From contig JBAZUF010000001.1 in the NCBI GenBank assembly GCA_041661505.1, forward strand, positions 305,576 to 369,575: a stretch of DNA of 64,000 bases, read 5' to 3'. How positions within the stretch are numbered: position 1 is the first letter of the stretch; the number at the start of each line of letters is the position of its first letter. The translations under genes were made by a program, and so were the position numbers. Of the stretch, positions 1 through 64,000 are shown one piece after another. The stretch is from Patescibacteria group bacterium. GTDB taxonomy: Bacteria; Patescibacteriota; Patescibacteriia; Patescibacteriales; JBAZCA01. The notes beneath the pieces were generated by a model. That model ran no database searches. It worked only from the letters and a program-made list of their open reading frames with translations, and was not told the origin of the DNA.

Positions 1-1028
1 AAAAGGTATCTTTGCGTTTCCAGGCCATGGCCGAATAATAATTTTTCCTTGATAATCGACCAGGCCGCTTTAAAATAATACGCCCTCATTCCGGTGCTTC
101 CCTCGGCCAGGTTGGTAAAGCTTTCCAGCCTTAAAAGCAGGGTGAAATCCTGGTTATAATTGAATTTTTCCACCCGATAAATATCAATGACCTTAAAGTT
201 AAATAAGGCGGTAAAAAGGACTAAAACGATTAAAAGGCCGGCTAAAGTCAGCTTTTTGTAAGATTTTATGGCGCGGATAAGAAACAGTCCGGCCATCAAT
301 CCGGCTAAGCCAAGCCAGGCTCCCCGACTGTAAGTAGCAACAAGGGCCCAAAGCTGGAAAACCAGAGCCAGAAGATAAAAAATTCTTGCTTTTTTATTTT
401 TTGAATAAACCAGCAAGTAAAATGCCGGCGGTAAAACCAATAAAAGATAAGACCCGAGAAAGTTAGGCTGTCCCAGAGTAGAGCTGGCGCGGAGAGTGGT
501 TCCGAAAGGATTTTCTTCCCACCTTAAAAAATCAAAGCCGTATACTTGCGCCAGGCCGTAAAGGCTCGAGAAAAAGGCCGAAAGAACCGCCGCCAAAAAA
601 ATTTTTTTTAAGTCCAAAGACGAAGAAGATTTATTTTCTCCGTCTGTCTCCAAATTCTGATAGACTAAAAAAATAAAAGCGAAAATATGAAGATAGGTAA
701 AAAGGCCCATCCCCCGCCAATAAGATCCCCAGAAGCTTATTAGCTTGTACTCTGAAACAAGATTGGAAAGGATAAAAATTGCCGAAAACAAAGCTAAGAA
801 TATATAAAAAGCCTTGCCTCTGGCCAAGGCCAATTTTCCGGTAATGAGGATTTTAATCAAATACAAGAAAAGTCCGGTTTCGACGAGAATCCTGAATAAA
901 GCGATTTTATCGATTTCAAAGGTGGTATATGAAAAAATATTAAAAAATAAAGGGACTAAAAAAATAATTGCCAAAATGAGCCAATTTATCGCGGCATCGC
1001 AAATTTTAACAATCCTTTCTTTATTCAT
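1..1028 (-). CDS. O-antigen ligase / Wzy_C (PglL-like) polytopic membrane protein, 5' part; runs off the left edge
   Basis: Absent from the supplied track because it has no stop in the window. My translation from the ATG at 1028..1026 gives MNKERIVKICDAAINWLILAIIFLVPLFFN..., with many hydrophobic spans and the ...VATYSRGAWLGLAGLMAG... loop typical of O-antigen ligase family enzymes. The frame stays open to position 1. Confidence 0.6.
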   Translation of the reverse strand, partial: MNKERIVKICDAAINWLILAIIFLVPLFFNIFSYTTFEIDKIALFRILVETGLFLYLIKILITGKLALARGKAFYIFLALFSAIFILSNLVSEYKLISFWGSYWRGMGLFTYLHIFAFIFLVYQNLETDGENKSSSSLDLKKIFLAAVLSAFFSSLYGLAQVYGFDFLRWEENPFGTTLRASSTLGQPNFLGSYLLLVLPPAFYLLVYSKNKKARIFYLLALVFQLWALVATYSRGAWLGLAGLMAGLFLIRAIKSYKKLTLAGLLIVLVLFTALFNFKVIDIYRVEKFNYNQDFTLLLRLESFTNLAEGSTGMRAYYFKAAWSIIKEKLLFGHGLETQRYL

Positions 1029-1162
1029 GTATTATTATATTATACCATAAGACATTGATATATTTCACCCTGATGATAATAGCGCGACAAATTGACACTC
1101 CCGGGTTAGTTTGATACATTTTATTTATTCCCTCCAGCTCACCAATATTATTTTTTCAGCCT

Positions 1163-2140
1163 ATGCCTTTTTACCAGCCTGAAAGCTCCTGTCCCTTATG
1201 CCAGCGAAAATCGGCATTCAAATTTTTAAAAGATTATAAAAGCGGAGACGGGACGTTTTCTCTTTATCTGTGCCAATTGTGCCTGGGGCAATTTTGGCTT
1301 CCTTTCAAAAATCCCGGAGCCGGCTGGTACGAACAAGGCGATGTACATAACGTAAAAAACGGCGAAAAACCCAGGGAGATTCATGCTTATCATAAAAAGT
1401 TAATTAGCCGGCGCGGCGATCTCTTAAGAAACGCTAAAACGCTCGACTTGGGCTGCGGAACCGGAGAATTTATGGCCGAATTGGGAAAACGGGGAGCCCA
1501 AGTTTACGGAACCGATTTTGATAAAGACGCGATTGCAATCGCTATCCAAAATTTCGGCTTTAAAAATATATTTAACCTCAACCTTGAAGAATTTTTTAAA
1601 AACTCCGGCCTTCCGCGGTTTGATCTTATAACTGTATTTGAAGTTTTCGAACACGTCGACAACCCCCTGATGATTCTAACCGAGGCAAAAAAAATCCTTA
1701 AAGAAAACGGCCGTTTGGTTTTAAGCATTCCGGGAAGAGAAAGGCCTTGGGCCAACCTGTCAAGCTGGGATTATCCCTATCACCATCTTAGCCGCTGGAA
1801 CGCGGAGGCGATAACAAGGCTCCTTCGCCTGGCCGGTTATACAAAGATTGATATTTGTTACATTGACAGATTCCACAAATTATACGAATTATTCCTCGAA
1901 ATTTTAGCCCGGAAATTAAAATTTCACAAAGCTTCGGGGTTAAAAAACATATCCGAAGGAAAAAATATCCCGGCTAATGAAGAAAAATCAATAAAAAAAC
2001 TGGCAATAAAAATAATTTATAAAACCGGCCGTTTTGCCGGGGTAGTCGCGCTTCCCTATTTGATGGCCGGGATATTTTTTCCCCTGAACCTGATAATATT
2101 TCCCCGGTCAGGAATAATGTATATTGAGGCCCAAAAATAA
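1163..2140 (+). CDS. Class I SAM-dependent methyltransferase with N-terminal Cys4 zinc-ribbon
   Basis: Motif I LDLGCGTGEF is followed by the acidic DFD loop and ITVFEVFEHV. The N-terminus carries CPLC...CQLC pairs. Confidence 0.8.
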   Translation: MPFYQPESSCPLCQRKSAFKFLKDYKSGDGTFSLYLCQLCLGQFWLPFKNPGAGWYEQGDVHNVKNGEKPREIHAYHKKLISRRGDLLRNAKTLDLGCGTGEFMAELGKRGAQVYGTDFDKDAIAIAIQNFGFKNIFNLNLEEFFKNSGLPRFDLITVFEVFEHVDNPLMILTEAKKILKENGRLVLSIPGRERPWANLSSWDYPYHHLSRWNAEAITRLLRLAGYTKIDICYIDRFHKLYELFLEILARKLKFHKASGLKNISEGKNIPANEEKSIKKLAIKIIYKTGRFAGVVALPYLMAGIFFPLNLIIFPRSGIMYIEAQK

Positions 2141-2166
2141 AATAATAAATGAGTTAATTTAAACTT

Positions 2167-3246
2167 GTGCTTAAAAATAAACTTTATTTAGCGAAAAAAA
2201 TAGCCAATAGATTTGCCGAAGGCAACAGAAATTTTATTAATCATAGCCTCGGCCAAACGCTAAAACCTAAGTGGATTTGGTATGAGGTGACGGATAAATG
2301 CAATTCCCACTGCACCCATTGCCATATCTGGGAGAAAAAAACGCCCTCCCGCACCTTAACTTTAGAGGAGTTAAGAAAAGCGTTTAGCGACCCGCTTTTT
2401 AGCGAAGTTGAAACTGTTATCAACTCGGGCGGCGAAGCCATCCTCCGCGGCGATATTATTGACCTAATAAGGCTGGAACATGAAATTTTCCCTAAAGCCA
2501 GCCTCGATCTAAGCACTAACGGAATCCTGGCTGAACGGGTGGTTAAAATCGTCGAAACCGTCCTGGAAGAAAAAATTAAAATCAACGTCGGCGTTTCGCT
2601 TGACGCGCTCGGCGCCAAGCATGATGAAATAAGGGGAGTGCCTGGCAACTTCAATAAAGTGGATTATCTTTTAAACGAGCTTGTACGGCTTAGGAAAAAA
2701 TACCCGCATTATTTATCAATCGTCGCCGGCTTAACCCTCTCGCCTTTAACGCTGGAAGGCTGGGAAGACGTAAAAAAATATTTAGATGAGAAGGATATTG
2801 AATTAATGGTCCAGTGGTATAACCAGTCTTCTTTTTACGAAAATGACAATATGGAAAAAGAAGCTAACTTAAAGAAGATGTTCAAAGCGGTCGAAGCCCA
2901 GCCGAACACTATAATCCGGGAAAAATGGTTAAAGCTCTTAGGGGAAAAGCCGATTAAATTCAAATGTTTCGCCGCTGAAACTTTTTTTGCCATGAAATGC
3001 GACGGCAGTATCGTCCCCTGCTTAAGCTATTGGGATTCTATACTTGGGAATGTCCGCAATGAATCGCCGGCAAAAATTTGGAATGGCGAGAAAGCCAAGG
3101 AAGCAAGGAAAGCTATCGCCAATTGCCCGGGCTGCCTTAATTCCTGGGGGGTGGAATGGAGCGCGAGCACTATTTTCTATCCGCGCCTTTTCTTTTACCT
3201 CCGCCATCCAAAAGCGGTTCTTGACCGCCTGAAAAGAAGGGATTAA
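2167..3246 (+). CDS. Radical SAM protein with SPASM-like C-terminal Cys cluster
   Basis: CNSHCTHC (CxxxCxxC) near the N-terminus. C-terminal cysteines occur at FKCF, MKCDGSIVPC and NCPGC. GTG start. Confidence 0.8.
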   Translation: MLKNKLYLAKKIANRFAEGNRNFINHSLGQTLKPKWIWYEVTDKCNSHCTHCHIWEKKTPSRTLTLEELRKAFSDPLFSEVETVINSGGEAILRGDIIDLIRLEHEIFPKASLDLSTNGILAERVVKIVETVLEEKIKINVGVSLDALGAKHDEIRGVPGNFNKVDYLLNELVRLRKKYPHYLSIVAGLTLSPLTLEGWEDVKKYLDEKDIELMVQWYNQSSFYENDNMEKEANLKKMFKAVEAQPNTIIREKWLKLLGEKPIKFKCFAAETFFAMKCDGSIVPCLSYWDSILGNVRNESPAKIWNGEKAKEARKAIANCPGCLNSWGVEWSASTIFYPRLFFYLRHPKAVLDRLKRRD

Positions 3247-4303
3247 TTATGCTTTCTAAAATTTTTGACGCTCTTTCCCAGCCGAATTCCTTGATTTTAT
3301 CATAGCCATTTAAGGCAATTTTTTTTAATTTTTCCTCATCCTCAATTAAGCCGATTAATTCGCTGGCCATTAAGCCGGGGCGTAAGGCCGGGACCAAGAT
3401 GACTGATTCGCCCGGAATCGCGTATTCCCTAACCGCCCCGGTATCGGTTGAAATTACCGCGCATTTCGAAGCCATAGCTTCCATCGGCGGAAGGCCATAG
3501 CCTTCTGCCCGGCTCGGCCAGAGGAAAATATCGGAGGTTGAGTAAAGCTCTCTTAACCGCTCTCTTGACGGCTGAAAATAATATTTAAAACCCAATAGCT
3601 CCTTTTCCTTTAGGGGATAGGCGCCAAACAAAACAAGGCTTATTTCCGGATGCTTTTTTTGAGCCTTGCTAAAAGCTTCCAGCCCGTCTTTGAAACCTTT
3701 TTTCTCCAGGAGATGGTACATTAATAATACCTTTTTATTTTTATTGAACTTTTTTTTCGGATTATCAAAATCTTCTATATTCACCCCGTTCGGGACCACC
3801 CCGTATATTCTTTCCTTGAATTTCTCTTCTCCTATTTTTTTCAGCCACCCGGAAATTACGATTTTTTTTAAGGGCAGCCTCCAGGTGGCGTCAACTTTTT
3901 CCTTATCCCTTGTCCAGGTTTCATAATCCTGGATAAAATAATACTTTTCCCCTTTTTGGGCCGAACATAAAGCCAGCCAATCAGCGGTTTCATTAGCCGT
4001 CGCTATGGTCGCGTCCGCTTCGGGGATATATTTCTCGGAGAGATCCGGGACCCTGATAACTTTTATCTTCGGATTGAGGTCAAACCACTTTATTTTATTA
4101 AGATCAGCCAGGGCGAAAATAGCGCGCCGAATTTTTTTTAGCCGGCCGATTATTTTTTCCTTTGTTCCGGCCTCCCGGCCGAGCACATAAGGATAAATAA
4201 TATTAATCTCATAGCCCCTGGCGGCGAGCCGGTTAGCATGTTCAAAAATCACCCTGATCCCTCCGGTGATTCCGGTTGTCGGCACCAAAAAATTAACTTT
4301 CAT
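3170..4303 (-). CDS. Glycosyltransferase, GT4/GT-B family
   Basis: N-terminal GGIRV motif. C-terminal PSRAEGYGLPPMEAMA (E-x7-E type) signature of GT4 enzymes. Confidence 0.8.
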   Translation of the reverse strand: MKVNFLVPTTGITGGIRVIFEHANRLAARGYEINIIYPYVLGREAGTKEKIIGRLKKIRRAIFALADLNKIKWFDLNPKIKVIRVPDLSEKYIPEADATIATANETADWLALCSAQKGEKYYFIQDYETWTRDKEKVDATWRLPLKKIVISGWLKKIGEEKFKERIYGVVPNGVNIEDFDNPKKKFNKNKKVLLMYHLLEKKGFKDGLEAFSKAQKKHPEISLVLFGAYPLKEKELLGFKYYFQPSRERLRELYSTSDIFLWPSRAEGYGLPPMEAMASKCAVISTDTGAVREYAIPGESVILVPALRPGLMASELIGLIEDEEKLKKIALNGYDKIKEFGWERASKILESIINPFFSGGQEPLLDGGGKRKGADRK

Positions 4304-4393
4304 ATGCTTAGATTATAGCAAAGCAAGGCAAAATGTCATCATCGCTTTTTAATTAAGCCGCGCACCGGCCTGGCGCCGGCGAATTCTAGGGTA

Positions 4394-4430
4394 TAAAAAC
4401 ACCCCGTCCTAGGTTTAAAGGATGGGGTGT
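4394..4430 (-). terminator. Rho-independent terminator downstream of the pilin gene
   Basis: An 11-bp GC-rich inverted repeat (acaccccgtcc / ggatggggtgt, one mismatch) is followed on the minus strand by TTTTTAT. Confidence 0.6.
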
Positions 4431-4452
4431 TAAACCAGTAAACAGTTTAAGA

Positions 4453-4884
4453 TTACGGATTAGCTAATCCAGCCGGAGTGGCGGTGTGAGCGCCGGCAAT
4501 CAATCCTCCGGAAGCGCCTTCTAACTGGTAAGTCAGGGTGTAGCTGGCTCCGCTAAGAGTATTGGTGTAGGTATAATCAGTTCCGCCTGTCGGACGCGGC
4601 GTCGGGTTAGTTGGCACCGCTGACATGTAAACGGTAGTTCCGGTAGACGTCGGACCGGTTACAGTGCCTCCCGTAGTGACGCCTGCGGTTTGAGGGTATC
4701 CGTTCACGTCGTTATAAAACAGCTCCAAGGCCGTCTGAATTTGCTTAACATCAGAAACCCGGCGGGCGTCTCTTGATTTCTGCCTGGCGTTGTTCAAAGA
4801 AACAACAGCCAAGGTTGACAAGAGGCCGATAATTGCGATAACCACCAATAATTCGATTAAAGTAAAGCCTTTTTGTTTTCTCAT
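4453..4884 (-). CDS. Type IV pilin (class III signal peptide); Thr/Pro/Gly-rich C-terminal half
   Basis: N-terminus MRKQKGFTLIELLVVIAIIGLL is the prepilin cleavage/methylation motif G|FTLIE. The C-terminal part is rich in T, G and P (GVTTGGTVTGPTSTGTT...PTNPTPRPTGG). Confidence 0.85.
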   Translation of the reverse strand: MRKQKGFTLIELLVVIAIIGLLSTLAVVSLNNARQKSRDARRVSDVKQIQTALELFYNDVNGYPQTAGVTTGGTVTGPTSTGTTVYMSAVPTNPTPRPTGGTDYTYTNTLSGASYTLTYQLEGASGGLIAGAHTATPAGLANP

Positions 4885-5092
4885 AATTCACCCCCTCTCC
4901 TAAGGTTCGCAATTGTTAATTTAATCCCAGGAATTAAACCAGCAATCACAAGTTATTAAAAATTAATAAACTATATGGATTAACAACAGGCGGCTCGCCT
5001 GTTTATGACTTATCCACAGTATACCATAAAAAAACTCAAATATAAACAAATGTTAACAAGGTGTTTGCCCGGAAGTTTTTTCATCAAAAATA

Positions 5093-5551
5093 CTACCAGC
5101 CCCGGATTACTTTTAAATCCACTTCCTCTTCTAGATGGTAGGTAAGGGCGTATTCGCTCCCGTTGCTCACGTAACTATATATATAAACCGCGCTTATTGC
5201 CGGGTCATTAGACAAATTTCTTGGATCGGCCGGCTGGCTGGCGAGATATGGCCTTGTCCCGCCGGTCAAAGCGGTAGTTAACGCCCCGGAATAGCAGGCG
5301 TTAGTCGCCCCAAAGTCAGGCACTCCGGCATTATAAGTTCCGCAGGCCGGATAAGCAGTATTATCGTCGTAATAAAGGTTCATGGCCGTTCGTATTTGGG
5401 CCATATCGCCTTTTCTTAGAGCGTCCCGCGCCTTGGCTCTGGCGCTATTTAGCGAAACCACGGCGAAAGAAGATAAAAGTCCGATAATGCTTATTACCAC
5501 CAAAAGTTCGATCAGGGTAAAACCAGACGCGGCTTTTTTTCTCTGGGTCAT
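5093..5551 (-). CDS. Type IV pilin (second paralogue)
   Basis: N-terminal ...ASGFTLIELLVVISIIGLLSS prepilin motif. The globular part contains Cys (PACGTY...NACYSG). Confidence 0.85.
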   Translation of the reverse strand: MTQRKKAASGFTLIELLVVISIIGLLSSFAVVSLNSARAKARDALRKGDMAQIRTAMNLYYDDNTAYPACGTYNAGVPDFGATNACYSGALTTALTGGTRPYLASQPADPRNLSNDPAISAVYIYSYVSNGSEYALTYHLEEEVDLKVIRGW

Positions 5552-5599
5552 AAAGTTTAATTATTCTTAAAACTTTAATTAATCGTTGCGGAAAATTAA

Positions 5600-6802
5600 C
5601 TAGAACTGGCTAGCCATATTATACATCGGCATAATAACAGCCGCAACCATAAGCCCGACGCCGAGGCCCATGACTACCATAATAATAGGCTCCATTAAGG
5701 TCATTAGGTTGGCGACTATATTTTCTATTTCCCGGCCGTAAAAATCAGTAATCCGGCCCAATATTACGTCTAATTTTCCGGTCTTTTCCCCGATGCTCAT
5801 CATCTGGGAAACCATAATGGGAATTTCTTTTGACTTTATGAAAACGGTTGATATCGAATTGCCGTCCTCGACTTCTTTAATCGTTTCCTGGATGATTCTT
5901 TTATAAACTTCGTTATCAACCACGTCGGCGGCAATCGACAAGCTGTCGATTATGGTAACGCCTCCGGCGATCAAAGTTTTCATTGAACGGGTAAATCTGA
6001 CCAGGGCGATCCTTTGGAGTAATTTTCCGAAAATCGGCAGCCTCAACCGGATTGAATCATAAACAAATTTTCCCTTGGTCGTCCTTATTAAAAATCTAAA
6101 TCCTATTAACGCGCCAAAAACGCCCGCTAAAACCATCCACCAATAATGCCCCAAAAAACCCGAAACGCCGATTAAAATTCTCGTCGCCAAAGGCAGTTCT
6201 CCGCCCGACTGGGACATAATATCAGTAAGCTTGGGAACGACGAAAGTAAGCATTAAAAACCCGACGACTCCCAGCCCGGATAAAACAAAGGCCGGATAGA
6301 TCATCGCTCCCCGGATCTTTGACATCATGTCATAGTCTTTTTCCATTTCGTCAGCCAGATAGTTTAATACCTCGTCCAATTTCCCCGAGGTTTCCCCTGA
6401 CTTGACGACGCTTACAAAAAAATCATTAAAAAGATTGCCCCGGCGCGCCAAGGCGACTGAAAGCCGGGAGCCGGCGTCCACTTCATCAGAAACTTGCGAG
6501 ATTATAATTTTAAACCTGGGGTTGGCGGTTTGATCCACAAGAATCTTCAAAGCTTGGACTAAAGGCACGTTAGCCGAAATCAGTACGGAAAATTGGCGGG
6601 AAAAAATTACGACTTCCTTGGATTTTATCCGGTTAAGAAGCCCTGACCCGCCGGATTTTTCCTGGCCTTCCAAAGATAAAAATACGATTGAAAGCCCTTT
6701 GTCCTTTAATATTTCTTCGGCATATTCAAGGCTCTCGGCTTCAACCAAGCCGGTCAAGGTTTCTTTGGAGCGGTTGGTGGCTCTATATTTAAATACGGGC
6801 AT
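5600..6802 (-). CDS. pilC: Type IV pilus platform protein PilC (GspF family)
   Basis: 400 aa. Duplicated GspF-type domains (FSRQFSVLISANVPLVQAL... and FTRSMKTLIAGGVTIIDSL...) and three hydrophobic spans. Confidence 0.9.
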   Translation of the reverse strand: MPVFKYRATNRSKETLTGLVEAESLEYAEEILKDKGLSIVFLSLEGQEKSGGSGLLNRIKSKEVVIFSRQFSVLISANVPLVQALKILVDQTANPRFKIIISQVSDEVDAGSRLSVALARRGNLFNDFFVSVVKSGETSGKLDEVLNYLADEMEKDYDMMSKIRGAMIYPAFVLSGLGVVGFLMLTFVVPKLTDIMSQSGGELPLATRILIGVSGFLGHYWWMVLAGVFGALIGFRFLIRTTKGKFVYDSIRLRLPIFGKLLQRIALVRFTRSMKTLIAGGVTIIDSLSIAADVVDNEVYKRIIQETIKEVEDGNSISTVFIKSKEIPIMVSQMMSIGEKTGKLDVILGRITDFYGREIENIVANLMTLMEPIIMVVMGLGVGLMVAAVIMPMYNMASQF

Positions 6803-6803
6803 A

Positions 6804-7832
6804 TTATAGGTCTTGCTGGCTGATTTTTCCTTTTTGGATTAGGCTGTTGATCGCTTTCTCCATGCTGATCATCCCTTCTTTTTTTGAAGTCTGAATAACG
6901 CTTTCAATCTGCTGGAACTTCCCTTCGCGGATATATGATTTCACCACCGGATCGGCAATCAGTATTTCCGCGGCCATAAAGGCTTCTCCGCCGCGGCCAT
7001 AAATTATTTTTTGGACTATTATCCCGAACAAATTATCGGCTAAAGTATAGCGGGAAGACTCGGGAGACAAGCCTTTTGACAAAATATTCGCCAGCCGGTC
7101 GATTATCTCGACTGAACTGTCGGCATTCATCTCCAAAATCACCTTGGAATTGCCCGAAGCGAGTTCAATAATAGGTATTAGGCATTTATCCAGCTCTTCT
7201 TTGGCGCCATTAACGAAAACCAAGTCTAAATCTTCCTTTAAGCAATATTTTATGGCATCGGTGAAGGACGGGGCGTCCTGACCGACCTGCCTTTGTTCCA
7301 CGATTGATTCTTTGGAAACGAACAGCCGGTCAATCGACTCCTCGATAGTAACTATATGCTTCCCCTGGCTCTTATTTATTTCTTCAATGAAAGAAGCGGC
7401 GGTTTGGGTCTTTCCTGAACCGAAATTGCCGGCGATAATCAAAAGCCCGGATGGGGCATCCGCGAAGTTGGCGATGGCCGGCGGAAAATTCAGGCTTTGA
7501 AGGCTCCTTACCTGATCGCTTATATAATAGAAAGTAATCGCCGGCAGGCTCCTCTGGTAATAAATATTTATCCGAAAACGCAAATTTTTGTCGATTTCTT
7601 TTACCGTAACCAGTTCCCGGCCGGATTGGAGTTTTTCCATTTCTTTTTCAGTAAGCACTTGTTCAATTATCTTTTCCAAAGTTTCCGTCTCGACAATTGA
7701 ATCATCGGCGTTAACATATTGGCTGCCGATCTTCATCTGCGGCTTGCTGCCGACAGTCAAATGCAAAAGAATGGCATTTTTTTTTGCCGCTTGGGACAGT
7801 ATTTTATTTAAATAAGCCGAAGATGTTTCCAT
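6804..7832 (-). CDS. PilT-like hexameric ATPase paralogue with degenerate catalytic motifs
   Basis: PilT-like length and N-terminal layout (HLTVGSKPQMKIG..., RFRINIYYQR). P-loop GNFGSGKTQT is present. The Asp box reads IEESID, Walker B reads DLVFVNG, and no His-box histidines are seen. Confidence 0.6.
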   Translation of the reverse strand: METSSAYLNKILSQAAKKNAILLHLTVGSKPQMKIGSQYVNADDSIVETETLEKIIEQVLTEKEMEKLQSGRELVTVKEIDKNLRFRINIYYQRSLPAITFYYISDQVRSLQSLNFPPAIANFADAPSGLLIIAGNFGSGKTQTAASFIEEINKSQGKHIVTIEESIDRLFVSKESIVEQRQVGQDAPSFTDAIKYCLKEDLDLVFVNGAKEELDKCLIPIIELASGNSKVILEMNADSSVEIIDRLANILSKGLSPESSRYTLADNLFGIIVQKIIYGRGGEAFMAAEILIADPVVKSYIREGKFQQIESVIQTSKKEGMISMEKAINSLIQKGKISQQDL

Positions 7833-7844
7833 GGATTGGATGAT

Positions 7845-8222
7845 CTATCTTATTTTCAAAACATTTTTAACTTTTTCGACGACTTCGGACGGCATAAAAT
7901 GGGCTTTAATCATGTAATCCTGGGCGCCTAGCAAAAGCGCCCGGTCCACTTCCTCTCTCTGGCTCAAATTGGTCAGTAAAATCACCGGAATCCTTCTTAC
8001 TTTTTCATCGGCCTTAATTTCTTTCAAGACCTCGAATCCGTCCATAATTGGCAAAATCAAATCCAATAAAATCAAATCCGGCCGCTCTTTTAGGGCAAGC
8101 TTCAAGCCTTTCTTCCCGTCTTCGGCCATCAAAACCTCAAAATTTTCCATCTCGAACTTATTGGCATACATGGTCAACAGGAAACTGTCATCTTCCACGA
8201 TTAGTATTTTTTTCTTCCCCAT
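7845..8222 (-). CDS. Single-domain response regulator (CheY-like receiver)
   Basis: KILIVEDD..., PDLILLDLILPIMDG (phospho-acceptor Asp), ILLTNL and a conserved K near the C-terminus. 125 aa with no output domain. Confidence 0.85.
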   Translation of the reverse strand: MGKKKILIVEDDSFLLTMYANKFEMENFEVLMAEDGKKGLKLALKERPDLILLDLILPIMDGFEVLKEIKADEKVRRIPVILLTNLSQREEVDRALLLGAQDYMIKAHFMPSEVVEKVKNVLKIR

Positions 8223-8324
8223 ATTTTTATATTATACATCTTCAAAACCAGCCGTCAAAATTTGGAATTAACTTTTTGGTTTTTTAGTTTAAAACTGTAA
8301 AGCGGTTAAACGCGGCTTGATTAT

Positions 8325-10058
8325 TTAATCAAGAATTACCCGGAAAATCTCTTCAATAGAAGTCAAACCCAAAAGCGCCTTAATCACGCCGTCTTCCTTC
8401 ATGGTCATAAAAGTTTGGGTCGCCCTTACTTCTTTTAAGGTGAAATTTTTCGTCTTATTAAAAATTAATTCCCTAACCTTGTCGTTAACGTCTAAGACTT
8501 CGGCGATGGCTATGCGCCCGCTATAGCCGGTATTCCCGCACCGGGGACAGCCTTTGCCTTTGTAAAAAACTAAATTTTCCTTGTCTAGCTTTTCAAAAGC
8601 ATTTTTTAAGGAGGCTTCGGGGATAGCGTCGAATATCTCCCTGACTTTATTCATAGCTTCTTTGGGGAGTTTCTGCTCTTCCTTGCAATGGCTGCAAACT
8701 TTTCTCGCCAGCCGCTGGGCGACGACCGCGTTTAAGGTTGACCCTAAAAGAAAGGGTTCTACCTTCATATCCAAAAGCCTGGGGACGGCGCCGACCGCGT
8801 CATTGGTATGCAGGGTGGAAAGGACAAAATGGCCGGTTAAACTGGCATGGATTGCCAATTCCGCGGTTTCGTTGTCCCGAATTTCGCCAACCATCAGGAT
8901 GTCCGGATCCTGCCTTAAAAGCGACCGGATGCCTGAAGCAAAGGTAAAGCCGACTTCCTGGCGGGTTTGCGACTGGTTGACGCCTTGTATCTGGTATTCA
9001 ACCGGATCTTCCAGGGTAGAAATATTAACCCCTTCCCTGTTTAATTTATTTAAGATGGAAAAGAGCGTAGTCGATTTTCCCGACCCGGTTGGCCCGGTAA
9101 CCAGAAGCATTCCAATGGTTTTTTTGACATTCGCCTGGATAATCGCCAATCCTTCCCCGCGGTAGCCCAAAGTTTCCAATTCCGGCGCGCCCTTAGTTAC
9201 GTCAAGAATTCTCATAACCACTTTTTCTTCGTCTCTTGTTAGCGGTAAAATAGAAATCCGGAAATCAATTTCTTTCCCGCCGATTGACTCCCTAATCCGG
9301 CCGTCCTGGGGAATCCGGGTTTCGTCCAATTTCAGGTTGGATAAAACTTTAATTCTGGCGACTACCGCGCTGTGAATATCTTTAGGCATTACCAGGGAAG
9401 TATGGAGTATCCCGTCGATCCGGTAGCGCACCCGGCTCTCTTTAGGCATCGGTTCGATATGGATGTCTGAAGCCCGCCCTTCAACCGCGTGGCGGATAAT
9501 TACGGAAACAATCTTCGCCACCGGCGCGCTTTTAATCACTTCCTGGAACTCGACCGAGCTTCTATCGTCTTTTTTCTCGCCTTCTTTCTCTTTGGCTTTT
9601 CTTTCCAGCGCCGTACTTACTTCCTTTTTTAAGGAACGGTACTGCTTGAACGATTGATCGAAGCTTAAAGGCGAGATGAGATAGTATTCGGCTCTTACTC
9701 CCTCCTTTTTTGCTAAAAAATCAATCGCCTCAACCGCCTTAAAATTTTCCGAGTCAACCAGGCCGATTAAAAGCTTTTCCCCGGATCTATCGAAGCAAAT
9801 GGTACGGTAGTTTTCAGCCACTTCAAAAGGGATAAGATTTATTACCTTGTCGTCTATCCGCTTCCCTATCAGGCTGTAATAAGGGATGTTTAAGCTCTCG
9901 GCTTTATATTTAGTCAATTCCTCCTGGTCAAAATCACCTTTGTCGAGAAGTATGTCTTCAATAGTTTTTCCCGATGCCGCCGCCATTTTTTCGAACTCTT
10001 CCGCTTGCGCCCGGGTCAACTTTTTTTTATTGATCAATATTTCCTGAATACTATTCAT
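8325..10058 (-). CDS. pilB: Type IV pilus assembly ATPase PilB (GspE family)
   Basis: Walker A GPTGSGKSTT, Asp box EDPVE, Walker B ILMVGEIRD, His box TGHFVLSTLHTN, and a tetracysteine motif CSHC...CPRC. Confidence 0.9.
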   Translation of the reverse strand: MNSIQEILINKKKLTRAQAEEFEKMAAASGKTIEDILLDKGDFDQEELTKYKAESLNIPYYSLIGKRIDDKVINLIPFEVAENYRTICFDRSGEKLLIGLVDSENFKAVEAIDFLAKKEGVRAEYYLISPLSFDQSFKQYRSLKKEVSTALERKAKEKEGEKKDDRSSVEFQEVIKSAPVAKIVSVIIRHAVEGRASDIHIEPMPKESRVRYRIDGILHTSLVMPKDIHSAVVARIKVLSNLKLDETRIPQDGRIRESIGGKEIDFRISILPLTRDEEKVVMRILDVTKGAPELETLGYRGEGLAIIQANVKKTIGMLLVTGPTGSGKSTTLFSILNKLNREGVNISTLEDPVEYQIQGVNQSQTRQEVGFTFASGIRSLLRQDPDILMVGEIRDNETAELAIHASLTGHFVLSTLHTNDAVGAVPRLLDMKVEPFLLGSTLNAVVAQRLARKVCSHCKEEQKLPKEAMNKVREIFDAIPEASLKNAFEKLDKENLVFYKGKGCPRCGNTGYSGRIAIAEVLDVNDKVRELIFNKTKNFTLKEVRATQTFMTMKEDGVIKALLGLTSIEEIFRVILD

Positions 10059-10407
10059 ATGGCTTAAATGGGAAGGGGTTTCCTATTTTAGATTTTGATT
10101 CCTCCGGTATTATCTCTTTTAAACTTTTAAACTTTTGATTTTCGATAATTTCCACGCTGGATGATCCTTTTTTCATTTCTGGATTTGTCCGGGCTTCCGG
10201 CTGGGCGGTTTGCGCCGGTTCTCCATTTACATTCTCCTGGCTGGCGGCCAATAATTCAATTTCGGGACCGACTAATTCCTCTCCCTGCCCGCTGGAGCCG
10301 GCTATATAATTATTATAAACCATTACTCCGGTCCCGATAACCATTATAGCTATGACAGCGGAATAAATCGCGATTTTTTTCAAGCTGGCTTTTTTGGCAA
10401 GAAGCAT
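10051..10407 (-). CDS. Small bitopic membrane protein of the pilus operon (function unknown)
   Basis: N-terminal TM span (IAIYSAVIAIMVIGTGVMVY). Start overlaps pilB by 8 nt, which suggests translational coupling. Confidence 0.4.
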   Translation of the reverse strand: MLLAKKASLKKIAIYSAVIAIMVIGTGVMVYNNYIAGSSGQGEELVGPEIELLAASQENVNGEPAQTAQPEARTNPEMKKGSSSVEIIENQKFKSLKEIIPEESKSKIGNPFPFKPYE

Positions 10408-10412
10408 AAAAT

Positions 10413-11090
10413 TTACATTTGGCTAGCTGCCGGCTTCTTTAAATAATAAGTTTCTATCTCCAGCCTGCAACTCTTTCCTTCGCTAAAATTGACCTTTTTA
10501 ACATCCATAAGCTTTAAGTTATTTTCAAATGCCCTTAAAAGCCCTTTTGTATTGGAATAGTCGGCGCCGCCGGCTTCTAAAGAAATTTTAACGACTTTAA
10601 TTTCCGGAGGAAGCGATTCGCTTTTTTCCTCCTCCTGGATAACTTGAGGCGCTTCTTCCTCTTGTTGCACTTCAGCCCGGGTCTTATATACTTTTTCTTC
10701 TACGGCTTCGGTTTTCAAGGAGACGAGTATCATGCCGCTTCTTTCCACCAAAGCCTCAAGCAAAGGAAATAATTTTTCTAAATTTTCCTCGTCAGGGATG
10801 AGCCTGGCCACTTTGTCCATGTCTTCGGGCGATATATCTTTAAATAAATCTTTTCTCTTGTTTAATTTGTCTAATTCCCTTTGGAAGCTTGCGTATTCCT
10901 CGTAAACCGGAGCCGTGTCCGCGTCTGCCCGGGCTTTTTCAAACCGGGGCTTTAATATAAAATAAGCGCCTCCGGCTAAGATTAAAACGATCAAAGCCAA
11001 ATTAAACCAGCCCGAGTATTTTATGTAAATTCCGAGTTTGGACTCATTTTTAGGCGAAATGATAGCTTTTGAGGAAACAGGCTTCTCCAT
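10413..11090 (-). CDS. PilO-like pilus alignment protein
   Basis: One TM span (FNLALIVLILAGGAYFIL), then a coiled-coil segment and a small C-terminal domain. Lies in the pilM-N-O position. Confidence 0.45.
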   Translation of the reverse strand: MEKPVSSKAIISPKNESKLGIYIKYSGWFNLALIVLILAGGAYFILKPRFEKARADADTAPVYEEYASFQRELDKLNKRKDLFKDISPEDMDKVARLIPDEENLEKLFPLLEALVERSGMILVSLKTEAVEEKVYKTRAEVQQEEEAPQVIQEEEKSESLPPEIKVVKISLEAGGADYSNTKGLLRAFENNLKLMDVKKVNFSEGKSCRLEIETYYLKKPAASQM

Positions 11091-11092
11091 AG

Positions 11093-12313
11093 CTAATTTT
11101 TAAAAATATAAAAAATACTCTTGTCCAAGACTAATCTCAATTTAAAGTTTACGCCTTCGGCTTTTTTGGGCTTGCCTGACGGATCTTTGGCTTCGCTCAC
11201 AAAGGAGCCGTAATCGCCGCCGTCGGATCCTGCCTCCTTGACCAGGCTATTTTCTTTCAAAATTTCTACTTGTTTAGTTATGTCCTTAAAATCTCTGGCC
11301 CGGGCTTCTAAAGTATAGTCGCCGCTGGCCTCGGCGTCGAAAGCTCCAAAGTAAACGTCTTTCAAAGTATTCTTTTCCATGAAATCAAAGAAGCTGGTCC
11401 AATATATATGCTGGTCTAGAAGCAATTTAGCCAATGCCAGTCTTTTTTCAAAGGCAAGAAACTTTTCCATCTCCTCTTCTTTAGACTTGATTTCCGCTTT
11501 CAATTTTTCGCTCTTTTCACTTACCAGCATTTTTTCTTCAGCCTGGGCCTGGTACCAATAGGGGATTCCGAAATAGGTGGCCGCCAAAATTAAAATCGAA
11601 GCCAGCGTTAGCGCCAAAGTAGTAACGGCCTTCCGGCTAATATCGCCGGCTCTTATCCCTTTAATAAGATTAGTCCCCTTAAAGCTTTCTTCCGGCCATT
11701 CTTTTACGCCTTCCAAGCCTCCGATTTTTTTCGGCTCTCCCTTTTGTTTTTCCGCTGGCGGCGCTTTAAGGGTTTTTGTGAGGTCAATTTTCTTTTCGTT
11801 TTTAGGGTCAATCGGGGTCGGGTCTTCTATTTTATACTTTGTCTTTTTAAGTCTGGCAGAAGCGGCTTTCAGCTTCCGAAAAAATGAGGCAAAAAAAACA
11901 TTTAACTTTGAAGGGGCCGGAAAATTCTCGGACTTTATGGCGGGGTAAACGGGCCGGATTTCCGGAGTTTCTTTTTTTATAGCGCCAACGGATGGATTCT
12001 CATTTTTATGGATTTTGGAAGTAAAAATTTTATTTTCGGGCGCCCTGGTAATCACCGGCCTTGAAAGCTTTAGCGCGGGAGCCTCTTTTTTTATCTCCGT
12101 CTCTTCCTCTTCACTGCTATCATCTTTAACGGCATTTTTGCTAAAAGGGAAAATATAACTTTTCAGCCGTTTCCAAAAGGGCTTTTTTTCGTTTTCCAGG
12201 TTGCGAATTAAAGCCGGGCCGGGAGCGGTCCATTCTACTTCCCCCCGGGGCTGTCCGCCCGAAGAATGCTTTCTTTTTTTTGGATTTTGAAGAAAATCGA
12301 TTTCTTTCTCCAT
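11093..12313 (-). CDS. PilN-like pilus alignment protein with a long Lys/Glu/Pro-rich N-terminal extension
   Basis: GTNLIKG (an INLLP-like motif) sits just before the TM span TLALTLASILILAATYFGIPYWY, followed by a coiled coil. Immediately downstream of pilM. Confidence 0.45.
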   Translation of the reverse strand: MEKEIDFLQNPKKRKHSSGGQPRGEVEWTAPGPALIRNLENEKKPFWKRLKSYIFPFSKNAVKDDSSEEEETEIKKEAPALKLSRPVITRAPENKIFTSKIHKNENPSVGAIKKETPEIRPVYPAIKSENFPAPSKLNVFFASFFRKLKAASARLKKTKYKIEDPTPIDPKNEKKIDLTKTLKAPPAEKQKGEPKKIGGLEGVKEWPEESFKGTNLIKGIRAGDISRKAVTTLALTLASILILAATYFGIPYWYQAQAEEKMLVSEKSEKLKAEIKSKEEEMEKFLAFEKRLALAKLLLDQHIYWTSFFDFMEKNTLKDVYFGAFDAEASGDYTLEARARDFKDITKQVEILKENSLVKEAGSDGGDYGSFVSEAKDPSGKPKKAEGVNFKLRLVLDKSIFYIFKN

Positions 12314-12363
12314 AATTTTTCAATTGGCAATCCGCCGGCGGCGAAAACAATCGTAAACTGCTT

Positions 12364-13401
12364 TTACATTTCCCTCATGGCCAACCCGACGGATACAGCC
12401 AGCCGCGGCCCGAGCTCTTTTAGTTTGGGCACTAAATCCACCGGGCAATATACTCTTGCCCAGGGATCGCCGATAAAGACTTTGCAATTCAAAATTCCGG
12501 TTAAGTAGTTGGTAAAATTAATAAGCAGGGCCGATCCGCCGGAAAGAATAACTTTTTCCAGATTTCCCCCGCTTTTTCCCTGGTAAAGGCTTAAAGTATA
12601 TTTAATCTCGTTTACGATCGGGGTTATGGCCTCAATAATAGTCTGCGGGATTGAGCTGTCGTTTGATTCAAGCATGCTTATTCCAAGGTCGAATTTAAAC
12701 TGCTCGGCCCGATCCAGGTTTACATTCAGGCTTTGGGCGACAGCTTTGGTAATGGTTAAGCCTCCGACGTCGATCGAGCGGCTTAAAACCGGAATGCCTT
12801 TTTCGACTATAAAAATATCAGTTGTGTTGGTTCCGATTTCAACGACGGCCAGGCTGGATTTATCGTTCCCGACGAGCGAACGGATTAAGGACAGGGTTTC
12901 GGTTTCCAGGCTGATCAATTCAAAATCCGCCGCCTTGAAAATCGCCATGTATTTTTCTATAAGATTTCTCGGCGCCCCGGTTAGAAGGACTTTTAAATTT
13001 TTTCCTTTGGGTGCGTCGTCTTTTATTTCAACCCAATCTATAACCATCTCTTCTAAAGGCAGAGGGATGACTTTTTTAGCCTCCCATCTCACGGCTGAAT
13101 CAATATCCTTAATGTCGACGTTGGTTAAAGTAATGACTGAAGAAAAAACCGCGTAAGTAGGCAATGCGGCAATAGCGCTTTTGGAATCCATGCCCGCTTC
13201 CTTCCAAACTTCTTTAAGCATCCGGGCGATTTTTTCATTTTCGTTTTGCCAATTGGCATCCAGCTGGGCGTTTTTTATTTCCCCGACGCCGTATGAAATC
13301 AACCGGACCTTGCTCCCTTCTTTTCTTAGCTGGACAATCTTAACTCCCGAAGCCCCTACATCCACCCCCAGATAACTTTTCTCTGAACTGGAAAAAAACA
13401 T
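12364..13401 (-). CDS. pilM: Type IV pilus assembly protein PilM (actin-like ATPase fold)
   Basis: LGVDVGASGVKIVQL phosphate-1 motif, VVEIGTNTTDI, and LSGGSALL near the C-terminus. 345 aa. Confidence 0.8.
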   Translation of the reverse strand: MFFSSSEKSYLGVDVGASGVKIVQLRKEGSKVRLISYGVGEIKNAQLDANWQNENEKIARMLKEVWKEAGMDSKSAIAALPTYAVFSSVITLTNVDIKDIDSAVRWEAKKVIPLPLEEMVIDWVEIKDDAPKGKNLKVLLTGAPRNLIEKYMAIFKAADFELISLETETLSLIRSLVGNDKSSLAVVEIGTNTTDIFIVEKGIPVLSRSIDVGGLTITKAVAQSLNVNLDRAEQFKFDLGISMLESNDSSIPQTIIEAITPIVNEIKYTLSLYQGKSGGNLEKVILSGGSALLINFTNYLTGILNCKVFIGDPWARVYCPVDLVPKLKELGPRLAVSVGLAMREM

Positions 13402-13552
13402 AAATAATAAAAGCTTAAAAAATATAAAGCCGGTTGCTCGTTATCTTATATTATTATATAATATTAATAAAGCTTGAGCAAACGCGGCCAGAAGGATTTC
13501 TTGAGCTTAATTATACCATAAAACTAATTTTCCCGCCAAATAACAAAGCCCT

Positions 13553-14785
13553 ATGTTTCTTTTGTCAAAATACAAAAAAGCTTTTCAAATATTGGGCTTT
13601 ATATCGGCGGCTTTTTTGTTCGGTTTTCTTATTTACCACTTCTTCTTCCGTTCCATTTCCGCTCCTCTGGAAACCCTCCCTACCGGAACTTCTACCCCCG
13701 GGTCCCGGCTTCCCCAGGCGGGCGGGTCTTCCGGCCAGGCCGGAGTCGGCGAAGGAGGTTCGGGGATACTGGAAACAGGCGGTATTTCGGAACAGAAGGG
13801 CGATAACATCGCTAACGGAGGACTAACTAAAACCCAGCTTTTATCCTCGGAAGAAAGTTTCGGCCAAAAACTGGCCCAAGACGGTTCAATTGAATTTTAC
13901 AACAAAAAGGACGGGCGCTTTTACCGTCTCGACTCTGACGGTGAGAGCCAAGCTTTGAGCGATAAAGTATTTTATGACGTCCAAAATGTCTATTGGGCGC
14001 CGGTTGGCGACAAGGCCATATTAGAATACCCTGACGGCGCCAACATTCTCTATAATTTTAAAACCGAAAAACAAGTTACCCTCCCCAGCCATTGGCAGGA
14101 TTACGATTTTGCTCCGACCGGGGATCAAGTCGTAATGAAAAGCATGGGGACGGACGCCTCTAATAACTGGCTGGCAATAGCGAACGATGACGGCACCGGA
14201 TCTAAGGCTATAGAGCCTTTGGGAGAAAATGGCGATCAGGTCTTTCCTTCCTGGTCTCCGAATAAGCAGTCGGTCGCGCTGTACGTTGAATCAACCGGCC
14301 TTAACCAGCAGGAAGTTATTTTTATCGGCTTAAATAATGAGAACTTCACAGCCATGACTATAGAAGGAAGAGGTTTTAAATACCTTTGGTCTCCCCGGGG
14401 CGACCGCTTGCTCTATAGCATTTTTTCCTCCGCGAGCGATTTAAAACCGGTGCTTTGGGCGGCCAATGCCCAGAGCGAATCTATCGGCAGCGGGAGGAAA
14501 AACCTGCAGGTGGAGACTTGGGCGGACAAATGCGTTTACGCCGATGCCGAATCGGTCTACTGCGCAGTTCCGGACAAGATTGAAGAAGGGGCGGGACTAT
14601 ATCCCGAACTGGGAAATTCTACGCCGGACAAAGTCTATCTGGTTAACACCTACACCGGACTGAAAAAATTGATCGCTATACCGGAAATCCCGGTCTCAAT
14701 GCATAATCTGATGTTATCCGAGAACGGCCGCAACCTGTATTATAGCGATCCGGCCGGAAAAATTTATAAAATAAGGCTGGAGTAG
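13553..14785 (+). CDS. Membrane-anchored beta-propeller protein (TolB/PD40-like repeats)
   Basis: N-terminal TM span, then repeated WSP-type blades (YWAPVGDKAILEY, FAPTGDQVVM, PSWSPNKQSVALY, LWSPRGDRLLY). Confidence 0.55.
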   Translation: MFLLSKYKKAFQILGFISAAFLFGFLIYHFFFRSISAPLETLPTGTSTPGSRLPQAGGSSGQAGVGEGGSGILETGGISEQKGDNIANGGLTKTQLLSSEESFGQKLAQDGSIEFYNKKDGRFYRLDSDGESQALSDKVFYDVQNVYWAPVGDKAILEYPDGANILYNFKTEKQVTLPSHWQDYDFAPTGDQVVMKSMGTDASNNWLAIANDDGTGSKAIEPLGENGDQVFPSWSPNKQSVALYVESTGLNQQEVIFIGLNNENFTAMTIEGRGFKYLWSPRGDRLLYSIFSSASDLKPVLWAANAQSESIGSGRKNLQVETWADKCVYADAESVYCAVPDKIEEGAGLYPELGNSTPDKVYLVNTYTGLKKLIAIPEIPVSMHNLMLSENGRNLYYSDPAGKIYKIRLE

Positions 14786-14845
14786 CGGCTTTTTGGAATA
14801 TTGGCCGCCAATAAAAAATTTTAACTTCAATAAAGAAACAAGACT

Positions 14846-15595
14846 ATGGCAATAATTTCTAAAAATAAGAAAAATGATTTTCCGGTTAAACTTTTCGTCG
14901 CAGGCGCCCTCTTAAACCTGGTTTTGGTGCTGGGAATAATAATAATTTGGAGATTATCCGTCATTGAAGCGAATATGAATATAAATTCGCCCAGATCCGG
15001 GGGTTCGGGCCTTGCGGCGCCTGAAAACCAAAAAGACGATCCCTTGATAACCCGGATTCCGAAATTTAGCGATTATCTGACCCAGCCTCTTGTTAACAGT
15101 GCCGATCCGAGCATCGGGAATGAAAAAGCGCCGATGGTGATCGTCTTATTCGGAGACTACCAATGCGAGGCCTGTAAAACCAATTCGGAAATTATTAAAA
15201 AAGCAGTGGGGCTTTTTCCAAACCGAGTAAGGTTTATCTGGAAAGATTTTCCGGCGGCTGATTTAAACTCCCTTTCCTGGCAGGCGGCTACCGCGGCCCG
15301 CTGCGCCGGCAGTCAAAGCAAATACTGGGAATACGGCGGATTACTATTTGACAATCTTAAAAATTTGGACGAAAATTCATTTGAAAATCTGGCCAAATCC
15401 CTGGGCTTGGGAATGGACAAATTTAAAGAGTGTTATTATGGCCATAAAATGAACAAAGCCGTGGTCGATAATTTAACCGAAGCCGAAACCCTCGAATTAT
15501 CCGGATCGCCGACGGTCTACATTAACGGCGACAGGATTACCGGCGAACTAAAAGAACAGGAGCTGATAGATATGGTAAAAAATTCAAAACCTTAA
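14846..15595 (+). CDS. DsbA-family thiol:disulfide oxidoreductase, membrane-anchored
   Basis: N-terminal TM span. Thioredoxin active site FGDYQCEACK (CxxC) and a C-terminal GSPTVYING (cis-Pro region). Confidence 0.75.
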   Translation: MAIISKNKKNDFPVKLFVAGALLNLVLVLGIIIIWRLSVIEANMNINSPRSGGSGLAAPENQKDDPLITRIPKFSDYLTQPLVNSADPSIGNEKAPMVIVLFGDYQCEACKTNSEIIKKAVGLFPNRVRFIWKDFPAADLNSLSWQAATAARCAGSQSKYWEYGGLLFDNLKNLDENSFENLAKSLGLGMDKFKECYYGHKMNKAVVDNLTEAETLELSGSPTVYINGDRITGELKEQELIDMVKNSKP

Positions 15596-15607
15596 GGCGA
15601 AAATTTA

Positions 15608-16957
15608 ATGGCAAAAATTTCAACAATTTACGTCTGCTCAAACTGCGGCGCCCAATCTCTAAAATGGAGCGGGCGCTGTTTAGAATGCGGGAAATGGGGG
15701 ACTCTGCAGACGCAAACTATAGATAAAAAGGAAGAAGAGTCTAAAAGGCACAGTCTACCGGCGGAAAAACCAATCGATCTTGCCCAAGTAGATACCCGAA
15801 ATTTTAAAAGGATAACTACGAGCCTTAGCGAGGTGGACCGGGTTTTGGGCGGAGGAATCGTTCCCGGCTCGCTAATTTTACTTGGAGGAGAGCCGGGAAT
15901 CGGGAAATCCACGATCGTCGCCCAAATCGCCAGTTCGCTAGATAGCAATAGGCCGGTGATCTACGCGTCCGGCGAAGAATCGGCCGAACAGATTAAATTA
16001 AGATTTGACCGATTAAACATCGACGAAAAAAAAGTAAGCTTTCTCAATGAAACGCACGTGGAAAAAATAATCGCCACGGTTACGGAATATAATCCGGCGG
16101 TTGTTATCCTTGACTCAATCCAGACAATTTACACCACTGCTCTTGAATCCGAGCCGGGAAGCGTTTCCCAAATCCGAGCCTCGACTTCGCAAATCATGGA
16201 AATGGCCAAAAAGCAAAACATAGCGGTAATCTTAATCGGCCACATTACCAAAGACGGCCTGATCGCCGGACCGAAAACGCTAGAGCATATTGTCGATACG
16301 GTAATTTATCTGGAAACGGACAAAACCGCCAACTATAGAATACTGCGGGCAACTAAAAACCGGTTTGGGTCTATTAACGAGCTGGGAATTTTTGAGATGA
16401 CTGGCGAAGGCTTTCAGGAAGTAAAAAACCCTTCGCTTATTTTTCTCGATTCGCACGAAGAAAAAATGTCCGGTTCGGTCATAAGCTGCGTAATTGAAGG
16501 CACCCGGCCGTTTTTGGTTGAAATCCAGGCGTTGGCGACTAAAACTATCTTCGGCTATCCGGTACGCCGGGCTTCAGGCTTTGACTTGAACCGCCTGGCC
16601 ATTCTTACCGCGGTCTTAAACAAGCGGGCGGGCGTAAATTTATCAGCCCAGGACGTCATCCTAAACATCGTCGGCGGACTGAAAATAAATGATCCGGGCC
16701 TGGATTTAGCCGTTGCTATGGCCATCGCTTCTTCCCTTTTGAATCTCGACGTTGACCGAAAGACCATTGCCTTGGGCGAAGTCGGCTTGGGCGGAGAAAT
16801 CCGGAATATAAGAAATCTGGAACAGCGGCTAAATGAAGCCGCCCGTTTAGGCTTTTCCCGGGCCATTATTCCCAACGCGGATATTAAGACTGGCGGCTTG
16901 GAGATCGTGAAAATAAAAAATCTTCGGGAAATAATTGAATTACTAAAACAATCATGA
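15608..16957 (+). CDS. radA: DNA repair/recombination protein RadA (Sms)
   Basis: N-terminal zinc finger CSNCG...CLECGKWGT, Walker A GGEPGIGKST, the RadA-specific KNRFG motif, and a Lon-protease-like C-terminal domain. Confidence 0.92.
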   Translation: MAKISTIYVCSNCGAQSLKWSGRCLECGKWGTLQTQTIDKKEEESKRHSLPAEKPIDLAQVDTRNFKRITTSLSEVDRVLGGGIVPGSLILLGGEPGIGKSTIVAQIASSLDSNRPVIYASGEESAEQIKLRFDRLNIDEKKVSFLNETHVEKIIATVTEYNPAVVILDSIQTIYTTALESEPGSVSQIRASTSQIMEMAKKQNIAVILIGHITKDGLIAGPKTLEHIVDTVIYLETDKTANYRILRATKNRFGSINELGIFEMTGEGFQEVKNPSLIFLDSHEEKMSGSVISCVIEGTRPFLVEIQALATKTIFGYPVRRASGFDLNRLAILTAVLNKRAGVNLSAQDVILNIVGGLKINDPGLDLAVAMAIASSLLNLDVDRKTIALGEVGLGGEIRNIRNLEQRLNEAARLGFSRAIIPNADIKTGGLEIVKIKNLREIIELLKQS

Positions 16958-16980
16958 TATTAAATGAATTAAAGAAAAAG

Positions 16981-17013
16981 CCGGAGGAAGAAAGGCCTTT
17001 TCTTCTTTTCCGG
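16981..17013 (+). terminator. Imperfect hairpin downstream of radA
   Basis: ccggaggaagaaagg / ccttttcttcttttccgg inverted repeat, 24 nt after the radA stop. The T-tract is weak. Confidence 0.4.
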
Positions 17014-17015
17014 CT

Positions 17016-17232
17016 TTAGAGTTTTGCCCGGGTTATTCCAAAATGAATTCCCGGGCTGGAAATGAGCAAACCTGGAGGGGTGAGGCCGAATGGACAACCC
17101 ATCCGGCCTCGGGAGGAAAGAAGCAACGGTTTCGAGCAAAGGAAGGAGGGGTGACCTTTACTCAATCCCGTGAGCATGAAGAGCTCCCATGGGATAGGCG
17201 CGCTCCACACTCCGCATGATCACGGGAAATGG
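17016..17232. other. Unassigned structured spacer, visibly more GC- and purine-rich than its neighbours (candidate ncRNA or long 3' UTR)
   Basis: Convergent intergenic region in an otherwise tightly packed genome. Perfect hairpins: gcccggg(N17)cccgggc, and gaggccg-a-atgg-acaac-ccat-ccggcctc. GGAGGGGTGA occurs twice. A long-range pairing cccgtga...tcacggg is also present. Confidence 0.2.
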
Positions 17233-17589
17233 CTACGCTTTGATACAGCCTCCAATTGATAGGAGAAATGAGTTAACTTCCATGATTTTTTTTGGTGGCA
17301 GTTTTTGATTTCCAAGCCACCGAGTAATATCTACAACCTTCTCGCGAGAATGAACTGTCGGCGGCGGCACTTCCATATCCCGGAGCCGCTGGCAGAAAGC
17401 GCTAAACTTGACCGCTACCGTACTCCCGCCTTCGAACTGGAGAATTTTTAACTCCGGATTGCTCATAGGAAGTTCGGTCCGGGTAATGGGACAAACAGCG
17501 GTAGCCACCGGTTTCGCTAGCGGCCCACTACTCTTGCACCCATTATAACGCTTCCTGAATTCTTTATCATAAACCGTGTCGACTCGCAT
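17233..17589 (-). CDS. Hypothetical protein (118 aa from the SD-preceded ATG)
   Basis: ORF with a GGAGGG Shine-Dalgarno 5 nt upstream of the ATG at 17589 (MRVDTVYDKEF...). I recognise no family motif. Confidence 0.4.
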   Translation of the reverse strand: MRVDTVYDKEFRKRYNGCKSSGPLAKPVATAVCPITRTELPMSNPELKILQFEGGSTVAVKFSAFCQRLRDMEVPPPTVHSREKVVDITRWLGNQKLPPKKIMEVNSFLLSIGGCIKA

Positions 17590-17771
17590 TTTTCCCTCCA
17601 AAATATTTCATCAGTTATAACAAACGGAAAACAACCTCGCTTCTTAATCATCACTCCTTTCTACCCTGTAAACTACCAAGGAACATTAGATGTTTTAAAA
17701 TTTTTGTGTTTTATTGCATTATCTTTATCAGGGATATAATAACTTGTCAAACGCATACTCCGGGCGGATTA

Positions 17772-19850
17772 CTATTCCATATGCACGCTCTTTTCCCATT
17801 CTCCCAACTGCGCTTTTAATAATGGCCATTTATTCAGACTGGCATCCGCGCCAATCAGCTTTTCGGCTTCCATTTTCGCGGCGCGCATCAGCTGGTAATC
17901 AAAAAGCGAGGCCATTTTCAGCTCCGGAAAGCCTTTTTGAGCCGTACCATAAACTTCGCCCGGTCCGCGGAATTTCAAATCCATCTTCGCCAGTTCAAAG
18001 CCGTCATTAGTCCGGGCCATAGCTTCGAGCCGCAGAAGGGTTTTTTCTGAAGAACTGTCGGTAAAAAGAAAACAATAGGATTCGTGCTCTCCCCGGCCCA
18101 CCCTTCCCCTAAACTGGTGCAGCTGGGCCAGACCGAACCGATCCGCTCCTTCAACCATCATAATAACGGCGTTAGGATAATCGATCCCGACTTCAATTAC
18201 CGAGGTGGAAACAAGAATCTTAACTTCATTTTTTAAAAACCCGCCCATAACCTTTTCCTTTTCTTTCGATTTCATCCGCCCGTGCAAGAGCCCGATTTTT
18301 AAATCCGGAAAAATATGCTTATCCAGTTTTTCAAATTCAACTTTCACCGACTTAACCCCCAGCTTGTCGGACGGATCGATTAAAGGGCAAATGACAAAAA
18401 CTTGCCGCCCTTCTTTTATTTTTTGGCGGATAAATCCGTAAGCCGCTTCCCTTTTTTCTTCGGGCACAATCCGGGTAAGGATTCTTTTTCGGCCTTTGGG
18501 CATTTCTCTTATTTCAGAAACGTCCAGTTCGCCGTACAGCGCCAGGGCCAGGCTCCTCGGAATCGGGGTGGCGGTCATTGATAAAAAATGGGGTGAAAAA
18601 TTTTTGGATATTCCCTTGGCTGAAGATCTCTCTATTAAAGCTTTCCTTTGCTCGACGCCGAAACGGTGCTGTTCGTCGATTATAGCCAAACCTAAATTTT
18701 TAAAGCTTATTTTTTCCTGGATTAGGGCGTGGGTGCCGATAACAATATCGGCGTCCAGTTTCTTTTCGCTTTTAGTCGCAATGCCGACTTTAAATTTCTG
18801 CCCCTTAAAATAATTTTTGGTTGTCTCGTAATGCTGGTTGGCCAAAATTTCCGTCGGCACCATTAAAACCGCCTGTTTTCCGTTTAAAGCGCAATTCAGC
18901 ATTGCGATCATGGCCACGACGGTTTTCCCGCTCCCAACGTCGCCGGACAAAAGGCGCGCCATCGGCCGCTCCTTCTCCAAATCCTTTAATATTTCCCAGG
19001 CGGTTTTGCGCTGGGCATCGGTCAGGGTAAAAGGCAGTCCGGCCGCGAATTCCCGGGTTTCATTTTCAAAAAATCGGATTCTGGGGGCAATGCTTTGGTC
19101 CATCTCCCTTCTCATCAGCTGGGATTGGAGCTGGATTAAAAATAGTTCGTCAAAAGAAAGTCTCAATTTGGCTTTTTCGATATCTTTTTGATTTCTGGGA
19201 AAATGGATTAGCTTAAGCGCGTCGGCTAAGGAAAGGAGTCCGGCTTTCCTTTTTACTTCAATCGGCATCCAGTCCGGAATTTGGACGGCCAAAGGGATGG
19301 CTTGCCTGATGATATATCTTAGTTGCTTCTGGGTAAGGTTGCCGGTCAGGTGATAATTAGGAACCAAACCCTGGGTGTGGATGGCTCCGGCATCTGTCCG
19401 CACTCCAGGCTGGAATTTTTTTTCCGAACTGTGGATAACTGGCCTGACCTTTTCATAAATCGGAGAGCTCATCATTGACCCGCCGTAATCTTCCTCGACT
19501 TTTCCGGCAAGCGATACCATATCCCCGACTTGTAAGACCCGGGTAATAAAAGGCTGGTTAAACCAAATAACCCTTAGGCTTCCGGATTGGTCCGTTACCA
19601 GCGCTTCGGTAACATGCATTCTTTTTTTAAAGCTCCGCTTGTTCTGCAGGAGCTCGATTTGGGCGATTATATTGGCGTTTTCGCCGATTTTCAAGTCGCT
19701 GATTAAAACTTGCCGGGAAAAATCATCATAGCGAAAAGGAAAATAAAATATGAGGTCGCGGATATTTTCCACCCCGAGCCTCTTTAACAGGCGGGCGGTC
19801 GCCCTGCCCAAGCGGTTTAGTTCGATAATATTGGAATCGAGATTAGCCAT
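17772..19850 (-). CDS. recG: ATP-dependent DNA helicase RecG
   Basis: Wedge/OB N-terminal domain, helicase motif I GDVGSGKT, motif II DEQHRFG, motif VI QLHQFRGRVGRG. 692 aa. Confidence 0.92.
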   Translation of the reverse strand: MANLDSNIIELNRLGRATARLLKRLGVENIRDLIFYFPFRYDDFSRQVLISDLKIGENANIIAQIELLQNKRSFKKRMHVTEALVTDQSGSLRVIWFNQPFITRVLQVGDMVSLAGKVEEDYGGSMMSSPIYEKVRPVIHSSEKKFQPGVRTDAGAIHTQGLVPNYHLTGNLTQKQLRYIIRQAIPLAVQIPDWMPIEVKRKAGLLSLADALKLIHFPRNQKDIEKAKLRLSFDELFLIQLQSQLMRREMDQSIAPRIRFFENETREFAAGLPFTLTDAQRKTAWEILKDLEKERPMARLLSGDVGSGKTVVAMIAMLNCALNGKQAVLMVPTEILANQHYETTKNYFKGQKFKVGIATKSEKKLDADIVIGTHALIQEKISFKNLGLAIIDEQHRFGVEQRKALIERSSAKGISKNFSPHFLSMTATPIPRSLALALYGELDVSEIREMPKGRKRILTRIVPEEKREAAYGFIRQKIKEGRQVFVICPLIDPSDKLGVKSVKVEFEKLDKHIFPDLKIGLLHGRMKSKEKEKVMGGFLKNEVKILVSTSVIEVGIDYPNAVIMMVEGADRFGLAQLHQFRGRVGRGEHESYCFLFTDSSSEKTLLRLEAMARTNDGFELAKMDLKFRGPGEVYGTAQKGFPELKMASLFDYQLMRAAKMEAEKLIGADASLNKWPLLKAQLGEWEKSVHME

Positions 19851-20057
19851 ACTTTATTTTCCTTCCCGGTCTCCCAAGAATCCGGAAAATTGTTAAAAAT
19901 AGTATTGCGTCTTTATTAAAATAGATTTATAATAATAATATACTTGCATTTTTCAGAAAAATAATTTATTATAGATAGAATATTTAACCGGGACAGCCAG
20001 TTTCGGAAAAAATGTTTTAGATAATTAATTTAATTTATTGCTAAAGCAATTATCCCA

Positions 20058-20084
20058 TCCAATCCGCCCAGCCGGTGGATTGGG
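20058..20084 (+). promoter_or_regulatory. Leader hairpin upstream of the AdoMetDC-like gene
   Basis: A 10-bp stem ccaatccgcc / ggtggattgg with one G-U pair, which is only valid on the plus transcript. Two further small hairpins follow, the last (ccttt-agaa-aaagg) overlapping the ribosome-binding region. Confidence 0.25.
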
Positions 20085-20130
20085 ACGAGGGTACTAGCCT
20101 AGCTAGTTTCAACCTTTAGAAAAAAGGCCT

Positions 20131-20547
20131 ATGGAAAAAACTTATCAAGGAACGCAGCTCCAGACCCTTACCGAAAATGATTTCGGACCGGACAAAGCCT
20201 GGGGACTGCACGCGGTTATCGATCTTTACGAATGCGACTTAAGCTTAATCAGTTCCGAGGAACAAATAAGAAAGTTCGTGATAGAGCTTTGTAAAGAAAT
20301 CGGAATGAAGCGGCACGGGGAAACCCATATAGACCGCTTTGGGGATGGGGTAACGGTTTCAGAAGGTTATTCATTCATGCAATTCATCGAAACTTCGTCC
20401 ATCACCGCCCACTTTGATGAACCCTACAAAAAAGCTTTTATAGATATATTCAGTTGCAAATTTTTCGAAGCGGAAAAAGCCGTAATTTTTAGCCAGAACT
20501 TCTTTAAATCAAAGAAAGCCAAAGTAACGGTTCTAGTCAGAGACTAA
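20131..20547 (+). CDS. S-adenosylmethionine decarboxylase-like proenzyme (small bacterial/archaeal SpeH type)
   Basis: 138 aa. The layout GLHAVIDLYEC...L...FIETSSITAHFDE...DIFSC matches the G-H...D-Y-C / E-S self-cleavage / HT-PE / D-F-C pattern of pyruvoyl AdoMetDC, here with ETSS at the cleavage position. Confidence 0.6.
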   Translation: MEKTYQGTQLQTLTENDFGPDKAWGLHAVIDLYECDLSLISSEEQIRKFVIELCKEIGMKRHGETHIDRFGDGVTVSEGYSFMQFIETSSITAHFDEPYKKAFIDIFSCKFFEAEKAVIFSQNFFKSKKAKVTVLVRD

Positions 20548-20559
20548 CTGTTTTACAGG

Positions 20560-20589
20560 CCGCCCCGCGTTTCGCGGGGCGGTTTTTTT
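20560..20589 (+). terminator. Rho-independent terminator
   Basis: Perfect 9-bp GC stem ccgccccgc / gcggggcgg with a 5-nt loop, followed by TTTTTTT. Confidence 0.85.
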
Positions 20590-20685
20590 ATAATTCCTAG
20601 CGAACCCTCCAGGCATATTTGAGGCGAGCGGCGGAATTTCATGAAATGCCATGTTCCATGACATTTTTTATTTTAAAAAAACCTT

Positions 20686-21414
20686 TTAATAGGAAATAAT
20701 CAATCCGTTCATTATCCCATATATCCGAATATTCAAATTCTTAAAATCAAGGCACCGTCCGCTTTCCCTGATCCTCTTTCTCAATTCTTTCTTTCCGGGC
20801 AAAACTTTATCAGAACATAAATAAGGCTTCTTTCTCCAGCATCCGAAAATATCGAATTCCATATAATCCCTAACCTGCTTGGGATATTTTTTTAGCGGCA
20901 ATAGATCCTCTCCCTGGCCGATTTTCATTTCATTGCGATTACTATGAAACTTATCAAGAAAACTGTCTCGTTTTTCCGCCCTTTCCTTTGATACGTACAT
21001 AGTCCCATGGCACAAAGGAGAGCCGCAATAGCATGGGTATACTTGTTCATCTTCCTTGTCCAAAGGATCTAAGAAATAACTGATTGTCAGCTCCTCGCCC
21101 CGAAAGATGCGGCGCAACGCGTAATATATCACATGCTCCTTATAAGGAATAGCGTCGCAATTCGGCGAGCAAGAGTTGTTTATAAGATGAACGCCCGGGG
21201 AGGAAAGGTCGGGAATAATACATAAGCCATTCGTAAAGTCCATGGCGTAAAAACCGTGCTTATCCTCGAAAATATCGCTTTCTTCGTCGCTTACCACTCT
21301 TCCGAGATAGTCGCCGATAACCGCTCCGGGCTCAATTTCTTTTAAAGTAAAGACGCCCCGGCCCTTATTCTTAGCGGTCTTAATTTTAAAGTATGAATTT
21401 GGCAGTATGAACAT
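20686..21414 (-). CDS. SET-domain protein (putative lysine/amine N-methyltransferase) with Cys-rich post-SET region
   Basis: GRGVFT N-SET motif, the pseudoknot motif INNSCSPNC (NHSCxPN type), GEELTISY (ELxxxY), then CYCGSPLCHG. Confidence 0.75.
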   Translation of the reverse strand: MFILPNSYFKIKTAKNKGRGVFTLKEIEPGAVIGDYLGRVVSDEESDIFEDKHGFYAMDFTNGLCIIPDLSSPGVHLINNSCSPNCDAIPYKEHVIYYALRRIFRGEELTISYFLDPLDKEDEQVYPCYCGSPLCHGTMYVSKERAEKRDSFLDKFHSNRNEMKIGQGEDLLPLKKYPKQVRDYMEFDIFGCWRKKPYLCSDKVLPGKKELRKRIRESGRCLDFKNLNIRIYGIMNGLIISY

Positions 21415-21426
21415 AACGCTATCAGA

Positions 21427-22833
21427 TTATCTTAAGATTTTTAACTCTTCATTGAATATTTTTAAAATCGGTTCTTGAAAATTTTTCGGCAAATTTACCG
21501 GTTTATAAACGCCGAAAAATTTTTGCCTTAATTCCTTTTCCCGCTTCAGCGCTTCACTAAGATATTTATTCTTAAACAACTCAATCAGATCGCCCCTGAA
21601 GCCCTGGCGATAAGCCATTAAAAACGCTAAAAGCTGTTCTTCTTTAGCTTCCTTAGGTTTTTCGTAAGGCCCGGAAATCTTATCGGAGAAAATCGGATAG
21701 AGATTTTTTTCCTTTTTACCGAACATATTCTTTCCAATCCCCATTTTTTTCGGATCTCCGCCAACGGCGGCCGCGTAAAGGAAGGCGAGCGCGCACATGG
21801 GGCAATTTAAGCACCAGCGGCCGGAAGAGTCCTCCTTAGGATAACAGGACATGGCGTATTCAAGAAGCCAGGGGTAGCGGCTGTAAAGAATTTTTACTTC
21901 CGCCAGATTGTAAATTGCTTCAACCAAGCTTATTATTTCTAGCCGGCCGCCGGTCAACTTCTCGAGTATTTGGTTAAATTTTTTCGTATATGCGGCCGTT
22001 TGGTCAAAAGAAGGATAGCATTTGATATTTTCCCGGCTTAGGTAGCAATGGTTTAAATTCTTTTCATTGCCGAAAATAATATACTTTGCCCCCTCGTGAT
22101 AGGCGATAGGCATTAGCTCCAAAGCAAAAGCCAGCATGCCGTTAATATTTTCCAGCTCCCCAATCGGCCGCTTAATAAACTCCTTATTAAAGTGAATGCA
22201 GTCCAGGTTGTCGCGAAAACCGATTATCGCCTTTCTTTCCTTTTGCTGGAATTTTTTAAAAATCAATTTTCTCTGGCGCCAGGAACGGCGGGTATAATTC
22301 TCTTCGTCCAAGTCGGTAGTAACCGCGAAATCCAGCCCAATCTCTTTAACTAGACCGTAGGACAGAAGGCTCTCCTTGCCAAAGGAAAGCGCTAGTAACC
22401 CCTTTTCGGCCGTTTTTTTAAAATTAGGAAGGCGGTTAATCGCCGGCTCTGAAATAAAGCGCGCCGGACGGCGTTTAAGCTTAGCGGCCAGCCGCGCCGC
22501 CGAACCTTTAGTGATATCGGCAATCCGGCCCAAATCTTTTTCTATTCCCCAGTCGATAAATTTTTTAAGGAAAGGCCGGCGGGTATTAAACGCCAGACCC
22601 TTGTTTAGAACCAAAGGAAGGGTACCAGTCCGGGCGTAAACCAGGTTATCAATTAAAAAATCTTTTTCCGGCTGGGGGAAATTTTCGAAAATCCGCCCTG
22701 GGTATTTTAAAAATCCGTCCTGGCCGTTAAAAACTTCGAGCTTAAAACCGTCGGTCCGGCAGTAAGCCCTGATTCCCATTACAGTTTTATCCGGCGTTAT
22801 TTGCTCATTTTTGTAATTTATTTTCGTATTCAT
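21427..22833 (-). CDS. Conserved hypothetical protein; possible PP-loop-like nucleotide-binding enzyme
   Basis: 468 aa. LALSFGKESLLSYGL resembles a degenerate SGGKDS PP-loop. A C-terminal WCLNCPMCA Cys cluster is present. The 5' end overlaps the upstream GNAT gene by 29 nt. The functional call is weak. Confidence 0.35.
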   Translation of the reverse strand: MNTKINYKNEQITPDKTVMGIRAYCRTDGFKLEVFNGQDGFLKYPGRIFENFPQPEKDFLIDNLVYARTGTLPLVLNKGLAFNTRRPFLKKFIDWGIEKDLGRIADITKGSAARLAAKLKRRPARFISEPAINRLPNFKKTAEKGLLALSFGKESLLSYGLVKEIGLDFAVTTDLDEENYTRRSWRQRKLIFKKFQQKERKAIIGFRDNLDCIHFNKEFIKRPIGELENINGMLAFALELMPIAYHEGAKYIIFGNEKNLNHCYLSRENIKCYPSFDQTAAYTKKFNQILEKLTGGRLEIISLVEAIYNLAEVKILYSRYPWLLEYAMSCYPKEDSSGRWCLNCPMCALAFLYAAAVGGDPKKMGIGKNMFGKKEKNLYPIFSDKISGPYEKPKEAKEEQLLAFLMAYRQGFRGDLIELFKNKYLSEALKREKELRQKFFGVYKPVNLPKNFQEPILKIFNEELKILR

Positions 22834-23707
22834 ACTGGGGTATTTTATCGAAGTGCCATAGGTTTTTCCAGCCGCAATCGCCTAACCCGGCGTCAAAAAC
22901 TTTCGCGCCGACAGAAATCGCGTAATCAAAGTTTACCATGCCGATATAAGCCCCCAGGCCGGAATAGTCTTTGATATTCGAGCCGACTGAAAGATAGACG
23001 TAAGTACCTTTATAGAGAATTGCGTAGGAAACTCCTTCTTTTTTTCCGTTAACTTTGAAAGTTTTAAAATGAACATTAAAATTCTTTAGTAATTCTTTTA
23101 GGGTTTCCCTTTTCGGCGGCTCATTCAGATAAGATTCTTCTTTGTGGCGCTTTATGTTCAGGCTAAAAAGCGAATCAATATCGCTAAAATCATTGGAAAT
23201 TATCTCAATTTTATTTTTTTCCATTTCACTTTTTAGTTTTAAAAATTGGCGGCGCCTTTTTGAAGTAAAAGAATTGGCTAAGTGATCTTCAAAATTCTTC
23301 AAATTTTTTAGCGGAAGAATATATTTATAATCCTCTAACGGCAAGCCGGCAATAAATTCACCCTTCCCTACGAGGTCATAAATAATCACCTTTTCTTTAA
23401 TTTCTTCTAAAAAACGCGGAATATATTTCTCGTACCCGGCTTTAACGAAAAAACGGTTGTCCTCCATAAAATCCTCGCTGAAATATTCGTAGCAATCTTC
23501 ATTTTCATAATATTGGAGCGGTAAAAGCCCGACCAGTTTGCTCCCGTCATACCAGGCGTAAAAATGAAGGGGGTGATTGAAATGTTTATAAAAGGCAAAG
23601 CGAAAATCCCAATTGTCGTAAATCGACAAATCGGGACTTATTTCATTCCAAGCTTTTTTGGCTTCGGGGAGGCTGGTTATTATTTTTAATTTCATAGTCA
23701 GGGACAT
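22805..23707 (-). CDS. GNAT-fold acyl/aminoacyl-transferase of the FemAB / CelD-like (Acetyltransf_6) type
   Basis: C-terminal ...YLSVGSN...GLGAYIGMVNFDYAISVGAKVFDAGLGDCGWKNLW matches the D-x-G-x-GD-x-x-K-x-x-W ending of CelD/BioF2-like GNAT proteins. Confidence 0.55.
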   Translation of the reverse strand: MSLTMKLKIITSLPEAKKAWNEISPDLSIYDNWDFRFAFYKHFNHPLHFYAWYDGSKLVGLLPLQYYENEDCYEYFSEDFMEDNRFFVKAGYEKYIPRFLEEIKEKVIIYDLVGKGEFIAGLPLEDYKYILPLKNLKNFEDHLANSFTSKRRRQFLKLKSEMEKNKIEIISNDFSDIDSLFSLNIKRHKEESYLNEPPKRETLKELLKNFNVHFKTFKVNGKKEGVSYAILYKGTYVYLSVGSNIKDYSGLGAYIGMVNFDYAISVGAKVFDAGLGDCGWKNLWHFDKIPQYEYENKLQK

Positions 23708-23709
23708 TT

Positions 23710-26127
23710 CTAAAAGGAAGACTGCAAGTGGTAATAAGGCGGCCGGTCTTTGTAGCGGCGAATGGTCATTTTTATTATCTCTTCAAGGAATTTTCCATAG
23801 TCGAGGCCGATAAGGGCGGCCGAATCCGGAGTAACGTCCCCGATATTGATCGACGAATTAGGATTTAATTCTAAGACATAAGGATTGTCATTGTCATCCA
23901 CCCTTATTTCCACCCGTCCGTAATCGTGGCAATCCAAGATAGTATAAGTGTCCAGAGCCATTTCGGTCAAAAGCGATTCGAGCCGGCGGGAAATATTCTT
24001 TGGAGGCTGCTGGACTATTATGGAATCATAAGCCTCATTTTGCGACCATTTAGCGTCATAAGGAAAAATGTGCCAATAGCCCGGCGGCATTTCCTTAAAG
24101 ATGGAGCGAGAAAGCGGGAGAACGCGCAAATCTTCTTCGTCATTCCCGATTATGGTCACGTCATATTCATCGCCTTCTATATATTCTTCAATCAAAGCCG
24201 GCGAGTCAAGCTCTTCGATTACCCGCTCAAGCTGGCGATTTAGCTCTTTAACGTTAGTCACTACCGAATCATTGGTAATGCCGATTGAATTGTCGGTATT
24301 GGCCGGCTTGACGATTAAAGGATAGCGCAAATCCTCCCGTATTTTATCATCAAGCGAATAGGCATAATCCCATTTCGGCGTCGGAATGTTATGGTAATTG
24401 AGTAAAATTTTTACCCGGATTTTATCAATGCAGATTGATAAGGTAAAAGGGTTAGAGCCGGTATAAGGTATTTGGAGGATGTCGAAAACCGAAGCGGCGT
24501 GCGGCTCGAGAAGGCTCAAATTGTTAATCCGCTCGCAGACGTTAAAAACCAAATCAACGTCCGATTCTTTTAATTCATTAAAAGCCTTGGAAAAGTCGTT
24601 AAAGTCAAAAAGCGTTACCCGGTAGCCTTTTTCCAAAAGCGTCTTTTCAATGTTTTTACTCACCAGCATAAATTCTTTATCCACCGCATTCGAGTTTTCG
24701 TCATACAGATTGCAGGCTATGCCGATATGGAGGTTTTTCAATTCTTCATCTGAAACGCTCCGGATATGCTCAATTTTAGCCGAGCGCACCAAGGCGTTTT
24801 TAGTTAAAAGCGCTGACGAGAAGCGGTCTTTTCTTTCCGTGCGTCCGAAAGACGAATAGCTTTTGAAAGGCGCGATTTCGATATCTACCTTCTCAAATAT
24901 ATACGCCATGGCCCGCTCGGCATCCGTATAGGAAGACCCTCCGACGATTACCCAGCCGAGGTTTTCGTAGCCGTCCGGAGGAATCAAGACGCTGTCGCCG
25001 ACTTTTTTCGAAAGAAAATATTCAATTACCTGCTCGTGTTTTTTAATTTCTTCGAAGCCGATTATCTTCGTAATTATGCCTGAACTCTTGGGAATAAAAA
25101 ATTTTCCGACGACGTATTTTCTCGCTTCTTTAGGCTGGGTGGTAACGTTCATCCTTAAGGCGATTTCACAGCCGGTCTTGATCAAATCAAAATTGTAAAC
25201 CTGCCAGATATTTTCCTGGGTATAATCCCCGCCCATCCGCGACCCGATTTCAATTATTTTCAGGCCGTCTTTGGATAATTTAACTTCAACGTGGGCTAAG
25301 CTGTCCCTGACGCCCAAGACTATCAAGGCCGACTCGGTAACTTTTACGAGTTCAGCTTCCTGTTCGGGCGTAACTCTCGGCGGAAGATAATCGCCGGTTT
25401 CCATAAAAAACGGCAAATCCATGGCGGTTTTTTCGTGGATGCCAACCACGTGCGGGACGCCGTGCTGGGAGTAGCATTCTAAAGAAAATTCCTGGCCTTC
25501 GATATATTCCTGATAAACAAACTGCTTTTTATTGTATTTAAAAATCGGATCGTATTCCGGGGTGCAATTTTTTAAGACATAATCATATGCGTCTTCGGCT
25601 TCTTTTTCATTAGTCACCTGAACGACAAACTGGCTGTCCGCCCCGTAAACCGGCTTGATTACCGCCGGAAGGCCGACTTCTTTTATCGCCGCTTCCAAAT
25701 CAGCCCAACTCTTAACCAGTTTCTGCTTAATGCAGTTTAAGCCGGTCTGCTTTAAAATTTCCTGCATCTTGAACTTATCCCGGGTATTAATAGCCGTTTC
25801 AAGGGAATTCCCGGCCAGCTTGAACTCGCGGCATATTTTCGCGAGTAGCGGTATGTCGTCCTCCCAAAAAGTAATCGCCCCGTCCAGCTTTATTTTATTG
25901 GCGGATAAATAATCTTTTATCGCTTCGATCGATTCGGGATGATTATAGGTGTCAGCGAGAATCCAATGGTCGACGTAATTTTGGGCCCAATTTTTTTCTT
26001 TGTTTAAAACCAGAATGTTCAAGCCGATTTTCTTCAATTCCTGGAAAATAAATTTTTTCTTTATTGAGCCGGTATTGACGACTAATATTTTTTTTCCGGC
26101 AATGTTTCCGTTATTTCCATTTGCCAT
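23710..26127 (-). CDS. Fusion of two ATP-grasp ligase modules (N-terminal carboxylate-amine/L-amino-acid-ligase-like; C-terminal D-Ala-D-Ala-ligase-like)
   Basis: Module 1: DKFKMQEIL...LPAVIKPVYGADSQFV...QEYIEGQEFSLE...HVEVKL...IIEIGSRMGG. Module 2: DKIRVKILL...YPLIVKPANTDNSIGI...EEYIEGDEYDVTIIG...GRVEIRVD...VLELNPNSS. Confidence 0.75.
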   Translation of the reverse strand: MANGNNGNIAGKKILVVNTGSIKKKFIFQELKKIGLNILVLNKEKNWAQNYVDHWILADTYNHPESIEAIKDYLSANKIKLDGAITFWEDDIPLLAKICREFKLAGNSLETAINTRDKFKMQEILKQTGLNCIKQKLVKSWADLEAAIKEVGLPAVIKPVYGADSQFVVQVTNEKEAEDAYDYVLKNCTPEYDPIFKYNKKQFVYQEYIEGQEFSLECYSQHGVPHVVGIHEKTAMDLPFFMETGDYLPPRVTPEQEAELVKVTESALIVLGVRDSLAHVEVKLSKDGLKIIEIGSRMGGDYTQENIWQVYNFDLIKTGCEIALRMNVTTQPKEARKYVVGKFFIPKSSGIITKIIGFEEIKKHEQVIEYFLSKKVGDSVLIPPDGYENLGWVIVGGSSYTDAERAMAYIFEKVDIEIAPFKSYSSFGRTERKDRFSSALLTKNALVRSAKIEHIRSVSDEELKNLHIGIACNLYDENSNAVDKEFMLVSKNIEKTLLEKGYRVTLFDFNDFSKAFNELKESDVDLVFNVCERINNLSLLEPHAASVFDILQIPYTGSNPFTLSICIDKIRVKILLNYHNIPTPKWDYAYSLDDKIREDLRYPLIVKPANTDNSIGITNDSVVTNVKELNRQLERVIEELDSPALIEEYIEGDEYDVTIIGNDEEDLRVLPLSRSIFKEMPPGYWHIFPYDAKWSQNEAYDSIIVQQPPKNISRRLESLLTEMALDTYTILDCHDYGRVEIRVDDNDNPYVLELNPNSSINIGDVTPDSAALIGLDYGKFLEEIIKMTIRRYKDRPPYYHLQSSF

Positions 26128-26288
26128 ATTCCGCGATTTTCATTTTAATACAAAAGAATGAAAATTTTTATATTTTTTTATTTGATTATATTAATTATAT
26201 GGAGAAAAAATTTTAAATGCAATACTTTGAGCAGTGGATAAAATAAAAAAACCGGACTCGTCCAGTTCGTGCTATCGGATTAAAAAAT

Positions 26289-27773
26289 TTATACTGCCTT
26301 CCTGGCATAATAGTCGACCGGAGCGAAGTCGTCGGTAAGAACTGGCATGTCTGTTTTTATTTCTTCTTTATATAAATTCTTTAGATACTCGTTAAGCTCG
26401 CTATCGTCCGATTGGAAGCTAGGAATTGCGTTAGATTTTAATCCCACTAAAATTATATTTCCTACCTCTCCCTTGCTCGCCTTCCTTACCGGAAAAAGAT
26501 ACACCTGGGGATAAACGCTCTTATAGGTTGCGTATTCAGCCCGAAGAAATTCTCCGCTCGGGCCTTCTATTGAAGAAACTATATTTACTATCGCAACACC
26601 GCCGGCATTCAGCGCGTCATACGTCTTTCCAACTGCTTCCTTGGTAGTAAGCTGATAAGGGATGGCATAAAGCGAACAAAAAGCATCAATAAATATCGCG
26701 TCATACTTATTGCCGGTCTTGTTTAGGAAGGCCCTTCCGTCCTCATGAAAAATTTTTAGTCTTGGATTATCTTTCAGCCTGAAATATTTCTTCGCCAGCT
26801 CGGTGAGCTTCTCGTCAATTTCTACTACATCAAGATCGGCCTCGGGAAATTTTTTTAAATAATCCCTCGGATAAGTATAGCCCGCGCCGCCGATTATCAA
26901 AGATTTCTTAAGCTTTGGCGCAAAATATTTGGCTAAACGATAATACTTCGTATAATCAAAAACTAAATCATCTTCGCCCTCTAAAAATATGGCCGACTGC
27001 GTCCCGTACGGTCCAAATGATAAATTCAAAGTTTTTCTCTTTGTTTTTGCGTCGACTCCGGGATAAATAAAAACTCGGCTATACTTTGTGTCCGTGTCAA
27101 TTAGTCCGCTCTTTTTCTCCAAACTGCCAGTATAAATTACAAAGATGAGCGATGACAGCAAAAGTAAAATAAAAAAAACTTTAGTCTTGATAAGGCTTTT
27201 CGGATAAATGTATATGGCAATAAATCCCAATAGAATTGCTAAAATAATCAATATTTTTAAAGACCCGAAATTTGGAATAAGATAAAACCCGGCCAAAAAC
27301 GTTCCGGCAATACTGCCGACGGTGGACAAAGCATATAAATTTCCGACGGTCGCGCCCGAGTAATTTAAGCTATCCATTTTCAGCTTGACCGCATAGGGCG
27401 AAATCATCCCCATAAAAATACTGGCCGGGGAAAATAATATTAAGGAAGAAATAAAAGAAGACAGCTCCAGATTAAAAAATCCCTGAAAATAATGGAGAGC
27501 CGGCTCCTTGACAATAATTGTAAAAAAAATTGATGCTCCGGAAAGAAAGACAAGGGTGGAAAAAATTTTCAAGCTTGGGTTTTTATCAGCCAGCATTCCG
27601 CCCAGCCAATACCCGATGCTCAAACTCCCGAGTATTACCCCGATTAAGCTTGTCCAGACGAAAATAGATATGCCGAGATAAGGCGCCAAGACCCTTGATC
27701 CGACCAGCTCAAAAATCATAACCACGGCTCCGCATAGAAAAACCGCGATTTCCAATTTTTTTTTCTTAACCAT
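26289..27773 (-). CDS. Fused polytopic membrane domain / spermidine-synthase-like aminopropyltransferase
   Basis: About 7 N-terminal TM spans, then LIIGGAGYTYPRDYL (SAM/dcSAM-binding Gly motif), DVVEID and DAIFIDAF. The likely start is MVKKKK at 27773; the track ORF extends to 27839. Confidence 0.75.
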   Translation of the reverse strand: MVKKKKLEIAVFLCGAVVMIFELVGSRVLAPYLGISIFVWTSLIGVILGSLSIGYWLGGMLADKNPSLKIFSTLVFLSGASIFFTIIVKEPALHYFQGFFNLELSSFISSLILFSPASIFMGMISPYAVKLKMDSLNYSGATVGNLYALSTVGSIAGTFLAGFYLIPNFGSLKILIILAILLGFIAIYIYPKSLIKTKVFFILLLLSSLIFVIYTGSLEKKSGLIDTDTKYSRVFIYPGVDAKTKRKTLNLSFGPYGTQSAIFLEGEDDLVFDYTKYYRLAKYFAPKLKKSLIIGGAGYTYPRDYLKKFPEADLDVVEIDEKLTELAKKYFRLKDNPRLKIFHEDGRAFLNKTGNKYDAIFIDAFCSLYAIPYQLTTKEAVGKTYDALNAGGVAIVNIVSSIEGPSGEFLRAEYATYKSVYPQVYLFPVRKASKGEVGNIILVGLKSNAIPSFQSDDSELNEYLKNLYKEEIKTDMPVLTDDFAPVDYYARKAV

Positions 27774-28000
27774 AGTACATAATGTTTCGCACTTTATCGA
27801 TGATTGCCAGCCCGAGGAAAAAACAAAGTGAAGCGGCAATAGTTACCAGCTCCCGGCAACTAGCTTGCTATCGGCGATATTAAGAATGCTCCAAACACCA
27901 CATTGGTATTGTAATTGCTTTTTGCGCCTTAGTCCATGACTTGCTTGTAAGACCGCCGTCTATTAAGGTAGAACAAAAAAATGAAGTTTCTCATTATTTG

Positions 28001-28087
28001 CGGAGGGAGTGAGATTCGAACTCACGGAACCCGTAAAGGCTCAACAGTTTTCAAGACTGTCCCATTCAACCGCTCTGGCATCCCTCC
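28001..28087 (-). tRNA. tRNA-Ser (anticodon TGA), type II with long variable arm
   Basis: Hand-folded cloverleaf: acceptor GGAGGGA/TCCCTCC, anticodon stem ACAGT/ACTGT with loop CTTGAAA, T-arm GTGAG-TTCGAAT-CTCAC. CCA is not encoded. Confidence 0.9.
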
Positions 28088-28163
28088 GAATCAGATGGCA
28101 GCTTAACAACGCTGCCACCGCTTCAGTTTCTCCGAACAGTTTTAATACCTGTTCAGAAAAATG

Positions 28164-28250
28164 CGGAGAGGGAGGGATTCGAACCCTCGAGGCCCGTTAA
28201 GACCTAACACCTTAGCAGGGTGCTGTTTTCAGCCGCTCAACCACCTCTCC
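28164..28250 (-). tRNA. tRNA-Ser (anticodon GCT), type II with long variable arm
   Basis: Acceptor GGAGAGG/CCTCTCC, anticodon loop CTGCTAA, T-arm GAGGG-TTCGAAT-CCCTC. CCA is not encoded. Confidence 0.9.
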
Positions 28251-28379
28251 AAATGAAAAGAAAACCAAAAACCCATCAATTCCTTCGGTTTTTGGCATCA
28301 ATTTCCTTTTCTCTTTACGTATTATCGTATTTTTTGCTATAATTACTATATAAAATTAGGCCTAAATTGTCAATTATAT

Positions 28380-28880
28380 ATGGCGGACGAAAATAGACCA
28401 AACGATGCCGGCGACTCCCTTTCTTCCTGGACAGTGCCGGAATATGATAAGCACGTGCGCGAACGCGCATGGTATATAATCGCCGGAATAATCGGGGCAT
28501 TATTTTTGGTTTATTCTTTCTGGACCATGAATTTTCTTTTTGCCTTAATCGTTATAACGGCGTCAATTATTATTATCTTAAATGACGGCCGCGATCCGGA
28601 TCTGGTGCGGGTGAATGTTACTGATGAAGGCGTAATCGTCGGAAGAAAATTCTACGATTACGACGACATTAAAAATTTTTCTATTGTCTATAAGCCAAAG
28701 TTCGAAGTGAAAAACCTGTACTTCGAATTCAAAAGCCCGATAAAGCACCGGCTCTCAATTCCCTTAATGGATATGAACCCCTTGCCAATCAGGGATATTC
28801 TGCTAAAATACCTGCCGGAGGACCTGGACCGTTTGCATCCGCCCGCCTCCGAGGGCCTGGCTCGATTTTTCAAGCTTTAA
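28380..28880 (+). CDS. Hypothetical membrane protein (two TM spans plus a small soluble domain)
   Basis: Hydrophobic hairpin AWYIIAGIIGALFLVYSFWTMNFLFALIVITASIIIIL, followed by a roughly 90-aa domain. No catalytic motif seen. Confidence 0.5.
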   Translation: MADENRPNDAGDSLSSWTVPEYDKHVRERAWYIIAGIIGALFLVYSFWTMNFLFALIVITASIIIILNDGRDPDLVRVNVTDEGVIVGRKFYDYDDIKNFSIVYKPKFEVKNLYFEFKSPIKHRLSIPLMDMNPLPIRDILLKYLPEDLDRLHPPASEGLARFFKL

Positions 28881-28959
28881 CTTCGATATTCTTCGGCATA
28901 AAAGAATCCGCCTTGCATTTTGCGGGCGGTCTTTAATTAAGCTCTCGTCGTTCAATTGA

Positions 28960-28980
28960 CCTGCCTTCCCGGCAGGCAGG
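28960..28980 (+). repeat. 21-nt GC-rich hairpin element, copy 1 (cctgccttcccggcaggcagg), interrupting a tRNA-Arg 5'-half-like fragment
   Basis: CCTGCC/GGCAGG stem. Flanked by gctctcgtcgttcaattga and caggac, which match positions 1-19 (17/19) and 20-25 (5/6) of the adjacent tRNA-Arg. Confidence 0.6.
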
Positions 28981-29002
28981 CAGGACACAAACAATTTAAA
29001 AT

Positions 29003-29074
29003 GCACTCGTCGTTCAATGGATAGGACATCAGCTTGCGGAGCTGGTAATCCAGGTTCGACTCCTGGCGAGTGCA
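29003..29074 (+). tRNA. tRNA-Arg (anticodon reads GCG in my fold)
   Basis: Acceptor GCACTCG/CGAGTGC with discriminator A, D-stem GTTC/GGAC, anticodon stem TCAGC/GCTGG with loop TTGCGGA, T-arm CCAGG-TTCGACT-CCTGG. CCA is not encoded. Confidence 0.85.
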
Positions 29075-29170
29075 CAATAATAATAAACGGTCTCTTTGGG
29101 GCTGTTTATTATTTTACATTTGCCAGATTAGGAGAACCTGCGGTGCACGGGGCTTCCGCCCCTTCGACTC

Positions 29171-29191
29171 CCTGCCTCGCCGGCAGGCAGG
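29171..29191 (+). repeat. 21-nt GC-rich hairpin element, copy 2 (cctgcctcgccggcaggcagg), interrupting a tRNA-Arg 3'-end-like fragment
   Basis: Removing these 21 nt leaves ttcgactcctggcgagtgcacca. That is identical to tRNA-Arg positions 53-72, with CCA where the intact gene is followed by caa. Confidence 0.6.
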
Positions 29192-29208
29192 CTGGCGAGT
29201 GCACCAGC

Positions 29209-30024
29209 TTACCCTTTAGCCACTACCAATCCCCAGACCGTTCTTGCTCCGTTGGCTTTTAATGTCTTCGCGCACTCATTTAGCGTCGCGCCGGTCGTAG
29301 CTACGTCGTCAACCAATAGCACGTCTTTTTCGCCCAGCCTGCCGCCGGACCAGCCGTAGCATCCGATAATATTCTTTTTTCTTTCTTCTTCCCCTAGTTT
29401 TGCCTGGGGGGTTTTTTGTTTTACCCTGATTAACGCGCCAGTAGAGTATGGAATGGACAAATTATGGGCCGCGGTTCTGGCGATAATATCCGCCTGGTTA
29501 AAGCCCCGGGAACGCTCGCGGCGCGGGTGCAGGGGCACCGGGATAATTAATGCCTCTTCCAGGTTAAAAAAAAGGCCGGGAGCATCTTGGGCGCCTTCCA
29601 CTTTTTCCCAAATTCTTCCGGCCTTTAAATCAGCTAAAGAAACTTTTAATTTTTTTGTTTCATTAACTAAAAAAGCGGCCAAATAGTTCCCTATGATTTC
29701 GGCCGCTTGCTTCACTAAATGGTATTTGATGTTTTTAATGGATTTTGCCAAAAGTTCGTTTTCATAATCTCCGGCGATGAGAACGCCGTCCAGATGATAG
29801 CGCCTCCGGCAATCGGCGCAAAATTCCCCCAGCCGGCTTTCGGCCTTGCACCCAAGGCAATATTGCGAATCTTTAAAGGGAAGATTGAGAAAACATTCGG
29901 AGCAGATCCACTCTCCTTCGCGGCCGCAACCGAAACATTCGACGGGGAAAATTATATCCAGTGCCAGGCCGGATAGCCGGTTTATGCGCTTTCGGAATTC
30001 TTCGATTCTAGCAAAAGGCGCCAT
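29209..30024 (-). CDS. comF: ComF-family competence protein (phosphoribosyltransferase fold with N-terminal zinc finger)
   Basis: N-terminal CFGC...CSEC and CLGC...CADC pairs. The C-terminal PRPP-binding loop VLLVDDVATTGATL is typical of ComFC. Confidence 0.8.
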   Translation of the reverse strand: MAPFARIEEFRKRINRLSGLALDIIFPVECFGCGREGEWICSECFLNLPFKDSQYCLGCKAESRLGEFCADCRRRYHLDGVLIAGDYENELLAKSIKNIKYHLVKQAAEIIGNYLAAFLVNETKKLKVSLADLKAGRIWEKVEGAQDAPGLFFNLEEALIIPVPLHPRRERSRGFNQADIIARTAAHNLSIPYSTGALIRVKQKTPQAKLGEEERKKNIIGCYGWSGGRLGEKDVLLVDDVATTGATLNECAKTLKANGARTVWGLVVAKG

Positions 30025-30025
30025 T

Positions 30026-30637
30026 TTATTTGCTTTGCCAGATCGCGGAATCGATTTTCCAGGCGCTTCCTTCTTTTTTAAAGCTGATTTCGATGTTCTG
30101 GTAGAAGGAGGAGGCGTTCGTCATCATCCCGGTTGCCTCCCGGCGCTGGGTTCCCACAAGAATTACCGCCAGCCCCGCCTCTTTATCGAAACTTTTTACT
30201 TCTTCGGTAACGGCTTTGGTCGAAATGCCGTAATAGATATTTAAATTTCCGCCTTTTTTTGCCGCTTCATTCATATATTGCCCAGCCCATTCTTCCATCC
30301 GGCTGGTCATAAAAACCATTAAATCTCCGATGTTAGAATAGTCGGACTGGTTCGAATAGCTGCCAAACCGTTCGGCAAATGATCCGGCCATTCTTTTTAA
30401 GTCTTCCTGGTTCATCTCTTCTTTTCTCACCCTTGGCGCAGTTTGATTCGTCTTTCCGGTATTTACGGCAGTATTGGTATTGACGATTGCCGGCTCCTGG
30501 GACTGGTCAGTTATGGTGCTGTCGGATTCTTCCGGAGCGGGCGCTTTAAAATTGTAAAAGAAAAATACATAAACAATCCCCGCGAGCAGAAGCAGGCTGA
30601 TAAATATTATTCCGAAGCCGAAAAACCTTTTATCCAT
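30026..30637 (-). CDS. Bitopic membrane protein; VirB8-like size and topology (speculative)
   Basis: N-terminal TM span (FGFGIIFISLLLLAGIVYVFFFY), a disordered linker, then a roughly 120-aa alpha+beta domain ending ...ISFKKEGSAWKIDSAIW (NTF2-like flavour). One-nt gap to comF and 22 nt to the VirB4-like gene. Confidence 0.3.
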   Translation of the reverse strand: MDKRFFGFGIIFISLLLLAGIVYVFFFYNFKAPAPEESDSTITDQSQEPAIVNTNTAVNTGKTNQTAPRVRKEEMNQEDLKRMAGSFAERFGSYSNQSDYSNIGDLMVFMTSRMEEWAGQYMNEAAKKGGNLNIYYGISTKAVTEEVKSFDKEAGLAVILVGTQRREATGMMTNASSFYQNIEISFKKEGSAWKIDSAIWQSK

Positions 30638-30659
30638 ATTAAACTCTAATTAATATCCG

Positions 30660-32570
30660 TTAAGCATTCTGTCCCTCGCCTTTTTCCGCGTCCCCAGACT
30701 CAAGGCTTTGGGCAAACTCCTTTTTAGCCTCTTCAATTTCCAGAAGCTGGCGCGGATCGGAGGTTATAAGCTGGTCTTCCGTATAGGAGGCTACAATTTT
30801 TATGGCCGCGTGCTTTGAACCGGCAAAAAATATCCCTTCCCCGACGCCCGACTCCAAAAGAAGATATTTTTCCCCTTCAGTCAAAGAAAAAGTCTTTTGG
30901 ATCAAATCAATTGCCGCCGGAGATTGTTTTAATAAAAGCTGGATTGATGAGTTGGTAACAATCGCCTGGCCGTAAGGCGAGGTCAAAAAGTCATTAACAT
31001 CCTGGGTGATTGTGGTTACGCCTAAATAATATTTTCGGCACCGTTTGACCAGCGCGAAAATAAATTTGGCGCTGTCCTCGTGCTGCATGAGCCACCAGCC
31101 CTCGTCAATTACCAAAATCCGCTTCTTCAGCTGGCTTCGGACCACATTCCAAATATAGTTGATAATCGTATAAATGGCAATCGGCCTTAGTTCGTCTTCT
31201 AAATCGCGGACTGAAAAAGAGATCAGCTGGTTGTCCACTTCAACATTGGTGGGTGAATTAAGAAGCCCGGAAAAAGTCCCTTCCGTATATTTTTTCAGCC
31301 TCAAAGCGATGCCCGAGCCCCCTTCCATGCCTTCGATAATTTCCTGGAAGTCGGTTAGTATCGGCGGTTCGGCCTTGGCGATATCCGCGTCCGGGGTGAT
31401 ATCTTTTTTAGCGTATGTTTCCAAAAGCGCCCGGTCAATAATTGAATCCTCTTCGTGGGTAATACCCCCAAGCATAATGCGCAAAAGCCCTTTAACGGTA
31501 ATGACGGCGCTTCTTATAATGTCCTGGGGCTTTGAGTCCTCGCCGATTGCCCGGGGCAAATCAAAAGGATTGATTTTCGCTTCAGAGGCTAAAGAAATAT
31601 TAACATAAGTTCCACCGACCGCGTCCGATAAATGCTTATACTCATGCTCCGGATCGATAATTATCACGTCCGTACCGAGCATCAGGCTGCGGAGCACTTC
31701 CAATTTGATGGCATAGCTTTTTCCCGCGCCGGAAGTGGCAAAGACCACCATATTGGCGTTTTGCAGGCTGAAGCGGTCAAAAAGCACCAAGCTGTTATTG
31801 TGCCGGTTTATGCCGTATAAAATCCCCTCATCCGATGTAAGTTCTGAAGAAATAAAAGGAAAAGACGAGGCAATCGGAGAAGAATTCATATTGAAGGTGA
31901 TAGCCAGCTCATCATTTCCCAAGGGCAGGGTCGAATTAAATCCTTGTTCGGCCTGGTAAAAAACTTTCCGGGAATAAACCAGCCGCGACCCGAGGATATT
32001 TTCAACTTCGTCTGACAGCTTATCAATATCTTCTTTTGTATCCCCGTAAATTGTAACGTAAAGCGCGAATTGGAAAAATTTTTCAATCCCTTGCGTCAAT
32101 GCGTCGCGCAGGCCTTCAACGTCGCGCAAAGCGGTTTCCCGCAATGGGTCGCGAGCCGCCCCCTTTTCCGAATCAGACATAATTTGCGCCGCCAAAATCC
32201 CGGCTTTCTTTTTTAACTGTTCCAATACAATAGCCGTATTGACCGGATAAAAAAACATCCCTACGTCAAAAGTCGAATTCAGGTTGATTATCGGAGCAAA
32301 CCAGCCGACCGAGATATAGCGCGGGTAGCCGATGACGAAGTGGGTGCGGATAAATTTTTCTCCCAGCTTAAGATAATTGGGTTTAACCTCGATCGAAGCC
32401 GGGGAAATCAAATCCTTTATGCTCAAAGTCCCCCGCCGGAAGGCTTTTTCTTCAATTATAATCTCTTCAGCCAGCTGGGTCTCGGCTTCTACTGCCTGCG
32501 CCTCATTGGCTTTTTTCAGCCTTTTTTCTTCGGCCAAATTTTCTTTTTCTATTTTTCTCGGATTAAACAT
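30660..32570 (-). CDS. VirB4/TrbE/TraC-family type IV secretion ATPase
   Basis: Walker A VFATSGAGKSY and Walker B ILVIDEGWWLM (DEAW-type). The N-terminal DLISPASIEV...YPRYISVGWF region is typical of VirB4 N-domains. 636 aa. Confidence 0.8.
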   Translation of the reverse strand: MFNPRKIEKENLAEEKRLKKANEAQAVEAETQLAEEIIIEEKAFRRGTLSIKDLISPASIEVKPNYLKLGEKFIRTHFVIGYPRYISVGWFAPIINLNSTFDVGMFFYPVNTAIVLEQLKKKAGILAAQIMSDSEKGAARDPLRETALRDVEGLRDALTQGIEKFFQFALYVTIYGDTKEDIDKLSDEVENILGSRLVYSRKVFYQAEQGFNSTLPLGNDELAITFNMNSSPIASSFPFISSELTSDEGILYGINRHNNSLVLFDRFSLQNANMVVFATSGAGKSYAIKLEVLRSLMLGTDVIIIDPEHEYKHLSDAVGGTYVNISLASEAKINPFDLPRAIGEDSKPQDIIRSAVITVKGLLRIMLGGITHEEDSIIDRALLETYAKKDITPDADIAKAEPPILTDFQEIIEGMEGGSGIALRLKKYTEGTFSGLLNSPTNVEVDNQLISFSVRDLEDELRPIAIYTIINYIWNVVRSQLKKRILVIDEGWWLMQHEDSAKFIFALVKRCRKYYLGVTTITQDVNDFLTSPYGQAIVTNSSIQLLLKQSPAAIDLIQKTFSLTEGEKYLLLESGVGEGIFFAGSKHAAIKIVASYTEDQLITSDPRQLLEIEEAKKEFAQSLESGDAEKGEGQNA

Positions 32571-32581
32571 TTTTTTGTTTC

Positions 32582-33262
32582 TTAGTCGGCTATTCTTAAT
32601 TTATCAGTATCGACCAGTTTTTCGTTAGAAGAAGTTTCCGGGTTGTAGGTATTATACAAAAGCTCAATCAAGCCCTGGGTATCCAGCTGGACCGCGTTTA
32701 ACCCCATGGACATCAAGCCGCCTATTATATTCTCCGCCCGGTAATCCAGCTGGACTTTTCTCCTGAAAAACATTTCATCCTTCATTCGGACAAGCGTCGC
32801 CGCCCGAAAAACGTCCATCAGCCTCGGAAAAAAGGCTTTTTGCTTGTCGCTTAACGGATTATAGGGAACAATGATATAAAAATGCTTGGACATTATTTTT
32901 CCTATTGAAATCAGTTCTTTAACGTACTGGATATACTCGGCCGTTTGTATCTTTAACAGTTCGTTAGTCTGCTCTTTTTGCCTTTGGCCCAGGTCTTTCA
33001 TATAATTTTCGATGTTCAATTCGCGCGATTGGATGACGATCTGCAGGGGAAATTCGATATTATTTAGAAAACTCACGTAAGCCGCGACAATGGCGTTTTG
33101 CTCATCGTCCGATTTTAGGGCAAAGTTCAGGCTGGAAACCATAATCACCGCCCGCATAGTCCCGTCTTTCATAACTAAAGTATTGTCCCGGATCTCGGAA
33201 ATATCGAGATAGGACTGGGTGGAAGTAGTAATGTTATTTCTAGCTAATTTATTTTTTGCCAT
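32582..33262 (-). CDS. T4SS-operon protein of unknown function
   Basis: 226 aa, soluble. STQSYLDISEIRDNTLVMKDGTMRAVIMVSSLNFALKSDDEQ resembles N-terminal segments I associate with Gram-positive conjugation ATPases, but that is from memory only. Lies between the PrgI-like and VirB4-like genes. Confidence 0.35.
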   Translation of the reverse strand: MAKNKLARNNITTSTQSYLDISEIRDNTLVMKDGTMRAVIMVSSLNFALKSDDEQNAIVAAYVSFLNNIEFPLQIVIQSRELNIENYMKDLGQRQKEQTNELLKIQTAEYIQYVKELISIGKIMSKHFYIIVPYNPLSDKQKAFFPRLMDVFRAATLVRMKDEMFFRRKVQLDYRAENIIGGLMSMGLNAVQLDTQGLIELLYNTYNPETSSNEKLVDTDKLRIAD

Positions 33263-33284
33263 GGTTTTTTTGCTAGCCGCCGGG

Positions 33285-33740
33285 CTATTTTATTGAACTG
33301 ATTTCCTCGCCGGCCTCCTCATCCCGATAAGCTCCGTGCGTATCAACGATTAAAGAAAGCTGGGCCAGCCGGGATTTCGGGAAAGTCCGGTGCGGCTCGG
33401 ATTGAATTTTATCCTGGGGCTTAGTTTCTATGCCGGTATTAACCCAAAGCGGATCGCTATTCCAGTTAGACCAGACTCGCAAGGGCGGCCTTTTTAAGGT
33501 TTCTATGAAATTTAAAATAAAATAGTGGAATGGCCGGCCGTTAATTTTCAAAAATGCAAAAACCCCGCCCAGGCATAAAAGGAGCAGACCGATAACCACA
33601 AACATCTCAAAATCAAAAATTTTGTAGCACAGGGCGATTAAAATAAAATCTGAAAGCATTATTATAAATTGCCGGGTCGTTATCGGTCCGATAATTTTGT
33701 CTTCAACGTCAATAAATTGGGGAACGGTAAATTGCTGCAT
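33285..33740 (-). CDS. PrgI-family (VirB3-like) small membrane protein
   Basis: N-terminus QFTVPQFIDVEDKIIGPITTRQFIIML followed by two TM spans, which is the PrgI-family hallmark. Positioned directly upstream of the VirB4-like gene. Confidence 0.6.
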   Translation of the reverse strand: MQQFTVPQFIDVEDKIIGPITTRQFIIMLSDFILIALCYKIFDFEMFVVIGLLLLCLGGVFAFLKINGRPFHYFILNFIETLKRPPLRVWSNWNSDPLWVNTGIETKPQDKIQSEPHRTFPKSRLAQLSLIVDTHGAYRDEEAGEEISSIK

Positions 33741-33743
33741 AAA

Positions 33744-35384
33744 CTAAAACCTTAATTCGCGGTTAAAATCCATAATCGCGTGTAATTCATCTTCGGTCAA
33801 ATAATCCCTTCCGTCTTTTTTCCTTACTTCAACCATTTCCGCCATTGTTTTCTTCTTAGCAATGCCCTCCTGGCCCATCTCCAGATATAGTCCCATCAAG
33901 GGGCTTTCGCGCCAGGCTCTAATCCCCTGGAGCCTTTTGGCGTATTCTTCTTCTTCCAGAAGTTCGATTTTTTCCTTAATTTTGCCCGTCGCCTCGGCCG
34001 GATCAGCCTTGTAAAGATGCCGGAAATTAATTAAGTCCAAATATTTCAGCTCTTCAATCGGCGTCAAAATTTTCGGAGTGTATCTTACGTCTTCAATTTT
34101 TCTCTTTCCGTTGGTCTCGCTCCTGGCAAAGGGGGCGGCCTCGCCAAGACTAGTGTCCGGAGCCAGTTTTCTTGGGCCGCTTGCTATGATTTGGGCCGGC
34201 CTGACCGCGTCGATAACGGTTTTTTTCAGAGGCAGGCCTTCTTTTTTAGCCGACTGTATTGCCTTGGATAAATCTTCTCTAATCCTTTGGGCTTTTTCTT
34301 TGGAAACAGTTTCCGCGGACGGCCCGTCTTTCTCGACCAGTTTTGAAATTTCTTCTTTCCTCTTTTCGATTTCTTTTTTCAGATTGTAATCAACATCCCT
34401 TAACCCGGGAGATTGAAACGCGCCGGAAGCGGAAATTTTCCCGGACTGGCCATTATTGCCAGCCGGCTCTTGGGAATCCTTTGGTTTTTCCCCGCCGCTT
34501 TTTCCGTCCTCAATAAAAGAAAGGATGTTTCCCGCCAGCTGATCATCAATCCCCATGCCTCCTGACTTGTATTCTTTTTGCAGAGTCAGTTTCGTTTCCA
34601 GCCGGTTTCTTATCCCCTGGAGATAGGTCCTTAATATCTGCCTTAGCCTTGAGACAGAATCTTCGCTCGAAAAATTATTCCCAAATTCGCGGACAATCGA
34701 ATCAAGCGTCTTTTGTATGCTGGAGATAGTTGAATCATCTTTTAGATAGCCGCTCATCCTGCTGGTAAGTTTCCCAATCTCTTCCTCATCCTCGGTCGAA
34801 AAAAAGAACGGGGCGGCTTTTATCGCGCTTTGCGGCTTTAGGGCAATTCGAGCCGGCGCGATTTTAGCCGGGACAGATTCGATTTTGGCCGCCGCTTCCG
34901 CGGCGGGTTTAATCAAGGCCGGCGGATTTTTATGTTCGGAAAATTCTTTTTTAGTTTCGGCAACTGGCCTGATTGACGGTCCAGCCTTCAGTCCGGGCGA
35001 AACCGGTTTTGCGCCAGGCATTCCAGTTTTCACTCTAGCCGGAAAAACGGATTTTATTTCCACCGCCGGTTCTTTTTTTCCTCCCGGCCCAGGTACCGCG
35101 GCCGGGACGGCTTTAAGATAATCGGCTACTTGAAAAAAAACTTCCTTTTTTAAGGCTTCGGTCAATTTTTTGGCTTTTTCAAAATCCAAATTAAACTCAC
35201 CGGAAATGTAATTTTCCAGGCCGTTAACCGGAACCTCCTTTATGGCAGCGAGCATTACGAGTTTGGCCAGGCTGACCGAATATTCTTTTTCCAGCCGATC
35301 AATTATTGAAGTCGTATTAGGACCGGACAATTTTTCGTATACCTCTTTGGGAAGCCCTTTGAATTTTTGGATGTAGTCAAACAT
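33744..35384 (-). CDS. Hypothetical protein, Pro/Ala/Lys-rich middle region; first gene of the VirB4 operon
   Basis: 546-aa ORF with a 3-nt gap to the PrgI-like gene. Low-complexity PAxxKP segment. No recognised motif. Confidence 0.45.
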   Translation of the reverse strand: MFDYIQKFKGLPKEVYEKLSGPNTTSIIDRLEKEYSVSLAKLVMLAAIKEVPVNGLENYISGEFNLDFEKAKKLTEALKKEVFFQVADYLKAVPAAVPGPGGKKEPAVEIKSVFPARVKTGMPGAKPVSPGLKAGPSIRPVAETKKEFSEHKNPPALIKPAAEAAAKIESVPAKIAPARIALKPQSAIKAAPFFFSTEDEEEIGKLTSRMSGYLKDDSTISSIQKTLDSIVREFGNNFSSEDSVSRLRQILRTYLQGIRNRLETKLTLQKEYKSGGMGIDDQLAGNILSFIEDGKSGGEKPKDSQEPAGNNGQSGKISASGAFQSPGLRDVDYNLKKEIEKRKEEISKLVEKDGPSAETVSKEKAQRIREDLSKAIQSAKKEGLPLKKTVIDAVRPAQIIASGPRKLAPDTSLGEAAPFARSETNGKRKIEDVRYTPKILTPIEELKYLDLINFRHLYKADPAEATGKIKEKIELLEEEEYAKRLQGIRAWRESPLMGLYLEMGQEGIAKKKTMAEMVEVRKKDGRDYLTEDELHAIMDFNRELRF

Positions 35385-35430
35385 CCTCTTTATTATAACA
35401 TATTCCAGTCGGAAGATGAAAATGGACAGG

Positions 35431-36363
35431 CTATTTCTTCACAATCCTGAAGAAGCAAAAGAGCAGCGCCAGACTGGCGGCTATTTGAACCGGATTTAAA
35501 ACATTCCGGTTGAGAAAATAATCAAATATAACGGCTGATAGCGGCCAGGCTAATTCAAAGATGGTGGCGGCCGATGCGGTTATTTTTTTGAGCCCATAAT
35601 AGTAGATAAACATGGCCAAGGCGCCGCTTGAAAATACAATAAGGAAAAAAAGCTTCGTTTGGACGGGCGTAATCTGTCCCAGGGCCGCAAAACCGCCAAA
35701 AAATAAGACATATCCTCCGGCTAAAACCGTAGTCAGAGCGAAGCGCAGGGCCGCGGTCGACCCGAAATCCAGCTTATTGACGATTCCCTTGCCATACACG
35801 GTTGAAGATCCAAAGGCAAAAGCCGCGATTACGGCAAAAAGCGCCGCCTGGTGGGTGATCATAATTTCCCGGGGGTCCACCAGCTTGCCGAAAGTCAAAA
35901 AATAAGCGGCGACAATCGCCAGCCCGGCCCAAAGATAAAAATCTTTTTTCAATTTTTCGCCTAATACCAAGCGCGCCAGAATCAGGGCAAAAACCGGCTG
36001 AAGCTTTTGCAAGATCACTACTGTGGCAAAAGTAACTTCGCCGTTAACCGCCGCGAAAAACGCTTTGGTAATAAAAAGCGTTCCGATCAGCCCGCCGAAA
36101 ACCGAAACCCAGGCAATCGCGCCCCACTCCTTTCGCCCCAAAGCCTTAATTTTCGCCCAACCGAGAAATATAAACGGGCAAAGCACTATAAGCCCCAAAC
36201 CGTGCTCAATAAAAACCACCAGTCCGGCCGGAAGCGCGTAAAGTTTGGGCCGGATAAAAGTCCCGTCCAAGCTCCAAAGTAGTGCCGCGAGCATTATGGC
36301 CCCGGCTCCCAAAAATTTAGTTTTATCGTTTTTTATATTTTCCATCATATAACAGGCAGACAA
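35431..36363 (-). CDS. EamA/DMT-family transporter (10 TM spans)
   Basis: Two EamA-like halves of about five TM spans each. The start may be the internal MMENIK. Confidence 0.8.
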   Translation of the reverse strand: MSACYMMENIKNDKTKFLGAGAIMLAALLWSLDGTFIRPKLYALPAGLVVFIEHGLGLIVLCPFIFLGWAKIKALGRKEWGAIAWVSVFGGLIGTLFITKAFFAAVNGEVTFATVVILQKLQPVFALILARLVLGEKLKKDFYLWAGLAIVAAYFLTFGKLVDPREIMITHQAALFAVIAAFAFGSSTVYGKGIVNKLDFGSTAALRFALTTVLAGGYVLFFGGFAALGQITPVQTKLFFLIVFSSGALAMFIYYYGLKKITASAATIFELAWPLSAVIFDYFLNRNVLNPVQIAASLALLFCFFRIVKK

Positions 36364-36448
36364 AAATTATTTCTTTTTCGAAGCGAGGACTGTTTGAGAC
36401 CGCCGACAGGCGGGCGAGTTCCACAGCGAGAAAAAGAAAAATTTTTGT

Positions 36449-37615
36449 CTAGCACCCAGCTTCTTTTTTTAAAGTCTCCGCCATATCCGTCGCTTCCCAG
36501 GTAAAATCCTTATCATTCCGCCCAAAATGGCCGTAAGCGGCGGTCTTCTTATAGATCGGCCGCTTTAAATTAAGCTTCTCGATAATTTGCTTGGGCCTAA
36601 AATCAAAATGCTTTTTTACCAGTTCAATTATTTTATTCTCGTCGATTTTATTGGTGCCGAAAGTATTTACGTAAACCCCGACCGGCTGGGCAACACCGAT
36701 GGCGTAAGCCACTTGCAGCTGGCATTTATCCGCTAGCCCGGCGGCCACTATATTTTTCGCGACGTACCGCGCCATATAAGCGCCGGATCGGTCCACTTTA
36801 GTCGCGCATTTTCCCGAAAACGCTCCGCCGCCGTGCGCGCCCACTCCGCCGTAAGTATCAACGATTATTTTTCGCCCCGTAAGCCCGGCATCAGCCGGCG
36901 GTCCGCCCATTACGAAGCGGCCGGTTGAATTGATAAATACCTTGGTTTTTTCGTCTAATAAATCTCCCAAAACCGGTTTAATAACTTTTTCGCGGATGTC
37001 TTCGCGCAACGCTTCGCTCGAAACCGCTTCGCTGTGATGGGCGGCGATAACGACAGTTTCCACCCTAACGGCATTGCCGTTATCATATTCAACCGTTACC
37101 TGGCTTTTTCCGTCCGGCCGGAGATATGGCAGAGTTCCGTTCTTTCTGACTTCCGCCAGTTTGGCGGTTAATCGGTGGGCTAAAATTATCGGCAAGGGCA
37201 TCAGCTCCGGAGTTTCATTGGTAGCAAAGCCGTACATCAATCCCTGGTCGCCGGCTCCCTGCTCTTTAAATTCTCCGGCGCCTTCGTCCACGCCCTGGGC
37301 AATATCCGGGCTTTGTTCGTGCAAGGTTACAATCACCCCGACATCATCACAGCAAAAACCAAATTCCTGCTTGTCGTAGCCAATCCCGCGCAAAACGTCG
37401 CGGACCACTTGTTCAACATTAACATAAGCCTTGGTCCGGGCTTCTCCGCCGACTAAAACCAAACCGGTAGTGCAAAAACATTCGATCCCGGCGTGCGAAT
37501 CCGGATCTTGCTTTAACATCTCGTCGTAAATCCCGTCCGAAATCTGGTCGCAAACTTTGTCCGGGTGCCCTTCGGTAACCGACTCGGACGTAATAAGCCT
37601 CGTATTTTTCTCCAT
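36449..37615 (-). CDS. metK: S-adenosylmethionine synthetase
   Basis: [49 protein letters not shown]. The start is placed at MEKNTRL (37615); the track ORF extends to 37669. Confidence 0.93.
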
Positions 37616-37638
37616 ACTCTTTTTTTTGGAAGTAGAGT

Positions 37639-37690
37639 AAATGAGGACAGAAAGTAAATAGTTTCCCATTAAAACCCGCTATCCTCATCT
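37639..37690 (-). promoter_or_regulatory. Long hairpin in the ahcY-metK spacer (candidate metK leader element)
   Basis: On the minus transcript, agaugaggauag pairs with cugucctcauuu over 12 bp, including two G-U pairs that would be A-C mismatches on the plus strand. It encloses about 28 nt, ends about 20 nt before the metK ATG, and is not followed by a U-tract. Confidence 0.3.
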
Positions 37691-37742
37691 GCTAACTTTC
37701 CGTTATTAAACTAATTGTTAATTGATAATTGTAAATTTATAA

Positions 37743-39041
37743 TTAGGTTCCGATTTCCCAGCTCTTCAAATACTTTTCCTGTTCGTTCGTAAGCTTATCA
37801 ATACTAATCCCCATTGATTTTAATTTCAAATCGGCAATCCAGTCTTCGATTTCTTCCGGGACGTTATACACTTTTTTCTCCAGCTTTGTTTTACTTTTTA
37901 CAACGTATTCGGATGCCAAAGCTTGCGTCGCAAAACTCATATCCATAACCGAAGCCGGGTGCCCTTCGGCGGCGGCCAGGTTGATTAAGCGCCCTTCGCC
38001 CAAAAGATAGATGCTTTTTTGCTTGCCCGCCCCGCCTTTGGCTGGGGCGCGGCCTAAAACATACTCGTCCACGAAATTCCTTATATTTTTATTCATTTTT
38101 TTGGACAGCTTTTTTAATTCCGGAATGTTTATTTCAACGTCAAAATGCCCTGAATTGCATATCATCGCCCCGTCTTTCATTAGTTTAAAATGCTCGCCAC
38201 GAAGGACATTAATATCGCCGGTCAAAGTGCAGAACAGATCGCCAACCTTGGCGGCGTCCAGCATCGGCATAACGTCAAATCCGTCCATCGCCGCTTCCAA
38301 AGCTTTAATTTTGTCCACTTCGGTTACAACGACTTTCGCTCCCATCCCGCGGGCCCGCGAGGCAAACCCTCTTCCGCACCAGCCGTAGCCGGCAACAACG
38401 ACGGTTTTCCCGGCAATCAGTATGTCGGCGGCGCGGATTATTCCGTCCAATGTCGATTGACCGGTGCCGTAGCGGTTGTCAAACATATTTTTGGTCTTGG
38501 CATCGTTAACCGCCACAATCGGCACCAACAGTTTTTTTTGCTTTTCTAGCGCCTTCAGCCTAATGACTCCCGTTGTAGTCTCTTCCATACTGCCGACAAT
38601 TTTCGGCGCCAGCTTTTTGTATTTGGTATGGATTAAAGACAGGAGATCGGCCCCGTCATCCATGGTGATATTCGGCGAAAAATCCAAAGCCGCAACTAAA
38701 TGCTTGTAATAGGATTCTTTGCCTTCTCCGCAAATCGCGTAAGTCGGGATTTCATAGTCTTTAACCAAAGAAGCGGCGACGTCATCCTGTGTGGACAATG
38801 GATTGGAGGCGCATAAAAGCACGTCGGCTCCCCCCGACTTAAGAGTGCGCACTAAATTCGCAGTCTCGGCCGTAACGTGCAGGCAGGCTGACATTTTCAT
38901 TCCTTTGAACGGCAGTTCCCGCGCGAATCTTTTTTTAATCGCCCCTAAAACCGGCATGTCCTTTTCCGCCCATTCGATTCTTTTTCTGCCGCCTTCGGCC
39001 AGCTTAATGTCTTTAATGTCAAAATTCATATTTCTAATCAA
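37743..39041 (-). CDS. ahcY: Adenosylhomocysteinase (SAH hydrolase)
   Basis: [15 protein letters not shown], the NAD-binding [11 protein letters not shown] motif, and NSGHFDVEI. 432 aa. Confidence 0.93.
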
Positions 39042-39068
39042 TGTTTTTAATTTTAAAACTTTTTGATA

Positions 39069-40031
39069 TTACAATTTTTCATTATAAGCCTGCAAAAATT
39101 TTCCCGCCACGCTTTTCCAGGTAAACGCGTGGTTTTGCGTCCCGTACTTTTCTACGGCGTAAGAAGCGACTACGCTCGCGAGCTTAGCGCTCTTTTCCAT
39201 ATCCCATCCCGATGCCAGTCCTTTCAAAAGTCCGGCCCGGTAGGCGTCGCCGGCACCAGTCGGATCTTTTAGTTCTTTCGCCTTAACCGGGCGCACCTTA
39301 ATCCTCCTGCCTTTAATAAATATCTCCGATCCAAGCTCTCCTTTGGTGATAATTAATGTTCTTACTTTATCAATTAATTGCTTGCTTGTCCATCCTGTCT
39401 TTTTCTTTATCATTTCTACTTCATAATCATTGCCGATTAAAATTTCCGCCGCCTCCGCCGCCCTTTTAATTACCTCGCTTTTTAAAGCCGGAATAGCTTG
39501 TCCCGGATCAAAAATATATCTGATATTAGCTTTTTTGTAGTATCCGCCGTATTCTCTCATATCGTCTATATTGCCGGGCGAAACAATGGCCAGGCTATTT
39601 TTTAAGGCCTTAGCGCTAAATCCCTTAAAGACTTCTTTTCCCCGCGCTACATTCATCGCTCCCATGTTAAACCCGGTTATCTGGTTATCGGCTTTGTCGG
39701 TAATAATATAGGCTGAAGCAGTGTGTTTTTCCTTAATCTCTTTCACTTGGGAAATGTCCACCTTTTTTTTCTTGAGCCATTTTTTGTACGACCCAAAATC
39801 GGTTCCGGCGGTTGCTAAAATAAAAGGTCGCTCATTAAGAAGCGCCAAATTATAAGCAATATTTCCGGCGCAGCCGCCAAAATTTTCCCTCAACTCGTTA
39901 ATGTTAAAGGCAACGTTTAAATTGTGGATTTTGTCCGGCAAAATATGGTCGGAAAATTTCCCGGGGAAATCCATAATCCGGTCAAACGCCAAAGACCCGG
40001 AAACTAATATGTTTTTAATTTTATTTGCCAT
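39069..40031 (-). CDS. PfkB-family kinase, probably adenosine kinase
   Basis: N-terminal GSLAFD and a C-terminal DPTGAGDAYRAG ATP/anion-hole motif. The methyl-cycle context suggests adenosine kinase. The ATG at 40031 (MANKIKN) is preferred over the TTG at 40037. Confidence 0.7.
   Translation of the reverse strand: MANKIKNILVSGSLAFDRIMDFPGKFSDHILPDKIHNLNVAFNINELRENFGGCAGNIAYNLALLNERPFILATAGTDFGSYKKWLKKKKVDISQVKEIKEKHTASAYIITDKADNQITGFNMGAMNVARGKEVFKGFSAKALKNSLAIVSPGNIDDMREYGGYYKKANIRYIFDPGQAIPALKSEVIKRAAEAAEILIGNDYEVEMIKKKTGWTSKQLIDKVRTLIITKGELGSEIFIKGRRIKVRPVKAKELKDPTGAGDAYRAGLLKGLASGWDMEKSAKLASVVASYAVEKYGTQNHAFTWKSVAGKFLQAYNEKL
39955..40013. repeat. Direct repeat copy A (kinase 5' coding end)
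   Basis: A 45-nt stretch, atccataatccggtcaaacgccaaagacccggaaactaatatgtt (39969..40013), is identical to 41181..41225. About 14 more near-identical nt lie on the low-coordinate side. Confidence 0.85.
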
Positions 40032-40033
40032 AA

Positions 40034-40489
40034 TCAAAGCAGTTTTTTCTGCGGATTATGCTTATTAATATAATTTTTTATTTCACCAATAAAATTTTCG
40101 GCCGTTTTAATTGACTCGTCGGCCTCCGTGTCCGACACAATTCCGACGTCATAAATTATCTCATGTCTATTTTTTCTCATCTGATCAAATTCTTTGATTA
40201 TTGATGAATAGCTCGCGCCAATAATTGCTTCCGCAGACTCCACCACTGTTTTATGGAACCCCTTGACTTTCGGGCGATAACCGTAAAAAAATACGAGCGC
40301 TATTCCGGCCTGGAGCATAGCGTCATAGGCCATCCGGTAAGCGCCAATTTTATCGCTTCCTATAAGCAACTTAGCGTTTAATAAATCCCTGCCAGCTCTT
40401 TCAATCCTCTTAATAATCTGGTCGAATCTTATTCCTTTTTCTTTCTGAAGAAAACCGGCTTTGGCTAAATTTTCTAAAGTTTTTTTCAT
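40034..40489 (-). CDS. HEPN-domain protein (toxin-type partner of the MNT)
   Basis: 151 aa, all-alpha, with an R-x-N-R-H-E-x-x-Y segment (QMRKNRHEIIYD). Directly downstream of, and overlapping, the nucleotidyltransferase gene. Confidence 0.6.
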   Translation of the reverse strand: MKKTLENLAKAGFLQKEKGIRFDQIIKRIERAGRDLLNAKLLIGSDKIGAYRMAYDAMLQAGIALVFFYGYRPKVKGFHKTVVESAEAIIGASYSSIIKEFDQMRKNRHEIIYDVGIVSDTEADESIKTAENFIGEIKNYINKHNPQKKLL

Positions 40490-41042
40490 CTCCTTTTATA
40501 AATATTTTTTTGCTTTTTACAACATTCTCTATAAAACTGTTGCCCTTCTCAATTTCTTTTTCTAAGTCTCTGGGCGAAAATATCCGGTAATTAATTTCCC
40601 GGCCGATTTTTTTCTCAATTAAACTTATTTTCTCCAATAAATCTCTCTTATTAATATCGGCGCCGATCAAAAAAAGGTCTATGTCGCTTCCGGCTTTATC
40701 CTCGGAACGGGCGCGCGATCCATAAATAAATGCGCACAAAACGCCGTCTAGATTTTTCACAGCTTTTTCCAGCGCGCTTTCTATTCCGACTGATTTAGCA
40801 ATAATATTTTTTAATTCGCGGTAAAGCGGATAATTTTTATTCAATTTAAAATATTTTTGTTTTCCCTTAAATTCAGAAGCAAATGTTCCTTTCTTTTCAA
40901 GCTTATTCAGTTCTCTAGCCAAATTAGAAGCGTCCTCTTTTAAGAGGCGCGCTAATTCCCTAAGATACAATTCCGCTCCCGGATGATCAAAATAATAAGC
41001 GTAAAGTTTAGCTTTTAATTTGGATTTTAAAAAGTTAACCAT
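40410..41042 (-). CDS. Winged-helix plus minimal nucleotidyltransferase (MNT) protein
   Basis: N-terminal wHTH-like segment (LRELARLLKEDASNLARELNKLEKKG), then the NTase motif IYGSRARSEDKAGSDIDLFLI (GS-x10-D-x-D). The likely start is MVNFLK at 41042. Confidence 0.7.
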   Translation of the reverse strand: MVNFLKSKLKAKLYAYYFDHPGAELYLRELARLLKEDASNLARELNKLEKKGTFASEFKGKQKYFKLNKNYPLYRELKNIIAKSVGIESALEKAVKNLDGVLCAFIYGSRARSEDKAGSDIDLFLIGADINKRDLLEKISLIEKKIGREINYRIFSPRDLEKEIEKGNSFIENVVKSKKIFIKGDEKNFRKFSQSRFSSERKRNKIRPDY

Positions 41043-41113
41043 AACCGATATGAGTGAGGAAACGGCAAATATCAATTCGCCGCTTCCGAACGAATGAGGA
41101 TTATATCATCAGA

Positions 41114-41148
41114 TACAATTGTAGTATGTTTATACTACAATTGTAGTA
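41114..41148. promoter_or_regulatory. Tandem palindromic operator-like sites upstream of the MNT/HEPN pair
   Basis: tacaattgtagta occurs at 41114..41126. The perfect 16-nt palindrome tactacaattgtagta lies at 41133..41148, about 70-100 nt upstream of the MNT start. Confidence 0.4.
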
Positions 41149-41166
41149 ATTACTAACAACAATGTC

Positions 41167-41240
41167 AATTTCCCCGGAAAATCCATAATCCGGTCAAACG
41201 CCAAAGACCCGGAAACTAATATGTTGAGCTTGTTATTCAT
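41167..41240 (-). pseudogene. Orphan 5' fragment of the PfkB kinase gene (direct repeat copy B)
   Basis: The minus strand from the ATG at 41240 reads MNNKLNILVSGSLAFDRIMDFPGK. That matches MANKIKNILVSGSLAFDRIMDFPGK of the intact kinase. The reading then diverges. Confidence 0.65.
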
Positions 41241-41288
41241 ACTTCGAATACTTTACCTTATTGCCGGCCGCACTTCAAGCCTTGACAA

Positions 41289-42260
41289 TTAACCGCCAAA
41301 ATCCTGTTTGACCGGCTGGGACGGATTCCCGTTTCCTCCGCCCGAAGCTGATCCGCTTTGGCTGTATATTTTCCTAATCTCTTCCTCAATCGCCCTTCTT
41401 TCAAGCGAACCAGCGGGATATTCCAATACTAACTCTTTTAAACTTTTCAGCTGCGTATTTCCCGCGCCTTCAGAAGATTTGTCAGGCGCATTTCCGCCAG
41501 TGTTTAATTTTTTCAAGACCGCCCTCACCTCTTCAATTTCTTTATCAATGGGCTCTAGCACGCCCTCTTTAAAAATATAATTTTTCCCATCAATTGCCAT
41601 CGGCACATGCTCTTCAAATCCTTGCGGCGAAAAAGAAGAATGCTTTAGCCATTCATATAAATTAAACAAAATTTTAAGATTTTCAGTATCCTCATTTGTT
41701 AATTCCTTCGTGCGTTTAAGATCTATAAAATATTGGTTTCTTTTTAGATTATCCGCAACTTCTGTTCCAAGTTTCCCATTATAATCTTTAAGCCAGTCTC
41801 CGACGGTTTTTATCAAGGCTAGGGGAGTAATTGTTTCCCGATTTTCCAGCAAAGCCCTTTTTAAAGTTTCCCTGCATCTGTCTCTCTCTTCAGTGATTTC
41901 AATATTCAATAATTTATTTTTTACCTTATCAGTTACGTCATACCCTTCTTTCGCAAGATTGTAATGCTTGGTAAAATTATTTTTTAAGAGGGCTGAAATA
42001 CTAGCGTAATCAAGCAGGGGAAGAGCGATGAATTTAAGATTTATCAAAGCCTTGCTATAATAATTAAAAAACTGACCGTTTTGTATCGCCAGATTTTTAT
42101 GTTTTAGAAGAGCTTTCTCTAATAAATTTCCGGCTTTAAGCGCCGTCGGCGCGTCATCAGCTTCAATTATCTTCTTGAATAAATTTTTTGTAGACTCAAA
42201 AAAATCTTTATCCAATAATGCCGTCGGAGTATTTGAATTGTTTAGATTGTTTATTGGCAT
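41289..42260 (-). CDS. Hypothetical soluble protein with Gly/Ser-rich C-terminal tail
   Basis: 323-aa ORF, mostly predicted helical, co-directional with the 850-aa membrane protein. No motif recognised. Confidence 0.45.
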   Translation of the reverse strand: MPINNLNNSNTPTALLDKDFFESTKNLFKKIIEADDAPTALKAGNLLEKALLKHKNLAIQNGQFFNYYSKALINLKFIALPLLDYASISALLKNNFTKHYNLAKEGYDVTDKVKNKLLNIEITEERDRCRETLKRALLENRETITPLALIKTVGDWLKDYNGKLGTEVADNLKRNQYFIDLKRTKELTNEDTENLKILFNLYEWLKHSSFSPQGFEEHVPMAIDGKNYIFKEGVLEPIDKEIEEVRAVLKKLNTGGNAPDKSSEGAGNTQLKSLKELVLEYPAGSLERRAIEEEIRKIYSQSGSASGGGNGNPSQPVKQDFGG

Positions 42261-42331
42261 AACTCTTTAATAGTCTGCAAATTTTAAACGATTTGATTTA
42301 TTTATTTTCGGTTCCATTTTAACTCAAACTG

Positions 42332-44884
42332 TTATTTTAGGGCGTTCGCATATTTATCAAACTCTTCTTTATAATTTGATATTGAAGCTTTCGCGGCTAC
42401 CTCAATTATTTTAAGTATATCGGGACTTATTATTCCGTCATCAACTGCTTTTTGTAATTTATCTTTTTCGCTCCATAAATGCTTAGCCACGCTTTCTTGA
42501 ATATTTCTTTTTAAATTTTCCTGCCCGTCAGGAGAATCGAATGACTTTAGAATCATAAGACCGCCGACATCAAGATGGAATTTGCCGGTAATGTCGTGAT
42601 GTCCGTAATCCAGACGGTTAAAATTCCTTGCCCTGTTTCTGGCATCCATTTTTCCGGTTTCAGTAGCGACAAAAGCGGCATGCTCAACTTCATTCATTTC
42701 TCTCCATTTTCCATTTTCCATCGTATAAGCGCCGGTAGCCATCCAATGATGGCCCTGCCTCTTATTCAGCATGGCGATTTCACTGCCCAAAGCAAAAGCG
42801 TCCTGCTGGGAAAGTCCGGCGTCCATGTTGGCTAATCGGGGATCTGCCTTCTTTTCCTCGTCGCTTAATGTGCCGGAAAAGGCCCTCATTAATTTTTGTA
42901 AGCCCTTAAACCCGGTATCACCGGCCAAAGGCTTAAGAAATTCGTTATCGTCATAATTTTGAGTCATCCATTTAGTAATGGCTTTTACCATAGCCTTATC
43001 TTTTTCGTTTATCGCGTCATTAAGGATTCTTAGTAATTCTGAAGAGTCGGTAATATTCCTAATTTTGGCCATTTTCTCATTAACCGCCGCCTGTTCCGCC
43101 GCTCTGGCCTGGAAATCATACATAGGAACGTTCTTGTCATATTCTTTTTGTTTCACTATGGCAGTATTTATATATTCGGCTTTTTCATCATCAGTAAAAG
43201 CCCTATTCATGTTATTGTTGTTTGTAGCGAAGTCAAGCTTACGCTGTTCACTGTCTCTCTCCTTGGTAAGCGCGTTTTTCTTTTCTTCATTTGTCTCGGT
43301 ATCAATCTGATCATCCAGATCGTCTATTCTCGTTGTCAATTCGATTGCTTTATCCCGTTTCTTGACTGCGGTTAGAGCCGAATATTCGGCTTCAAATTTA
43401 ACCTGGGGAAGTTCATTTTCAAGAACCTCTCTTCTTGCCGCCAGCCTCTTTCCTCCCAAAAATCTCTGTCTTAGTCCTTTCTTGCTGGTAACTTGCTCCC
43501 AAGCCGTTCCCGGCGTTCCGGTCATGGCTAAAGCACCGCGAAATGTTCCTTTCGTAGCCATAACTTCCTCGGCCTTTTTCATGCCGGAAGCGTACCTTTC
43601 TTTCTTTCTTTCGGCCCGTTTTTCCTTTATCCCGCCCCAAACTCTGGCTAAATTAAAGTCCACCCCTGTTTTTTCATGGGTCTTGTCAATTAAGAAGCTG
43701 CCCAATGCTCCGGCTCCTGCCGCGCCCAATTTAAGCGGAGCCATCGCCGCTTTTTGAGCAAGCCCCTGAACTTTCCCCGCCACCTTAGCCATCAGCCCGC
43801 CGGCCTGCTGGGCGACCATCAGCCCGCCCATTAGAAAACCGATGACGATAATGTAGGTTTGAAATCCTGTCGAGCAAAAAAATTTACTTAAACCGCCGCA
43901 CACTTCACTAGTTGAAATACCGGTTGATCCTGTTTGGAGAGTTCCGGCCGACCCCGTCGCCGTAGTTAAGGCTAACCAAAGAAAAAAAGCTAAAACCGGA
44001 CCAGTGGTAACGTATTTGGCAAATTCCGACCACCATTGGCTCGCGTATTTTTGGCCGGCTGGAAAAGCGGATAATAAAAACGCGGCCGGAGAAAGGATGG
44101 TATATATCCAAAGCATTATTATCCGGACAACTAAAACCGCAATCATCACTAAGATTACGATATCAGTAACAATCAAAGCAATAACCCCTAAAACAAGAGA
44201 AATTACTATATTAAAAGTTTCAATTTGTTTTGAGCCGCTGGCGGTATCTTTAAGAGCATCATTGCTTATTACTCCAATGTTCAATATTTGGGTTTTATCA
44301 ATCAAAGCCCCTTTCGAAGCGGCAAAGGCGTTAACAAAGGTAAGCATTATTACCTGGGATGCATCAATCATCAGCCCGCAGATGGTTTTGGAAAAATTTA
44401 TCAAAACCGCCATTATCAATAATTTTGGGAGTAGTTTTTTCGCGTTATAACTCTCAACCCTTAAAATCGTCGCGAAGGCGATAATTAAAAGGATTAAAAT
44501 AAAAAACATGTTGCAAAGATCGCGGACAATAACCCAGCCATTGGTAACCGCTGACACATTGATAATATTATTATATGAAGAAACCTGTAATAGTATTGCT
44601 GTTAAAACAGTTAAAAATACGCCAAAAACAGCTAAAAAAATCTGTGCTATCCAGCCCACTACTGTTGCTATTGCACCGCCTATGCCTCCGCTTACCGTAT
44701 TCCAAACCCCATTCCATCCGGAGGTAGTATCAGTAGAAGTTTTAGTAGTGTCAGTAGTAGTTTCCCCCGCCGCATGTATGCTATGCGAAGCAAAAACAAA
44801 AACGACGAAAAGCAAAATCAAGAAAGCCAAAATGTTTTTAGCCAACAATTTTCTATTTATTTTCATCTTATTTTTTGAATTCAT
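42332..44884 (-). CDS. Large polytopic membrane protein, VirB6/TrbL-like architecture, with a roughly 450-aa soluble C-terminal domain
   Basis: Signal peptide, Thr-rich stalk (GETTTDTTKTSTDTTS), then at least 6 TM spans with a pattern like VirB6/TrbL channel subunits. The C-terminal half is charged and coiled-coil rich. Confidence 0.45.
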   Translation of the reverse strand: MNSKNKMKINRKLLAKNILAFLILLFVVFVFASHSIHAAGETTTDTTKTSTDTTSGWNGVWNTVSGGIGGAIATVVGWIAQIFLAVFGVFLTVLTAILLQVSSYNNIINVSAVTNGWVIVRDLCNMFFILILLIIAFATILRVESYNAKKLLPKLLIMAVLINFSKTICGLMIDASQVIMLTFVNAFAASKGALIDKTQILNIGVISNDALKDTASGSKQIETFNIVISLVLGVIALIVTDIVILVMIAVLVVRIIMLWIYTILSPAAFLLSAFPAGQKYASQWWSEFAKYVTTGPVLAFFLWLALTTATGSAGTLQTGSTGISTSEVCGGLSKFFCSTGFQTYIIVIGFLMGGLMVAQQAGGLMAKVAGKVQGLAQKAAMAPLKLGAAGAGALGSFLIDKTHEKTGVDFNLARVWGGIKEKRAERKKERYASGMKKAEEVMATKGTFRGALAMTGTPGTAWEQVTSKKGLRQRFLGGKRLAARREVLENELPQVKFEAEYSALTAVKKRDKAIELTTRIDDLDDQIDTETNEEKKNALTKERDSEQRKLDFATNNNNMNRAFTDDEKAEYINTAIVKQKEYDKNVPMYDFQARAAEQAAVNEKMAKIRNITDSSELLRILNDAINEKDKAMVKAITKWMTQNYDDNEFLKPLAGDTGFKGLQKLMRAFSGTLSDEEKKADPRLANMDAGLSQQDAFALGSEIAMLNKRQGHHWMATGAYTMENGKWREMNEVEHAAFVATETGKMDARNRARNFNRLDYGHHDITGKFHLDVGGLMILKSFDSPDGQENLKRNIQESVAKHLWSEKDKLQKAVDDGIISPDILKIIEVAAKASISNYKEEFDKYANALK

Positions 44885-44904
44885 AGACGGAAAGACAATT
44901 TTCT

Positions 44905-45537
44905 CTAAAAAGCGAAGGGAATAAAAAACGATGCCAAGGCGGTGAGGGATCCAAATCCCAAGTCTACGATTGCCTTAAAGGGATTGCTAATCCATCCGGT
45001 TATCATCGCTACCCCGGAAATTAAAGAAATAACCCATAAAAAAGTCGAAATTGAGGAAAAAGCCATTACGATTTTTTGCCCAGGCCTTAAATTCAGTTTT
45101 CCATCCCTTAAAAATCTCCAGCCGGCCCAAACTATATTAACTCCCGGAATCGCGCTCAAAAAATAATTTAATACAATTTTTCCAAGCCCGCTTTTCGCGG
45201 CCTGGGCCGCTTTATTTGACTGTTCTTCTTCCTGGGCTTGCGCGTTTCTGGCTCTGGCCTGTTCTTGCCTTAAATTCCTCCCGCCACCCATATCGGCCTC
45301 TTGCCCCCCGCCAGCTCCTCCCAAACCTTCGCTCATGCCGCCCTCATTAGTTCCCTTTCCCGCCTGTGGCCGGTTTCCCAGCTGGCTTCCGCCCATCTGT
45401 CCGCTGATTCTATCTTTATTGCGGCCGGCCATCTGGTCCTCCTTTAATTTTCTTCCGGCTAGCTGGCTTTGAGCCGGACCGGAAAGCTCATTGCCTAAAA
45501 CATTCTGCCTCATTGCGTTTTCGTTTTGGTTGGGCAT
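44905..45537 (-). CDS. Membrane protein with a Gly/Gln/Asn/Ala-rich disordered N-terminal half and C-terminal TM spans
   Basis: 210 aa. C-terminal hydrophobic spans (IVLNYFLSAIPGVNIVWAGW, VMAFSSISTFLWVISLISGVAMITGW, LGFGSLTALASFFIPFAF). It shares its first 7 codons (MPNQNEN) with the next gene. Confidence 0.45.
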   Translation of the reverse strand: MPNQNENAMRQNVLGNELSGPAQSQLAGRKLKEDQMAGRNKDRISGQMGGSQLGNRPQAGKGTNEGGMSEGLGGAGGGQEADMGGGRNLRQEQARARNAQAQEEEQSNKAAQAAKSGLGKIVLNYFLSAIPGVNIVWAGWRFLRDGKLNLRPGQKIVMAFSSISTFLWVISLISGVAMITGWISNPFKAIVDLGFGSLTALASFFIPFAF

Positions 45538-45640
45538 ACAATTATTCGCTTCTCATCAGATTATCCTGAAAATTTTCATGCGACTCTACTTACGACTATA
45601 TCACGCGCCATACATTCAGACCGCCTTAAACCCGATTTCC
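45510..45640. repeat. Cassette-junction repeat, copy 1
   Basis: gttttcgttttggttgggcataca ... tatatcacgcgccatacattcagaccgccttaaacccgatttc is homologous to 46238..46350 (gttttcgttctggttgggcataca ... tatatcacgcaccacacagtcagaccgccttaaagccaatttc). Confidence 0.7.
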
Positions 45641-46269
45641 CCGATTTTCCGCCCTTTCTCATCGCTTGCCAGCCTGTTTATTATATCAAAAATTTTGGCA
45701 ATCTGCTTATTATAGCCGCGCTCCATTTTTTCAATTTTATCCGCCAAATCTTTATAGGAATAAACCAGCTTTCTTATCTTAACGAATGTGCGCATTATAG
45801 TTATATTCACTTCTATCGCCTTCTTGCTTTTTAAGACGCTGGAAAGCATAGAGACACCCTGCTCGGTAAAAGCGTAAGGCAAATACTTTATATTTTTGCC
45901 TCTTTTAGACTTTGAGGTCACAATTTGTGACCTTGAATTTTGCGAATTTTCGCTAACTTTCTCGTTCAAGGTCACAATTTGTGACCTTGAACGATCTTCG
46001 ATTATTATTCCCTCCCTTATCAAAAATTCTGTTTCCATCAACGTTAATTGAAACATAAAATCTTCCGGAAACCTTTCCTTATTTCTTTTTACCGCCTGAT
46101 TCAAAACCTTAGTTGGCACACCGTACAACTCCGCTAAATCCTTATCAAGCAATACCTTTTCTCCCCGCATTAGAAGAATTCTTCCTTCTATCCTCTCGAC
46201 GGGAATCAAGCTTGTCCGGCTGATTTTTCTATCGGCCATATTCATATTGTTTTCGTTCTGGTTGGGCAT
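45616..46269 (-). CDS. ORF6N-domain (KilA-N/Bro-N-related) DNA-binding protein
   Basis: IEGRILLMRGEKVLLDKDLAELYGVPTKVLNQAVKRNKERFPEDFMFQLT, a doubled R-S-Q-I-V-T motif, and LPYAFTEQGVSMLSSVLKSKKAIEVNITIMRTFVKIR. Confidence 0.7.
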   Translation of the reverse strand: MPNQNENNMNMADRKISRTSLIPVERIEGRILLMRGEKVLLDKDLAELYGVPTKVLNQAVKRNKERFPEDFMFQLTLMETEFLIREGIIIEDRSRSQIVTLNEKVSENSQNSRSQIVTSKSKRGKNIKYLPYAFTEQGVSMLSSVLKSKKAIEVNITIMRTFVKIRKLVYSYKDLADKIEKMERGYNKQIAKIFDIINRLASDEKGRKIGEIGFKAV

Positions 46270-46350
46270 ACATATTACTAAATCTCATGCATGAGCGCAC
46301 CTTTATTATATCACGCACCACACAGTCAGACCGCCTTAAAGCCAATTTCT
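46238..46350. repeat. Cassette-junction repeat, copy 2
   Basis: See copy 1. It includes the MPNQNEN start codons, the spacer and the IGFKAV-stop end of the neighbouring ORF6N gene. Confidence 0.7.
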
Positions 46351-46895
46351 TCTCTACCCGCTTTTTCCTCGTCTCGCGCCAAAAGCCTTAGCGCGGCGAA
46401 TATTTCCGTAATCTTCTTATCATGCTTTTTAATCCCTCTCTCCAATTCGTTAATTTTTTCCGCCAAAGCTTTATATGACAAAGCGAAATCCCGCAGTTTA
46501 ATGAATGTCCGGATTATGGCTATATTTATCTCTACCGACCGTTCGCTTTTTAGGACGCTGGAAAGCATGGCAACACCGTGTTCGGTGAACGCATAAGGCA
46601 TTTTTCTTGTGCCTCCCCAACTTGATGTCGCAATTTGCGACTTCAAGTTTGGCTTATCTTCGCTATTTTTACAACTTGATATGCCAATTTGGCACTTCAA
46701 GTTTTCAAATTCTTTCTTTGTTAATTGAAACATAAAATCAGAAGGAAAGCGTTCCGTATTGCGTTTTACTCCTCTATTTAATGCTCCTGTTTCAACCCCG
46801 TAAAGCAAGGCCAAATCCCGGTCAATCATAACTTTTTGCCCGCGAATCAGGTAAATCTTGGCTTTTATATTTTCGTATGGGATTATTTTAACCAT
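46326..46895 (-). CDS. ORF6N-domain (KilA-N/Bro-N-related) DNA-binding protein, tandem paralogue
   Basis: IKAKIYLIRGQKVMIDRDLALLYGVETGALNRGVKRNTERFPSDFMFQLT, KCQIGISS and KSQIATSSWGGTRKMPYAFTEHGVAMLSSVLKSERSVEINIAIIRTFIKLR. Confidence 0.75.
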   Translation of the reverse strand: MVKIIPYENIKAKIYLIRGQKVMIDRDLALLYGVETGALNRGVKRNTERFPSDFMFQLTKKEFENLKCQIGISSCKNSEDKPNLKSQIATSSWGGTRKMPYAFTEHGVAMLSSVLKSERSVEINIAIIRTFIKLRDFALSYKALAEKINELERGIKKHDKKITEIFAALRLLARDEEKAGREEIGFKAV

Positions 46896-46917
46896 GTCTT
46901 TCTATTCTCATAAAAAA

Positions 46918-49900
46918 TTATCTTTCCGTTACAACCACCCACCCGTTATACGGCTGGTAGCTATAGTCGTTAATGCAGTTTTTGGCCCAAACCGGGGTAT
47001 CGACATAATTTCCGCTCGCGTCAACCTTAAAGGAGCACCAGCCCCAGTTGTCTTTCACTTTTACTTTCGGCTGAACCATGCAGCAATCGGAATTAACCGG
47101 GCAACTCTCGCCATTTCCATCGCCTTTATAATTGCTGGCCGCTCCATTATTATTTCCGCAGTATATTTGATCACAGCCGATATCTCCGGCTTTGCAGGAA
47201 TATTTTTTCTTTCTCATGTCCCAATAATCGTATAAATGGAAGAGCGAATGAGGACTGGAAGTAGCCTCGCGGTCATACATCTCGACTCCGGTAATAGTCG
47301 TTGATTCTTTGTCGCCCCAAATTACGCTAAGCATTACCATTGGCAGTTGTTGTGAGTCAACAAAAGAGTTAAAAGTCAAGTTCATCAATCCGTTCTTAGA
47401 CCTTACGGCCTGGGAGGAAGCTTGCTTGTCAATCTTCAAATTTTTAATTTTGGGCGGTATGGAACAATAGTCGCAAGTCTTCGATGATCCCGCTTCGCAC
47501 GAAAGACAGCTTCCGCTAACGCCGTCATACCCGGTGCATTTCATGGTAGTGGGATTAAAAGTCGGCCTGGTAGCGCTGGTACAATAGATTCTGGGAGGCG
47601 TCCAGGACGGGGAGGTAGCTTTCAGATACTTTTCCGATGTAGCGTCCCAAGTCCAAGCCCCGTAGCTTTTCGCGAAAAGCCGCTTAACATAGACAGGTGA
47701 AACGTTGCTACCCGCCCTGGCTTCATCGCTATCCGAATCCAGCATTGCCAGCTGATCCCACTCGTAGGGGTTGTCTTCATATCCCGTGGGCGGGACGACT
47801 GATCCAAAGGGTGGATAATCAGCGTCATAATCACATGTTTTGGAATTATTACTGCAATAAACTTTATATTTGCTTCCCTTGTAAGCGCGCGAACTCCAAA
47901 ATTTATTTTGGCCGGTCGGAGTAACAACCTGAACAATATTTGCCGCGACATACATGGAAATTTTTTTTCGGTCTGTGGTTGCTGTTATATATTCTCCCGG
48001 ACCGCAGGCGGCATGTATATAAGTTATAATCGGCGTGGCTTTTGACGGGCAATAGTAATCGGTTGTTCCATCCGAATAGATTGACTCAACTTTAGTACAA
48101 TCTACCGCGGTTTCTGCGGCTGTGCCGAATTTAGGCTTACAACCCAAATAAGTGGTTTTTAGGGTATAGGAGCCGCCTGATTCGGAAAGCGAGTAGGAAT
48201 AACCGTAAGCACTGCCCGAAGCTTCGCCCGGACAGACTTCTGACGCGCCACTATAAAAACTCACTAGGTTTTGTTTCTCCTCGTTTGCGCATCCCTTATT
48301 ATCTCCAGGCGAATCGCAAGAAGCGCCGGTGTATTCAACTTTTGTTCCGACTTTAATCGGAATCAGCTCTTCAGTGTCGCAAGTATAGCGCTTAGTCATA
48401 TTGGTCGCGTAATAAAGAGGATAGCGGTTATTATACCCGGCGCCTTCTTCAATGCCGTCGCCTTTTACTTTATCGACCGGCCACCACATAATGCAATTCT
48501 TCGTTGAGCCCGGCGAACGGTCAAATTGCAGGCAATATCCGGGCCAGCCTTTTTCCCTAACTCCCGAGTCGTTAAAATAATCGCAGGACAAAGAATCCGT
48601 TTCCGGGTAGAGGCGGCATAATTGGTGCATATTAAAGGTCGACGGCGTCTGGCTGGGATCATTTGCCCCTTCAAGCGCCGGACGAAGTCTAATATCGTCG
48701 ATGTAGATATTTCCGGTGCAATCCCCGTCAGTCTGGCAAAGAAAATTGGGATCCGTCGTCATATCAACCGCGCCCAGCCACAAGGCTATGGTTCTGTGTT
48801 TAATTGAAGCGTCTTTAGAAACGGTCTTAAATTTTGTTACAACCGTATGCCACTCCAGCCCGGGAGAACTATAAGAATTGTCTATAAAAGCCTTATTATT
48901 CCAGTCGCTTGCGCTGTTTATGCTTATCATCGGATCATGTACCGTGACTACCGCCCTAATATCATGATGTTTGCCGTTGGACCTGAAATTCAAAGTGTTA
49001 ATCTCGTAGCTCAAAATATATTCGGTGTCTGGTTCTACGTCTATCTGTTCCGAAACCGGACCAGTGCTGAATTCTTCGCTGGAGTATTTTAGAAAGCTCT
49101 CTCCTTCTACTGGATAGCCAATTCCGCCCTTGCCGCTTATACCGGCTTCCTGCTGGGCCGCGTAAGGGCTGGTTATTACCGAAAACAAGCTGGAAGACCA
49201 GCTTCCGGTAGCTGGCGTCCAGCCGGTCGGATATTTATTGGTTCCGTAGGTTTCAAAATTTCCGTTCGGCACCCAGGCCGCTTCTCCCACCTGCTTCATC
49301 TGGCCAAACGGATAAAACCCTCTCATTCTAAAATCACTGCTCGTCGAATCCAGCCCAACTTTCGCGTATCCGGAAACATTGGCATATTTCGCGATAGAGG
49401 CCGAGTTTCCGGCGATCGCGGTCTGCATACTTATAGTTGCGGGGCTGACAAAGCCGTTGCAATTGCCGGATTCGTCAAAAGAATTGCAGGTGCCGATATC
49501 AAAACAGCTTGTCTTTTCTTTTCCATTTTCATCCTTGGTTACGACCGAACTGCGGCAGGTGAGCCACTTGTCGCAGACCCGGTCAGGGGAAACTTTAATT
49601 ATCTTGTTTGAATCCCAATTTCCCGGGAGTCCGGACTGGGGGGAAACGCTGGAGCTGGCGACCGTTAAGTCGGCGTCATACTGCAATTCCTCCAGGCCGC
49701 TTGATCCAAAAATTCTTTGGTTAAACAACACGCACCCTTTGTCGTAATTAATCAGCCCGTTACAGCTCGTATAATCAATCTTGTCCTTTAGCTGATAACT
49801 TATCATGGTATTTTTAACTACGACTTCATCCCCCTTTACCTTATTATATCTGATAACTTCGCAGCCTGTGTTGTCGGCCACGTAAAATAACTGGCTCTGA

Positions 49901-52900
49901 TTGTGCTTTGTCTGCACTTCGGCTGCCTCGCTCAAGCTCGAATCCGTCCCTAGCGCGAAAATCTTTGCCTCGCAAGAGACTCCGACTTTAAACTCGCCCG
50001 AAGAAATTTGGTTGGCGCGGATTATGTAAAGAGTATTATTTTGCAGGGATATTGGCTGTTTCCAGGGCCCGCTTCCAATCCAGCCGTCCCCATTCGTTCC
50101 ATTGCCGTCAATGTCCTGGAAGTCGCTATTGAAAACCAAATTGACCGAGGGCTTGCTCATCGGATCAATAAACTCGCCACAACCCGACTCGCTTGACGGG
50201 CAGATTCCGGCAAATCCGCTTTTTGTCTGGTCAATCTCCGCTCCGCCTTTGCCAAAGGTTCTGGGTTCTGTACCAGTATCGGTGCAATCATAGCTATTAT
50301 CGTCTTCAACGCATTTATAATAACAGCTTTTTTCTATGCAAGCGCCTTTCCCGCCCAAGCAGTCGCTTTCTTCTTCACAGGCCGTTCCGGCGGCTCCGCA
50401 GTCTGAATCGGTTTGGCAAATTTGCGTTTCGCCGCTTTCGATTGTCCCGTTTGCCGTTACATCGTCACAGCGGTTAATTTTCTTTTTCCACCACTTCGTT
50501 CCCCCGGTCAAAGTTTTATGTTCGCAAACCTGGTCGCCGGGGTCTTTAAAATAACTATAGCTTCCGCTAGAGCTGGATTTCCATTGGTCGCATCCCTCGG
50601 CGTCTTTTGTACAGAGCGTGGACGAATATTCGTCCGGGTCGTTAACCAGGTAAGCAGCGGTATGGAGGGTCTGGCCTTCATAATTATAATTTTTACCGAG
50701 CTTTTGGCATCCTTTGTCTTCGGAATTGCAGTTATATTTGGAATTATAGACCGCGTAAATATAACTGTCGCCTCCAACTTTCACGCAGTCTGCCTTATCA
50801 TTAACCGCGCCGGTCGTAGCGGTGCAATTGCCGTCGCCGTTAGCGTCATTCCAGATGCCGCCGCCAGCTTTAGAATAATTTTTCGTATCAATCATCAGCT
50901 CGCAGCCGATTGCCGATTCCTGGCATAACCGGGTAAAGCTCTTTAAATAGGCAATTTTTCCCGACTGGTCGGAATATTTGTCGCATGAAAGCATCTCCTG
51001 GGGCGAACAGCGGTTATTATAGCAAGTTTCTTTGCCTTCAGGATTATCAAGGGCGTTGTCGCAGGAAACCGGCGTTGTCCATGAATTCTTTATCAGGTAA
51101 TACCGGTCGACGATTTCCACCAGCTTAACGTCGTCTATATAGAAATCCGAGGCGGCCGAAAAAATAATGCTTTCATCTCCCTGGACCTTGGAAAAATTAT
51201 CGATATTATAGCGGTAAATTTTCCAGTCTCCGCCTTCGGCGGTCATTATATCTCCGGTCATCGGGGTAGTTGTTCCGTAGCCGTCAAGGAAATAAACGTT
51301 GATTTCCGCGGCTGAAGTTTTCGCCAAGAAAGTAAGCGTATAAGAATAACCGCTATGGAGAAGCGACTCGACGCTGGTGCCCGCCTTGGCGCCGTCAGTC
51401 CCAGCCTTAACCAAAAGAGACTTCCCTCCGACTTTTAAGGCGGTCGCGCTCGGCTCAATACTCGATCCGGAAAGCCCGTCCCAGCCGGTAAAATCTTGAT
51501 CCTCGTCAAAGCTGTTAGCTAGAATCGTCCGCATATTACTGCCCTGATTGCCCGAGTATTCGCGGCAGCCGACTTGGGAATCCTGACAGCTTATTCCCTC
51601 GCCCGGAATGGCCGCGTATAAGCAAGACGCCTGGCTGACATTCCATCTGCCGCCATTCTTGCAATAAACATACTGCCCCTCTTCAAGCAAACAGCTTGAC
51701 TTTCCTTCAGCCGCCGAATCAGAGCAGGCGGTAGCGCAGGCGCAGTAGTTCGAAGCGCTTCCGCATTGGTCCTCGCAATCTTCTTCTGAATATAAATTAT
51801 TATTTTCGCTCCGGCGGTAAGGATGGCAATTATCCGAACAGGAAATCGTCGAGGTATATAGATGATAGGAAATTTCTCCAGCCCGGTTATAAAACTGCCG
51901 GCAATTGGAATTATATCTTCCATCGGTTATCGGCAAGCCGTAAGTATATTGGTTGCAGTCGCCCCGATCATCATAAGTGACGGCCGGATCGTTATTATAA
52001 ACCGGAACGATTTGGTCGCTCGTATAAACGACGGGCGATTCATCCGGAGCGCCATTATCTTTTCCTGATTCATTGCTGTCAACCTGCAGATTAAAGACTT
52101 TCAGCTGGAAGCCTGACTCGCTTGAACCTTCCCAAGTATAAAATTCGGAGCAATTGGCTTTGGCGCTGGCCGGCACTTGGCAGGTCCCCCCGGTCGGGCA
52201 AACTTCGTTTTTACAGGGAGTAGCCAGGTCGCTTGAACAAACCAATTCCGGCTTAATGCACTGGCGGAGATAGGTATAATTCTGGCGGGCTTCTCCTTTT
52301 TTCTCGGCCTCGTCTAGGTTGGTGAATTGATCACAGCCGACCGCGGTGGCGGCGCAAATTTTAGCGCTTTTCGGAATAAAATATTCGTCGCGTTTCGAAT
52401 CGAACTTGGCTTCTTTCTGGATATAGGTATCATAACCGACGCATTCGGCCGGGCACTGGTCGGTCTTTCGGACGCTGGCCGGTATGCTCCCGCCGTCCTT
52501 TACCGAAGTATACATATTGCAATCAACTTCATCTTCGTTGCAGCGGCGGGCAAAATTAGAACAGGCGGACGGGGCGCCGGACTTTAAGGAATAATCCGGA
52601 GTGGCTCCGCTTGAATTTTCATAGCATTCAGAAGCGTAATAGTCCGGCATAAATTTCTCATAGACTTTTCCGCTGGCCTGATAATCGCTGTATTCCGTAG
52701 CGGATGCGCCGAATTCCAGTTTGACGGCGTCAATTAAACAATCCGAACCGCTAAAGTCCTTTACGCCGATTTCCAGGCTGTTGGCTTCGCTGGCAAACCC
52801 ATAATCTTCGGGAAAAGTATAGGTCAGGGTAAGCCTTTGCCAGCCGCTATTATCTGATATTAAATTCGAGGTTAAAAGCTCAAGGCTGTTATAATCATAA

Positions 52901-55194
52901 AAGCCGAATTTTCCTTCTGTCCCGCAATTTTTAGCCGACAATGAAAAGCTCAAGGTCCTGTCGGCCAGGGAATAATCGCTTAAGCCGATCGCTACCGGCT
53001 TTAATAACCCGCTTGAGTTAAGCTTTAAGGATTTGTTTTTGTCAGCCGCGCCGTCCGTCGATGCCGTTCCAAAACCGGACCAGCCGCCGACTGACAAGTC
53101 TTCTTCAAAGCTTGGATTAGGCAGTAAATTTACGCCGGCCACCTCGGTTGCCCGGATAAATTCGTGGCAGCCTTCGTTTGACTGGGTGCATTTAGCGGCG
53201 TTTTTATTCAAATAAACTTCTTTGCCGATTCCGCATTGCCAGCTAGCCGTACTACTAATGCCTGAAAGGCCTGTACAATACCCCCGGCAGCCGGCATTGG
53301 CTTCAGTGCATGAGCTAAAATCCAGAGTATTTTGCAGATAAGAAACCGAACTGCCGCTGTCGGACTTAAAGCTTTGGCAGGTATTATTTAACGGTTTGCA
53401 TGATTTTGTGTTAAAATTCCAGGTTCTTCTTTCTTCGGTGCAGTAGCCGTAAGAATTGCACGATCCGTCGGTATCCTCGTCAACGCAGGTCTGCTCGTCA
53501 GCGCAATAATTATCGTTTCGAGATATCTCCACTTTGCTGTCGTCCCCGTCGCCGGACGTTTGGGACGATTCAATTTCCGGCCCCGCCCCTTCTTTCCGGC
53601 AATAATTTAAGGGGGCCTTTAACACCCAGCCCGGGTCAACCATCCCCCGGCACCATTTGCTGTCCATTTTACAGCTTCCGCTCTTCAGGCTTTTGTAGTC
53701 AACCGCGCTTACTTCATCAAAGCAGTAAACCATATCGCCTAAAGTGCAGGAACCGACGCCGGAATTTTTTGAAATATATTGAGCCGCCAATTCCCAGCCG
53801 ACCGGAATAATCCTAAACTTTCTTAATATCACCATAGAGCGGTAAGGATAATCTTCATCCTTGTATTTCGGCTCGGCTTCAGCCGATCCGCCGGTCAAAA
53901 ATCCGAATTTACCGCTGGATTTTAAGTATCCGTCTTTTATAGCCTCGGCGACTGTAAGGCGTTTAGTTATTGCCTGTCTGAACTTATCGGTTATTACGCA
54001 GTTGGTCGGTCCGGCTTTTGAAGGGTTGGCGCAGACAGTAAGCTCGCTTAAAATATTATAATCTCCCCGGACGCCGAAACTCGGTTCAGTCAAAGACCGG
54101 AATCGCGCCTCGGCCGCTTCTATGCCTTCAGAAGAGGTAAAATCAGCGTCCGGTTCAGTTACTTCAATATCCGCGGTATAGTCTGAAACTAATCCGCTCT
54201 TTAGCCATTGCTGCATTAACTTGCCTAAAAGAGTATTAATAAAAATATCAATCGCGTCAGCCGCCGTGCCGGTGAATACTGTCTGTCCAAAAGTGGATTT
54301 CTCCCAAGCAGCCGCCTGCATAGTCCTTACCGTTTCAGCTGGAGTTTTAATCCATTTACTTATCTTTTCCGTAACCGCTTTCATTCCGTTTGCCTCGTCT
54401 CTAGTTTTTTCTTTGCTCTTGACGTATCCCGTGATATATTCCGTACTCCCGGCATTCATAATCAAAGCAATTCCAAGGTCGTTTTCATAGGGATTGAACA
54501 TGTTCTGAAAGTCACTTAAGAAAGTTTCACTAGATAGTTTTTCCTTCCAGTTCTTGGCCATGGTAGAGAATGAACACTTTGGTTTGCTCCAGGTTTTGTT
54601 ATAAAGTCCCAAGGCAATTTTTATTTTTACCGATATATTCGGATCACAGACGTTAAAGCCTTTCCACCAGCCGGTTGTATTGCCAATACCGCTTATCATT
54701 TTCTCCAAAAACGCCCCGGCGGCGGCATCGCCGGCATCAGCGATAAAATCCTCCCAACTGCTTTGGAAAAACATTGATCCCTGGCCCGTATCGCCGGTAG
54801 CGAGATAAGTCGCCGATTCGTAAGCGAATTCATTTAAAAAAGAACCCAATGCCGCTTTAAAAGCCGCTCCGCCGACCTCTTTTAAAAGATTCCACTTCTC
54901 ATCCCATAATTTCTGCCACGACCAAATCGTTGGCTGATTGGATTTTATACCCATTAGTGTTTTTAGTTGTGCGCTCAAAGATCGATTTGCCTGCTTATCA
55001 TCAACAGATACTGCTGATGGATCTGAAGTTTCACCATTAGTGCCAACCCATCCACTTCCGTAACCCTCCGACTGCGCGCTTGCAATTTTTACATTTTTAA
55101 TACAAAATAATCCTACAATAACAAAAACAATAAAAAGAATTAATACTGCCTTACTGGAACAATTATATTTATTTTCTACGCGCCTCTCAGTCAT
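46918..55194 (-). CDS. Giant (2758 aa) secreted/anchored cysteine-rich protein with four CBM4/9-like jelly-roll modules
   Basis: Uninterrupted 8.3-kb ORF with an N-terminal signal anchor (AVLILFIVFVIVGLFCI). My manual count gives about 116 Cys. Four modules open with NLLPNPSFEEDL..GGW (aa ~688), ILANSFDEDQDFTGW (~1222), NLVFNSDFQDIDG...GW (~1683) and VPNGNFETYG...TGW (~1974), and close with I(D/Y)IDD(V/I)(K/R)L-type strands. Confidence 0.8.
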   Translation of the reverse strand: MTERRVENKYNCSSKAVLILFIVFVIVGLFCIKNVKIASAQSEGYGSGWVGTNGETSDPSAVSVDDKQANRSLSAQLKTLMGIKSNQPTIWSWQKLWDEKWNLLKEVGGAAFKAALGSFLNEFAYESATYLATGDTGQGSMFFQSSWEDFIADAGDAAAGAFLEKMISGIGNTTGWWKGFNVCDPNISVKIKIALGLYNKTWSKPKCSFSTMAKNWKEKLSSETFLSDFQNMFNPYENDLGIALIMNAGSTEYITGYVKSKEKTRDEANGMKAVTEKISKWIKTPAETVRTMQAAAWEKSTFGQTVFTGTAADAIDIFINTLLGKLMQQWLKSGLVSDYTADIEVTEPDADFTSSEGIEAAEARFRSLTEPSFGVRGDYNILSELTVCANPSKAGPTNCVITDKFRQAITKRLTVAEAIKDGYLKSSGKFGFLTGGSAEAEPKYKDEDYPYRSMVILRKFRIIPVGWELAAQYISKNSGVGSCTLGDMVYCFDEVSAVDYKSLKSGSCKMDSKWCRGMVDPGWVLKAPLNYCRKEGAGPEIESSQTSGDGDDSKVEISRNDNYCADEQTCVDEDTDGSCNSYGYCTEERRTWNFNTKSCKPLNNTCQSFKSDSGSSVSYLQNTLDFSSCTEANAGCRGYCTGLSGISSTASWQCGIGKEVYLNKNAAKCTQSNEGCHEFIRATEVAGVNLLPNPSFEEDLSVGGWSGFGTASTDGAADKNKSLKLNSSGLLKPVAIGLSDYSLADRTLSFSLSAKNCGTEGKFGFYDYNSLELLTSNLISDNSGWQRLTLTYTFPEDYGFASEANSLEIGVKDFSGSDCLIDAVKLEFGASATEYSDYQASGKVYEKFMPDYYASECYENSSGATPDYSLKSGAPSACSNFARRCNEDEVDCNMYTSVKDGGSIPASVRKTDQCPAECVGYDTYIQKEAKFDSKRDEYFIPKSAKICAATAVGCDQFTNLDEAEKKGEARQNYTYLRQCIKPELVCSSDLATPCKNEVCPTGGTCQVPASAKANCSEFYTWEGSSESGFQLKVFNLQVDSNESGKDNGAPDESPVVYTSDQIVPVYNNDPAVTYDDRGDCNQYTYGLPITDGRYNSNCRQFYNRAGEISYHLYTSTISCSDNCHPYRRSENNNLYSEEDCEDQCGSASNYCACATACSDSAAEGKSSCLLEEGQYVYCKNGGRWNVSQASCLYAAIPGEGISCQDSQVGCREYSGNQGSNMRTILANSFDEDQDFTGWDGLSGSSIEPSATALKVGGKSLLVKAGTDGAKAGTSVESLLHSGYSYTLTFLAKTSAAEINVYFLDGYGTTTPMTGDIMTAEGGDWKIYRYNIDNFSKVQGDESIIFSAASDFYIDDVKLVEIVDRYYLIKNSWTTPVSCDNALDNPEGKETCYNNRCSPQEMLSCDKYSDQSGKIAYLKSFTRLCQESAIGCELMIDTKNYSKAGGGIWNDANGDGNCTATTGAVNDKADCVKVGGDSYIYAVYNSKYNCNSEDKGCQKLGKNYNYEGQTLHTAAYLVNDPDEYSSTLCTKDAEGCDQWKSSSSGSYSYFKDPGDQVCEHKTLTGGTKWWKKKINRCDDVTANGTIESGETQICQTDSDCGAAGTACEEESDCLGGKGACIEKSCYYKCVEDDNSYDCTDTGTEPRTFGKGGAEIDQTKSGFAGICPSSESGCGEFIDPMSKPSVNLVFNSDFQDIDGNGTNGDGWIGSGPWKQPISLQNNTLYIIRANQISSGEFKVGVSCEAKIFALGTDSSLSEAAEVQTKHNQSQLFYVADNTGCEVIRYNKVKGDEVVVKNTMISYQLKDKIDYTSCNGLINYDKGCVLFNQRIFGSSGLEELQYDADLTVASSSVSPQSGLPGNWDSNKIIKVSPDRVCDKWLTCRSSVVTKDENGKEKTSCFDIGTCNSFDESGNCNGFVSPATISMQTAIAGNSASIAKYANVSGYAKVGLDSTSSDFRMRGFYPFGQMKQVGEAAWVPNGNFETYGTNKYPTGWTPATGSWSSSLFSVITSPYAAQQEAGISGKGGIGYPVEGESFLKYSSEEFSTGPVSEQIDVEPDTEYILSYEINTLNFRSNGKHHDIRAVVTVHDPMISINSASDWNNKAFIDNSYSSPGLEWHTVVTKFKTVSKDASIKHRTIALWLGAVDMTTDPNFLCQTDGDCTGNIYIDDIRLRPALEGANDPSQTPSTFNMHQLCRLYPETDSLSCDYFNDSGVREKGWPGYCLQFDRSPGSTKNCIMWWPVDKVKGDGIEEGAGYNNRYPLYYATNMTKRYTCDTEELIPIKVGTKVEYTGASCDSPGDNKGCANEEKQNLVSFYSGASEVCPGEASGSAYGYSYSLSESGGSYTLKTTYLGCKPKFGTAAETAVDCTKVESIYSDGTTDYYCPSKATPIITYIHAACGPGEYITATTDRKKISMYVAANIVQVVTPTGQNKFWSSRAYKGSKYKVYCSNNSKTCDYDADYPPFGSVVPPTGYEDNPYEWDQLAMLDSDSDEARAGSNVSPVYVKRLFAKSYGAWTWDATSEKYLKATSPSWTPPRIYCTSATRPTFNPTTMKCTGYDGVSGSCLSCEAGSSKTCDYCSIPPKIKNLKIDKQASSQAVRSKNGLMNLTFNSFVDSQQLPMVMLSVIWGDKESTTITGVEMYDREATSSPHSLFHLYDYWDMRKKKYSCKAGDIGCDQIYCGNNNGAASNYKGDGNGESCPVNSDCCMVQPKVKVKDNWGWCSFKVDASGNYVDTPVWAKNCINDYSYQPYNGWVVVTER

Positions 55195-55237
55195 TTTATT
55201 AAAATATGAAAACTATAATAACTTCAAATAGCTACTA

Positions 55238-55963
55238 CTACTGGCTCATCACTTCCCCAAAACTCTTAATCAATTCATCGTCGCTTATTTTATCTAATAC
55301 TGATTTTTGCATGCCGTGGTCGATTAATAATTGCCTTAAAGTTTTGGCGTCGATTTGTCCGCTGGTTAATTGCTGAAGAGCGTCGCTACCCGTATTTGAA
55401 TTGGTTTGCTGGCTGGCCTCATTTTGCACCGCTGGGCTTAAAGCATCCAACTGCTGGGACATCTGCTGAAGAGTTTCCAGGTTGACGCTATTGGGCGTCG
55501 AACTGGCCTGGGTTTGGGCGCCGGAAGATATTGAACTTTTGTAGCAAACTTTTCCTTCCGGACAATTCGGATCAGTCCCGTTTTTTACTTCAACCCCGTC
55601 TAAAATCCCGTCCGAATCGCTATCTTCCAAATAAGGCGAAGTCTGGTAAATATAGAGCTCGTCATAATCGTTTAAGCTGTCATGATCGGTGTCGGCGGAT
55701 TTCTGCCTGGCGACTGTTTCCGGGCAGTCCGGTCCGGAACAGGCGCTCGTCGCGGCGTTATCAGCGGTATCGGTTTCGCCGTTATATACAAAAGGCTGGG
55801 TCAAACTTTTTTTAAACTGGACCGTCCATATAACAACCACGAACAACGCAAAAACGGCCAAAACCGCTACGGCTATCTTTTGGCCTTTGCCTAATTCTGG
55901 CGGCCGCGGCGGTTGGTTACCCTGCGGATCGCCATATTGGCTATTTTCCGGGTCTGGTTGCAT
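55238..55963 (-). CDS. Membrane-anchored protein with thrombospondin type-3-like Ca-binding repeats
   Basis: TM span IAVAVLAVFALFVVVIWTV, then DTDHDSLNDYDE...DSDSDGILDGVEVKNGTDP (DxDxDG repeats) and a Gln/Ser-rich tail. Confidence 0.5.
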   Translation of the reverse strand: MQPDPENSQYGDPQGNQPPRPPELGKGQKIAVAVLAVFALFVVVIWTVQFKKSLTQPFVYNGETDTADNAATSACSGPDCPETVARQKSADTDHDSLNDYDELYIYQTSPYLEDSDSDGILDGVEVKNGTDPNCPEGKVCYKSSISSGAQTQASSTPNSVNLETLQQMSQQLDALSPAVQNEASQQTNSNTGSDALQQLTSGQIDAKTLRQLLIDHGMQKSVLDKISDDELIKSFGEVMSQ

Positions 55964-56051
55964 GGGGAAAATAGTAATTGCTTTCGCAATGCGTATATTT
56001 AAATTTTTGGTCTTTTTGAGCCGCTGTTCTATAACCTATCCATTGCCGATA

Positions 56052-56894
56052 TTATACCATAAACTTTCCTAACTCACCAAATAGTTTTACCCAATTTTCT
56101 ATAGTCAGTCCTTCAGCCCGGATTTTAGGGTTTAAGCCAACTGCTTCTAACCCGGCTTCGGCCTCTTCGGCATTGATCTGCAGTCCGGCCGCCAGGTTGT
56201 TCTTTAGCATTCTTCTTTTCGAGCTAAAACCGAATTTTGCCAGCCGGAAAAATTTTCTTTCATCAATTTCTATGCGTTCTGGCCGGCTATCCAATTTTAT
56301 AATCGCCGAATCCACTTTCGGGCTGGGCCAAAAATTCCCTTTGGAAACCTGCCTTATGATTTTCGGCAGAGAGTAAAATTGGACCGAAACCGCGAGCATG
56401 CTCATTTTAGGCGGCTTAGCAACAATCCTCTGCGCTACTTCTTTTTGAAGCATCAAAGTCAAAGACTCGGGCCGCGCTTTTTCTTCCGACAAAAATTTCC
56501 TTAAAAAAATCGAGGTGATATTGTATGGCAGATTGGCGACTACCTTGTAGTTTTTGTCTTCCAGCTTAAGGTCCCCGGCTTTCAGAGTTAAAATATCTTT
56601 ATTAACCACTTCGACGTTTTTTACGTTATGCATATTCAGCCCATCCCTTAGAACCTGCGCCAGTTTGTCGTCCAGTTCAACGGCAATTACCCGTTTTGCT
56701 TTTTTTGCCAGTTTGGCGGTAAGGAACCCGAGTCCCGGCCCGATTTCCAAAACAACGTCGTGCGGCTCTAAATCGGCCGCTTGGATAATATCGTCATATA
56801 TCTTTTCCGAGATTAAAAAATTTTGCCCCTTTGATCGCGAAGGGACAATATCATAAAGCTCGCAAAGATATTTTATTTGGGGAGTTAAATTCAT
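56052..56894 (-). CDS. rsmA: 16S rRNA (adenine1518/1519-N6)-dimethyltransferase RsmA/KsgA
   Basis: SKGQNFL, VLEIGPGLGFLT, and NLPYNI(T)S motifs. Confidence 0.9.
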   Translation of the reverse strand: MNLTPQIKYLCELYDIVPSRSKGQNFLISEKIYDDIIQAADLEPHDVVLEIGPGLGFLTAKLAKKAKRVIAVELDDKLAQVLRDGLNMHNVKNVEVVNKDILTLKAGDLKLEDKNYKVVANLPYNITSIFLRKFLSEEKARPESLTLMLQKEVAQRIVAKPPKMSMLAVSVQFYSLPKIIRQVSKGNFWPSPKVDSAIIKLDSRPERIEIDERKFFRLAKFGFSSKRRMLKNNLAAGLQINAEEAEAGLEAVGLNPKIRAEGLTIENWVKLFGELGKFMV

Positions 56895-56911
56895 GCCCGG
56901 CGTTTGGCGAA

Positions 56912-57403
56912 TTATTTAATCTTATCCTTAAATCCTGCTATAATATACCTGAACCAGTCAAAAACCCGATCAGTATTATTCTTCGCCACTCCCGGAATCC
57001 CAATTACCCAAGGATAGGCGTTGGATGAACCGCAGTAAAGGTATTGCATGCCCATCGTCGGAGTCGTGCCTCCGCCTTTATAGACAAAACCTTTTGGCAC
57101 GGCGAGAAAAGTCGTTCCCTGCTGGCTCTGGGTATCTAATTCGGTGTAGCCGGCGCAGGCTGTCTCAAAAACCGGAGTTACCAAGGGGCAGGAAGCCTCG
57201 CAAGTTACCGGATAATTAGCCGGAGTATCCAAGACGCAGGGCATTACCTTGGTTATGTTCCCGCCATCCTGGACCGCGCAGCTTCCTCCGGCGTTAATTT
57301 CCCGGACAAATTTTCCCCATCGGTAATAATCATAAACTATATACCCGGACGCGATTATAATCAGGGCGGAAAATATAAATAAGCTTTTTCTAACTTTTGT
57401 CAT
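56912..57403 (-). CDS. Small membrane-anchored Cys-rich protein, unknown function
   Basis: N-terminal TM span (LFIFSALIIIASGYIVY) and seven Cys in the ectodomain by my count. Confidence 0.4.
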   Translation of the reverse strand: MTKVRKSLFIFSALIIIASGYIVYDYYRWGKFVREINAGGSCAVQDGGNITKVMPCVLDTPANYPVTCEASCPLVTPVFETACAGYTELDTQSQQGTTFLAVPKGFVYKGGGTTPTMGMQYLYCGSSNAYPWVIGIPGVAKNNTDRVFDWFRYIIAGFKDKIK

Positions 57404-57470
57404 ACGCCAATTCTTTACTCTTTAATTATATCAAATTTGGCGATTCAAGTCATCCTGGGATTCCAAAAAT

Positions 57471-58415
57471 ATGAAAAATCACTTGCTGATAATATTCGCT
57501 CTCCTGGCGTTGATGATTCCAGTCCAAATATCGGCTGAAAATAATTTAGCCGGAAGGCTGAAAGGTTATTTTTTAATCCAGGCCGAAAGCCATGGCGAGC
57601 TTTGGTATCTTAATCCAAAAGACGGAAAAAAATATTATCTAAACGGCCTAACTGATATAAATAATAACCTTTCCAAATTTTCCATAGGCATCAAAGACAA
57701 AGACTTGGAAAAAATCCCCCTGGGGCTAGGAGACTTTTATAAAGATATTAAGGACTCGGACGCGGACGGCCTTTCGGACGGCCTTGAAGCAAGCCTAAAG
57801 ACCGATCCTTATAATAAGGATAGTGATAATGACGGATATAATGATAAAGAGGAGGCTGTAGGCGGCTATTCGCCCTTGGGTAAAGAAAAAGTTTCCTTTA
57901 ATCCCAGCTTCCTAATAGAAAATTCGGGCAAAATATTTATCCAGGCTGAAAATCATGGCGAGCTTTGGTATCTTAATCCAAAAGACAAAAAGAGATATTT
58001 TTTTGGATCTTCTCCGCTGGCTCTAAAGGTTATAAAAGGCCTGGCCCTGGGAATAAAAAATACGGATATTGACAGAATTCCATCTGTCGGCGAAGAAGAT
58101 AAATCTTCCGGCGACTCATTTTCTTCGGACAGCCGCGATACTATCGATTCAGCCGCGAGCGCTATCCGTTCAGGCAGTTCTTCCGCCATCAGCTATTTTA
58201 CAAGCGAAGCCCAAACCCCGGTAAAATATACTCTTGACAAACTGGATAAGGAAGGCCGGCTGGCCCTGGGAAACACTCTCTCGGCCTCGGCCTTAACCAG
58301 TTCAAAAGAAGCTGAAAAAATCTATACTTCCGAAGTCTATTTTAACGGTGAAAAAACCAAAGTTAATTTCAAAGTAAAAAAGGTAGGCAAAAAATGGCTT
58401 TTGGCCAATTTATAA
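57471..58415 (+). CDS. Secreted repeat protein (two QAExHGELWYLNPKD modules flanking TSP3-like DxDxDG repeats)
   Basis: Signal peptide, FLIQAESHGELWYLNPKDGKKYYL and FIQAENHGELWYLNPKDKKRYFF modules, and DSDADGLSDGLE...DSDNDGYNDKEE. Confidence 0.5.
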   Translation: MKNHLLIIFALLALMIPVQISAENNLAGRLKGYFLIQAESHGELWYLNPKDGKKYYLNGLTDINNNLSKFSIGIKDKDLEKIPLGLGDFYKDIKDSDADGLSDGLEASLKTDPYNKDSDNDGYNDKEEAVGGYSPLGKEKVSFNPSFLIENSGKIFIQAENHGELWYLNPKDKKRYFFGSSPLALKVIKGLALGIKNTDIDRIPSVGEEDKSSGDSFSSDSRDTIDSAASAIRSGSSSAISYFTSEAQTPVKYTLDKLDKEGRLALGNTLSASALTSSKEAEKIYTSEVYFNGEKTKVNFKVKKVGKKWLLANL

Positions 58416-58439
58416 TAGCGCCCTTTTTGGGGCGCTATT
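58414..58439. terminator. Hairpin between the convergent 314-aa gene and leuS
   Basis: Perfect 10-bp stem aatagcgccc / gggcgctatt with a T5-G loop. Flanking U-tracts are weak. Confidence 0.45.
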
Positions 58440-58509
58440 GATATTCCCATCTTTAAAATAATTTGGATTAGATTTCTAATTTGTTAATTTTTTCGGCGCG
58501 AGCTTACTG

Positions 58510-61128
58510 CTATTTCGCTACAATACTAACCAGCTTTCCTTTAACAAAAACAACTTTTTCGATCTTTTTCCCTTCGACCCACTTTTTCACATTCGCGCTT
58601 TCCTGCGCGATTTTTTTTGCCTCTTCCTCGGAAATATCGGCGGCGGCGGAAATCGTGTCGCGCACTTTCCCGTTGACTTGCACGACGAGTTCGATTGTTT
58701 CATCTTTAATAAGCTCCGGATCAAACTTCGGCCACTCTTCCTTAAATATGCTTTCCGCGTGCCCGAGCCCATTCCAGAGTTCTTCGGTCAAATGCGGGGC
58801 AAACGGCGATAAAATTTTTAACAGCGCCGCGTATTGGCCTTTAGTTATATTTTCCGCGTCAGACATATGGTTGACCAGAATCATCATCTGGGCAATGCCG
58901 GTATTAAACTTAAATGATTCAATATCTTCGCCGACTTTTTTTATGGTTTTGTGGAGTAAGTTATCAATTTTATTTACATCACTGCCTGCGTTATCATCAC
59001 CAGCCTGCGCTCCCTTTCCGCTTTCCGCATCCTTGCCTCCGCCAGCCTTTCCATCAACTTTTTCTTTCAACTTCCACACCCGTTCTAAAAATTTCCTTCC
59101 GCCGATTAGTCCATTCGTCGACCAAGCGACCGGCTGGGAAAACGGCCCCATAAACATTTCATAAACCCGCATAGCGTCCGCGCCGAATTTTTCTACCACC
59201 TCGTCCGGGTTAATAACATTATTCCAGCGCTTAGACATTTTCCGTCCGTCTTCGGCAAGTATTAATCCGACATGCTGAAGGCGGGTGAAAGGCTCGTCAT
59301 AACTAACCGCGCCGATATCGAATAAAAATTTGTGCCAGAATCGGGCATATATTAGGTGGCGCGTCGCGTGCTCGGCGCCGCCGACGTAAAAATCGACCGG
59401 CGACCAATATTTCTCTTTTTCTTTATCTACCAGCGCTTCGTTATTACGCGGATCAATGTAGCGAAGGTAATACCAGGATGACCCGGCCCATTGCGGCATA
59501 GTATTGGTCTCCCGCTTAGCCGGGCCACCGCATTTCGGGCATTTTATTTCCACCCATTCCTTTATATTCGCCAGCGGAGATTCGCCGGTTCCGGTCGGTT
59601 CGTAATGCTCAACTTCCGGCAAGGTAACCGGCAGTTCGGAAACGCCCACCCAGCCCGGATTAATAATTTCTCCGGCGGTAAACCCATTTATTTTTTCCGC
59701 CTTTTCCTTAATTCCCGCATGTTTTATTTTTTCCACCACATCAGGATGCTCAAAAACATATTTTTCCACTTCAGCCTTGCAATGCTCGCAGTAAACGAGC
59801 GGGAACGGCTCACCCCAATATCTTTGCCGGGAAAATACCCAGTCTTTAATTTTGTAGCTGACTGTCCGCCGGCCCCAGCCTTTTTCTTCAATATAATCCA
59901 TTATCTTTTTCGTTGCGGCATGAATATCAAGGCCGTCTAAAAATTCGCTATTAATCATAACGCCTTCTTCTTCCTGCACTTGTTCCGGTTTCGTGATCGG
60001 CGAGGCATCACCATCTTTTCCCACAACAACTCTTATCACGTCGAGTCCCATGGCCTGGGCAAACTCAAAATCGCGGATGTCATGGCCCGGCACGCCGACA
60101 ACAATTCCGGTTCCGACCGAGGCTAAGACAAAATCGCCGACATAGATCGGCATGCGTTTTCCGGTAAGATTATTGATTGCGGCCCAGCCAGTTGCTACTC
60201 CGGTCTTAACACGGCCTTCGCTTATTCTCTCAATCTCACTTTTATTTTTAGCCTCTTCAACATACTTGGCCGCTTCTTTTTTATTAGGGAACTTATCGAG
60301 ATTATTGGTTACAAAATCGCTGTCCGGCGCGGCTACAATAAAAGTCGCTCCAAAGTTAGTGTCCGGACGGGTGGTGAATACCGATAATTTTTGGTCCAAG
60401 CCTTCAATTTCATAATCGATATCAATTCCCTCTTTCCGCCCGATCCAATTTTTTTGCATTACCTTAATCGACTCTTCCCAGTCCGGTAATTTTTCCAGGT
60501 CGTTAAGCATCCGATCGGCGTAAGCGGTAATTTTTAAAACCCACTGGCGTATCGGCTTTTTTTCGACAACAGACCCGCATCGTTCGCATCTTCCATTCTC
60601 CAGGTCTTCATTCGCCAAACCGGTTTTGCAGGACGGGCACCAGTTAATCGGCTCGTTGGATTCATAAGCCAGGCCGCGGCGAAACATCTCTAAAAATATC
60701 CACTGGGTCCATTTATAAAATTCCGGGTCAGTAGTATTTATTTCCCGGTCCCAGTCATACGTAAACCCGAGTTGTGCGAGCTGGCGCTTAAAAGTCTCAA
60801 CGTTTTTTTCCGTAGCAACGCGCGGATGGGTTTTATTTTCCAAAGCGTAATTTTCCGCCGGCAAGCCGAAAGCGTCCCAGCCCATAGGATGCAAAACATT
60901 ATACCCTTGCATCATCCGCATTCTCGCGTACACATCTGTAGCAATGTATCCCTTGGGATGGCCGACATGAAGTCCGGCGCCCGAAGGATACGGAAACATG
61001 TCCAAAATGTAGTACTTAGGCTTTTTTTCATCATCTCGTCCCCCGACGCTCTCGCCAGTCTTATAAATCCCCCATTCTTCCCATTTTTTCCGCCATTTTG
61101 GCTCGATCGCTTTATGGTCGTATTTCAT
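58510..61128 (-). CDS. leuS: Leucyl-tRNA synthetase
   Basis: Class I HIGH motif (PSGAGLHVGHPKGY), KMSKS motif (RKMSKRWNN), Zn-binding CPSC...CERCG, and a CP1 editing domain. 872 aa. Confidence 0.95.
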   Translation of the reverse strand: MKYDHKAIEPKWRKKWEEWGIYKTGESVGGRDDEKKPKYYILDMFPYPSGAGLHVGHPKGYIATDVYARMRMMQGYNVLHPMGWDAFGLPAENYALENKTHPRVATEKNVETFKRQLAQLGFTYDWDREINTTDPEFYKWTQWIFLEMFRRGLAYESNEPINWCPSCKTGLANEDLENGRCERCGSVVEKKPIRQWVLKITAYADRMLNDLEKLPDWEESIKVMQKNWIGRKEGIDIDYEIEGLDQKLSVFTTRPDTNFGATFIVAAPDSDFVTNNLDKFPNKKEAAKYVEEAKNKSEIERISEGRVKTGVATGWAAINNLTGKRMPIYVGDFVLASVGTGIVVGVPGHDIRDFEFAQAMGLDVIRVVVGKDGDASPITKPEQVQEEEGVMINSEFLDGLDIHAATKKIMDYIEEKGWGRRTVSYKIKDWVFSRQRYWGEPFPLVYCEHCKAEVEKYVFEHPDVVEKIKHAGIKEKAEKINGFTAGEIINPGWVGVSELPVTLPEVEHYEPTGTGESPLANIKEWVEIKCPKCGGPAKRETNTMPQWAGSSWYYLRYIDPRNNEALVDKEKEKYWSPVDFYVGGAEHATRHLIYARFWHKFLFDIGAVSYDEPFTRLQHVGLILAEDGRKMSKRWNNVINPDEVVEKFGADAMRVYEMFMGPFSQPVAWSTNGLIGGRKFLERVWKLKEKVDGKAGGGKDAESGKGAQAGDDNAGSDVNKIDNLLHKTIKKVGEDIESFKFNTGIAQMMILVNHMSDAENITKGQYAALLKILSPFAPHLTEELWNGLGHAESIFKEEWPKFDPELIKDETIELVVQVNGKVRDTISAAADISEEEAKKIAQESANVKKWVEGKKIEKVVFVKGKLVSIVAK

Positions 61129-61229
61129 AATTCTTAAAAATTTTAATACAAAAATATTATGCTCCTAATATTAAGCTAATTTTTGAGAATTTTCAAGAGC
61201 TTATTAAGAGATATGCCAAAAAAGCTTTT

Positions 61230-61385
61230 TTATTTTACCGTCTTCTTTATTATCAACTCCTGCAGCTTTTTTACGCTACCGCCGGAAACTTTCATTTTCG
61301 CGCGCTTTTTATTCTTTCGCTTTTCATGTTTTTTTTCCAGGGCGGCTAAAAGGCGGTCATGTTCGCCCCCATTTTGTTTGTTCAT
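61230..61385 (-). CDS. Possible small basic protein (51 aa), not in the supplied track
   Basis: My translation is MNKQNGGEHDRLLAALEKKHEKRKNKKRAKMKVSGGSVKKLQELIIKKTVK. It lies in a 320-nt spacer that is otherwise unexplained. No clear SD. Confidence 0.25.
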   Translation of the reverse strand: MNKQNGGEHDRLLAALEKKHEKRKNKKRAKMKVSGGSVKKLQELIIKKTVK

Positions 61386-61447
61386 AAGGAAAATGGTATA
61401 ATCAACTTAACTTCTTTTATTATAATCCAAGATAGGATAGCCGACAA

Positions 61448-62107
61448 ATGGGGAAAAAAGCGGTAAAAATAATTTTTCTTTTCGCATTTTTTTTAGTGCT
61501 GGCTTTTTCCGTTGCTTTCGGCCTTTACGTATTCAGAATCTATCGCGACGCGAAGGCCGATCTTAAAAATCAGTCCCAAAAAATCCAATTAAGCGGCCCA
61601 AAATACGAGATCAATACCAAGGGCGATTATTGGTTCGGCTCAAACAATCCTAAAGTGACCATAATTGAATTTTCCGATTTTGCCTGTCCCAATTCAAAAA
61701 ATTCTTTTTCGACGATCCGCGAACTGGTAATAAAATACAATAAAGACGTAAAATTGGTTTTTAAAGACTACCCGCAGTTTGACGAATCCCTGGATTTAGC
61801 CAATGGCGCCCGCTGCGCCGGGGAGCAGGGCCTGTTTTGGCTGATGCATGATAAATTATTCTTAAACCAGGGAATAAATACCGCCGCCGGAATACTCGAA
61901 GCGGCCCGGGAAATCGGCGCGGATACCGGCCGGTTCCAAACCTGCTTTGATAGCTTAAAATACCAGGAATTAATCAAAAACGACGCCCAGGAAGGGCAAA
62001 GAATTTCCCTGTCCGGAACGCCGACTTGGATTATTAACGGATATATGGTATATGGAGATATACCCTTGCCGATTTGGGAAAAGCTAATTAACCAGATGAT
62101 AGAATAA
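61448..62107 (+). CDS. DsbA-like thioredoxin-fold protein with a CxxS active site, membrane-anchored
   Basis: N-terminal TM span. The active-site position reads FSDFACPNSK (C-P-N-S rather than CxxC). Shares RCAGEQG and GTPTWIING with the other DsbA paralogue. Confidence 0.65.
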   Translation: MGKKAVKIIFLFAFFLVLAFSVAFGLYVFRIYRDAKADLKNQSQKIQLSGPKYEINTKGDYWFGSNNPKVTIIEFSDFACPNSKNSFSTIRELVIKYNKDVKLVFKDYPQFDESLDLANGARCAGEQGLFWLMHDKLFLNQGINTAAGILEAAREIGADTGRFQTCFDSLKYQELIKNDAQEGQRISLSGTPTWIINGYMVYGDIPLPIWEKLINQMIE

Positions 62108-62128
62108 TTTATACCAGAAAAAATTTAT

Positions 62129-62683
62129 ATGATACAAGTACGCATTCATGGCCGGGGCGGACAAGGGGTGGTTACTTCAGCCGAACTAATCGCCGTCGCC
62201 GCTTTTTTGGACGGCAAAGAAGCGCAAGCCTTTCCCTATTTCGGCGTGGAGCGCCGGGGCGCGCCGATTATGGCGTTCGCGCGGATTGACTCGAAGCCGA
62301 TCCGGTTAAGGGAGCATGTATATCATCCGGATATAATTATTGTCCAGGACGCGACGCTTTTGGGCGCGGTCAATTTGTCCGAAGGCGCGGCCGCCAAGGC
62401 TATAATGATTGTAAACACGACGAAACTTCCGGAAGAAGTCAGCCGGCTGGCCGGTTTTCCCGCGAGCAGCATCCACACTTTTGACGCGACAAAAATCGCC
62501 CTGGATACGATCGGGAGGAACATTGTAAACACGGTAATTCTCGGGGCGCTTTCAAAAATTGCCGGGGTCATTAGCTTAAAATCTCTTGAAGCGGCGATTA
62601 AGGAACAGCTTGAATCCAAGGGCCCGGAAGTGGTAAAAAGAAATATAGCGGCTATTGAAAAAGCCTACGCGTCGATTAAATAA
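62129..62683 (+). CDS. porG: 2-oxoacid:ferredoxin oxidoreductase, gamma subunit
   Basis: IRIHGRGGQGVVT N-terminus typical of POR gamma subunits. 184 aa, followed by delta and alpha subunits. Confidence 0.85.
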   Translation: MIQVRIHGRGGQGVVTSAELIAVAAFLDGKEAQAFPYFGVERRGAPIMAFARIDSKPIRLREHVYHPDIIIVQDATLLGAVNLSEGAAAKAIMIVNTTKLPEEVSRLAGFPASSIHTFDATKIALDTIGRNIVNTVILGALSKIAGVISLKSLEAAIKEQLESKGPEVVKRNIAAIEKAYASIK

Positions 62684-62720
62684 ACATGCATCCGGCTAAA
62701 CCGCATTCATTAAATTATTT

Positions 62721-63035
62721 ATGAAGCTTCCGATATCAGTCAAACCCAATTCAACTATCAAAAACAAAACCGGCGCCTGGCGGACTTTTAAGCCTGGCGT
62801 TGATTTGGAAAAATGCACCGGTTGCGGGATTTGCACCCGGCTTTGTCCCGAAGGAATAATTTCTCTGGAAAATACAGACGCAAAAAAAGTTAAAACAGCT
62901 CCAGGCGCGGCCGCTCCCGCCAGCGCCGTTTCCCGGCCCAAAGCCAAAATCAATTTTGACTACTGCAAGGGTTGCGGGCTCTGCGCGAGAGAATGCCCGT
63001 TTAAAGCCATAGATATGGAGCTGGAAGATAAATAA
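62721..63035 (+). CDS. porD: 2-oxoacid:ferredoxin oxidoreductase, delta subunit (2x[4Fe-4S] ferredoxin)
   Basis: CTGCGICTRLCP and CKGCGLCARECP cluster motifs. Confidence 0.85.
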   Translation: MKLPISVKPNSTIKNKTGAWRTFKPGVDLEKCTGCGICTRLCPEGIISLENTDAKKVKTAPGAAAPASAVSRPKAKINFDYCKGCGLCARECPFKAIDMELEDK

Positions 63036-63130
63036 TCCGCGCATCATCATGATTCATGCGATTGCCGAATTGCAAGTAATTACCATTAAATAATTTATAA
63101 ATTGGAAATTGATAATTGAAAATTTCTTAT

Positions 63131-64000
63131 ATGCGGCAAATACTAGAAGGATCAAACGCGATTGCCCGGCTGATAAAAGACATTAGCCCGGGCGTGGTTT
63201 CGGCTTACCCGATCACCCCCCAGACCCACATCGTTGAAGACCTGGCAAAATTCAAAGCCGACGGCCAGGCCGGTTATGAGTATGTCCGGGCGGAAAGCGA
63301 ATTTTCGGCGGCGTCAATCGTCGCCGGGGCGTCAGCTACCGGCGTGCGCACCTATACCGCTACCAGTTCCCAAGGCCTTTTGCTTATGTGCGAAGTGGTT
63401 TTTAATATTGCCGGCATGCGCCTCCCTGTTGTTATGACCGTGGCGAACCGCGCTATTTCCGCGCCGATTAATATCTGGAATGACCAGTCCGACGCGATGG
63501 TGGTCCGGGATGCCGGCTGGATTATGCTTTTTTCGGAAAATATCCAGGAAACAATCGAACAGCATCTTCTGGCTTTTAGGGTCGCGGAAAAATTAAAAAT
63601 TCCGGTTATGGTTAATTTGGACGGATTTGTTTTAACCCATACTTTTGAGCCGGTGGAGCTTCCGGACAAAAAAACCATAAAAAAATTCCTCCCTGATTAC
63701 CGGCCGAAAGCTGGAGAATATCTTGATCCGGCTAATCCGGTTACTTTAGGCGCATTAGCCACGCCGGACGATTACATGGAAATACGGGAAGATTTAAGCA
63801 AGGACGTTCTAGGCTCCGCAACCGCCTTAGCCGAGGAAGGCGCCCGGCTGGCAAAAATTCTTAATTCTTCCGGCAGTCATTCGTCGGCCAACCCTTTTGT
63901 CGAATATTACGGCCCTAAAAATCCTAAAATTATTTTAGTGGCCCTGGGTTCGGTCATAGGGACAATGAAAGAAGCGGCGGATGAGATCAATTCGAAAAAA
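63131..64000 (+). CDS. porA: 2-oxoacid:ferredoxin oxidoreductase, alpha subunit (5' part; runs off the right edge)
   Basis: Not in the track because there is no stop in the window. My translation from the ATG at 63131 is MRQILEGSNAIARLIKDISPGVVSAYPITPQTHIVE...AESEFSAASIVAGASATGVRTYTATSSQGLLLM.... It is open for 290 codons to the window end. Confidence 0.85.
   Translation, partial: MRQILEGSNAIARLIKDISPGVVSAYPITPQTHIVEDLAKFKADGQAGYEYVRAESEFSAASIVAGASATGVRTYTATSSQGLLLMCEVVFNIAGMRLPVVMTVANRAISAPINIWNDQSDAMVVRDAGWIMLFSENIQETIEQHLLAFRVAEKLKIPVMVNLDGFVLTHTFEPVELPDKKTIKKFLPDYRPKAGEYLDPANPVTLGALATPDDYMEIREDLSKDVLGSATALAEEGARLAKILNSSGSHSSANPFVEYYGPKNPKIILVALGSVIGTMKEAADEINSKK

Follow-up and report, generated by a model that had tools for sequence, protein, structure and literature searches.

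The question raised by this locus is whether a trio of genes, encoding a small membrane protein (p210), an 850-aa polytopic protein and a soluble protein (p323), belongs to the T4SS whose VirB4 half is encoded nearby in the same 64,000-nucleotide stretch of DNA (the window), and what the trio might contribute to it. The reading we favor, at a probability of roughly 0.78, is that the trio is the membrane-platform module of this bacterium's chromosomal, non-conjugative MPF-FATA-like T4SS. The system itself is not new, but is the Patescibacterial MPF-FATA-like T4SS that has already been published (PMC12102498, PMC10633639). Few machines have been shown to be indispensable to Patescibacteria living as epibionts, and the T4SS is one of them; in Southlakia epibionticum the T4SS genes (SEML1_0006-0019) are essential (Wang et al. 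2023, PMC10633639).

Layout and conservation of a split locus

The ORFs of the three genes match exactly the outer bounds, 41289-45537, that the original prediction had given for a co-directional trio (Table 1). They are separated by spacers of 20 nt (p210/850-aa gene) and 71 nt (850-aa gene/p323), and no terminator-like sites were found between them on the minus strand. These are not chance ORFs, because 21,255 cluster representatives belong to the family of the 850-aa protein in a profile search (E<=1e-3), p323 has 52 homologues, and profile searching also recovers p210 homologues from about 75 related loci.

Table 1. Features of the T4SS-related region, in window coordinates
Feature	Coordinates	Strand	Basis
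TSP3-repeat protein, 241 aa, membrane-anchored; conserved first cluster gene after ksgA	55238..55963	minus	
Giant Cys-rich protein, 2758 aa, N-terminal membrane anchor	46918..55194	minus	conserved cluster member
Two tandem ORF6N genes between giant gene and p210, inserted	45616..46895	minus	Pfam ORF6N
p210 gene, 210 aa	44905..45537	minus	ORF and hydropathy
Extended VirB6/TrbL-family protein gene, 850 aa	42332..44884	minus	PF19590 record, PF04610 family matches, Foldseek
VirB6-like transmembrane core, ~residues 66-365	43790..44689	minus	hydrophobic helices; homologues match TrbL profile positions 10-209
C-terminal hydrophilic domain, residues 410-850	42335..43657	minus	pLDDT about 85-95
p323 gene, 323 aa	41289..42260	minus	ORF, homologues, AlphaFold
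HEPN/MNT cassette, recent insertion	40034..41075	minus	Pfam
PfkB-AhcY-MetK-EamA cassette between the halves	35431..40037	minus	Pfam and precomputed family lists
VirB4 half: p546, PrgI/VirB3, TrsD-like 226 aa, VirB4 636 aa, p203, ComF	29209..35384	minus	Pfam; relatives' order

Across the 83 related loci surveyed for synteny, the genes keep their order and strand in a single co-directional cluster that runs TSP3 protein, giant protein, p210, VirB6, p323, p546, PrgI, TrsD, VirB4, p203, and ComF. The giant protein, which matched no Pfam family, is encoded upstream in 63 of the 83. Of 75 eligible loci, 70 have a p210 homologue (profile search) immediately before the VirB6-like gene, and p323 immediately follows that gene in 74 of 76. 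The position of the VirB4 half could be read in 56 informative loci: 39 have VirB4-side genes downstream of p323, on its strand and no more than 10 kb away, the two halves being directly contiguous in 20 of these, and 17 have no VirB4-side gene within 10 kb. In 19 of the 56, as in the window, p323 and p546 are kept apart by the PfkB-AhcY-MetK(-EamA) cassette, which is absent from 20. Among related loci a median of 2.8 kb separates the VirB6 end from the p546 start; in the window the halves are 5.9 kb apart (41289 to 35384), with VirB6 11 genes from virB4 on the same strand. The survey thus agrees with the original prediction of one machine encoded by a split locus (29209-35384 plus 41289-55963), and the EamA/metK/ahcY/kinase genes and HEPN/MNT cassette said to separate its halves were both found between them.

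Two of the insertions carry marks of their arrival. The HEPN/MNT cassette has its own promoter-like site and is flanked by a 59-nt direct repeat (39955-40013 and 41167-41225) that copies the 5' end of pfkB; its insertion is more recent in this lineage than that of the SAM-cycle genes (PfkB-AhcY-MetK-EamA). At the ORF6N insertion, the beginning of p210 is duplicated as a 31-nt direct repeat, and the position of the ORF6N genes varies among relatives. In the VirB4 half, Pfam placed TraG P-loop, AAA_10, and DUF87 domains in the 636-aa protein, TraC_F_IV (weakly) in the 226-aa protein, and PrgI in a 151-aa protein. VirB4, a separate TrsD-like N-terminal protein, and PrgI/VirB3 are thus encoded in one operon, which is the MPF-FATA-like arrangement.

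The 850-aa protein and the VirB6/TrbL family

The 850-aa protein begins with a signal-like segment (residues 13-33, then ...SIHA/AG) and a Thr-rich linker (residues 40-55). Between residues 68 and 361, hydropathy and the AlphaFold model both place six to seven hydrophobic helices (68-102, 115-140, 150-188, 223-271, ~293-312, and 340-361, with 223-271 long enough for two spans), so that the protein is polytopic by a threshold of at least 5 helices. Most of the family's invariant residues fall within this transmembrane core (W117, R121, D122, N125, N163, S165, D174, R254, W259, S265, P266, G295, and P296). A K/R-rich segment follows the last membrane helix, and by the positive-inside argument the C-terminal domain is probably cytoplasmic. 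This hydrophilic domain of 440 residues is charged (75 K/R and 72 D/E) and folded with confidence in the AlphaFold model, and it had no match to a known fold or family in hmmsearch against the PDB, Foldseek against the PDB, or Pfam. The signal peptide, Thr-rich stalk, at least six spans, and charged C-terminal domain that had been described originally are all confirmed.

Homology, fold resemblance, and synteny together support assigning this protein to the Patescibacterial T4SS as its VirB6/TrbL-type subunit, in a long ("extended") form. PF19590 (TrbL_3) stands unmarked in the precomputed Pfam entry of the identical 850-aa sequence, which denotes E<=1e-5; PF19590 was absent from the output of a local Pfam scan of the protein. 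Locally, PF04610 (TrbL) scored 8.7 bits (E=1.8) against the window protein, below the gathering score of 25.9 bits; the best-scoring family member, at 23.9 bits, also falls short of it. PF04610 is the sole Pfam family that recurs among the homologues, in 19 of 88 at E<=0.01 (7 of 35 and 12 of 53 in the two sets; best 3.7e-5), all of them sub-threshold, and its matches always align residues ~100-330 with profile positions ~10-209. No transporter family was found by Pfam or NCBIfam in these 88 members.

When the AlphaFold model was compared with 350,542 PDB chains using Foldseek, the top four matches were all TrwI/VirB6 of R388 (7o3v_J, 7o3v_G, 8rt9_F, and 8rtd_L), with probabilities of 0.99-1.00, 283-306 aligned columns, and borderline target TM-scores of 0.43-0.52, at an E of about 0.12 and an rmsd of 7-9 Å. 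The identification of the matched chains as TrwI is consistent with their length: the targets have 260-272 residues, too many for TrwJ/VirB5 (226 aa), and TrwI (342 aa) is among the chains of these structures. In a viral structure library, TrbL-labelled proteins appeared at ranks 9 and 34 with low probability (0.44 and 0.33). Sequence comparisons with individual VirB6 proteins gave less: the family profile found no VirB6 among PDB sequences, comparing the family with the single TrwI sequence by hhalign gave no significant match (probability <=3%), and hhalign of family alignment A1 gave 2.9% for TcpH, 3.1% for Orf15 of Tn916, and 0.4% for PrgH, with single-sequence references making this an insensitive test. 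The TrbL_3 record, the recurrence of sub-threshold PF04610, and the rank of TrwI/VirB6 in Foldseek accord with the channel-type architecture that had been proposed; of the similarities suggested for checking, that to TrbL/VirB6 was found, and sequence similarity to TcpH and PrgH was not detected by hhalign. The stated absence of a VirB6-type component from the operon at 29.2-35.4 kb also holds, since p546, PrgI, the TrsD-like protein, and p203, checked by hydropathy as other candidates in the VirB4 half, are all non-polytopic.

A proposed membrane-platform module and competing readings

The two partners of the 850-aa protein matched no known family or fold: p210 had no family in Pfam or NCBIfam, and p323 no match in the PDB by fold or by sequence. 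Their description as orphans holds for annotation and fails otherwise, both being conserved at fixed positions beside VirB6. The N-terminal ~115 residues of p210 are charged, rich in G, Q, and N, and disordered, as had been predicted for half of the protein. Hydropathy gives strong hydrophobic stretches at 155-184 and 190-208, and a weaker one at ~118-140 aligns with the conserved family helix 'LIPSFGLxLIWINIHVFL' (alignment A3), so that the three C-terminal spans first proposed become 2-3. The loop 'FCKLGEEW', present in most family members, is absent from the window copy (alignment A3). The p323 protein has no hydrophobic stretch and is soluble, as expected, and mainly helical (AlphaFold pLDDT 85), with a conserved C-terminal motif, YPxGSLERRAIEEEI.

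From these features we infer a topology, oligomeric state, docking role, and secreted substrate for the module. The 850-aa protein would be exported by a Sec-type signal, leaving its N-terminus outside the cell, and would cross the membrane about seven times through its VirB6/TrbL-type helical core, which by analogy with TrwI/VirB6 may assemble into an oligomer at the foot of the translocation channel. The C-terminal domain, in the cytoplasm, would likely dock the PrgI-anchored VirB4/TrsD ATPase and/or secreted substrates, a role suggested by the failure to find a coupling protein among the ~37 ORFs scanned. A small membrane protein with a disordered tail that would be cytoplasmic, p210 could, like the soluble, helical p323, be an obligate accessory subunit. 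In the ancestral state the module would have been contiguous with p546-PrgI-TrsD-VirB4-p203-ComF, downstream of the giant surface protein, with the SAM-cycle cassette and later the HEPN/MNT cassette inserted between the halves in this lineage. A bolder version, which we think unlikely, would make the C-terminal domain, p323, and p210 a new cytoplasmic recruitment platform that stands in for a missing coupling protein (VirD4) and selects T4SS cargo, and the supercluster of giant adhesin, T4SS, and SAM/adenosine-recycling genes a single host-contact organelle taking host metabolites or macromolecules.

The halves could also be two machines. The TSP3 protein, giant protein, p210, VirB6-like protein, and p323 might form a separate, VirB4-independent envelope machine that assembles, anchors, or operates the giant Cys-rich surface protein on a VirB6-like scaffold; the giant gene and trio are together even in the 17 loci without a nearby VirB4-side gene, and identity among relatives is about 80% for VirB4 and about 40% for the VirB6-like protein, which implies that the halves are under very different constraints. 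Envelope-exposed subunits, however, usually evolve faster than ATPases, and the giant protein has its own N-terminal anchor/signal and thus needs no dedicated channel. Together with the same-strand VirB4 genes downstream in 39 of 56 loci, adjoining in 20, and the lack of a VirB6 candidate among the checked VirB4-half proteins, this makes a separate machine unlikely.

The two remaining alternatives are less probable still. If the VirB6 likeness were generic helical-bundle similarity, the 850-aa protein could be an unrelated polytopic transporter or permease, as the uniformly weak direct statistics (PF04610 and Foldseek) and the label of ABC-type transporter given by one source to one homologue (P0053) might suggest; this is very improbable given that TrbL and no transporter family recurs in the 88 members, that the top four structural matches are all one VirB6 protein, that the precomputed TrbL_3 match is to the exact sequence, and that synteny with VirB3 and VirB4 is tight. 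The least likely reading is an integrated conjugative element for cell-to-cell DNA transfer. VirB4, PrgI, and VirB6 are conjugation-type components, comF and recG are close by, and the ORF6N and HEPN/MNT genes inside the region are typical of mobile DNA, but these last genes came in secondarily, as small insertions that have direct repeats of their own, and the chromosomal context is fixed in about 80 species (ksgA upstream, pfkB-ahcY-metK downstream). No relaxase or coupling protein was found among the ~37 window ORFs scanned, a scan that divergent relaxases would escape; in the published survey relaxases occur in only 103 Patescibacteria genomes, and the system has been concluded to be non-conjugative (PMC12102498).

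While the current picture of T4SS biology is unchanged, the membrane-platform reading identifies which protein is VirB6 in the ABY1/Falkowbacteria-type system, shows that two uncharacterised partners and a giant surface protein accompany this subunit, and defines the ancestral contiguous gene order. It also provides a complete parts list for structural modelling, expression, and interaction studies.

Comparison with known T4SS

Among the closest known systems is the published Patescibacterial T4SS (PMC12102498, PMC10633639), from the same phylum and with the same set of VirB4, TrsD or a TrsD-like protein, PrgI, and VirB6; it lacks a relaxase (PMC12102498), and none was found here among the ORFs scanned. 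For class ABY1, a link of the T4SS to comF and recG has been described (PMC12102498). The window has both genes, and there the link extends to ksgA. The same study defined 'near virB4' as within 20 CDS, and the window VirB6, 11 genes away, therefore counts as near. VirB6 was recovered in only 480 proteins by Quinonero-Coronel et al. 2025 (PMC12102498), and the p210 and p323 partners, giant protein, and SAM-cycle insertion are not described there. No VirB2-like pilin array was noticed in the window.

TrwI/VirB6 of R388 (7o3v, 8rt9, 8rtd) and the TrbL families PF04610 and PF19590 share with the 850-aa protein a polytopic helical membrane core, TrwI being the best structural match of the model; the matches to these families are at the family profile level, and they too are encoded with VirB3 and VirB4 homologues. 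TrwI has 342 aa and lacks the cleavable-looking signal, Thr-rich linker, and C-terminal domain without fold match that are found here. The window locus also differs in having no VirB5 partner and a monoderm host, and the pairwise profile comparison with TrwI was not significant.

In length and overall plan the 850-aa protein resembles TcpH of pCW3 (832 aa) and Orf15 of Tn916 (725 aa), which likewise join an N-terminal multi-span VirB6-like region to a large hydrophilic C-terminal region. ConG of ICEBs1 is another extended VirB6 of monoderm elements. Sequence similarity of the 850-aa protein to TcpH, Orf15, and PrgH was undetected by hhalign against single sequences, and the TcpH and Orf15 systems serve conjugation with a relaxase and coupling protein, whereas the window locus is chromosomal, with no relaxase found. 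VirB6 proteins 'extended' by large hydrophilic domains have been recognised as a class and still lack an explanation (PMC12857230); the present family, with its 21,255 representatives, is a well-populated example of such a large C-terminal domain.

Identity of the 850-aa membrane protein

The three co-directional genes of the original prediction are present as ORFs on the minus strand (see table) and encode p210, the VirB6-like 850-aa protein and p323, the two smaller proteins being named by their length in amino acids. The genes are separated by 20 nt (p210/VirB6-like) and 71 nt (VirB6-like/p323), and no terminator-like sites were found between them on this strand. Their described sequence features also proved real, with one qualification. 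The N-terminal half of p210 is G/Q/N-rich and charged, and of the three membrane spans expected in its C-terminal half two correspond to strong hydrophobic stretches and the third to a weaker stretch only. The N-terminus of the VirB6-like protein is signal-like and leads into a Thr-rich linker, after which come 6 to 7 hydrophobic helices (residues 68-361) and finally a charged domain of 440 residues. No hydrophobic segment was found in p323, as anticipated for a soluble protein.

Features of the window
Feature	Position	Strand	Description
PilB-type T2SSE ATPase	8325-10058		type IV pilus gene
RecG	17772-19850
VirB4 half	29.2-35.4 kb		p546; PrgI/VirB3; 226-aa TraC-N/TrsD-like; 636-aa VirB4 ATPase; p203; ComF
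p203	30026-30637		encoded straight after virB4; single N-terminal membrane helix
VirB4	30660-32570
SAM-cycle cassette	35431-40037		PfkB-AhcY-MetK(-EamA); SAM/adenosine recycling
HEPN/MNT cassette	40034-41075		59-nt direct repeat at 39955-40013 and 41167-41225
p323	42260..41289	minus	ORF, 323 aa
VirB6-like protein	44884..42332	minus	ORF, 850 aa
p210	45537..44905	minus	ORF, 210 aa
Two tandem ORF6N genes	45510-46895 region		~710-nt units between giant gene and p210
Giant protein	46918-55194		2758 aa; Cys-rich, N-terminal anchor
TSP3-repeat protein	55238-55963		membrane-anchored; precedes giant gene
Second TSP3 protein	57471-58415	opposite to first TSP3 gene

The 850-aa sequence is 100% identical to that of a protein in a Patescibacteria MAG. 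Its family yielded 1,753 matches in a word-indexed search, and an exhaustive search with the family profile, aimed at canonical TrbL proteins in its distant tail, returned 21,255 cluster representatives at E ≤ 1e-3, the best 150 of which are all full-length family members. The precomputed Pfam record for the exact sequence contains PF19590 (TrbL_3) as an unmarked entry, which by definition means E ≤ 1e-5. In local copies of Pfam and NCBIfam the window protein had no significant match, PF04610 (TrbL) standing at E = 1.8, below its curated threshold. PF04610 is nonetheless the sole Pfam family that recurs among family members, reaching E ≤ 0.01 in 7 of 35 and 12 of 53 of them (best 3.7e-5), and its alignments always place residues ~100-330 onto profile positions ~10-209. 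In NCBIfam, 2 of the 35 weakly match a CD3337/EF1877 mobilome membrane protein, with no other matches.

With 35 homologues as input, AlphaFold2 gave a model of mean pLDDT 76; values are ~80 over a large part of the membrane core and ~90 for the C-terminal domain. When this model was compared by Foldseek with 350,542 PDB chains, the top four were all chains of the R388 stalk complex (7o3v_J, 7o3v_G, 8rt9_F and 8rtd_L), at probability 0.99-1.00, target-normalised TM-score 0.43-0.52, 283-306 aligned columns and E ~0.12. These chains, with 260-272 modelled residues, fit TrwI/VirB6, because TrwI (342 aa) is present in the entries and TrwJ/VirB5, at only 226 aa, is too short. In a viral structure library, TrbL-labelled proteins appeared at ranks 9 and 34 with low probability (0.44 and 0.33).

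Other comparisons count against a VirB6 assignment. Run against PDB sequences, the family profile picked up coiled-coil noise in the charged linker and no VirB6, and the comparison with PrgH and TcpH that had been proposed gave no significant similarity by hhalign against single sequences; Tn916 Orf15 and TrwI (R388 reference NC_028464) likewise gave none. The alignments to TrwI and to Orf15 both fall on query residues ~238-291 ('LSPxAFLLxAFP...QWW'), as does a portion of the longer one to PrgH; we treat this shared placement only as a hint. The Pfam record, the recurrent TrbL matches and the structure are three independent lines pointing in the same direction, each statistically weak, and our conclusion is that VirB6/TrbL has a divergent homologue in the membrane core, in support of the VirB6-like reading.

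The C-terminal domain and the partner proteins

The C-terminal domain of the VirB6-like protein (residues 410-850) is confidently predicted and conserved, and has no credible match in Pfam, PDB sequences, PDB folds (Foldseek) or BFVD. A K/R-rich segment follows the last membrane helix, and VirB6 of A. tumefaciens has its N-terminus outside and its C-terminus inside; together these suggest that the domain is probably cytoplasmic. Proteins of such build are a recognised class, 'extended VirB6', whose additional domain has no explained role (PMC12857230).

The model of p323 is mainly helical and confident (pLDDT 85), with no match in fold or sequence searches, and its C-terminal part carries the conserved motif YPxGSLERRAIEEEI. 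The p210 family, for which no Pfam family was matched, has a conserved membrane helix and in most members an 'FCKLGEEW' loop, which the window p210 lacks. Alignments of p210, p323, p546 and p203 compared by hhalign with 40 reference T4SS proteins (pCW3, pCF10, Tn916, R388) gave nothing significant. In profile searches of ORFs, a p210 homologue lies directly upstream of the VirB6-like gene at 70 of 75 eligible loci, and a p323 homologue directly downstream at 74 of 76. Both proteins are therefore obligate partners and not chance neighbours, so that their earlier description as orphans holds for their lack of family matches and fails for their association with VirB6.

Organization of the split locus among relatives

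The expectation that the VirB4 half lacks a VirB6-type component was borne out: none of the four proteins checked (p546, PrgI, the TrsD-like protein and p203) is polytopic. Among the reference proteins, p203 comes closest to PrgL (VirB8-like, pCF10), where 70 columns of the C-terminal part align at 10% probability; this is the sole non-trivial match and is not significant. In a published survey of Patescibacteria, VirB8 homologues are almost confined to class ABY1 (PMC12102498). VirB4 is ~78-90% identical across its 120 best homologues and the VirB6-like protein ~35-47% across a comparable set, two parts of one machine with very different evolutionary rates.

All window proteins were mapped by tblastn onto 80 GTDB species-representative loci with 10-kb flanks and three long contigs. 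After ksgA, the recurrent co-directional order is TSP3 protein, giant protein, p210, VirB6, p323, then {PfkB-AhcY-MetK-(EamA)}, p546, PrgI, TrsD, VirB4, p203, (ComF). Among the 56 informative loci, with at least 9 kb of downstream sequence, the SAM-cycle cassette follows p323 in 36. The VirB4 half comes straight after p323 in 20, making the two halves contiguous there, and after the cassette, as in the window, in 19; 17 have the cassette and no VirB4 gene within the flank, and no locus is without both. Between the VirB6 end and the p546 start lie 1.1-9.4 kb (median 2.8 kb). Given this order and these placements, the original prediction of a split locus is correct, and the lack of co-occurrence with virB4 and prgI that would have refuted it was not seen. 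A VirB4 homologue search was aimed at the complete genomes in which virB4 lies beyond 10 kb; its best 120 matches, all at least 77% identical, include none of their contigs. Many cluster-bearing GTDB records (L006, L007, L009, L011, L012 and others), which are binchicken/SRP co-assembly MAGs, are titled 'uncultured Gammaproteobacteria bacterium'; on a Patescibacteria-specific cluster these titles look mislabelled.

The two repeat copies that flank the HEPN/MNT cassette are 97% identical and encode the RBS-proximal start of pfkB (its first ~20 codons). The cassette also has a promoter-like site of its own, close to consensus (TTGACA-17-TACAAT, 41168..41140), and is therefore a recent insertion of 1.2 kb. 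An 'MNNKLNILVSGSLAFDRIMDFPGK' start at 41240 was orphaned by the duplication of the pfkB 5' end, and 41114-41157 holds a 22-nt tandem repeat. MNT/HEPN genes occupy the same place in two related loci (L043 and L074). The first seven codons of p210 (MPNQNEN) recur at the start of the upstream ORF6N gene, the two copies of a 31-nt direct repeat lying at 45510-45540 and 46242-46272; the signature, a copied 5' end of the downstream gene, is the same as at the HEPN/MNT insertion. In relatives the ORF6N genes vary in position, before p210 or after p323. The giant protein matched no Pfam family; its gene precedes the trio in 63 of 83 loci.

Proposed function and relation to known T4SS

With the trio confirmed and the VirB6/split-T4SS reading supported, our preferred explanation, to which we assign a probability of roughly 0.78, is that the extended VirB6 would form the membrane platform of a T4SS. 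Its predicted cytoplasmic C-terminal domain and p323 may engage the PrgI-anchored VirB4/TrsD ATPase or the cargo without a coupling protein, and p210 would be a small membrane accessory.

A VirB4-independent machine serving the giant surface protein is an unlikely alternative, prompted by the 17 loci that have no VirB4 close by and by the very unequal conservation of the two proteins, ~80% identity for VirB4 against ~40% for VirB6; set beside these is the co-occurrence of the trio with virB4 and prgI across related loci. It is quite improbable that the 850-aa protein, with its recurrent TrbL matches, is a generic transporter, and more improbable still that the genes are a conjugative element: the T4SS components reported from Patescibacteria are VirB4, TrsD, PrgI/VirB3, VirB6 and VirB2-like proteins, with relaxases nearly absent (Quinonero-Coronel et al., PMC12102498).

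The preferred T4SS platform belongs to a system that is already known, the chromosomal T4SS of Patescibacteria. In class ABY1 it is co-located with comF, recG and radA, with ksgA near virB4 (PMC12102498), and ComF, RecG and KsgA are all within the window too. That survey recovered only 480 VirB6 homologues, of which 304 lie no more than 20 CDS from virB4 (PMC12102498); the window VirB6 lies 11 genes from virB4. We found no published description of the fixed p210/p323 partnership with VirB6, of the constant presence of the giant protein upstream, of the VirB6 C-terminal domain without a matching fold or of the insertion history between the T4SS halves. The window carries genes of both envelope machines reported essential in Saccharibacteria, the T4SS and the type IV pilus (PilB). 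Epibiotic growth of Southlakia epibionticum requires the T4SS genes, and the role proposed for the system is protein export or another non-conjugative action (PMC10633639, PMC12857230).

Follow-up and report, generated by a model that had tools for sequence, protein, structure and literature searches.

A covarying odd palindrome of about 31 nucleotides within the coding sequence of ORF6N-domain genes

Background

Two neighbouring genes on the reverse strand of the window (the whole 64-kb stretch of DNA that was analysed) encode ORF6N-domain proteins, and each carries two short palindromes inside its coding sequence. The question raised by this locus is whether such symmetry is only what a conserved peptide and local codon usage happen to produce, or whether it is maintained in the nucleic acid itself and, if so, in which form and for what function. 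The ORF6N family is very large, with 45,524 clusters at 50 % identity; its members bear no annotation beyond ‘anti-repressor’ or defence candidate, and no function is known for it. No earlier description of an ORF6N palindrome was found in Rfam or in the literature searched, in which papers on ORF6N mentioned no palindrome and the combination of KilA-N with palindrome, hairpin or cruciform gave nothing relevant.

The two ORF6N genes of the window

Gene 2 (46326..46895, minus strand) encodes a protein of 189 aa with an ORF6N domain and a C-terminal coiled coil, identical to the NCBI entry ‘ORF6N domain-containing protein [Patescibacteria group bacterium]’ (P0001). Gene 1 (45616..46269, minus strand) is a 217-aa ORF. 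The products match PF10543 at E = 1.7e-31 (gene 1) and E = 7.6e-36 (gene 2) with the Pfam HMM, and the bit scores of the two proteins, 108.8 and 122.7, lie far above the gathering score of 27.8, so that the assignment of both genes to ORF6N in a preliminary description of this DNA is correct. The PADLOC PDC-S05 HMMs also match both proteins (E = 6e-60 for gene 2 and 6e-54 for gene 1); this match does not establish that these ORF6N proteins act in defence, the only experimental test found having used a RhuM-domain member of PDC-S05.

The first seven codons of gene 1 (MPNQNEN) recur at the start of the gene lying directly downstream, a 210-aa gene at 44905-45537 in the ORF list, and the start of gene 1 may therefore be the ATG at 46245 or 46239. 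The duplicated segment is part of a longer junction repeat on the minus strand. Its first copy (46242..46349; direct repeats D5, 88 %, and D6, 87 %) contains the 3' end of gene 2 (EIGFKAV and stop), intergenic DNA and the ‘MPNQNEN’ start, and its second copy (45510..45639; D5 and D6) holds the corresponding parts, namely gene 1's 3' end, intergenic DNA and the ‘MPNQNEN’ with which the 210-aa gene opens. Together the two junctions mark a local tandem duplication of the ORF6N unit.

Four palindromes in the window

The four sequences previously reported, aggtcacaatttgtgacct (45915-45933), a perfect 33-nt palindrome (45962-45994), gtcgcaatttgcgac (46627-46641) and tgccaatttggca (46682-46694), were all recovered at these positions, together with the coding-strand peptides RSQIVT (twice), KSQIAT and KCQIGI and the codon pairs TCA/GTG, TCG/GCG and TGC/GGC. 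Their positions stand, but the lengths had been underestimated: a repeat search extended them to odd palindromes of about 31 nt. Palindrome A (46619..46649, centre 46634; repeat I5) reads aacttgaagtcgcaaAttgcgacatcaagtt on the coding strand, encodes NLKSQIATSS and pairs at 14 of 15 positions (6.0 expected, p < 0.0005), and palindrome B (46673..46703, centre 46688; repeats I3 and D3), which reads aacttgaagtgccaaAttggcatatcaagtt and encodes NLKCQIGISS, pairs at 13 of 15 (7.6 expected, p = 0.0035). Both lie in gene 2, 54 nt apart. The same spacing of 54 nt separates the two palindromes of gene 1, which the repeat search identified as recent duplicates of one another. Palindrome C (45962..45994, centre 45978; repeat I4) is perfect over 33 nt, encodes RSRSQIVTLNE, pairs at 15 of 15 positions against 5.7 expected, and has a variant outer arm (TTCAAGG/CCTTGAA). 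Palindrome D (45909..45939, centre 45924; repeats I2 and D2) encodes NSRSQIVTSKS and pairs at 12 of 15 positions around a perfect core at 45915-45933; it looks like a hybrid, since its left outer arm is of the C type and its right outer arm of the common type. For A, B and C, inverted arms one base apart were also delimited at 46616-46633/46635-46652 (18 nt, 89 % complementary), 46667-46687/46689-46709 (21 nt, 81 %) and 45962-45977/45979-45994 (16 nt, 100 %), respectively.

A chance origin of these palindromes is excluded. The numbers of pairs in the four copies (13, 14, 15 and 12) exceed the 5.7 to 7.6 given by a null of fixed amino acids and local codon usage (p ≤ 0.0035 each), and of the six odd palindromes of the window that pair best (12 or more of 15 positions), four fall in these two genes. 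The sequence GTCRCAAWTTGYGAC, with up to two mismatches allowed, occurs three times in the 64 kb, always within the two ORF6N genes and never outside them, where 0.20 occurrences were expected and none of 100 shuffles reached three.

Pairing and covariation across the ORF6N family

The family sample consisted of 111 motif copies from 94 ORF6N ORFs in 80 genomes belonging to many phyla, and the null model for pairing kept the amino acids fixed and drew codons from local usage. On average 13.0 of 15 positions pair, against 6.2 predicted (Z = 44), and 110 of the 111 sites are individually significant at p < 0.05. The best odd palindrome of the whole gene falls at the motif in about 85 of the 94 ORFs, and each gene carries one to four copies. 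What essentially every member carries, in the hinge of the sequence that encodes the ORF6N domain, is an odd DNA palindrome, ancient and about 31 nt long. In its usual form, AACTTGAGGTCRCAA-W-TTGYGACCTCAAGTT, the centre CAAWTTG is conserved and the arms covary. With both arms in frame within intact ORF6N ORFs in about 90 genes, it is a coding palindrome in the sense of PMC6649704.

Paired cells make up 90 % of the alignment as against 73.6 % in shuffles (24-44 % in controls slid away from the site), and the covariation score of 0.429 (0.150 when shuffled) was matched by none of 500 shuffles. Changes on both sides of a pair were counted in 266 cells (98.5 in shuffles) and were seen in 11 of 14 stem pairs, which meets the covariation criterion applied to structured RNAs. 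Between nearest-neighbour genes, 105 changes were compensated and 101 were one-sided, the compensated class being about nine times its expectation. Outside the palindrome GC3 climbs from 0.31 to 0.71 in step with genome GC (r = 0.93), whereas inside it GC3 remains flat at 0.45-0.49 (r = 0.09).

The possibility that the palindrome merely reflects conserved amino acids and codon usage, or is an artefact of duplicated copies, draws on the conservation of the peptide motif and on the recent duplication in gene 1. It can be regarded as practically eliminated, given that palindromy stands far above the null at 99 % of the 111 sites in the family-wide codon analysis that the preliminary description had named as its possible refutation, that the palindrome is kept in another reading frame and in non-coding copies, and that the amino acids themselves are altered along with the paired bases. 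The earlier inference that pairing is constrained at the level of the nucleic acid, and not of the peptide alone, is accordingly borne out by the excess of pairs, the shuffling tests and the second reading frame, and conservation of a nucleic-acid-level palindrome across the ORF6N family is held to be nearly certain. Covariation alone is no proof of selection for a fold, because template switching during replication homogenises the arms of palindromes (PMC8794818) and is active here in the form of centre-base flips.

Encoded peptide and reading frames

The peptide signature of the family, NL(K/R)(S/C/F)Q(I/F)(V/A/G)(T/I)SS, is largely the palindrome translated. The alternative of I or F follows from the central base being A or T, and S is coupled to V or A, and G to C or F, because the respective codons must pair. 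A second frame reads the palindrome core as ELVTNCDQL, EEVANCDHL or ELVANCDRL in place of LRSQIVTS. The proteins concerned are bona fide ORF6N members (PF10543 E = 4e-30, 1e-17 and 3e-34; 64-118 bits), and their genes show a compensatory change of their own, GG/CC to TA/TA. Two explanations based on translation were discarded: programmed frameshifting, suggested by the use of two frames, lacks a slippery site and each gene uses a single frame, and an internal Shine-Dalgarno sequence (GGGGAGG, encoding WGG 3' of the hairpin and followed by an in-frame ATG in gene 2) is absent from the members that use the alternative frame.

In AlphaFold models the palindrome-encoded peptide forms the end of a helix and the least confident loop of the domain, and the C-terminal half of the protein is a long helix or coiled coil, as sequence matches also indicate. 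A sequence search of the PDB matched the coiled-coil tail only, and Foldseek against the PDB returned nothing at E < 0.6, the nearest structures being winged-helix Ski/Dachshund domains at low probability. Without a match to a solved structure, the motif could not be mapped onto a known DNA-contacting surface.

DNA or RNA structure

Selection for a hairpin or cruciform in mRNA or single-stranded DNA had been proposed for these sites; of the two, the DNA form is favoured. Non-Watson-Crick pairs on the sense strand comprise 38 G:T or T:G and 55 A:C or C:A, with no bias towards wobble. The centre is occupied by A in 62 copies and by T in 46, and it flips in 7 of 44 nearest-neighbour pairs, a rate of 0.16 against 0.023 for the average site (about sevenfold); at other sites A<->T exchanges account for only 7 % of the differences between nearest neighbours, and the centre also flips between viral sequences that are otherwise identical. 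The absence of a G:U strand bias and the fast A<->T flips of the centre point to a hairpin or cruciform at the level of DNA, subject to template switching, and not to a structure in mRNA only.

A hairpin formed by the coding part of the mRNA might be cut by an RNase, make ribosomes pause, govern transcript stability or be bound by an RNA-binding protein. The strong covariation would fit such a hairpin, and so would the predicted folding, which covered palindromes A and B: either strand yields two triloop hairpins, with z between -6.4 and -9.8 relative to dinucleotide shuffles and, for the sense strand alone, between -6.4 and -8.0. An mRNA hairpin would also fit the many phage contigs that carry the core as a terminator-like hairpin with a T-run and G:U wobble on the transcribed strand. 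An RNA fold should, however, tolerate G:U far better than A:C, a preference that the pair counts in ORF6N genes do not show, and centre flipping is a phenomenon of DNA replication. Rfam 15 gave no match at E ≤ 1 in window positions 44500-47500 and none at the hairpins of 12 related loci, a scan for intrinsic terminators over 44800-47200 reported none of the four hairpins, and no U-run follows the hairpins of the window. An mRNA function is therefore considered improbable.

Copies outside ORF6N genes and gene neighbourhood

Of 80 genome loci, at least 10 (about 12 %) have extra copies 9-170 nt upstream of the ORF6N N-terminus, and such copies also occur in gut Bacteroides-type contigs, where an integrase gene is found directly upstream of the solo copy. 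The inner TCRCAA half-site is usually common to the upstream and the internal copy. In viral sequences the 21-nt core was found at 54 loci, two thirds of them outside ORF6N genes, where about 0.1 would be expected by chance (an estimate from the approximate collection size); matches inside genes for ribonucleotide reductase, a PD-(D/E)XK nuclease and a glycosyltransferase were judged to be chance matches. Solo copies also occur in phage intergenic DNA, many of them followed by a T-run and thus terminator-like, and among GenBank phages only five matches, weak and unannotated, were obtained. The inner core GGTCRCAAWTTGYGACC is common to the two reading frames, the non-coding solo copies and the terminator-like phage hairpins, and is at least 3 to 7 times as frequent as composition-matched control palindromes. 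Perfect arms are kept in truncated or solo copies even though the flanking ORF6N sequence is gone (L005, L036, L035, L111 and L339).

ORF6N genes are solitary insertions among unrelated housekeeping genes, as between two nuo genes in L001, and tandem arrays are common (the window, L053 and four genes in L007). A Pfam scan of 145 neighbouring genes found no partner gene and no recombinase or integrase family conserved next to ORF6N; any specific reader of the palindrome would hence be ORF6N itself or a universal host factor.

Candidate functions of the palindrome

The leading candidate, though rated at clearly less than an even chance, is a binding site carried within the gene of its own reader, the ORF6N protein with its DNA-binding domain and coiled coil. 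This is an inference, for which there are no binding, expression or structure-probing data. According to this proposal, palindrome DNA would form hairpin or cruciform intermediates at which template switching during replication would flip the centre and copy one arm onto the other, an upkeep of symmetry that is partly shown and partly inferred. Selection would then retain the symmetric result, as the synonymous sites of the 11 palindrome codons, which ignore genome GC, suggest. The palindrome is inferred to be a cis-acting DNA site that travels with a solitary, promoter-less, horizontally mobile gene and is most probably bound by the product of that gene. A winged-helix-like ORF6N domain on a coiled-coil stalk implies that this product is a symmetric oligomer, and its binding at the palindrome could exert feedback control independent of the genomic context, further sites being supplied by the solo copies that precede some ORF6N genes or lie in mobile elements. 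The placement is that expected of an operator for the gene's own product, namely a palindrome inside the ORF6N gene, copies shortly upstream in some loci and a coiled-coil protein; binding of the protein to the site is inferred. The earlier argument that a fixed protein-binding site would not covary was too strong: a symmetric dimer site keeps its halves alike, and template switching would symmetrise the positions that are not contacted. The further reading, that the most conserved motif of the family is no feature of the protein but a cis-acting DNA cruciform or hairpin seen through its translation, with protein and binding site encoded in the same 31 nucleotides and the freed copies acting as targets in phage and mobile intergenic DNA, must be called doubtful at present.

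Several observations speak against a self-binding site. The symmetry extends over about 26-31 bp, freely varying positions included, and exceeds the contact expected of a dimer of domains of about 90 aa, so that template switching has to be invoked for the uncontacted positions. Upstream solo copies differ from the internal copies at variable positions in several loci (L053, L055 and L076), an upstream copy is present in only about 12 % of loci, and the window has no copies outside the genes. A roadblock in an operon-embedded gene would also affect the downstream host genes, and template switching together with amino-acid constraint could by themselves hold the synonymous sites.

The last point leads to a palindrome without function, in which a single ancestral inverted duplication perpetuates itself by being re-symmetrised faster than point mutation breaks its arms, the protein tolerates the outcome, and the solo copies are remnants of defunct ORF6N genes that have outlasted their flanks. 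Perfect stems are known to arise and persist through template switching, which also produces multibase ‘compensatory’ changes (PMC8794818, PMC8604942), and spacer inversion, its hallmark, occurs here at the elevated rate given above. The mismatch spectrum without strand bias, the extension of symmetry over all 31 nt regardless of sequence, and the perfect arms of truncated and solo copies that lack ORF6N flanks agree with this account. It leaves unexplained why extra copies recur at the 5' ends of ORF6N genes and why one inner core is shared across frames, solo copies and phage hairpins. The synonymous sites of the palindrome resist the GC3 shift of the surrounding gene, yet amino-acid constraint and homogenisation could account for that. 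The mechanism is universal, and yet we know of no comparable family-wide coding palindrome in bacteria. A palindrome without function is accordingly judged unlikely, although it cannot be set aside. A structure-specific recombination or mobilisation site, at which ORF6N genes or their halves are exchanged, duplicated or inserted, would explain the cassette-like, solitary and tandem distribution. Fragments begin or end exactly at the palindrome (the N-terminal half only in L005, the C-terminal half only in L036), hybrid palindromes combine left and right arms of different types (window copy D, L003 and L051), and the integrase gene next to the solo copy in gut contigs points the same way. No recombinase, however, is conserved among the 145 neighbouring genes, and no conserved end or att-like motifs were found downstream of ORF6N genes. 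Tandem copies share array-specific junctions that include intergenic DNA, which indicates local duplication, and the junction in the window lies at MPNQNEN and not at the palindrome. With 31 nt and no R/L boxes, the element is also unlike an integron attC. The identities of N- and C-terminal halves correlate weakly (r = 0.40) with some outliers, the segments being too short and the sequences too divergent for this to weigh either way. No assembled locus has an N-terminal half inverted relative to the C-terminal half, and only the central base occurs in both states; as evidence against an inverton this is weak, because assemblies rarely show the minor orientation. Recombination at the palindrome thus seems a remote prospect, about on a par with a role in mRNA.

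Significance

Conserved residues in Pfam families are normally read as structural or catalytic, and in ORF6N the covariation of amino acids (S with V/A, C/F with G, I versus F) stems from base pairing. The 31-nt element offers a testable handle on a large family without a function, through synonymous recoding, binding assays and searches of phage genomes. It is also a natural experiment in the coexistence of coding sequence and DNA secondary structure, and illustrates the evolutionary depth to which palindromes can survive through template switching. If the self-carried site is real, ORF6N genes would be self-contained ‘gene plus operator’ modules that can be inserted into any operon, and the freed element in the intergenic DNA of phages and mobile elements would mark the targets of a candidate defence or anti-repressor family.

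Comparison with known systems

The closest model for a self-carried site is parS, a 16-bp site of fixed sequence within parB/spo0J, to which binding of ParB has been demonstrated. It resembles the ORF6N palindrome in being a palindromic site inside the gene of its own binding protein, conserved across phyla, but it does not covary, whereas the ORF6N symmetry covers about 31 nt with variable arms and no binding is known. Cruciform or hairpin replication origins inside the gene of their initiator (IR-II in repC of pT181, and the origin in gene A of phiX174 or P2) likewise place a cis-acting DNA structure within the gene of the acting protein, so that site and protein move together. Their initiators are HUH or Rep nickases on replicons, whereas ORF6N lacks nuclease motifs and is encoded by single chromosomal genes. 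The attC sites of integrons, 57-141 nt long, carry R''/L''/L'/R' boxes as well as extrahelical bases, lie at cassette 3' ends and depend on IntI; the end hairpins of IS200/IS605 are subterminal and need TnpA. Both kinds are recognised by structure, have covarying stems in which a few bases are fixed, and are associated with small mobile gene cassettes. Neither these enzymes nor this architecture is found at ORF6N, where the palindrome is about 31 nt long and lies in the middle of the gene. Rickettsia palindromic elements are also in-frame palindromic DNA translated into a tolerated peptide segment; they measure 100-150 bp and occur in many unrelated genes of one genus, in contrast to an element of about 31 nt confined to one family and its intergenic copies.

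Hairpins maintained by template switching have been described for RNA genes (Mönttinen and Löytynoja 2022, PMC8794818), and homogenisation of inverted-repeat arms with spacer inversion for coding genes of yeast (PMC8604942). The mechanism fits the A/T flips of the ORF6N centre and the excess of both-side changes, but those cases are RNA genes or sporadic inverted repeats and not one site in a family of about 45,000 clusters (50 % identity). In Nematomorpha, inverted repeats of up to 284 bp and unknown function lie within functional protein-coding sequence (PMC6649704). Both arms are coding there as well, protein and nucleic-acid structure are forced into a compromise, and the function is unknown in both cases. 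The nematomorph repeats are long, numerous and lineage-specific and are spread over many genes of one genome (PMC6649704), whereas the ORF6N palindrome is single and short, holds a fixed position in one family across bacterial phyla, is read in two frames, covaries, and has solo non-coding copies.

Palindromes of the ORF6N gene pair

Two genes with an ORF6N domain (PF10543) lie in tandem on the minus strand of the window, gene 2 at 46326-46895 (189 aa) and gene 1 at 45616-46269 (a 217-aa ORF), and the gene 2 product is a 100 % match to a protein of a Patescibacteria MAG. The pair is flanked by a Cys-rich giant ORF of 2758 aa (46918-55194, minus strand) and, on the opposite side, by a 210-aa Gly/Gln-rich ORF without a family match (44905-45537), followed by an 850-aa multi-pass membrane protein (42332-44884, minus strand). 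As these neighbours are all on the minus strand and tightly packed, the ORF6N genes lie inside a large co-oriented block of a Patescibacteria genome. A direct repeat of 87-88 % identity (45510-45639 and 46242-46349) contains the terminal codons of each ORF6N gene (EIGFKAV-stop), intergenic DNA and an MPNQNEN start, so that the long ORF of gene 1 opens with the duplicated start of the next gene. Judged from its sequence, the repeat is what remains of a tandem duplication at this locus; the gene bodies, at 53 % amino-acid identity, are far less conserved than the duplicated junction.

The preliminary description had placed four CAA-T-TTG palindromes inside the two genes, and all were located exactly at those coordinates, but their extent had been understated: a repeat search gave odd palindromes of ~31 nt, each with two arms separated by 1 base, centred at 46634 (palindrome A) and 46688 in gene 2 and at 45978 and 45924 in gene 1. 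The arms at 45978 are perfect (16+16), and the centre of all copies is the first base of the I codon in the motif NL(K/R)(S/C)Q-I-(V/A/G)(T/I)SS. Chance is excluded by the rarity of the 15-nt core, which with ≤2 mismatches occurs at three of the four sites and nowhere else in 64 kb (0.2 expected), by the excess pairing of the copies (12-15 of 15 complementary pairs versus 5.7-7.6 expected from amino acids and local codon usage), and by the two triloop hairpins in the predicted folds of both strands (z of -6.4 to -9.8). The centre-to-centre distance is exactly 54 nt (18 codons) for both 45924/45978 and 46634/46688, with different linkers (CKNSEDKP and EKVSENSQ), and the palindrome plus a 23-nt spacer acts as a tandem repeat unit, of which relatives have one to four.

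A small additional hairpin, tgcgaattttcgct (GCGAA/TTCGC), lies between the gene 1 palindromes (45941-45954) in the predicted folds of both strands. On the coding strand at 46595-46620, palindrome A is followed directly on its 3' side by the conserved WGG codons, which read GGGGAGG, a Shine-Dalgarno-like stretch 9 nt ahead of an in-frame ATG (M of RKMPYAFTE) that might serve as an internal start; this stretch is absent from members in which the palindrome is read in the second frame.

Conservation and covariation across the family

The family was sampled as 80 loci encoding ORF6N relatives, on contigs taken at one genome per species, from Verrucomicrobia, Elusimicrobia, Bacteroidota, Nitrospirae, Planctomycetes, Proteobacteria, Cyanobacteria-related lineages, Acidobacteria, CPR and others. 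In about 85 of 94 ORF6N-like ORFs, the best odd palindrome anywhere in the gene had its centre at the same motif codon position. According to the preliminary description, selection on a nucleic-acid structure would be refuted if palindromy did not exceed that expected from amino-acid conservation and codon usage. Run family-wide, with the peptide held constant and codons drawn from local usage, this test went against refutation: the 111 motif copies had a mean of 13.0 of 15 pairs versus 6.2 expected (Z = 44), 110 of them individually at p < 0.05, which refutes amino-acid conservation plus codon usage as the source of the palindrome.

In a fixed-register alignment, 90 % of cells were paired, compared with 73.6 % in shuffles and 24-44 % with slid partners. 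Changes on both sides occurred in 11 of 14 pairs and in 266 cells (98.5 in shuffles), and the covariation score of 0.429 (0.150 in shuffles) was reached by none of 500 shuffles. Nearest-neighbour genes differed by 105 compensated and 101 one-sided changes, the former ~9 times the expectation under independent change of the two sides. The A-T and C-G pairs adjoining the triloop are invariant, and 2-3 Watson-Crick forms occur at each of the distances 4, 5, 7, 8, 10, 11 and 13 from the centre. Many of the paired changes alter the amino acid (TTG (L) with TCA-A (S), TGG (W) with TCC-A, TTA with CTT-AA), and in the protein S accompanies V or A, and C or F accompanies G, as codon pairing predicts.

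The constraint acts on nucleotides, not on the peptide, on the basis of reading frame, copy number, structure prediction and composition. Second-frame members, whose proteins pass PF10543 at E = 4e-30, 1e-17 and 3e-34, have the core GGTCRCAAWTTGYGACC at the same gene position, read one base out of frame as ELVTNCDQL, EEVANCDHL and ELVANCDRL. For one such gene, a set of 80 relatives from gut metagenomes shows the arms CTGGTCAC/GTGACCAG changed to CTTATCAC/GTGATAAG, which is two compensated pairs with V to I and Q to K. An ORF6N gene has 1 to 4 copies of the palindrome. In AlphaFold models the encoded peptide is a helix end and the domain's least confident loop, with a mean pLDDT per 10-residue block of 36 in the window protein (two copies) and 64 in a relative (one copy). 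GC at third codon positions outside the palindrome tracks that of the host genome (r = 0.93), going from 0.31 to 0.71 over loci whose GC is 32-70 %, and within the 11 palindrome codons it is flat (0.45-0.49, r = 0.09).

Copies outside the coding frame

An extra palindrome lies 9-170 nt upstream of the ORF6N N-terminus in at least 10 of the 80 genome loci (L025, L035, L053, L055, L065, L072, L076, L078, L080 and others). The same holds for many contigs from the gut, in which an integrase gene is followed by the solo palindrome, the ORF6N gene and a radC-like gene. The inner TCRCAA half-site is usually common to solo and internal copies, which may differ further out. In viral contigs, the 17-nt core was found at no fewer than 120 loci, where two control palindromes of matched composition gave 37 and 18, and the 21-nt form GAGGTCRCAAWTTGYGACCTC at 54 loci versus ~0.1 by chance, calculated from the approximate size of the viral collection. 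About one third of the viral copies are inside ORF6N genes, and none of 55 control loci has such a gene. The remainder are intergenic, many with A- and T-runs resembling a bidirectional terminator, and some form perfect palindromes of the ORF6N type, 25-31 nt long, that lack any ORF6N sequence within 700 nt. A few viral matches within unrelated genes look like chance.

In human-gut contigs (L271, 192-2718, with relatives L256-L335, and also the L099 group) that carry a tyrosine integrase, a second-frame ORF6N gene and a radC-like JAB gene, 23 nt separate the solo palindrome from the integrase stop codon ahead of it, and 54 nt from the ORF6N ATG that follows; L325-L328 have a third palindrome ~20 nt past the ORF6N stop codon (position 2023). 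In genome locus L078 (2900-3010), the upstream solo palindrome is followed by RLNYAFTNF, a peptide similar to the LPYAFTEQ that opens the C-terminal half, so this copy looks like the remnant of a second ORF6N gene truncated ~12 codons past the palindrome. Phage contigs of two groups (L082, L104, L125, L131, L141, L175, L346, L355, L357, L358 and L097, L336, L350, L356) carry GAGGTCRCAAWTTGYGACCTC bordered by A- and T-runs, apparently as an intrinsic terminator whose G:U wobble falls on the strand bearing the T-run. Hairpins tipped with CAAWTTG on other stems occur in phage loci, control loci included (L248, L243, L193), and it is apparently a preferred tip in some phage lineages. A Bro-N and KilAC anti-repressor (Bro-N/ANT protein) of viral contig L166 has, at the site corresponding to the ORF6N motif, the sequence GGGGTCGCAAATTGCGACCTC, which encodes KLGSQIATSGQ; this is either chance or a hint of an element common to related KilA-N-type families.

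Genomic context and family

No conserved neighbour of ORF6N genes was found among 145 flanking genes, which match more than 120 Pfam families, mostly housekeeping; in locus L001 the genes on either side encode NADH-dehydrogenase antiporter-like subunits and are separated from the ORF6N gene by 3 and 0 nt. The Omnitrophota contig L007 (1756-4126) has four tandem ORF6N genes with nearly identical intergenic junctions and a different palindrome variant in each (ISHFAIS, RCQFGIL, RCQIGMS and MSQIAIS). The family is very large, with 45,524 clusters at 50 % identity (E ≤ 1e-3). The proteins match the PADLOC defence candidate PDC-S05, which is untested, and PHROG 'anti-repressor' families; one preprint reports a PDC-S05 member that is protective in E. 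coli, but this member has a RhuM domain. No solved structure or fold match for ORF6N proteins was found, and their C-terminal half is a long helix or coiled coil.

Function and alternative explanations

These results establish a strand-symmetric ~31-nt DNA palindrome that is conserved family-wide, embedded in coding sequence and shapes the protein motif; that it is kept as a cis-acting DNA site is inferred. An mRNA fold is expected to tolerate G:U far better than A:C, whereas neither should be tolerated where structure counts on both strands or where the symmetry of the duplex itself matters. The non-Watson-Crick pairs of the sense strand comprise 38 G:T or T:G and 55 A:C or C:A, without a G:U preference, and an mRNA hairpin is regarded as improbable. 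A similarly low standing is given to a structure-specific recombination or mobilisation site; two gene fragments (L005 and L036) end or begin at the palindrome, and the conserved junctions of the tandem ORF6N arrays (the window, L007 with four genes, and L053) are specific to each array, which favours duplication in place over the insertion of cassettes at a universal site. The palindrome demonstrably undergoes template-switch events. Of the central bases, 62 are A and 46 are T, hence the I or F of the motif, and among close relatives the central base differs in 7 of 44 nearest-neighbour pairs (0.16 per pair versus 0.023 at the average site). A↔T changes make up only 7 % of all other differences between nearest neighbours, and the central flip is the sole difference between viral sequences in at least 5 groups. 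Replication template switching, which also copies one arm of an inverted repeat onto the other, has spacer inversion as its hallmark (PMC8794818, PMC8604942); the centre flips match this, so the palindrome DNA behaves as a hairpin or cruciform in vivo, and part of the compensation is probably mutational rather than two independently selected substitutions. A palindrome without function, upheld by template switching alone, is unlikely but deserves more weight than the mRNA hairpin or the recombination site, and sequence analysis cannot tell these three apart.

Our best guess, a tentative one in which binding is itself inferred, is that the palindrome is the self-carried binding site of the ORF6N protein. 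This protein is the candidate reader because it is the only specific reader that always travels with the palindrome, and it is inferred to be a symmetric oligomer from its DNA-binding domain on a coiled coil. A self-carried site would give a promoter-less, operon-embedded and horizontally mobile gene context-independent feedback control, the upstream and free copies would be further sites for the protein, and positions not contacted would be held symmetric by template switching.

Comparison with known systems

Rfam searches gave nothing for the ORF6N palindrome, and no prior description was found in the literature searched; on sequence evidence it would be a known kind of thing, a coding palindrome or embedded cis-element, in a version for which we found no earlier description. 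A binding site inside the gene of its own binding protein is known from parS in parB, and initiator genes are known to hold their own cruciform origin. Coding palindromes are known in Nematomorpha mitochondria (PMC6649704). Together with hairpins maintained by template switching, these are the closest known systems, and the ORF6N element differs from all four in being a single short palindrome at one fixed position in a bacterial protein family, read in two frames and accompanied by solo copies.
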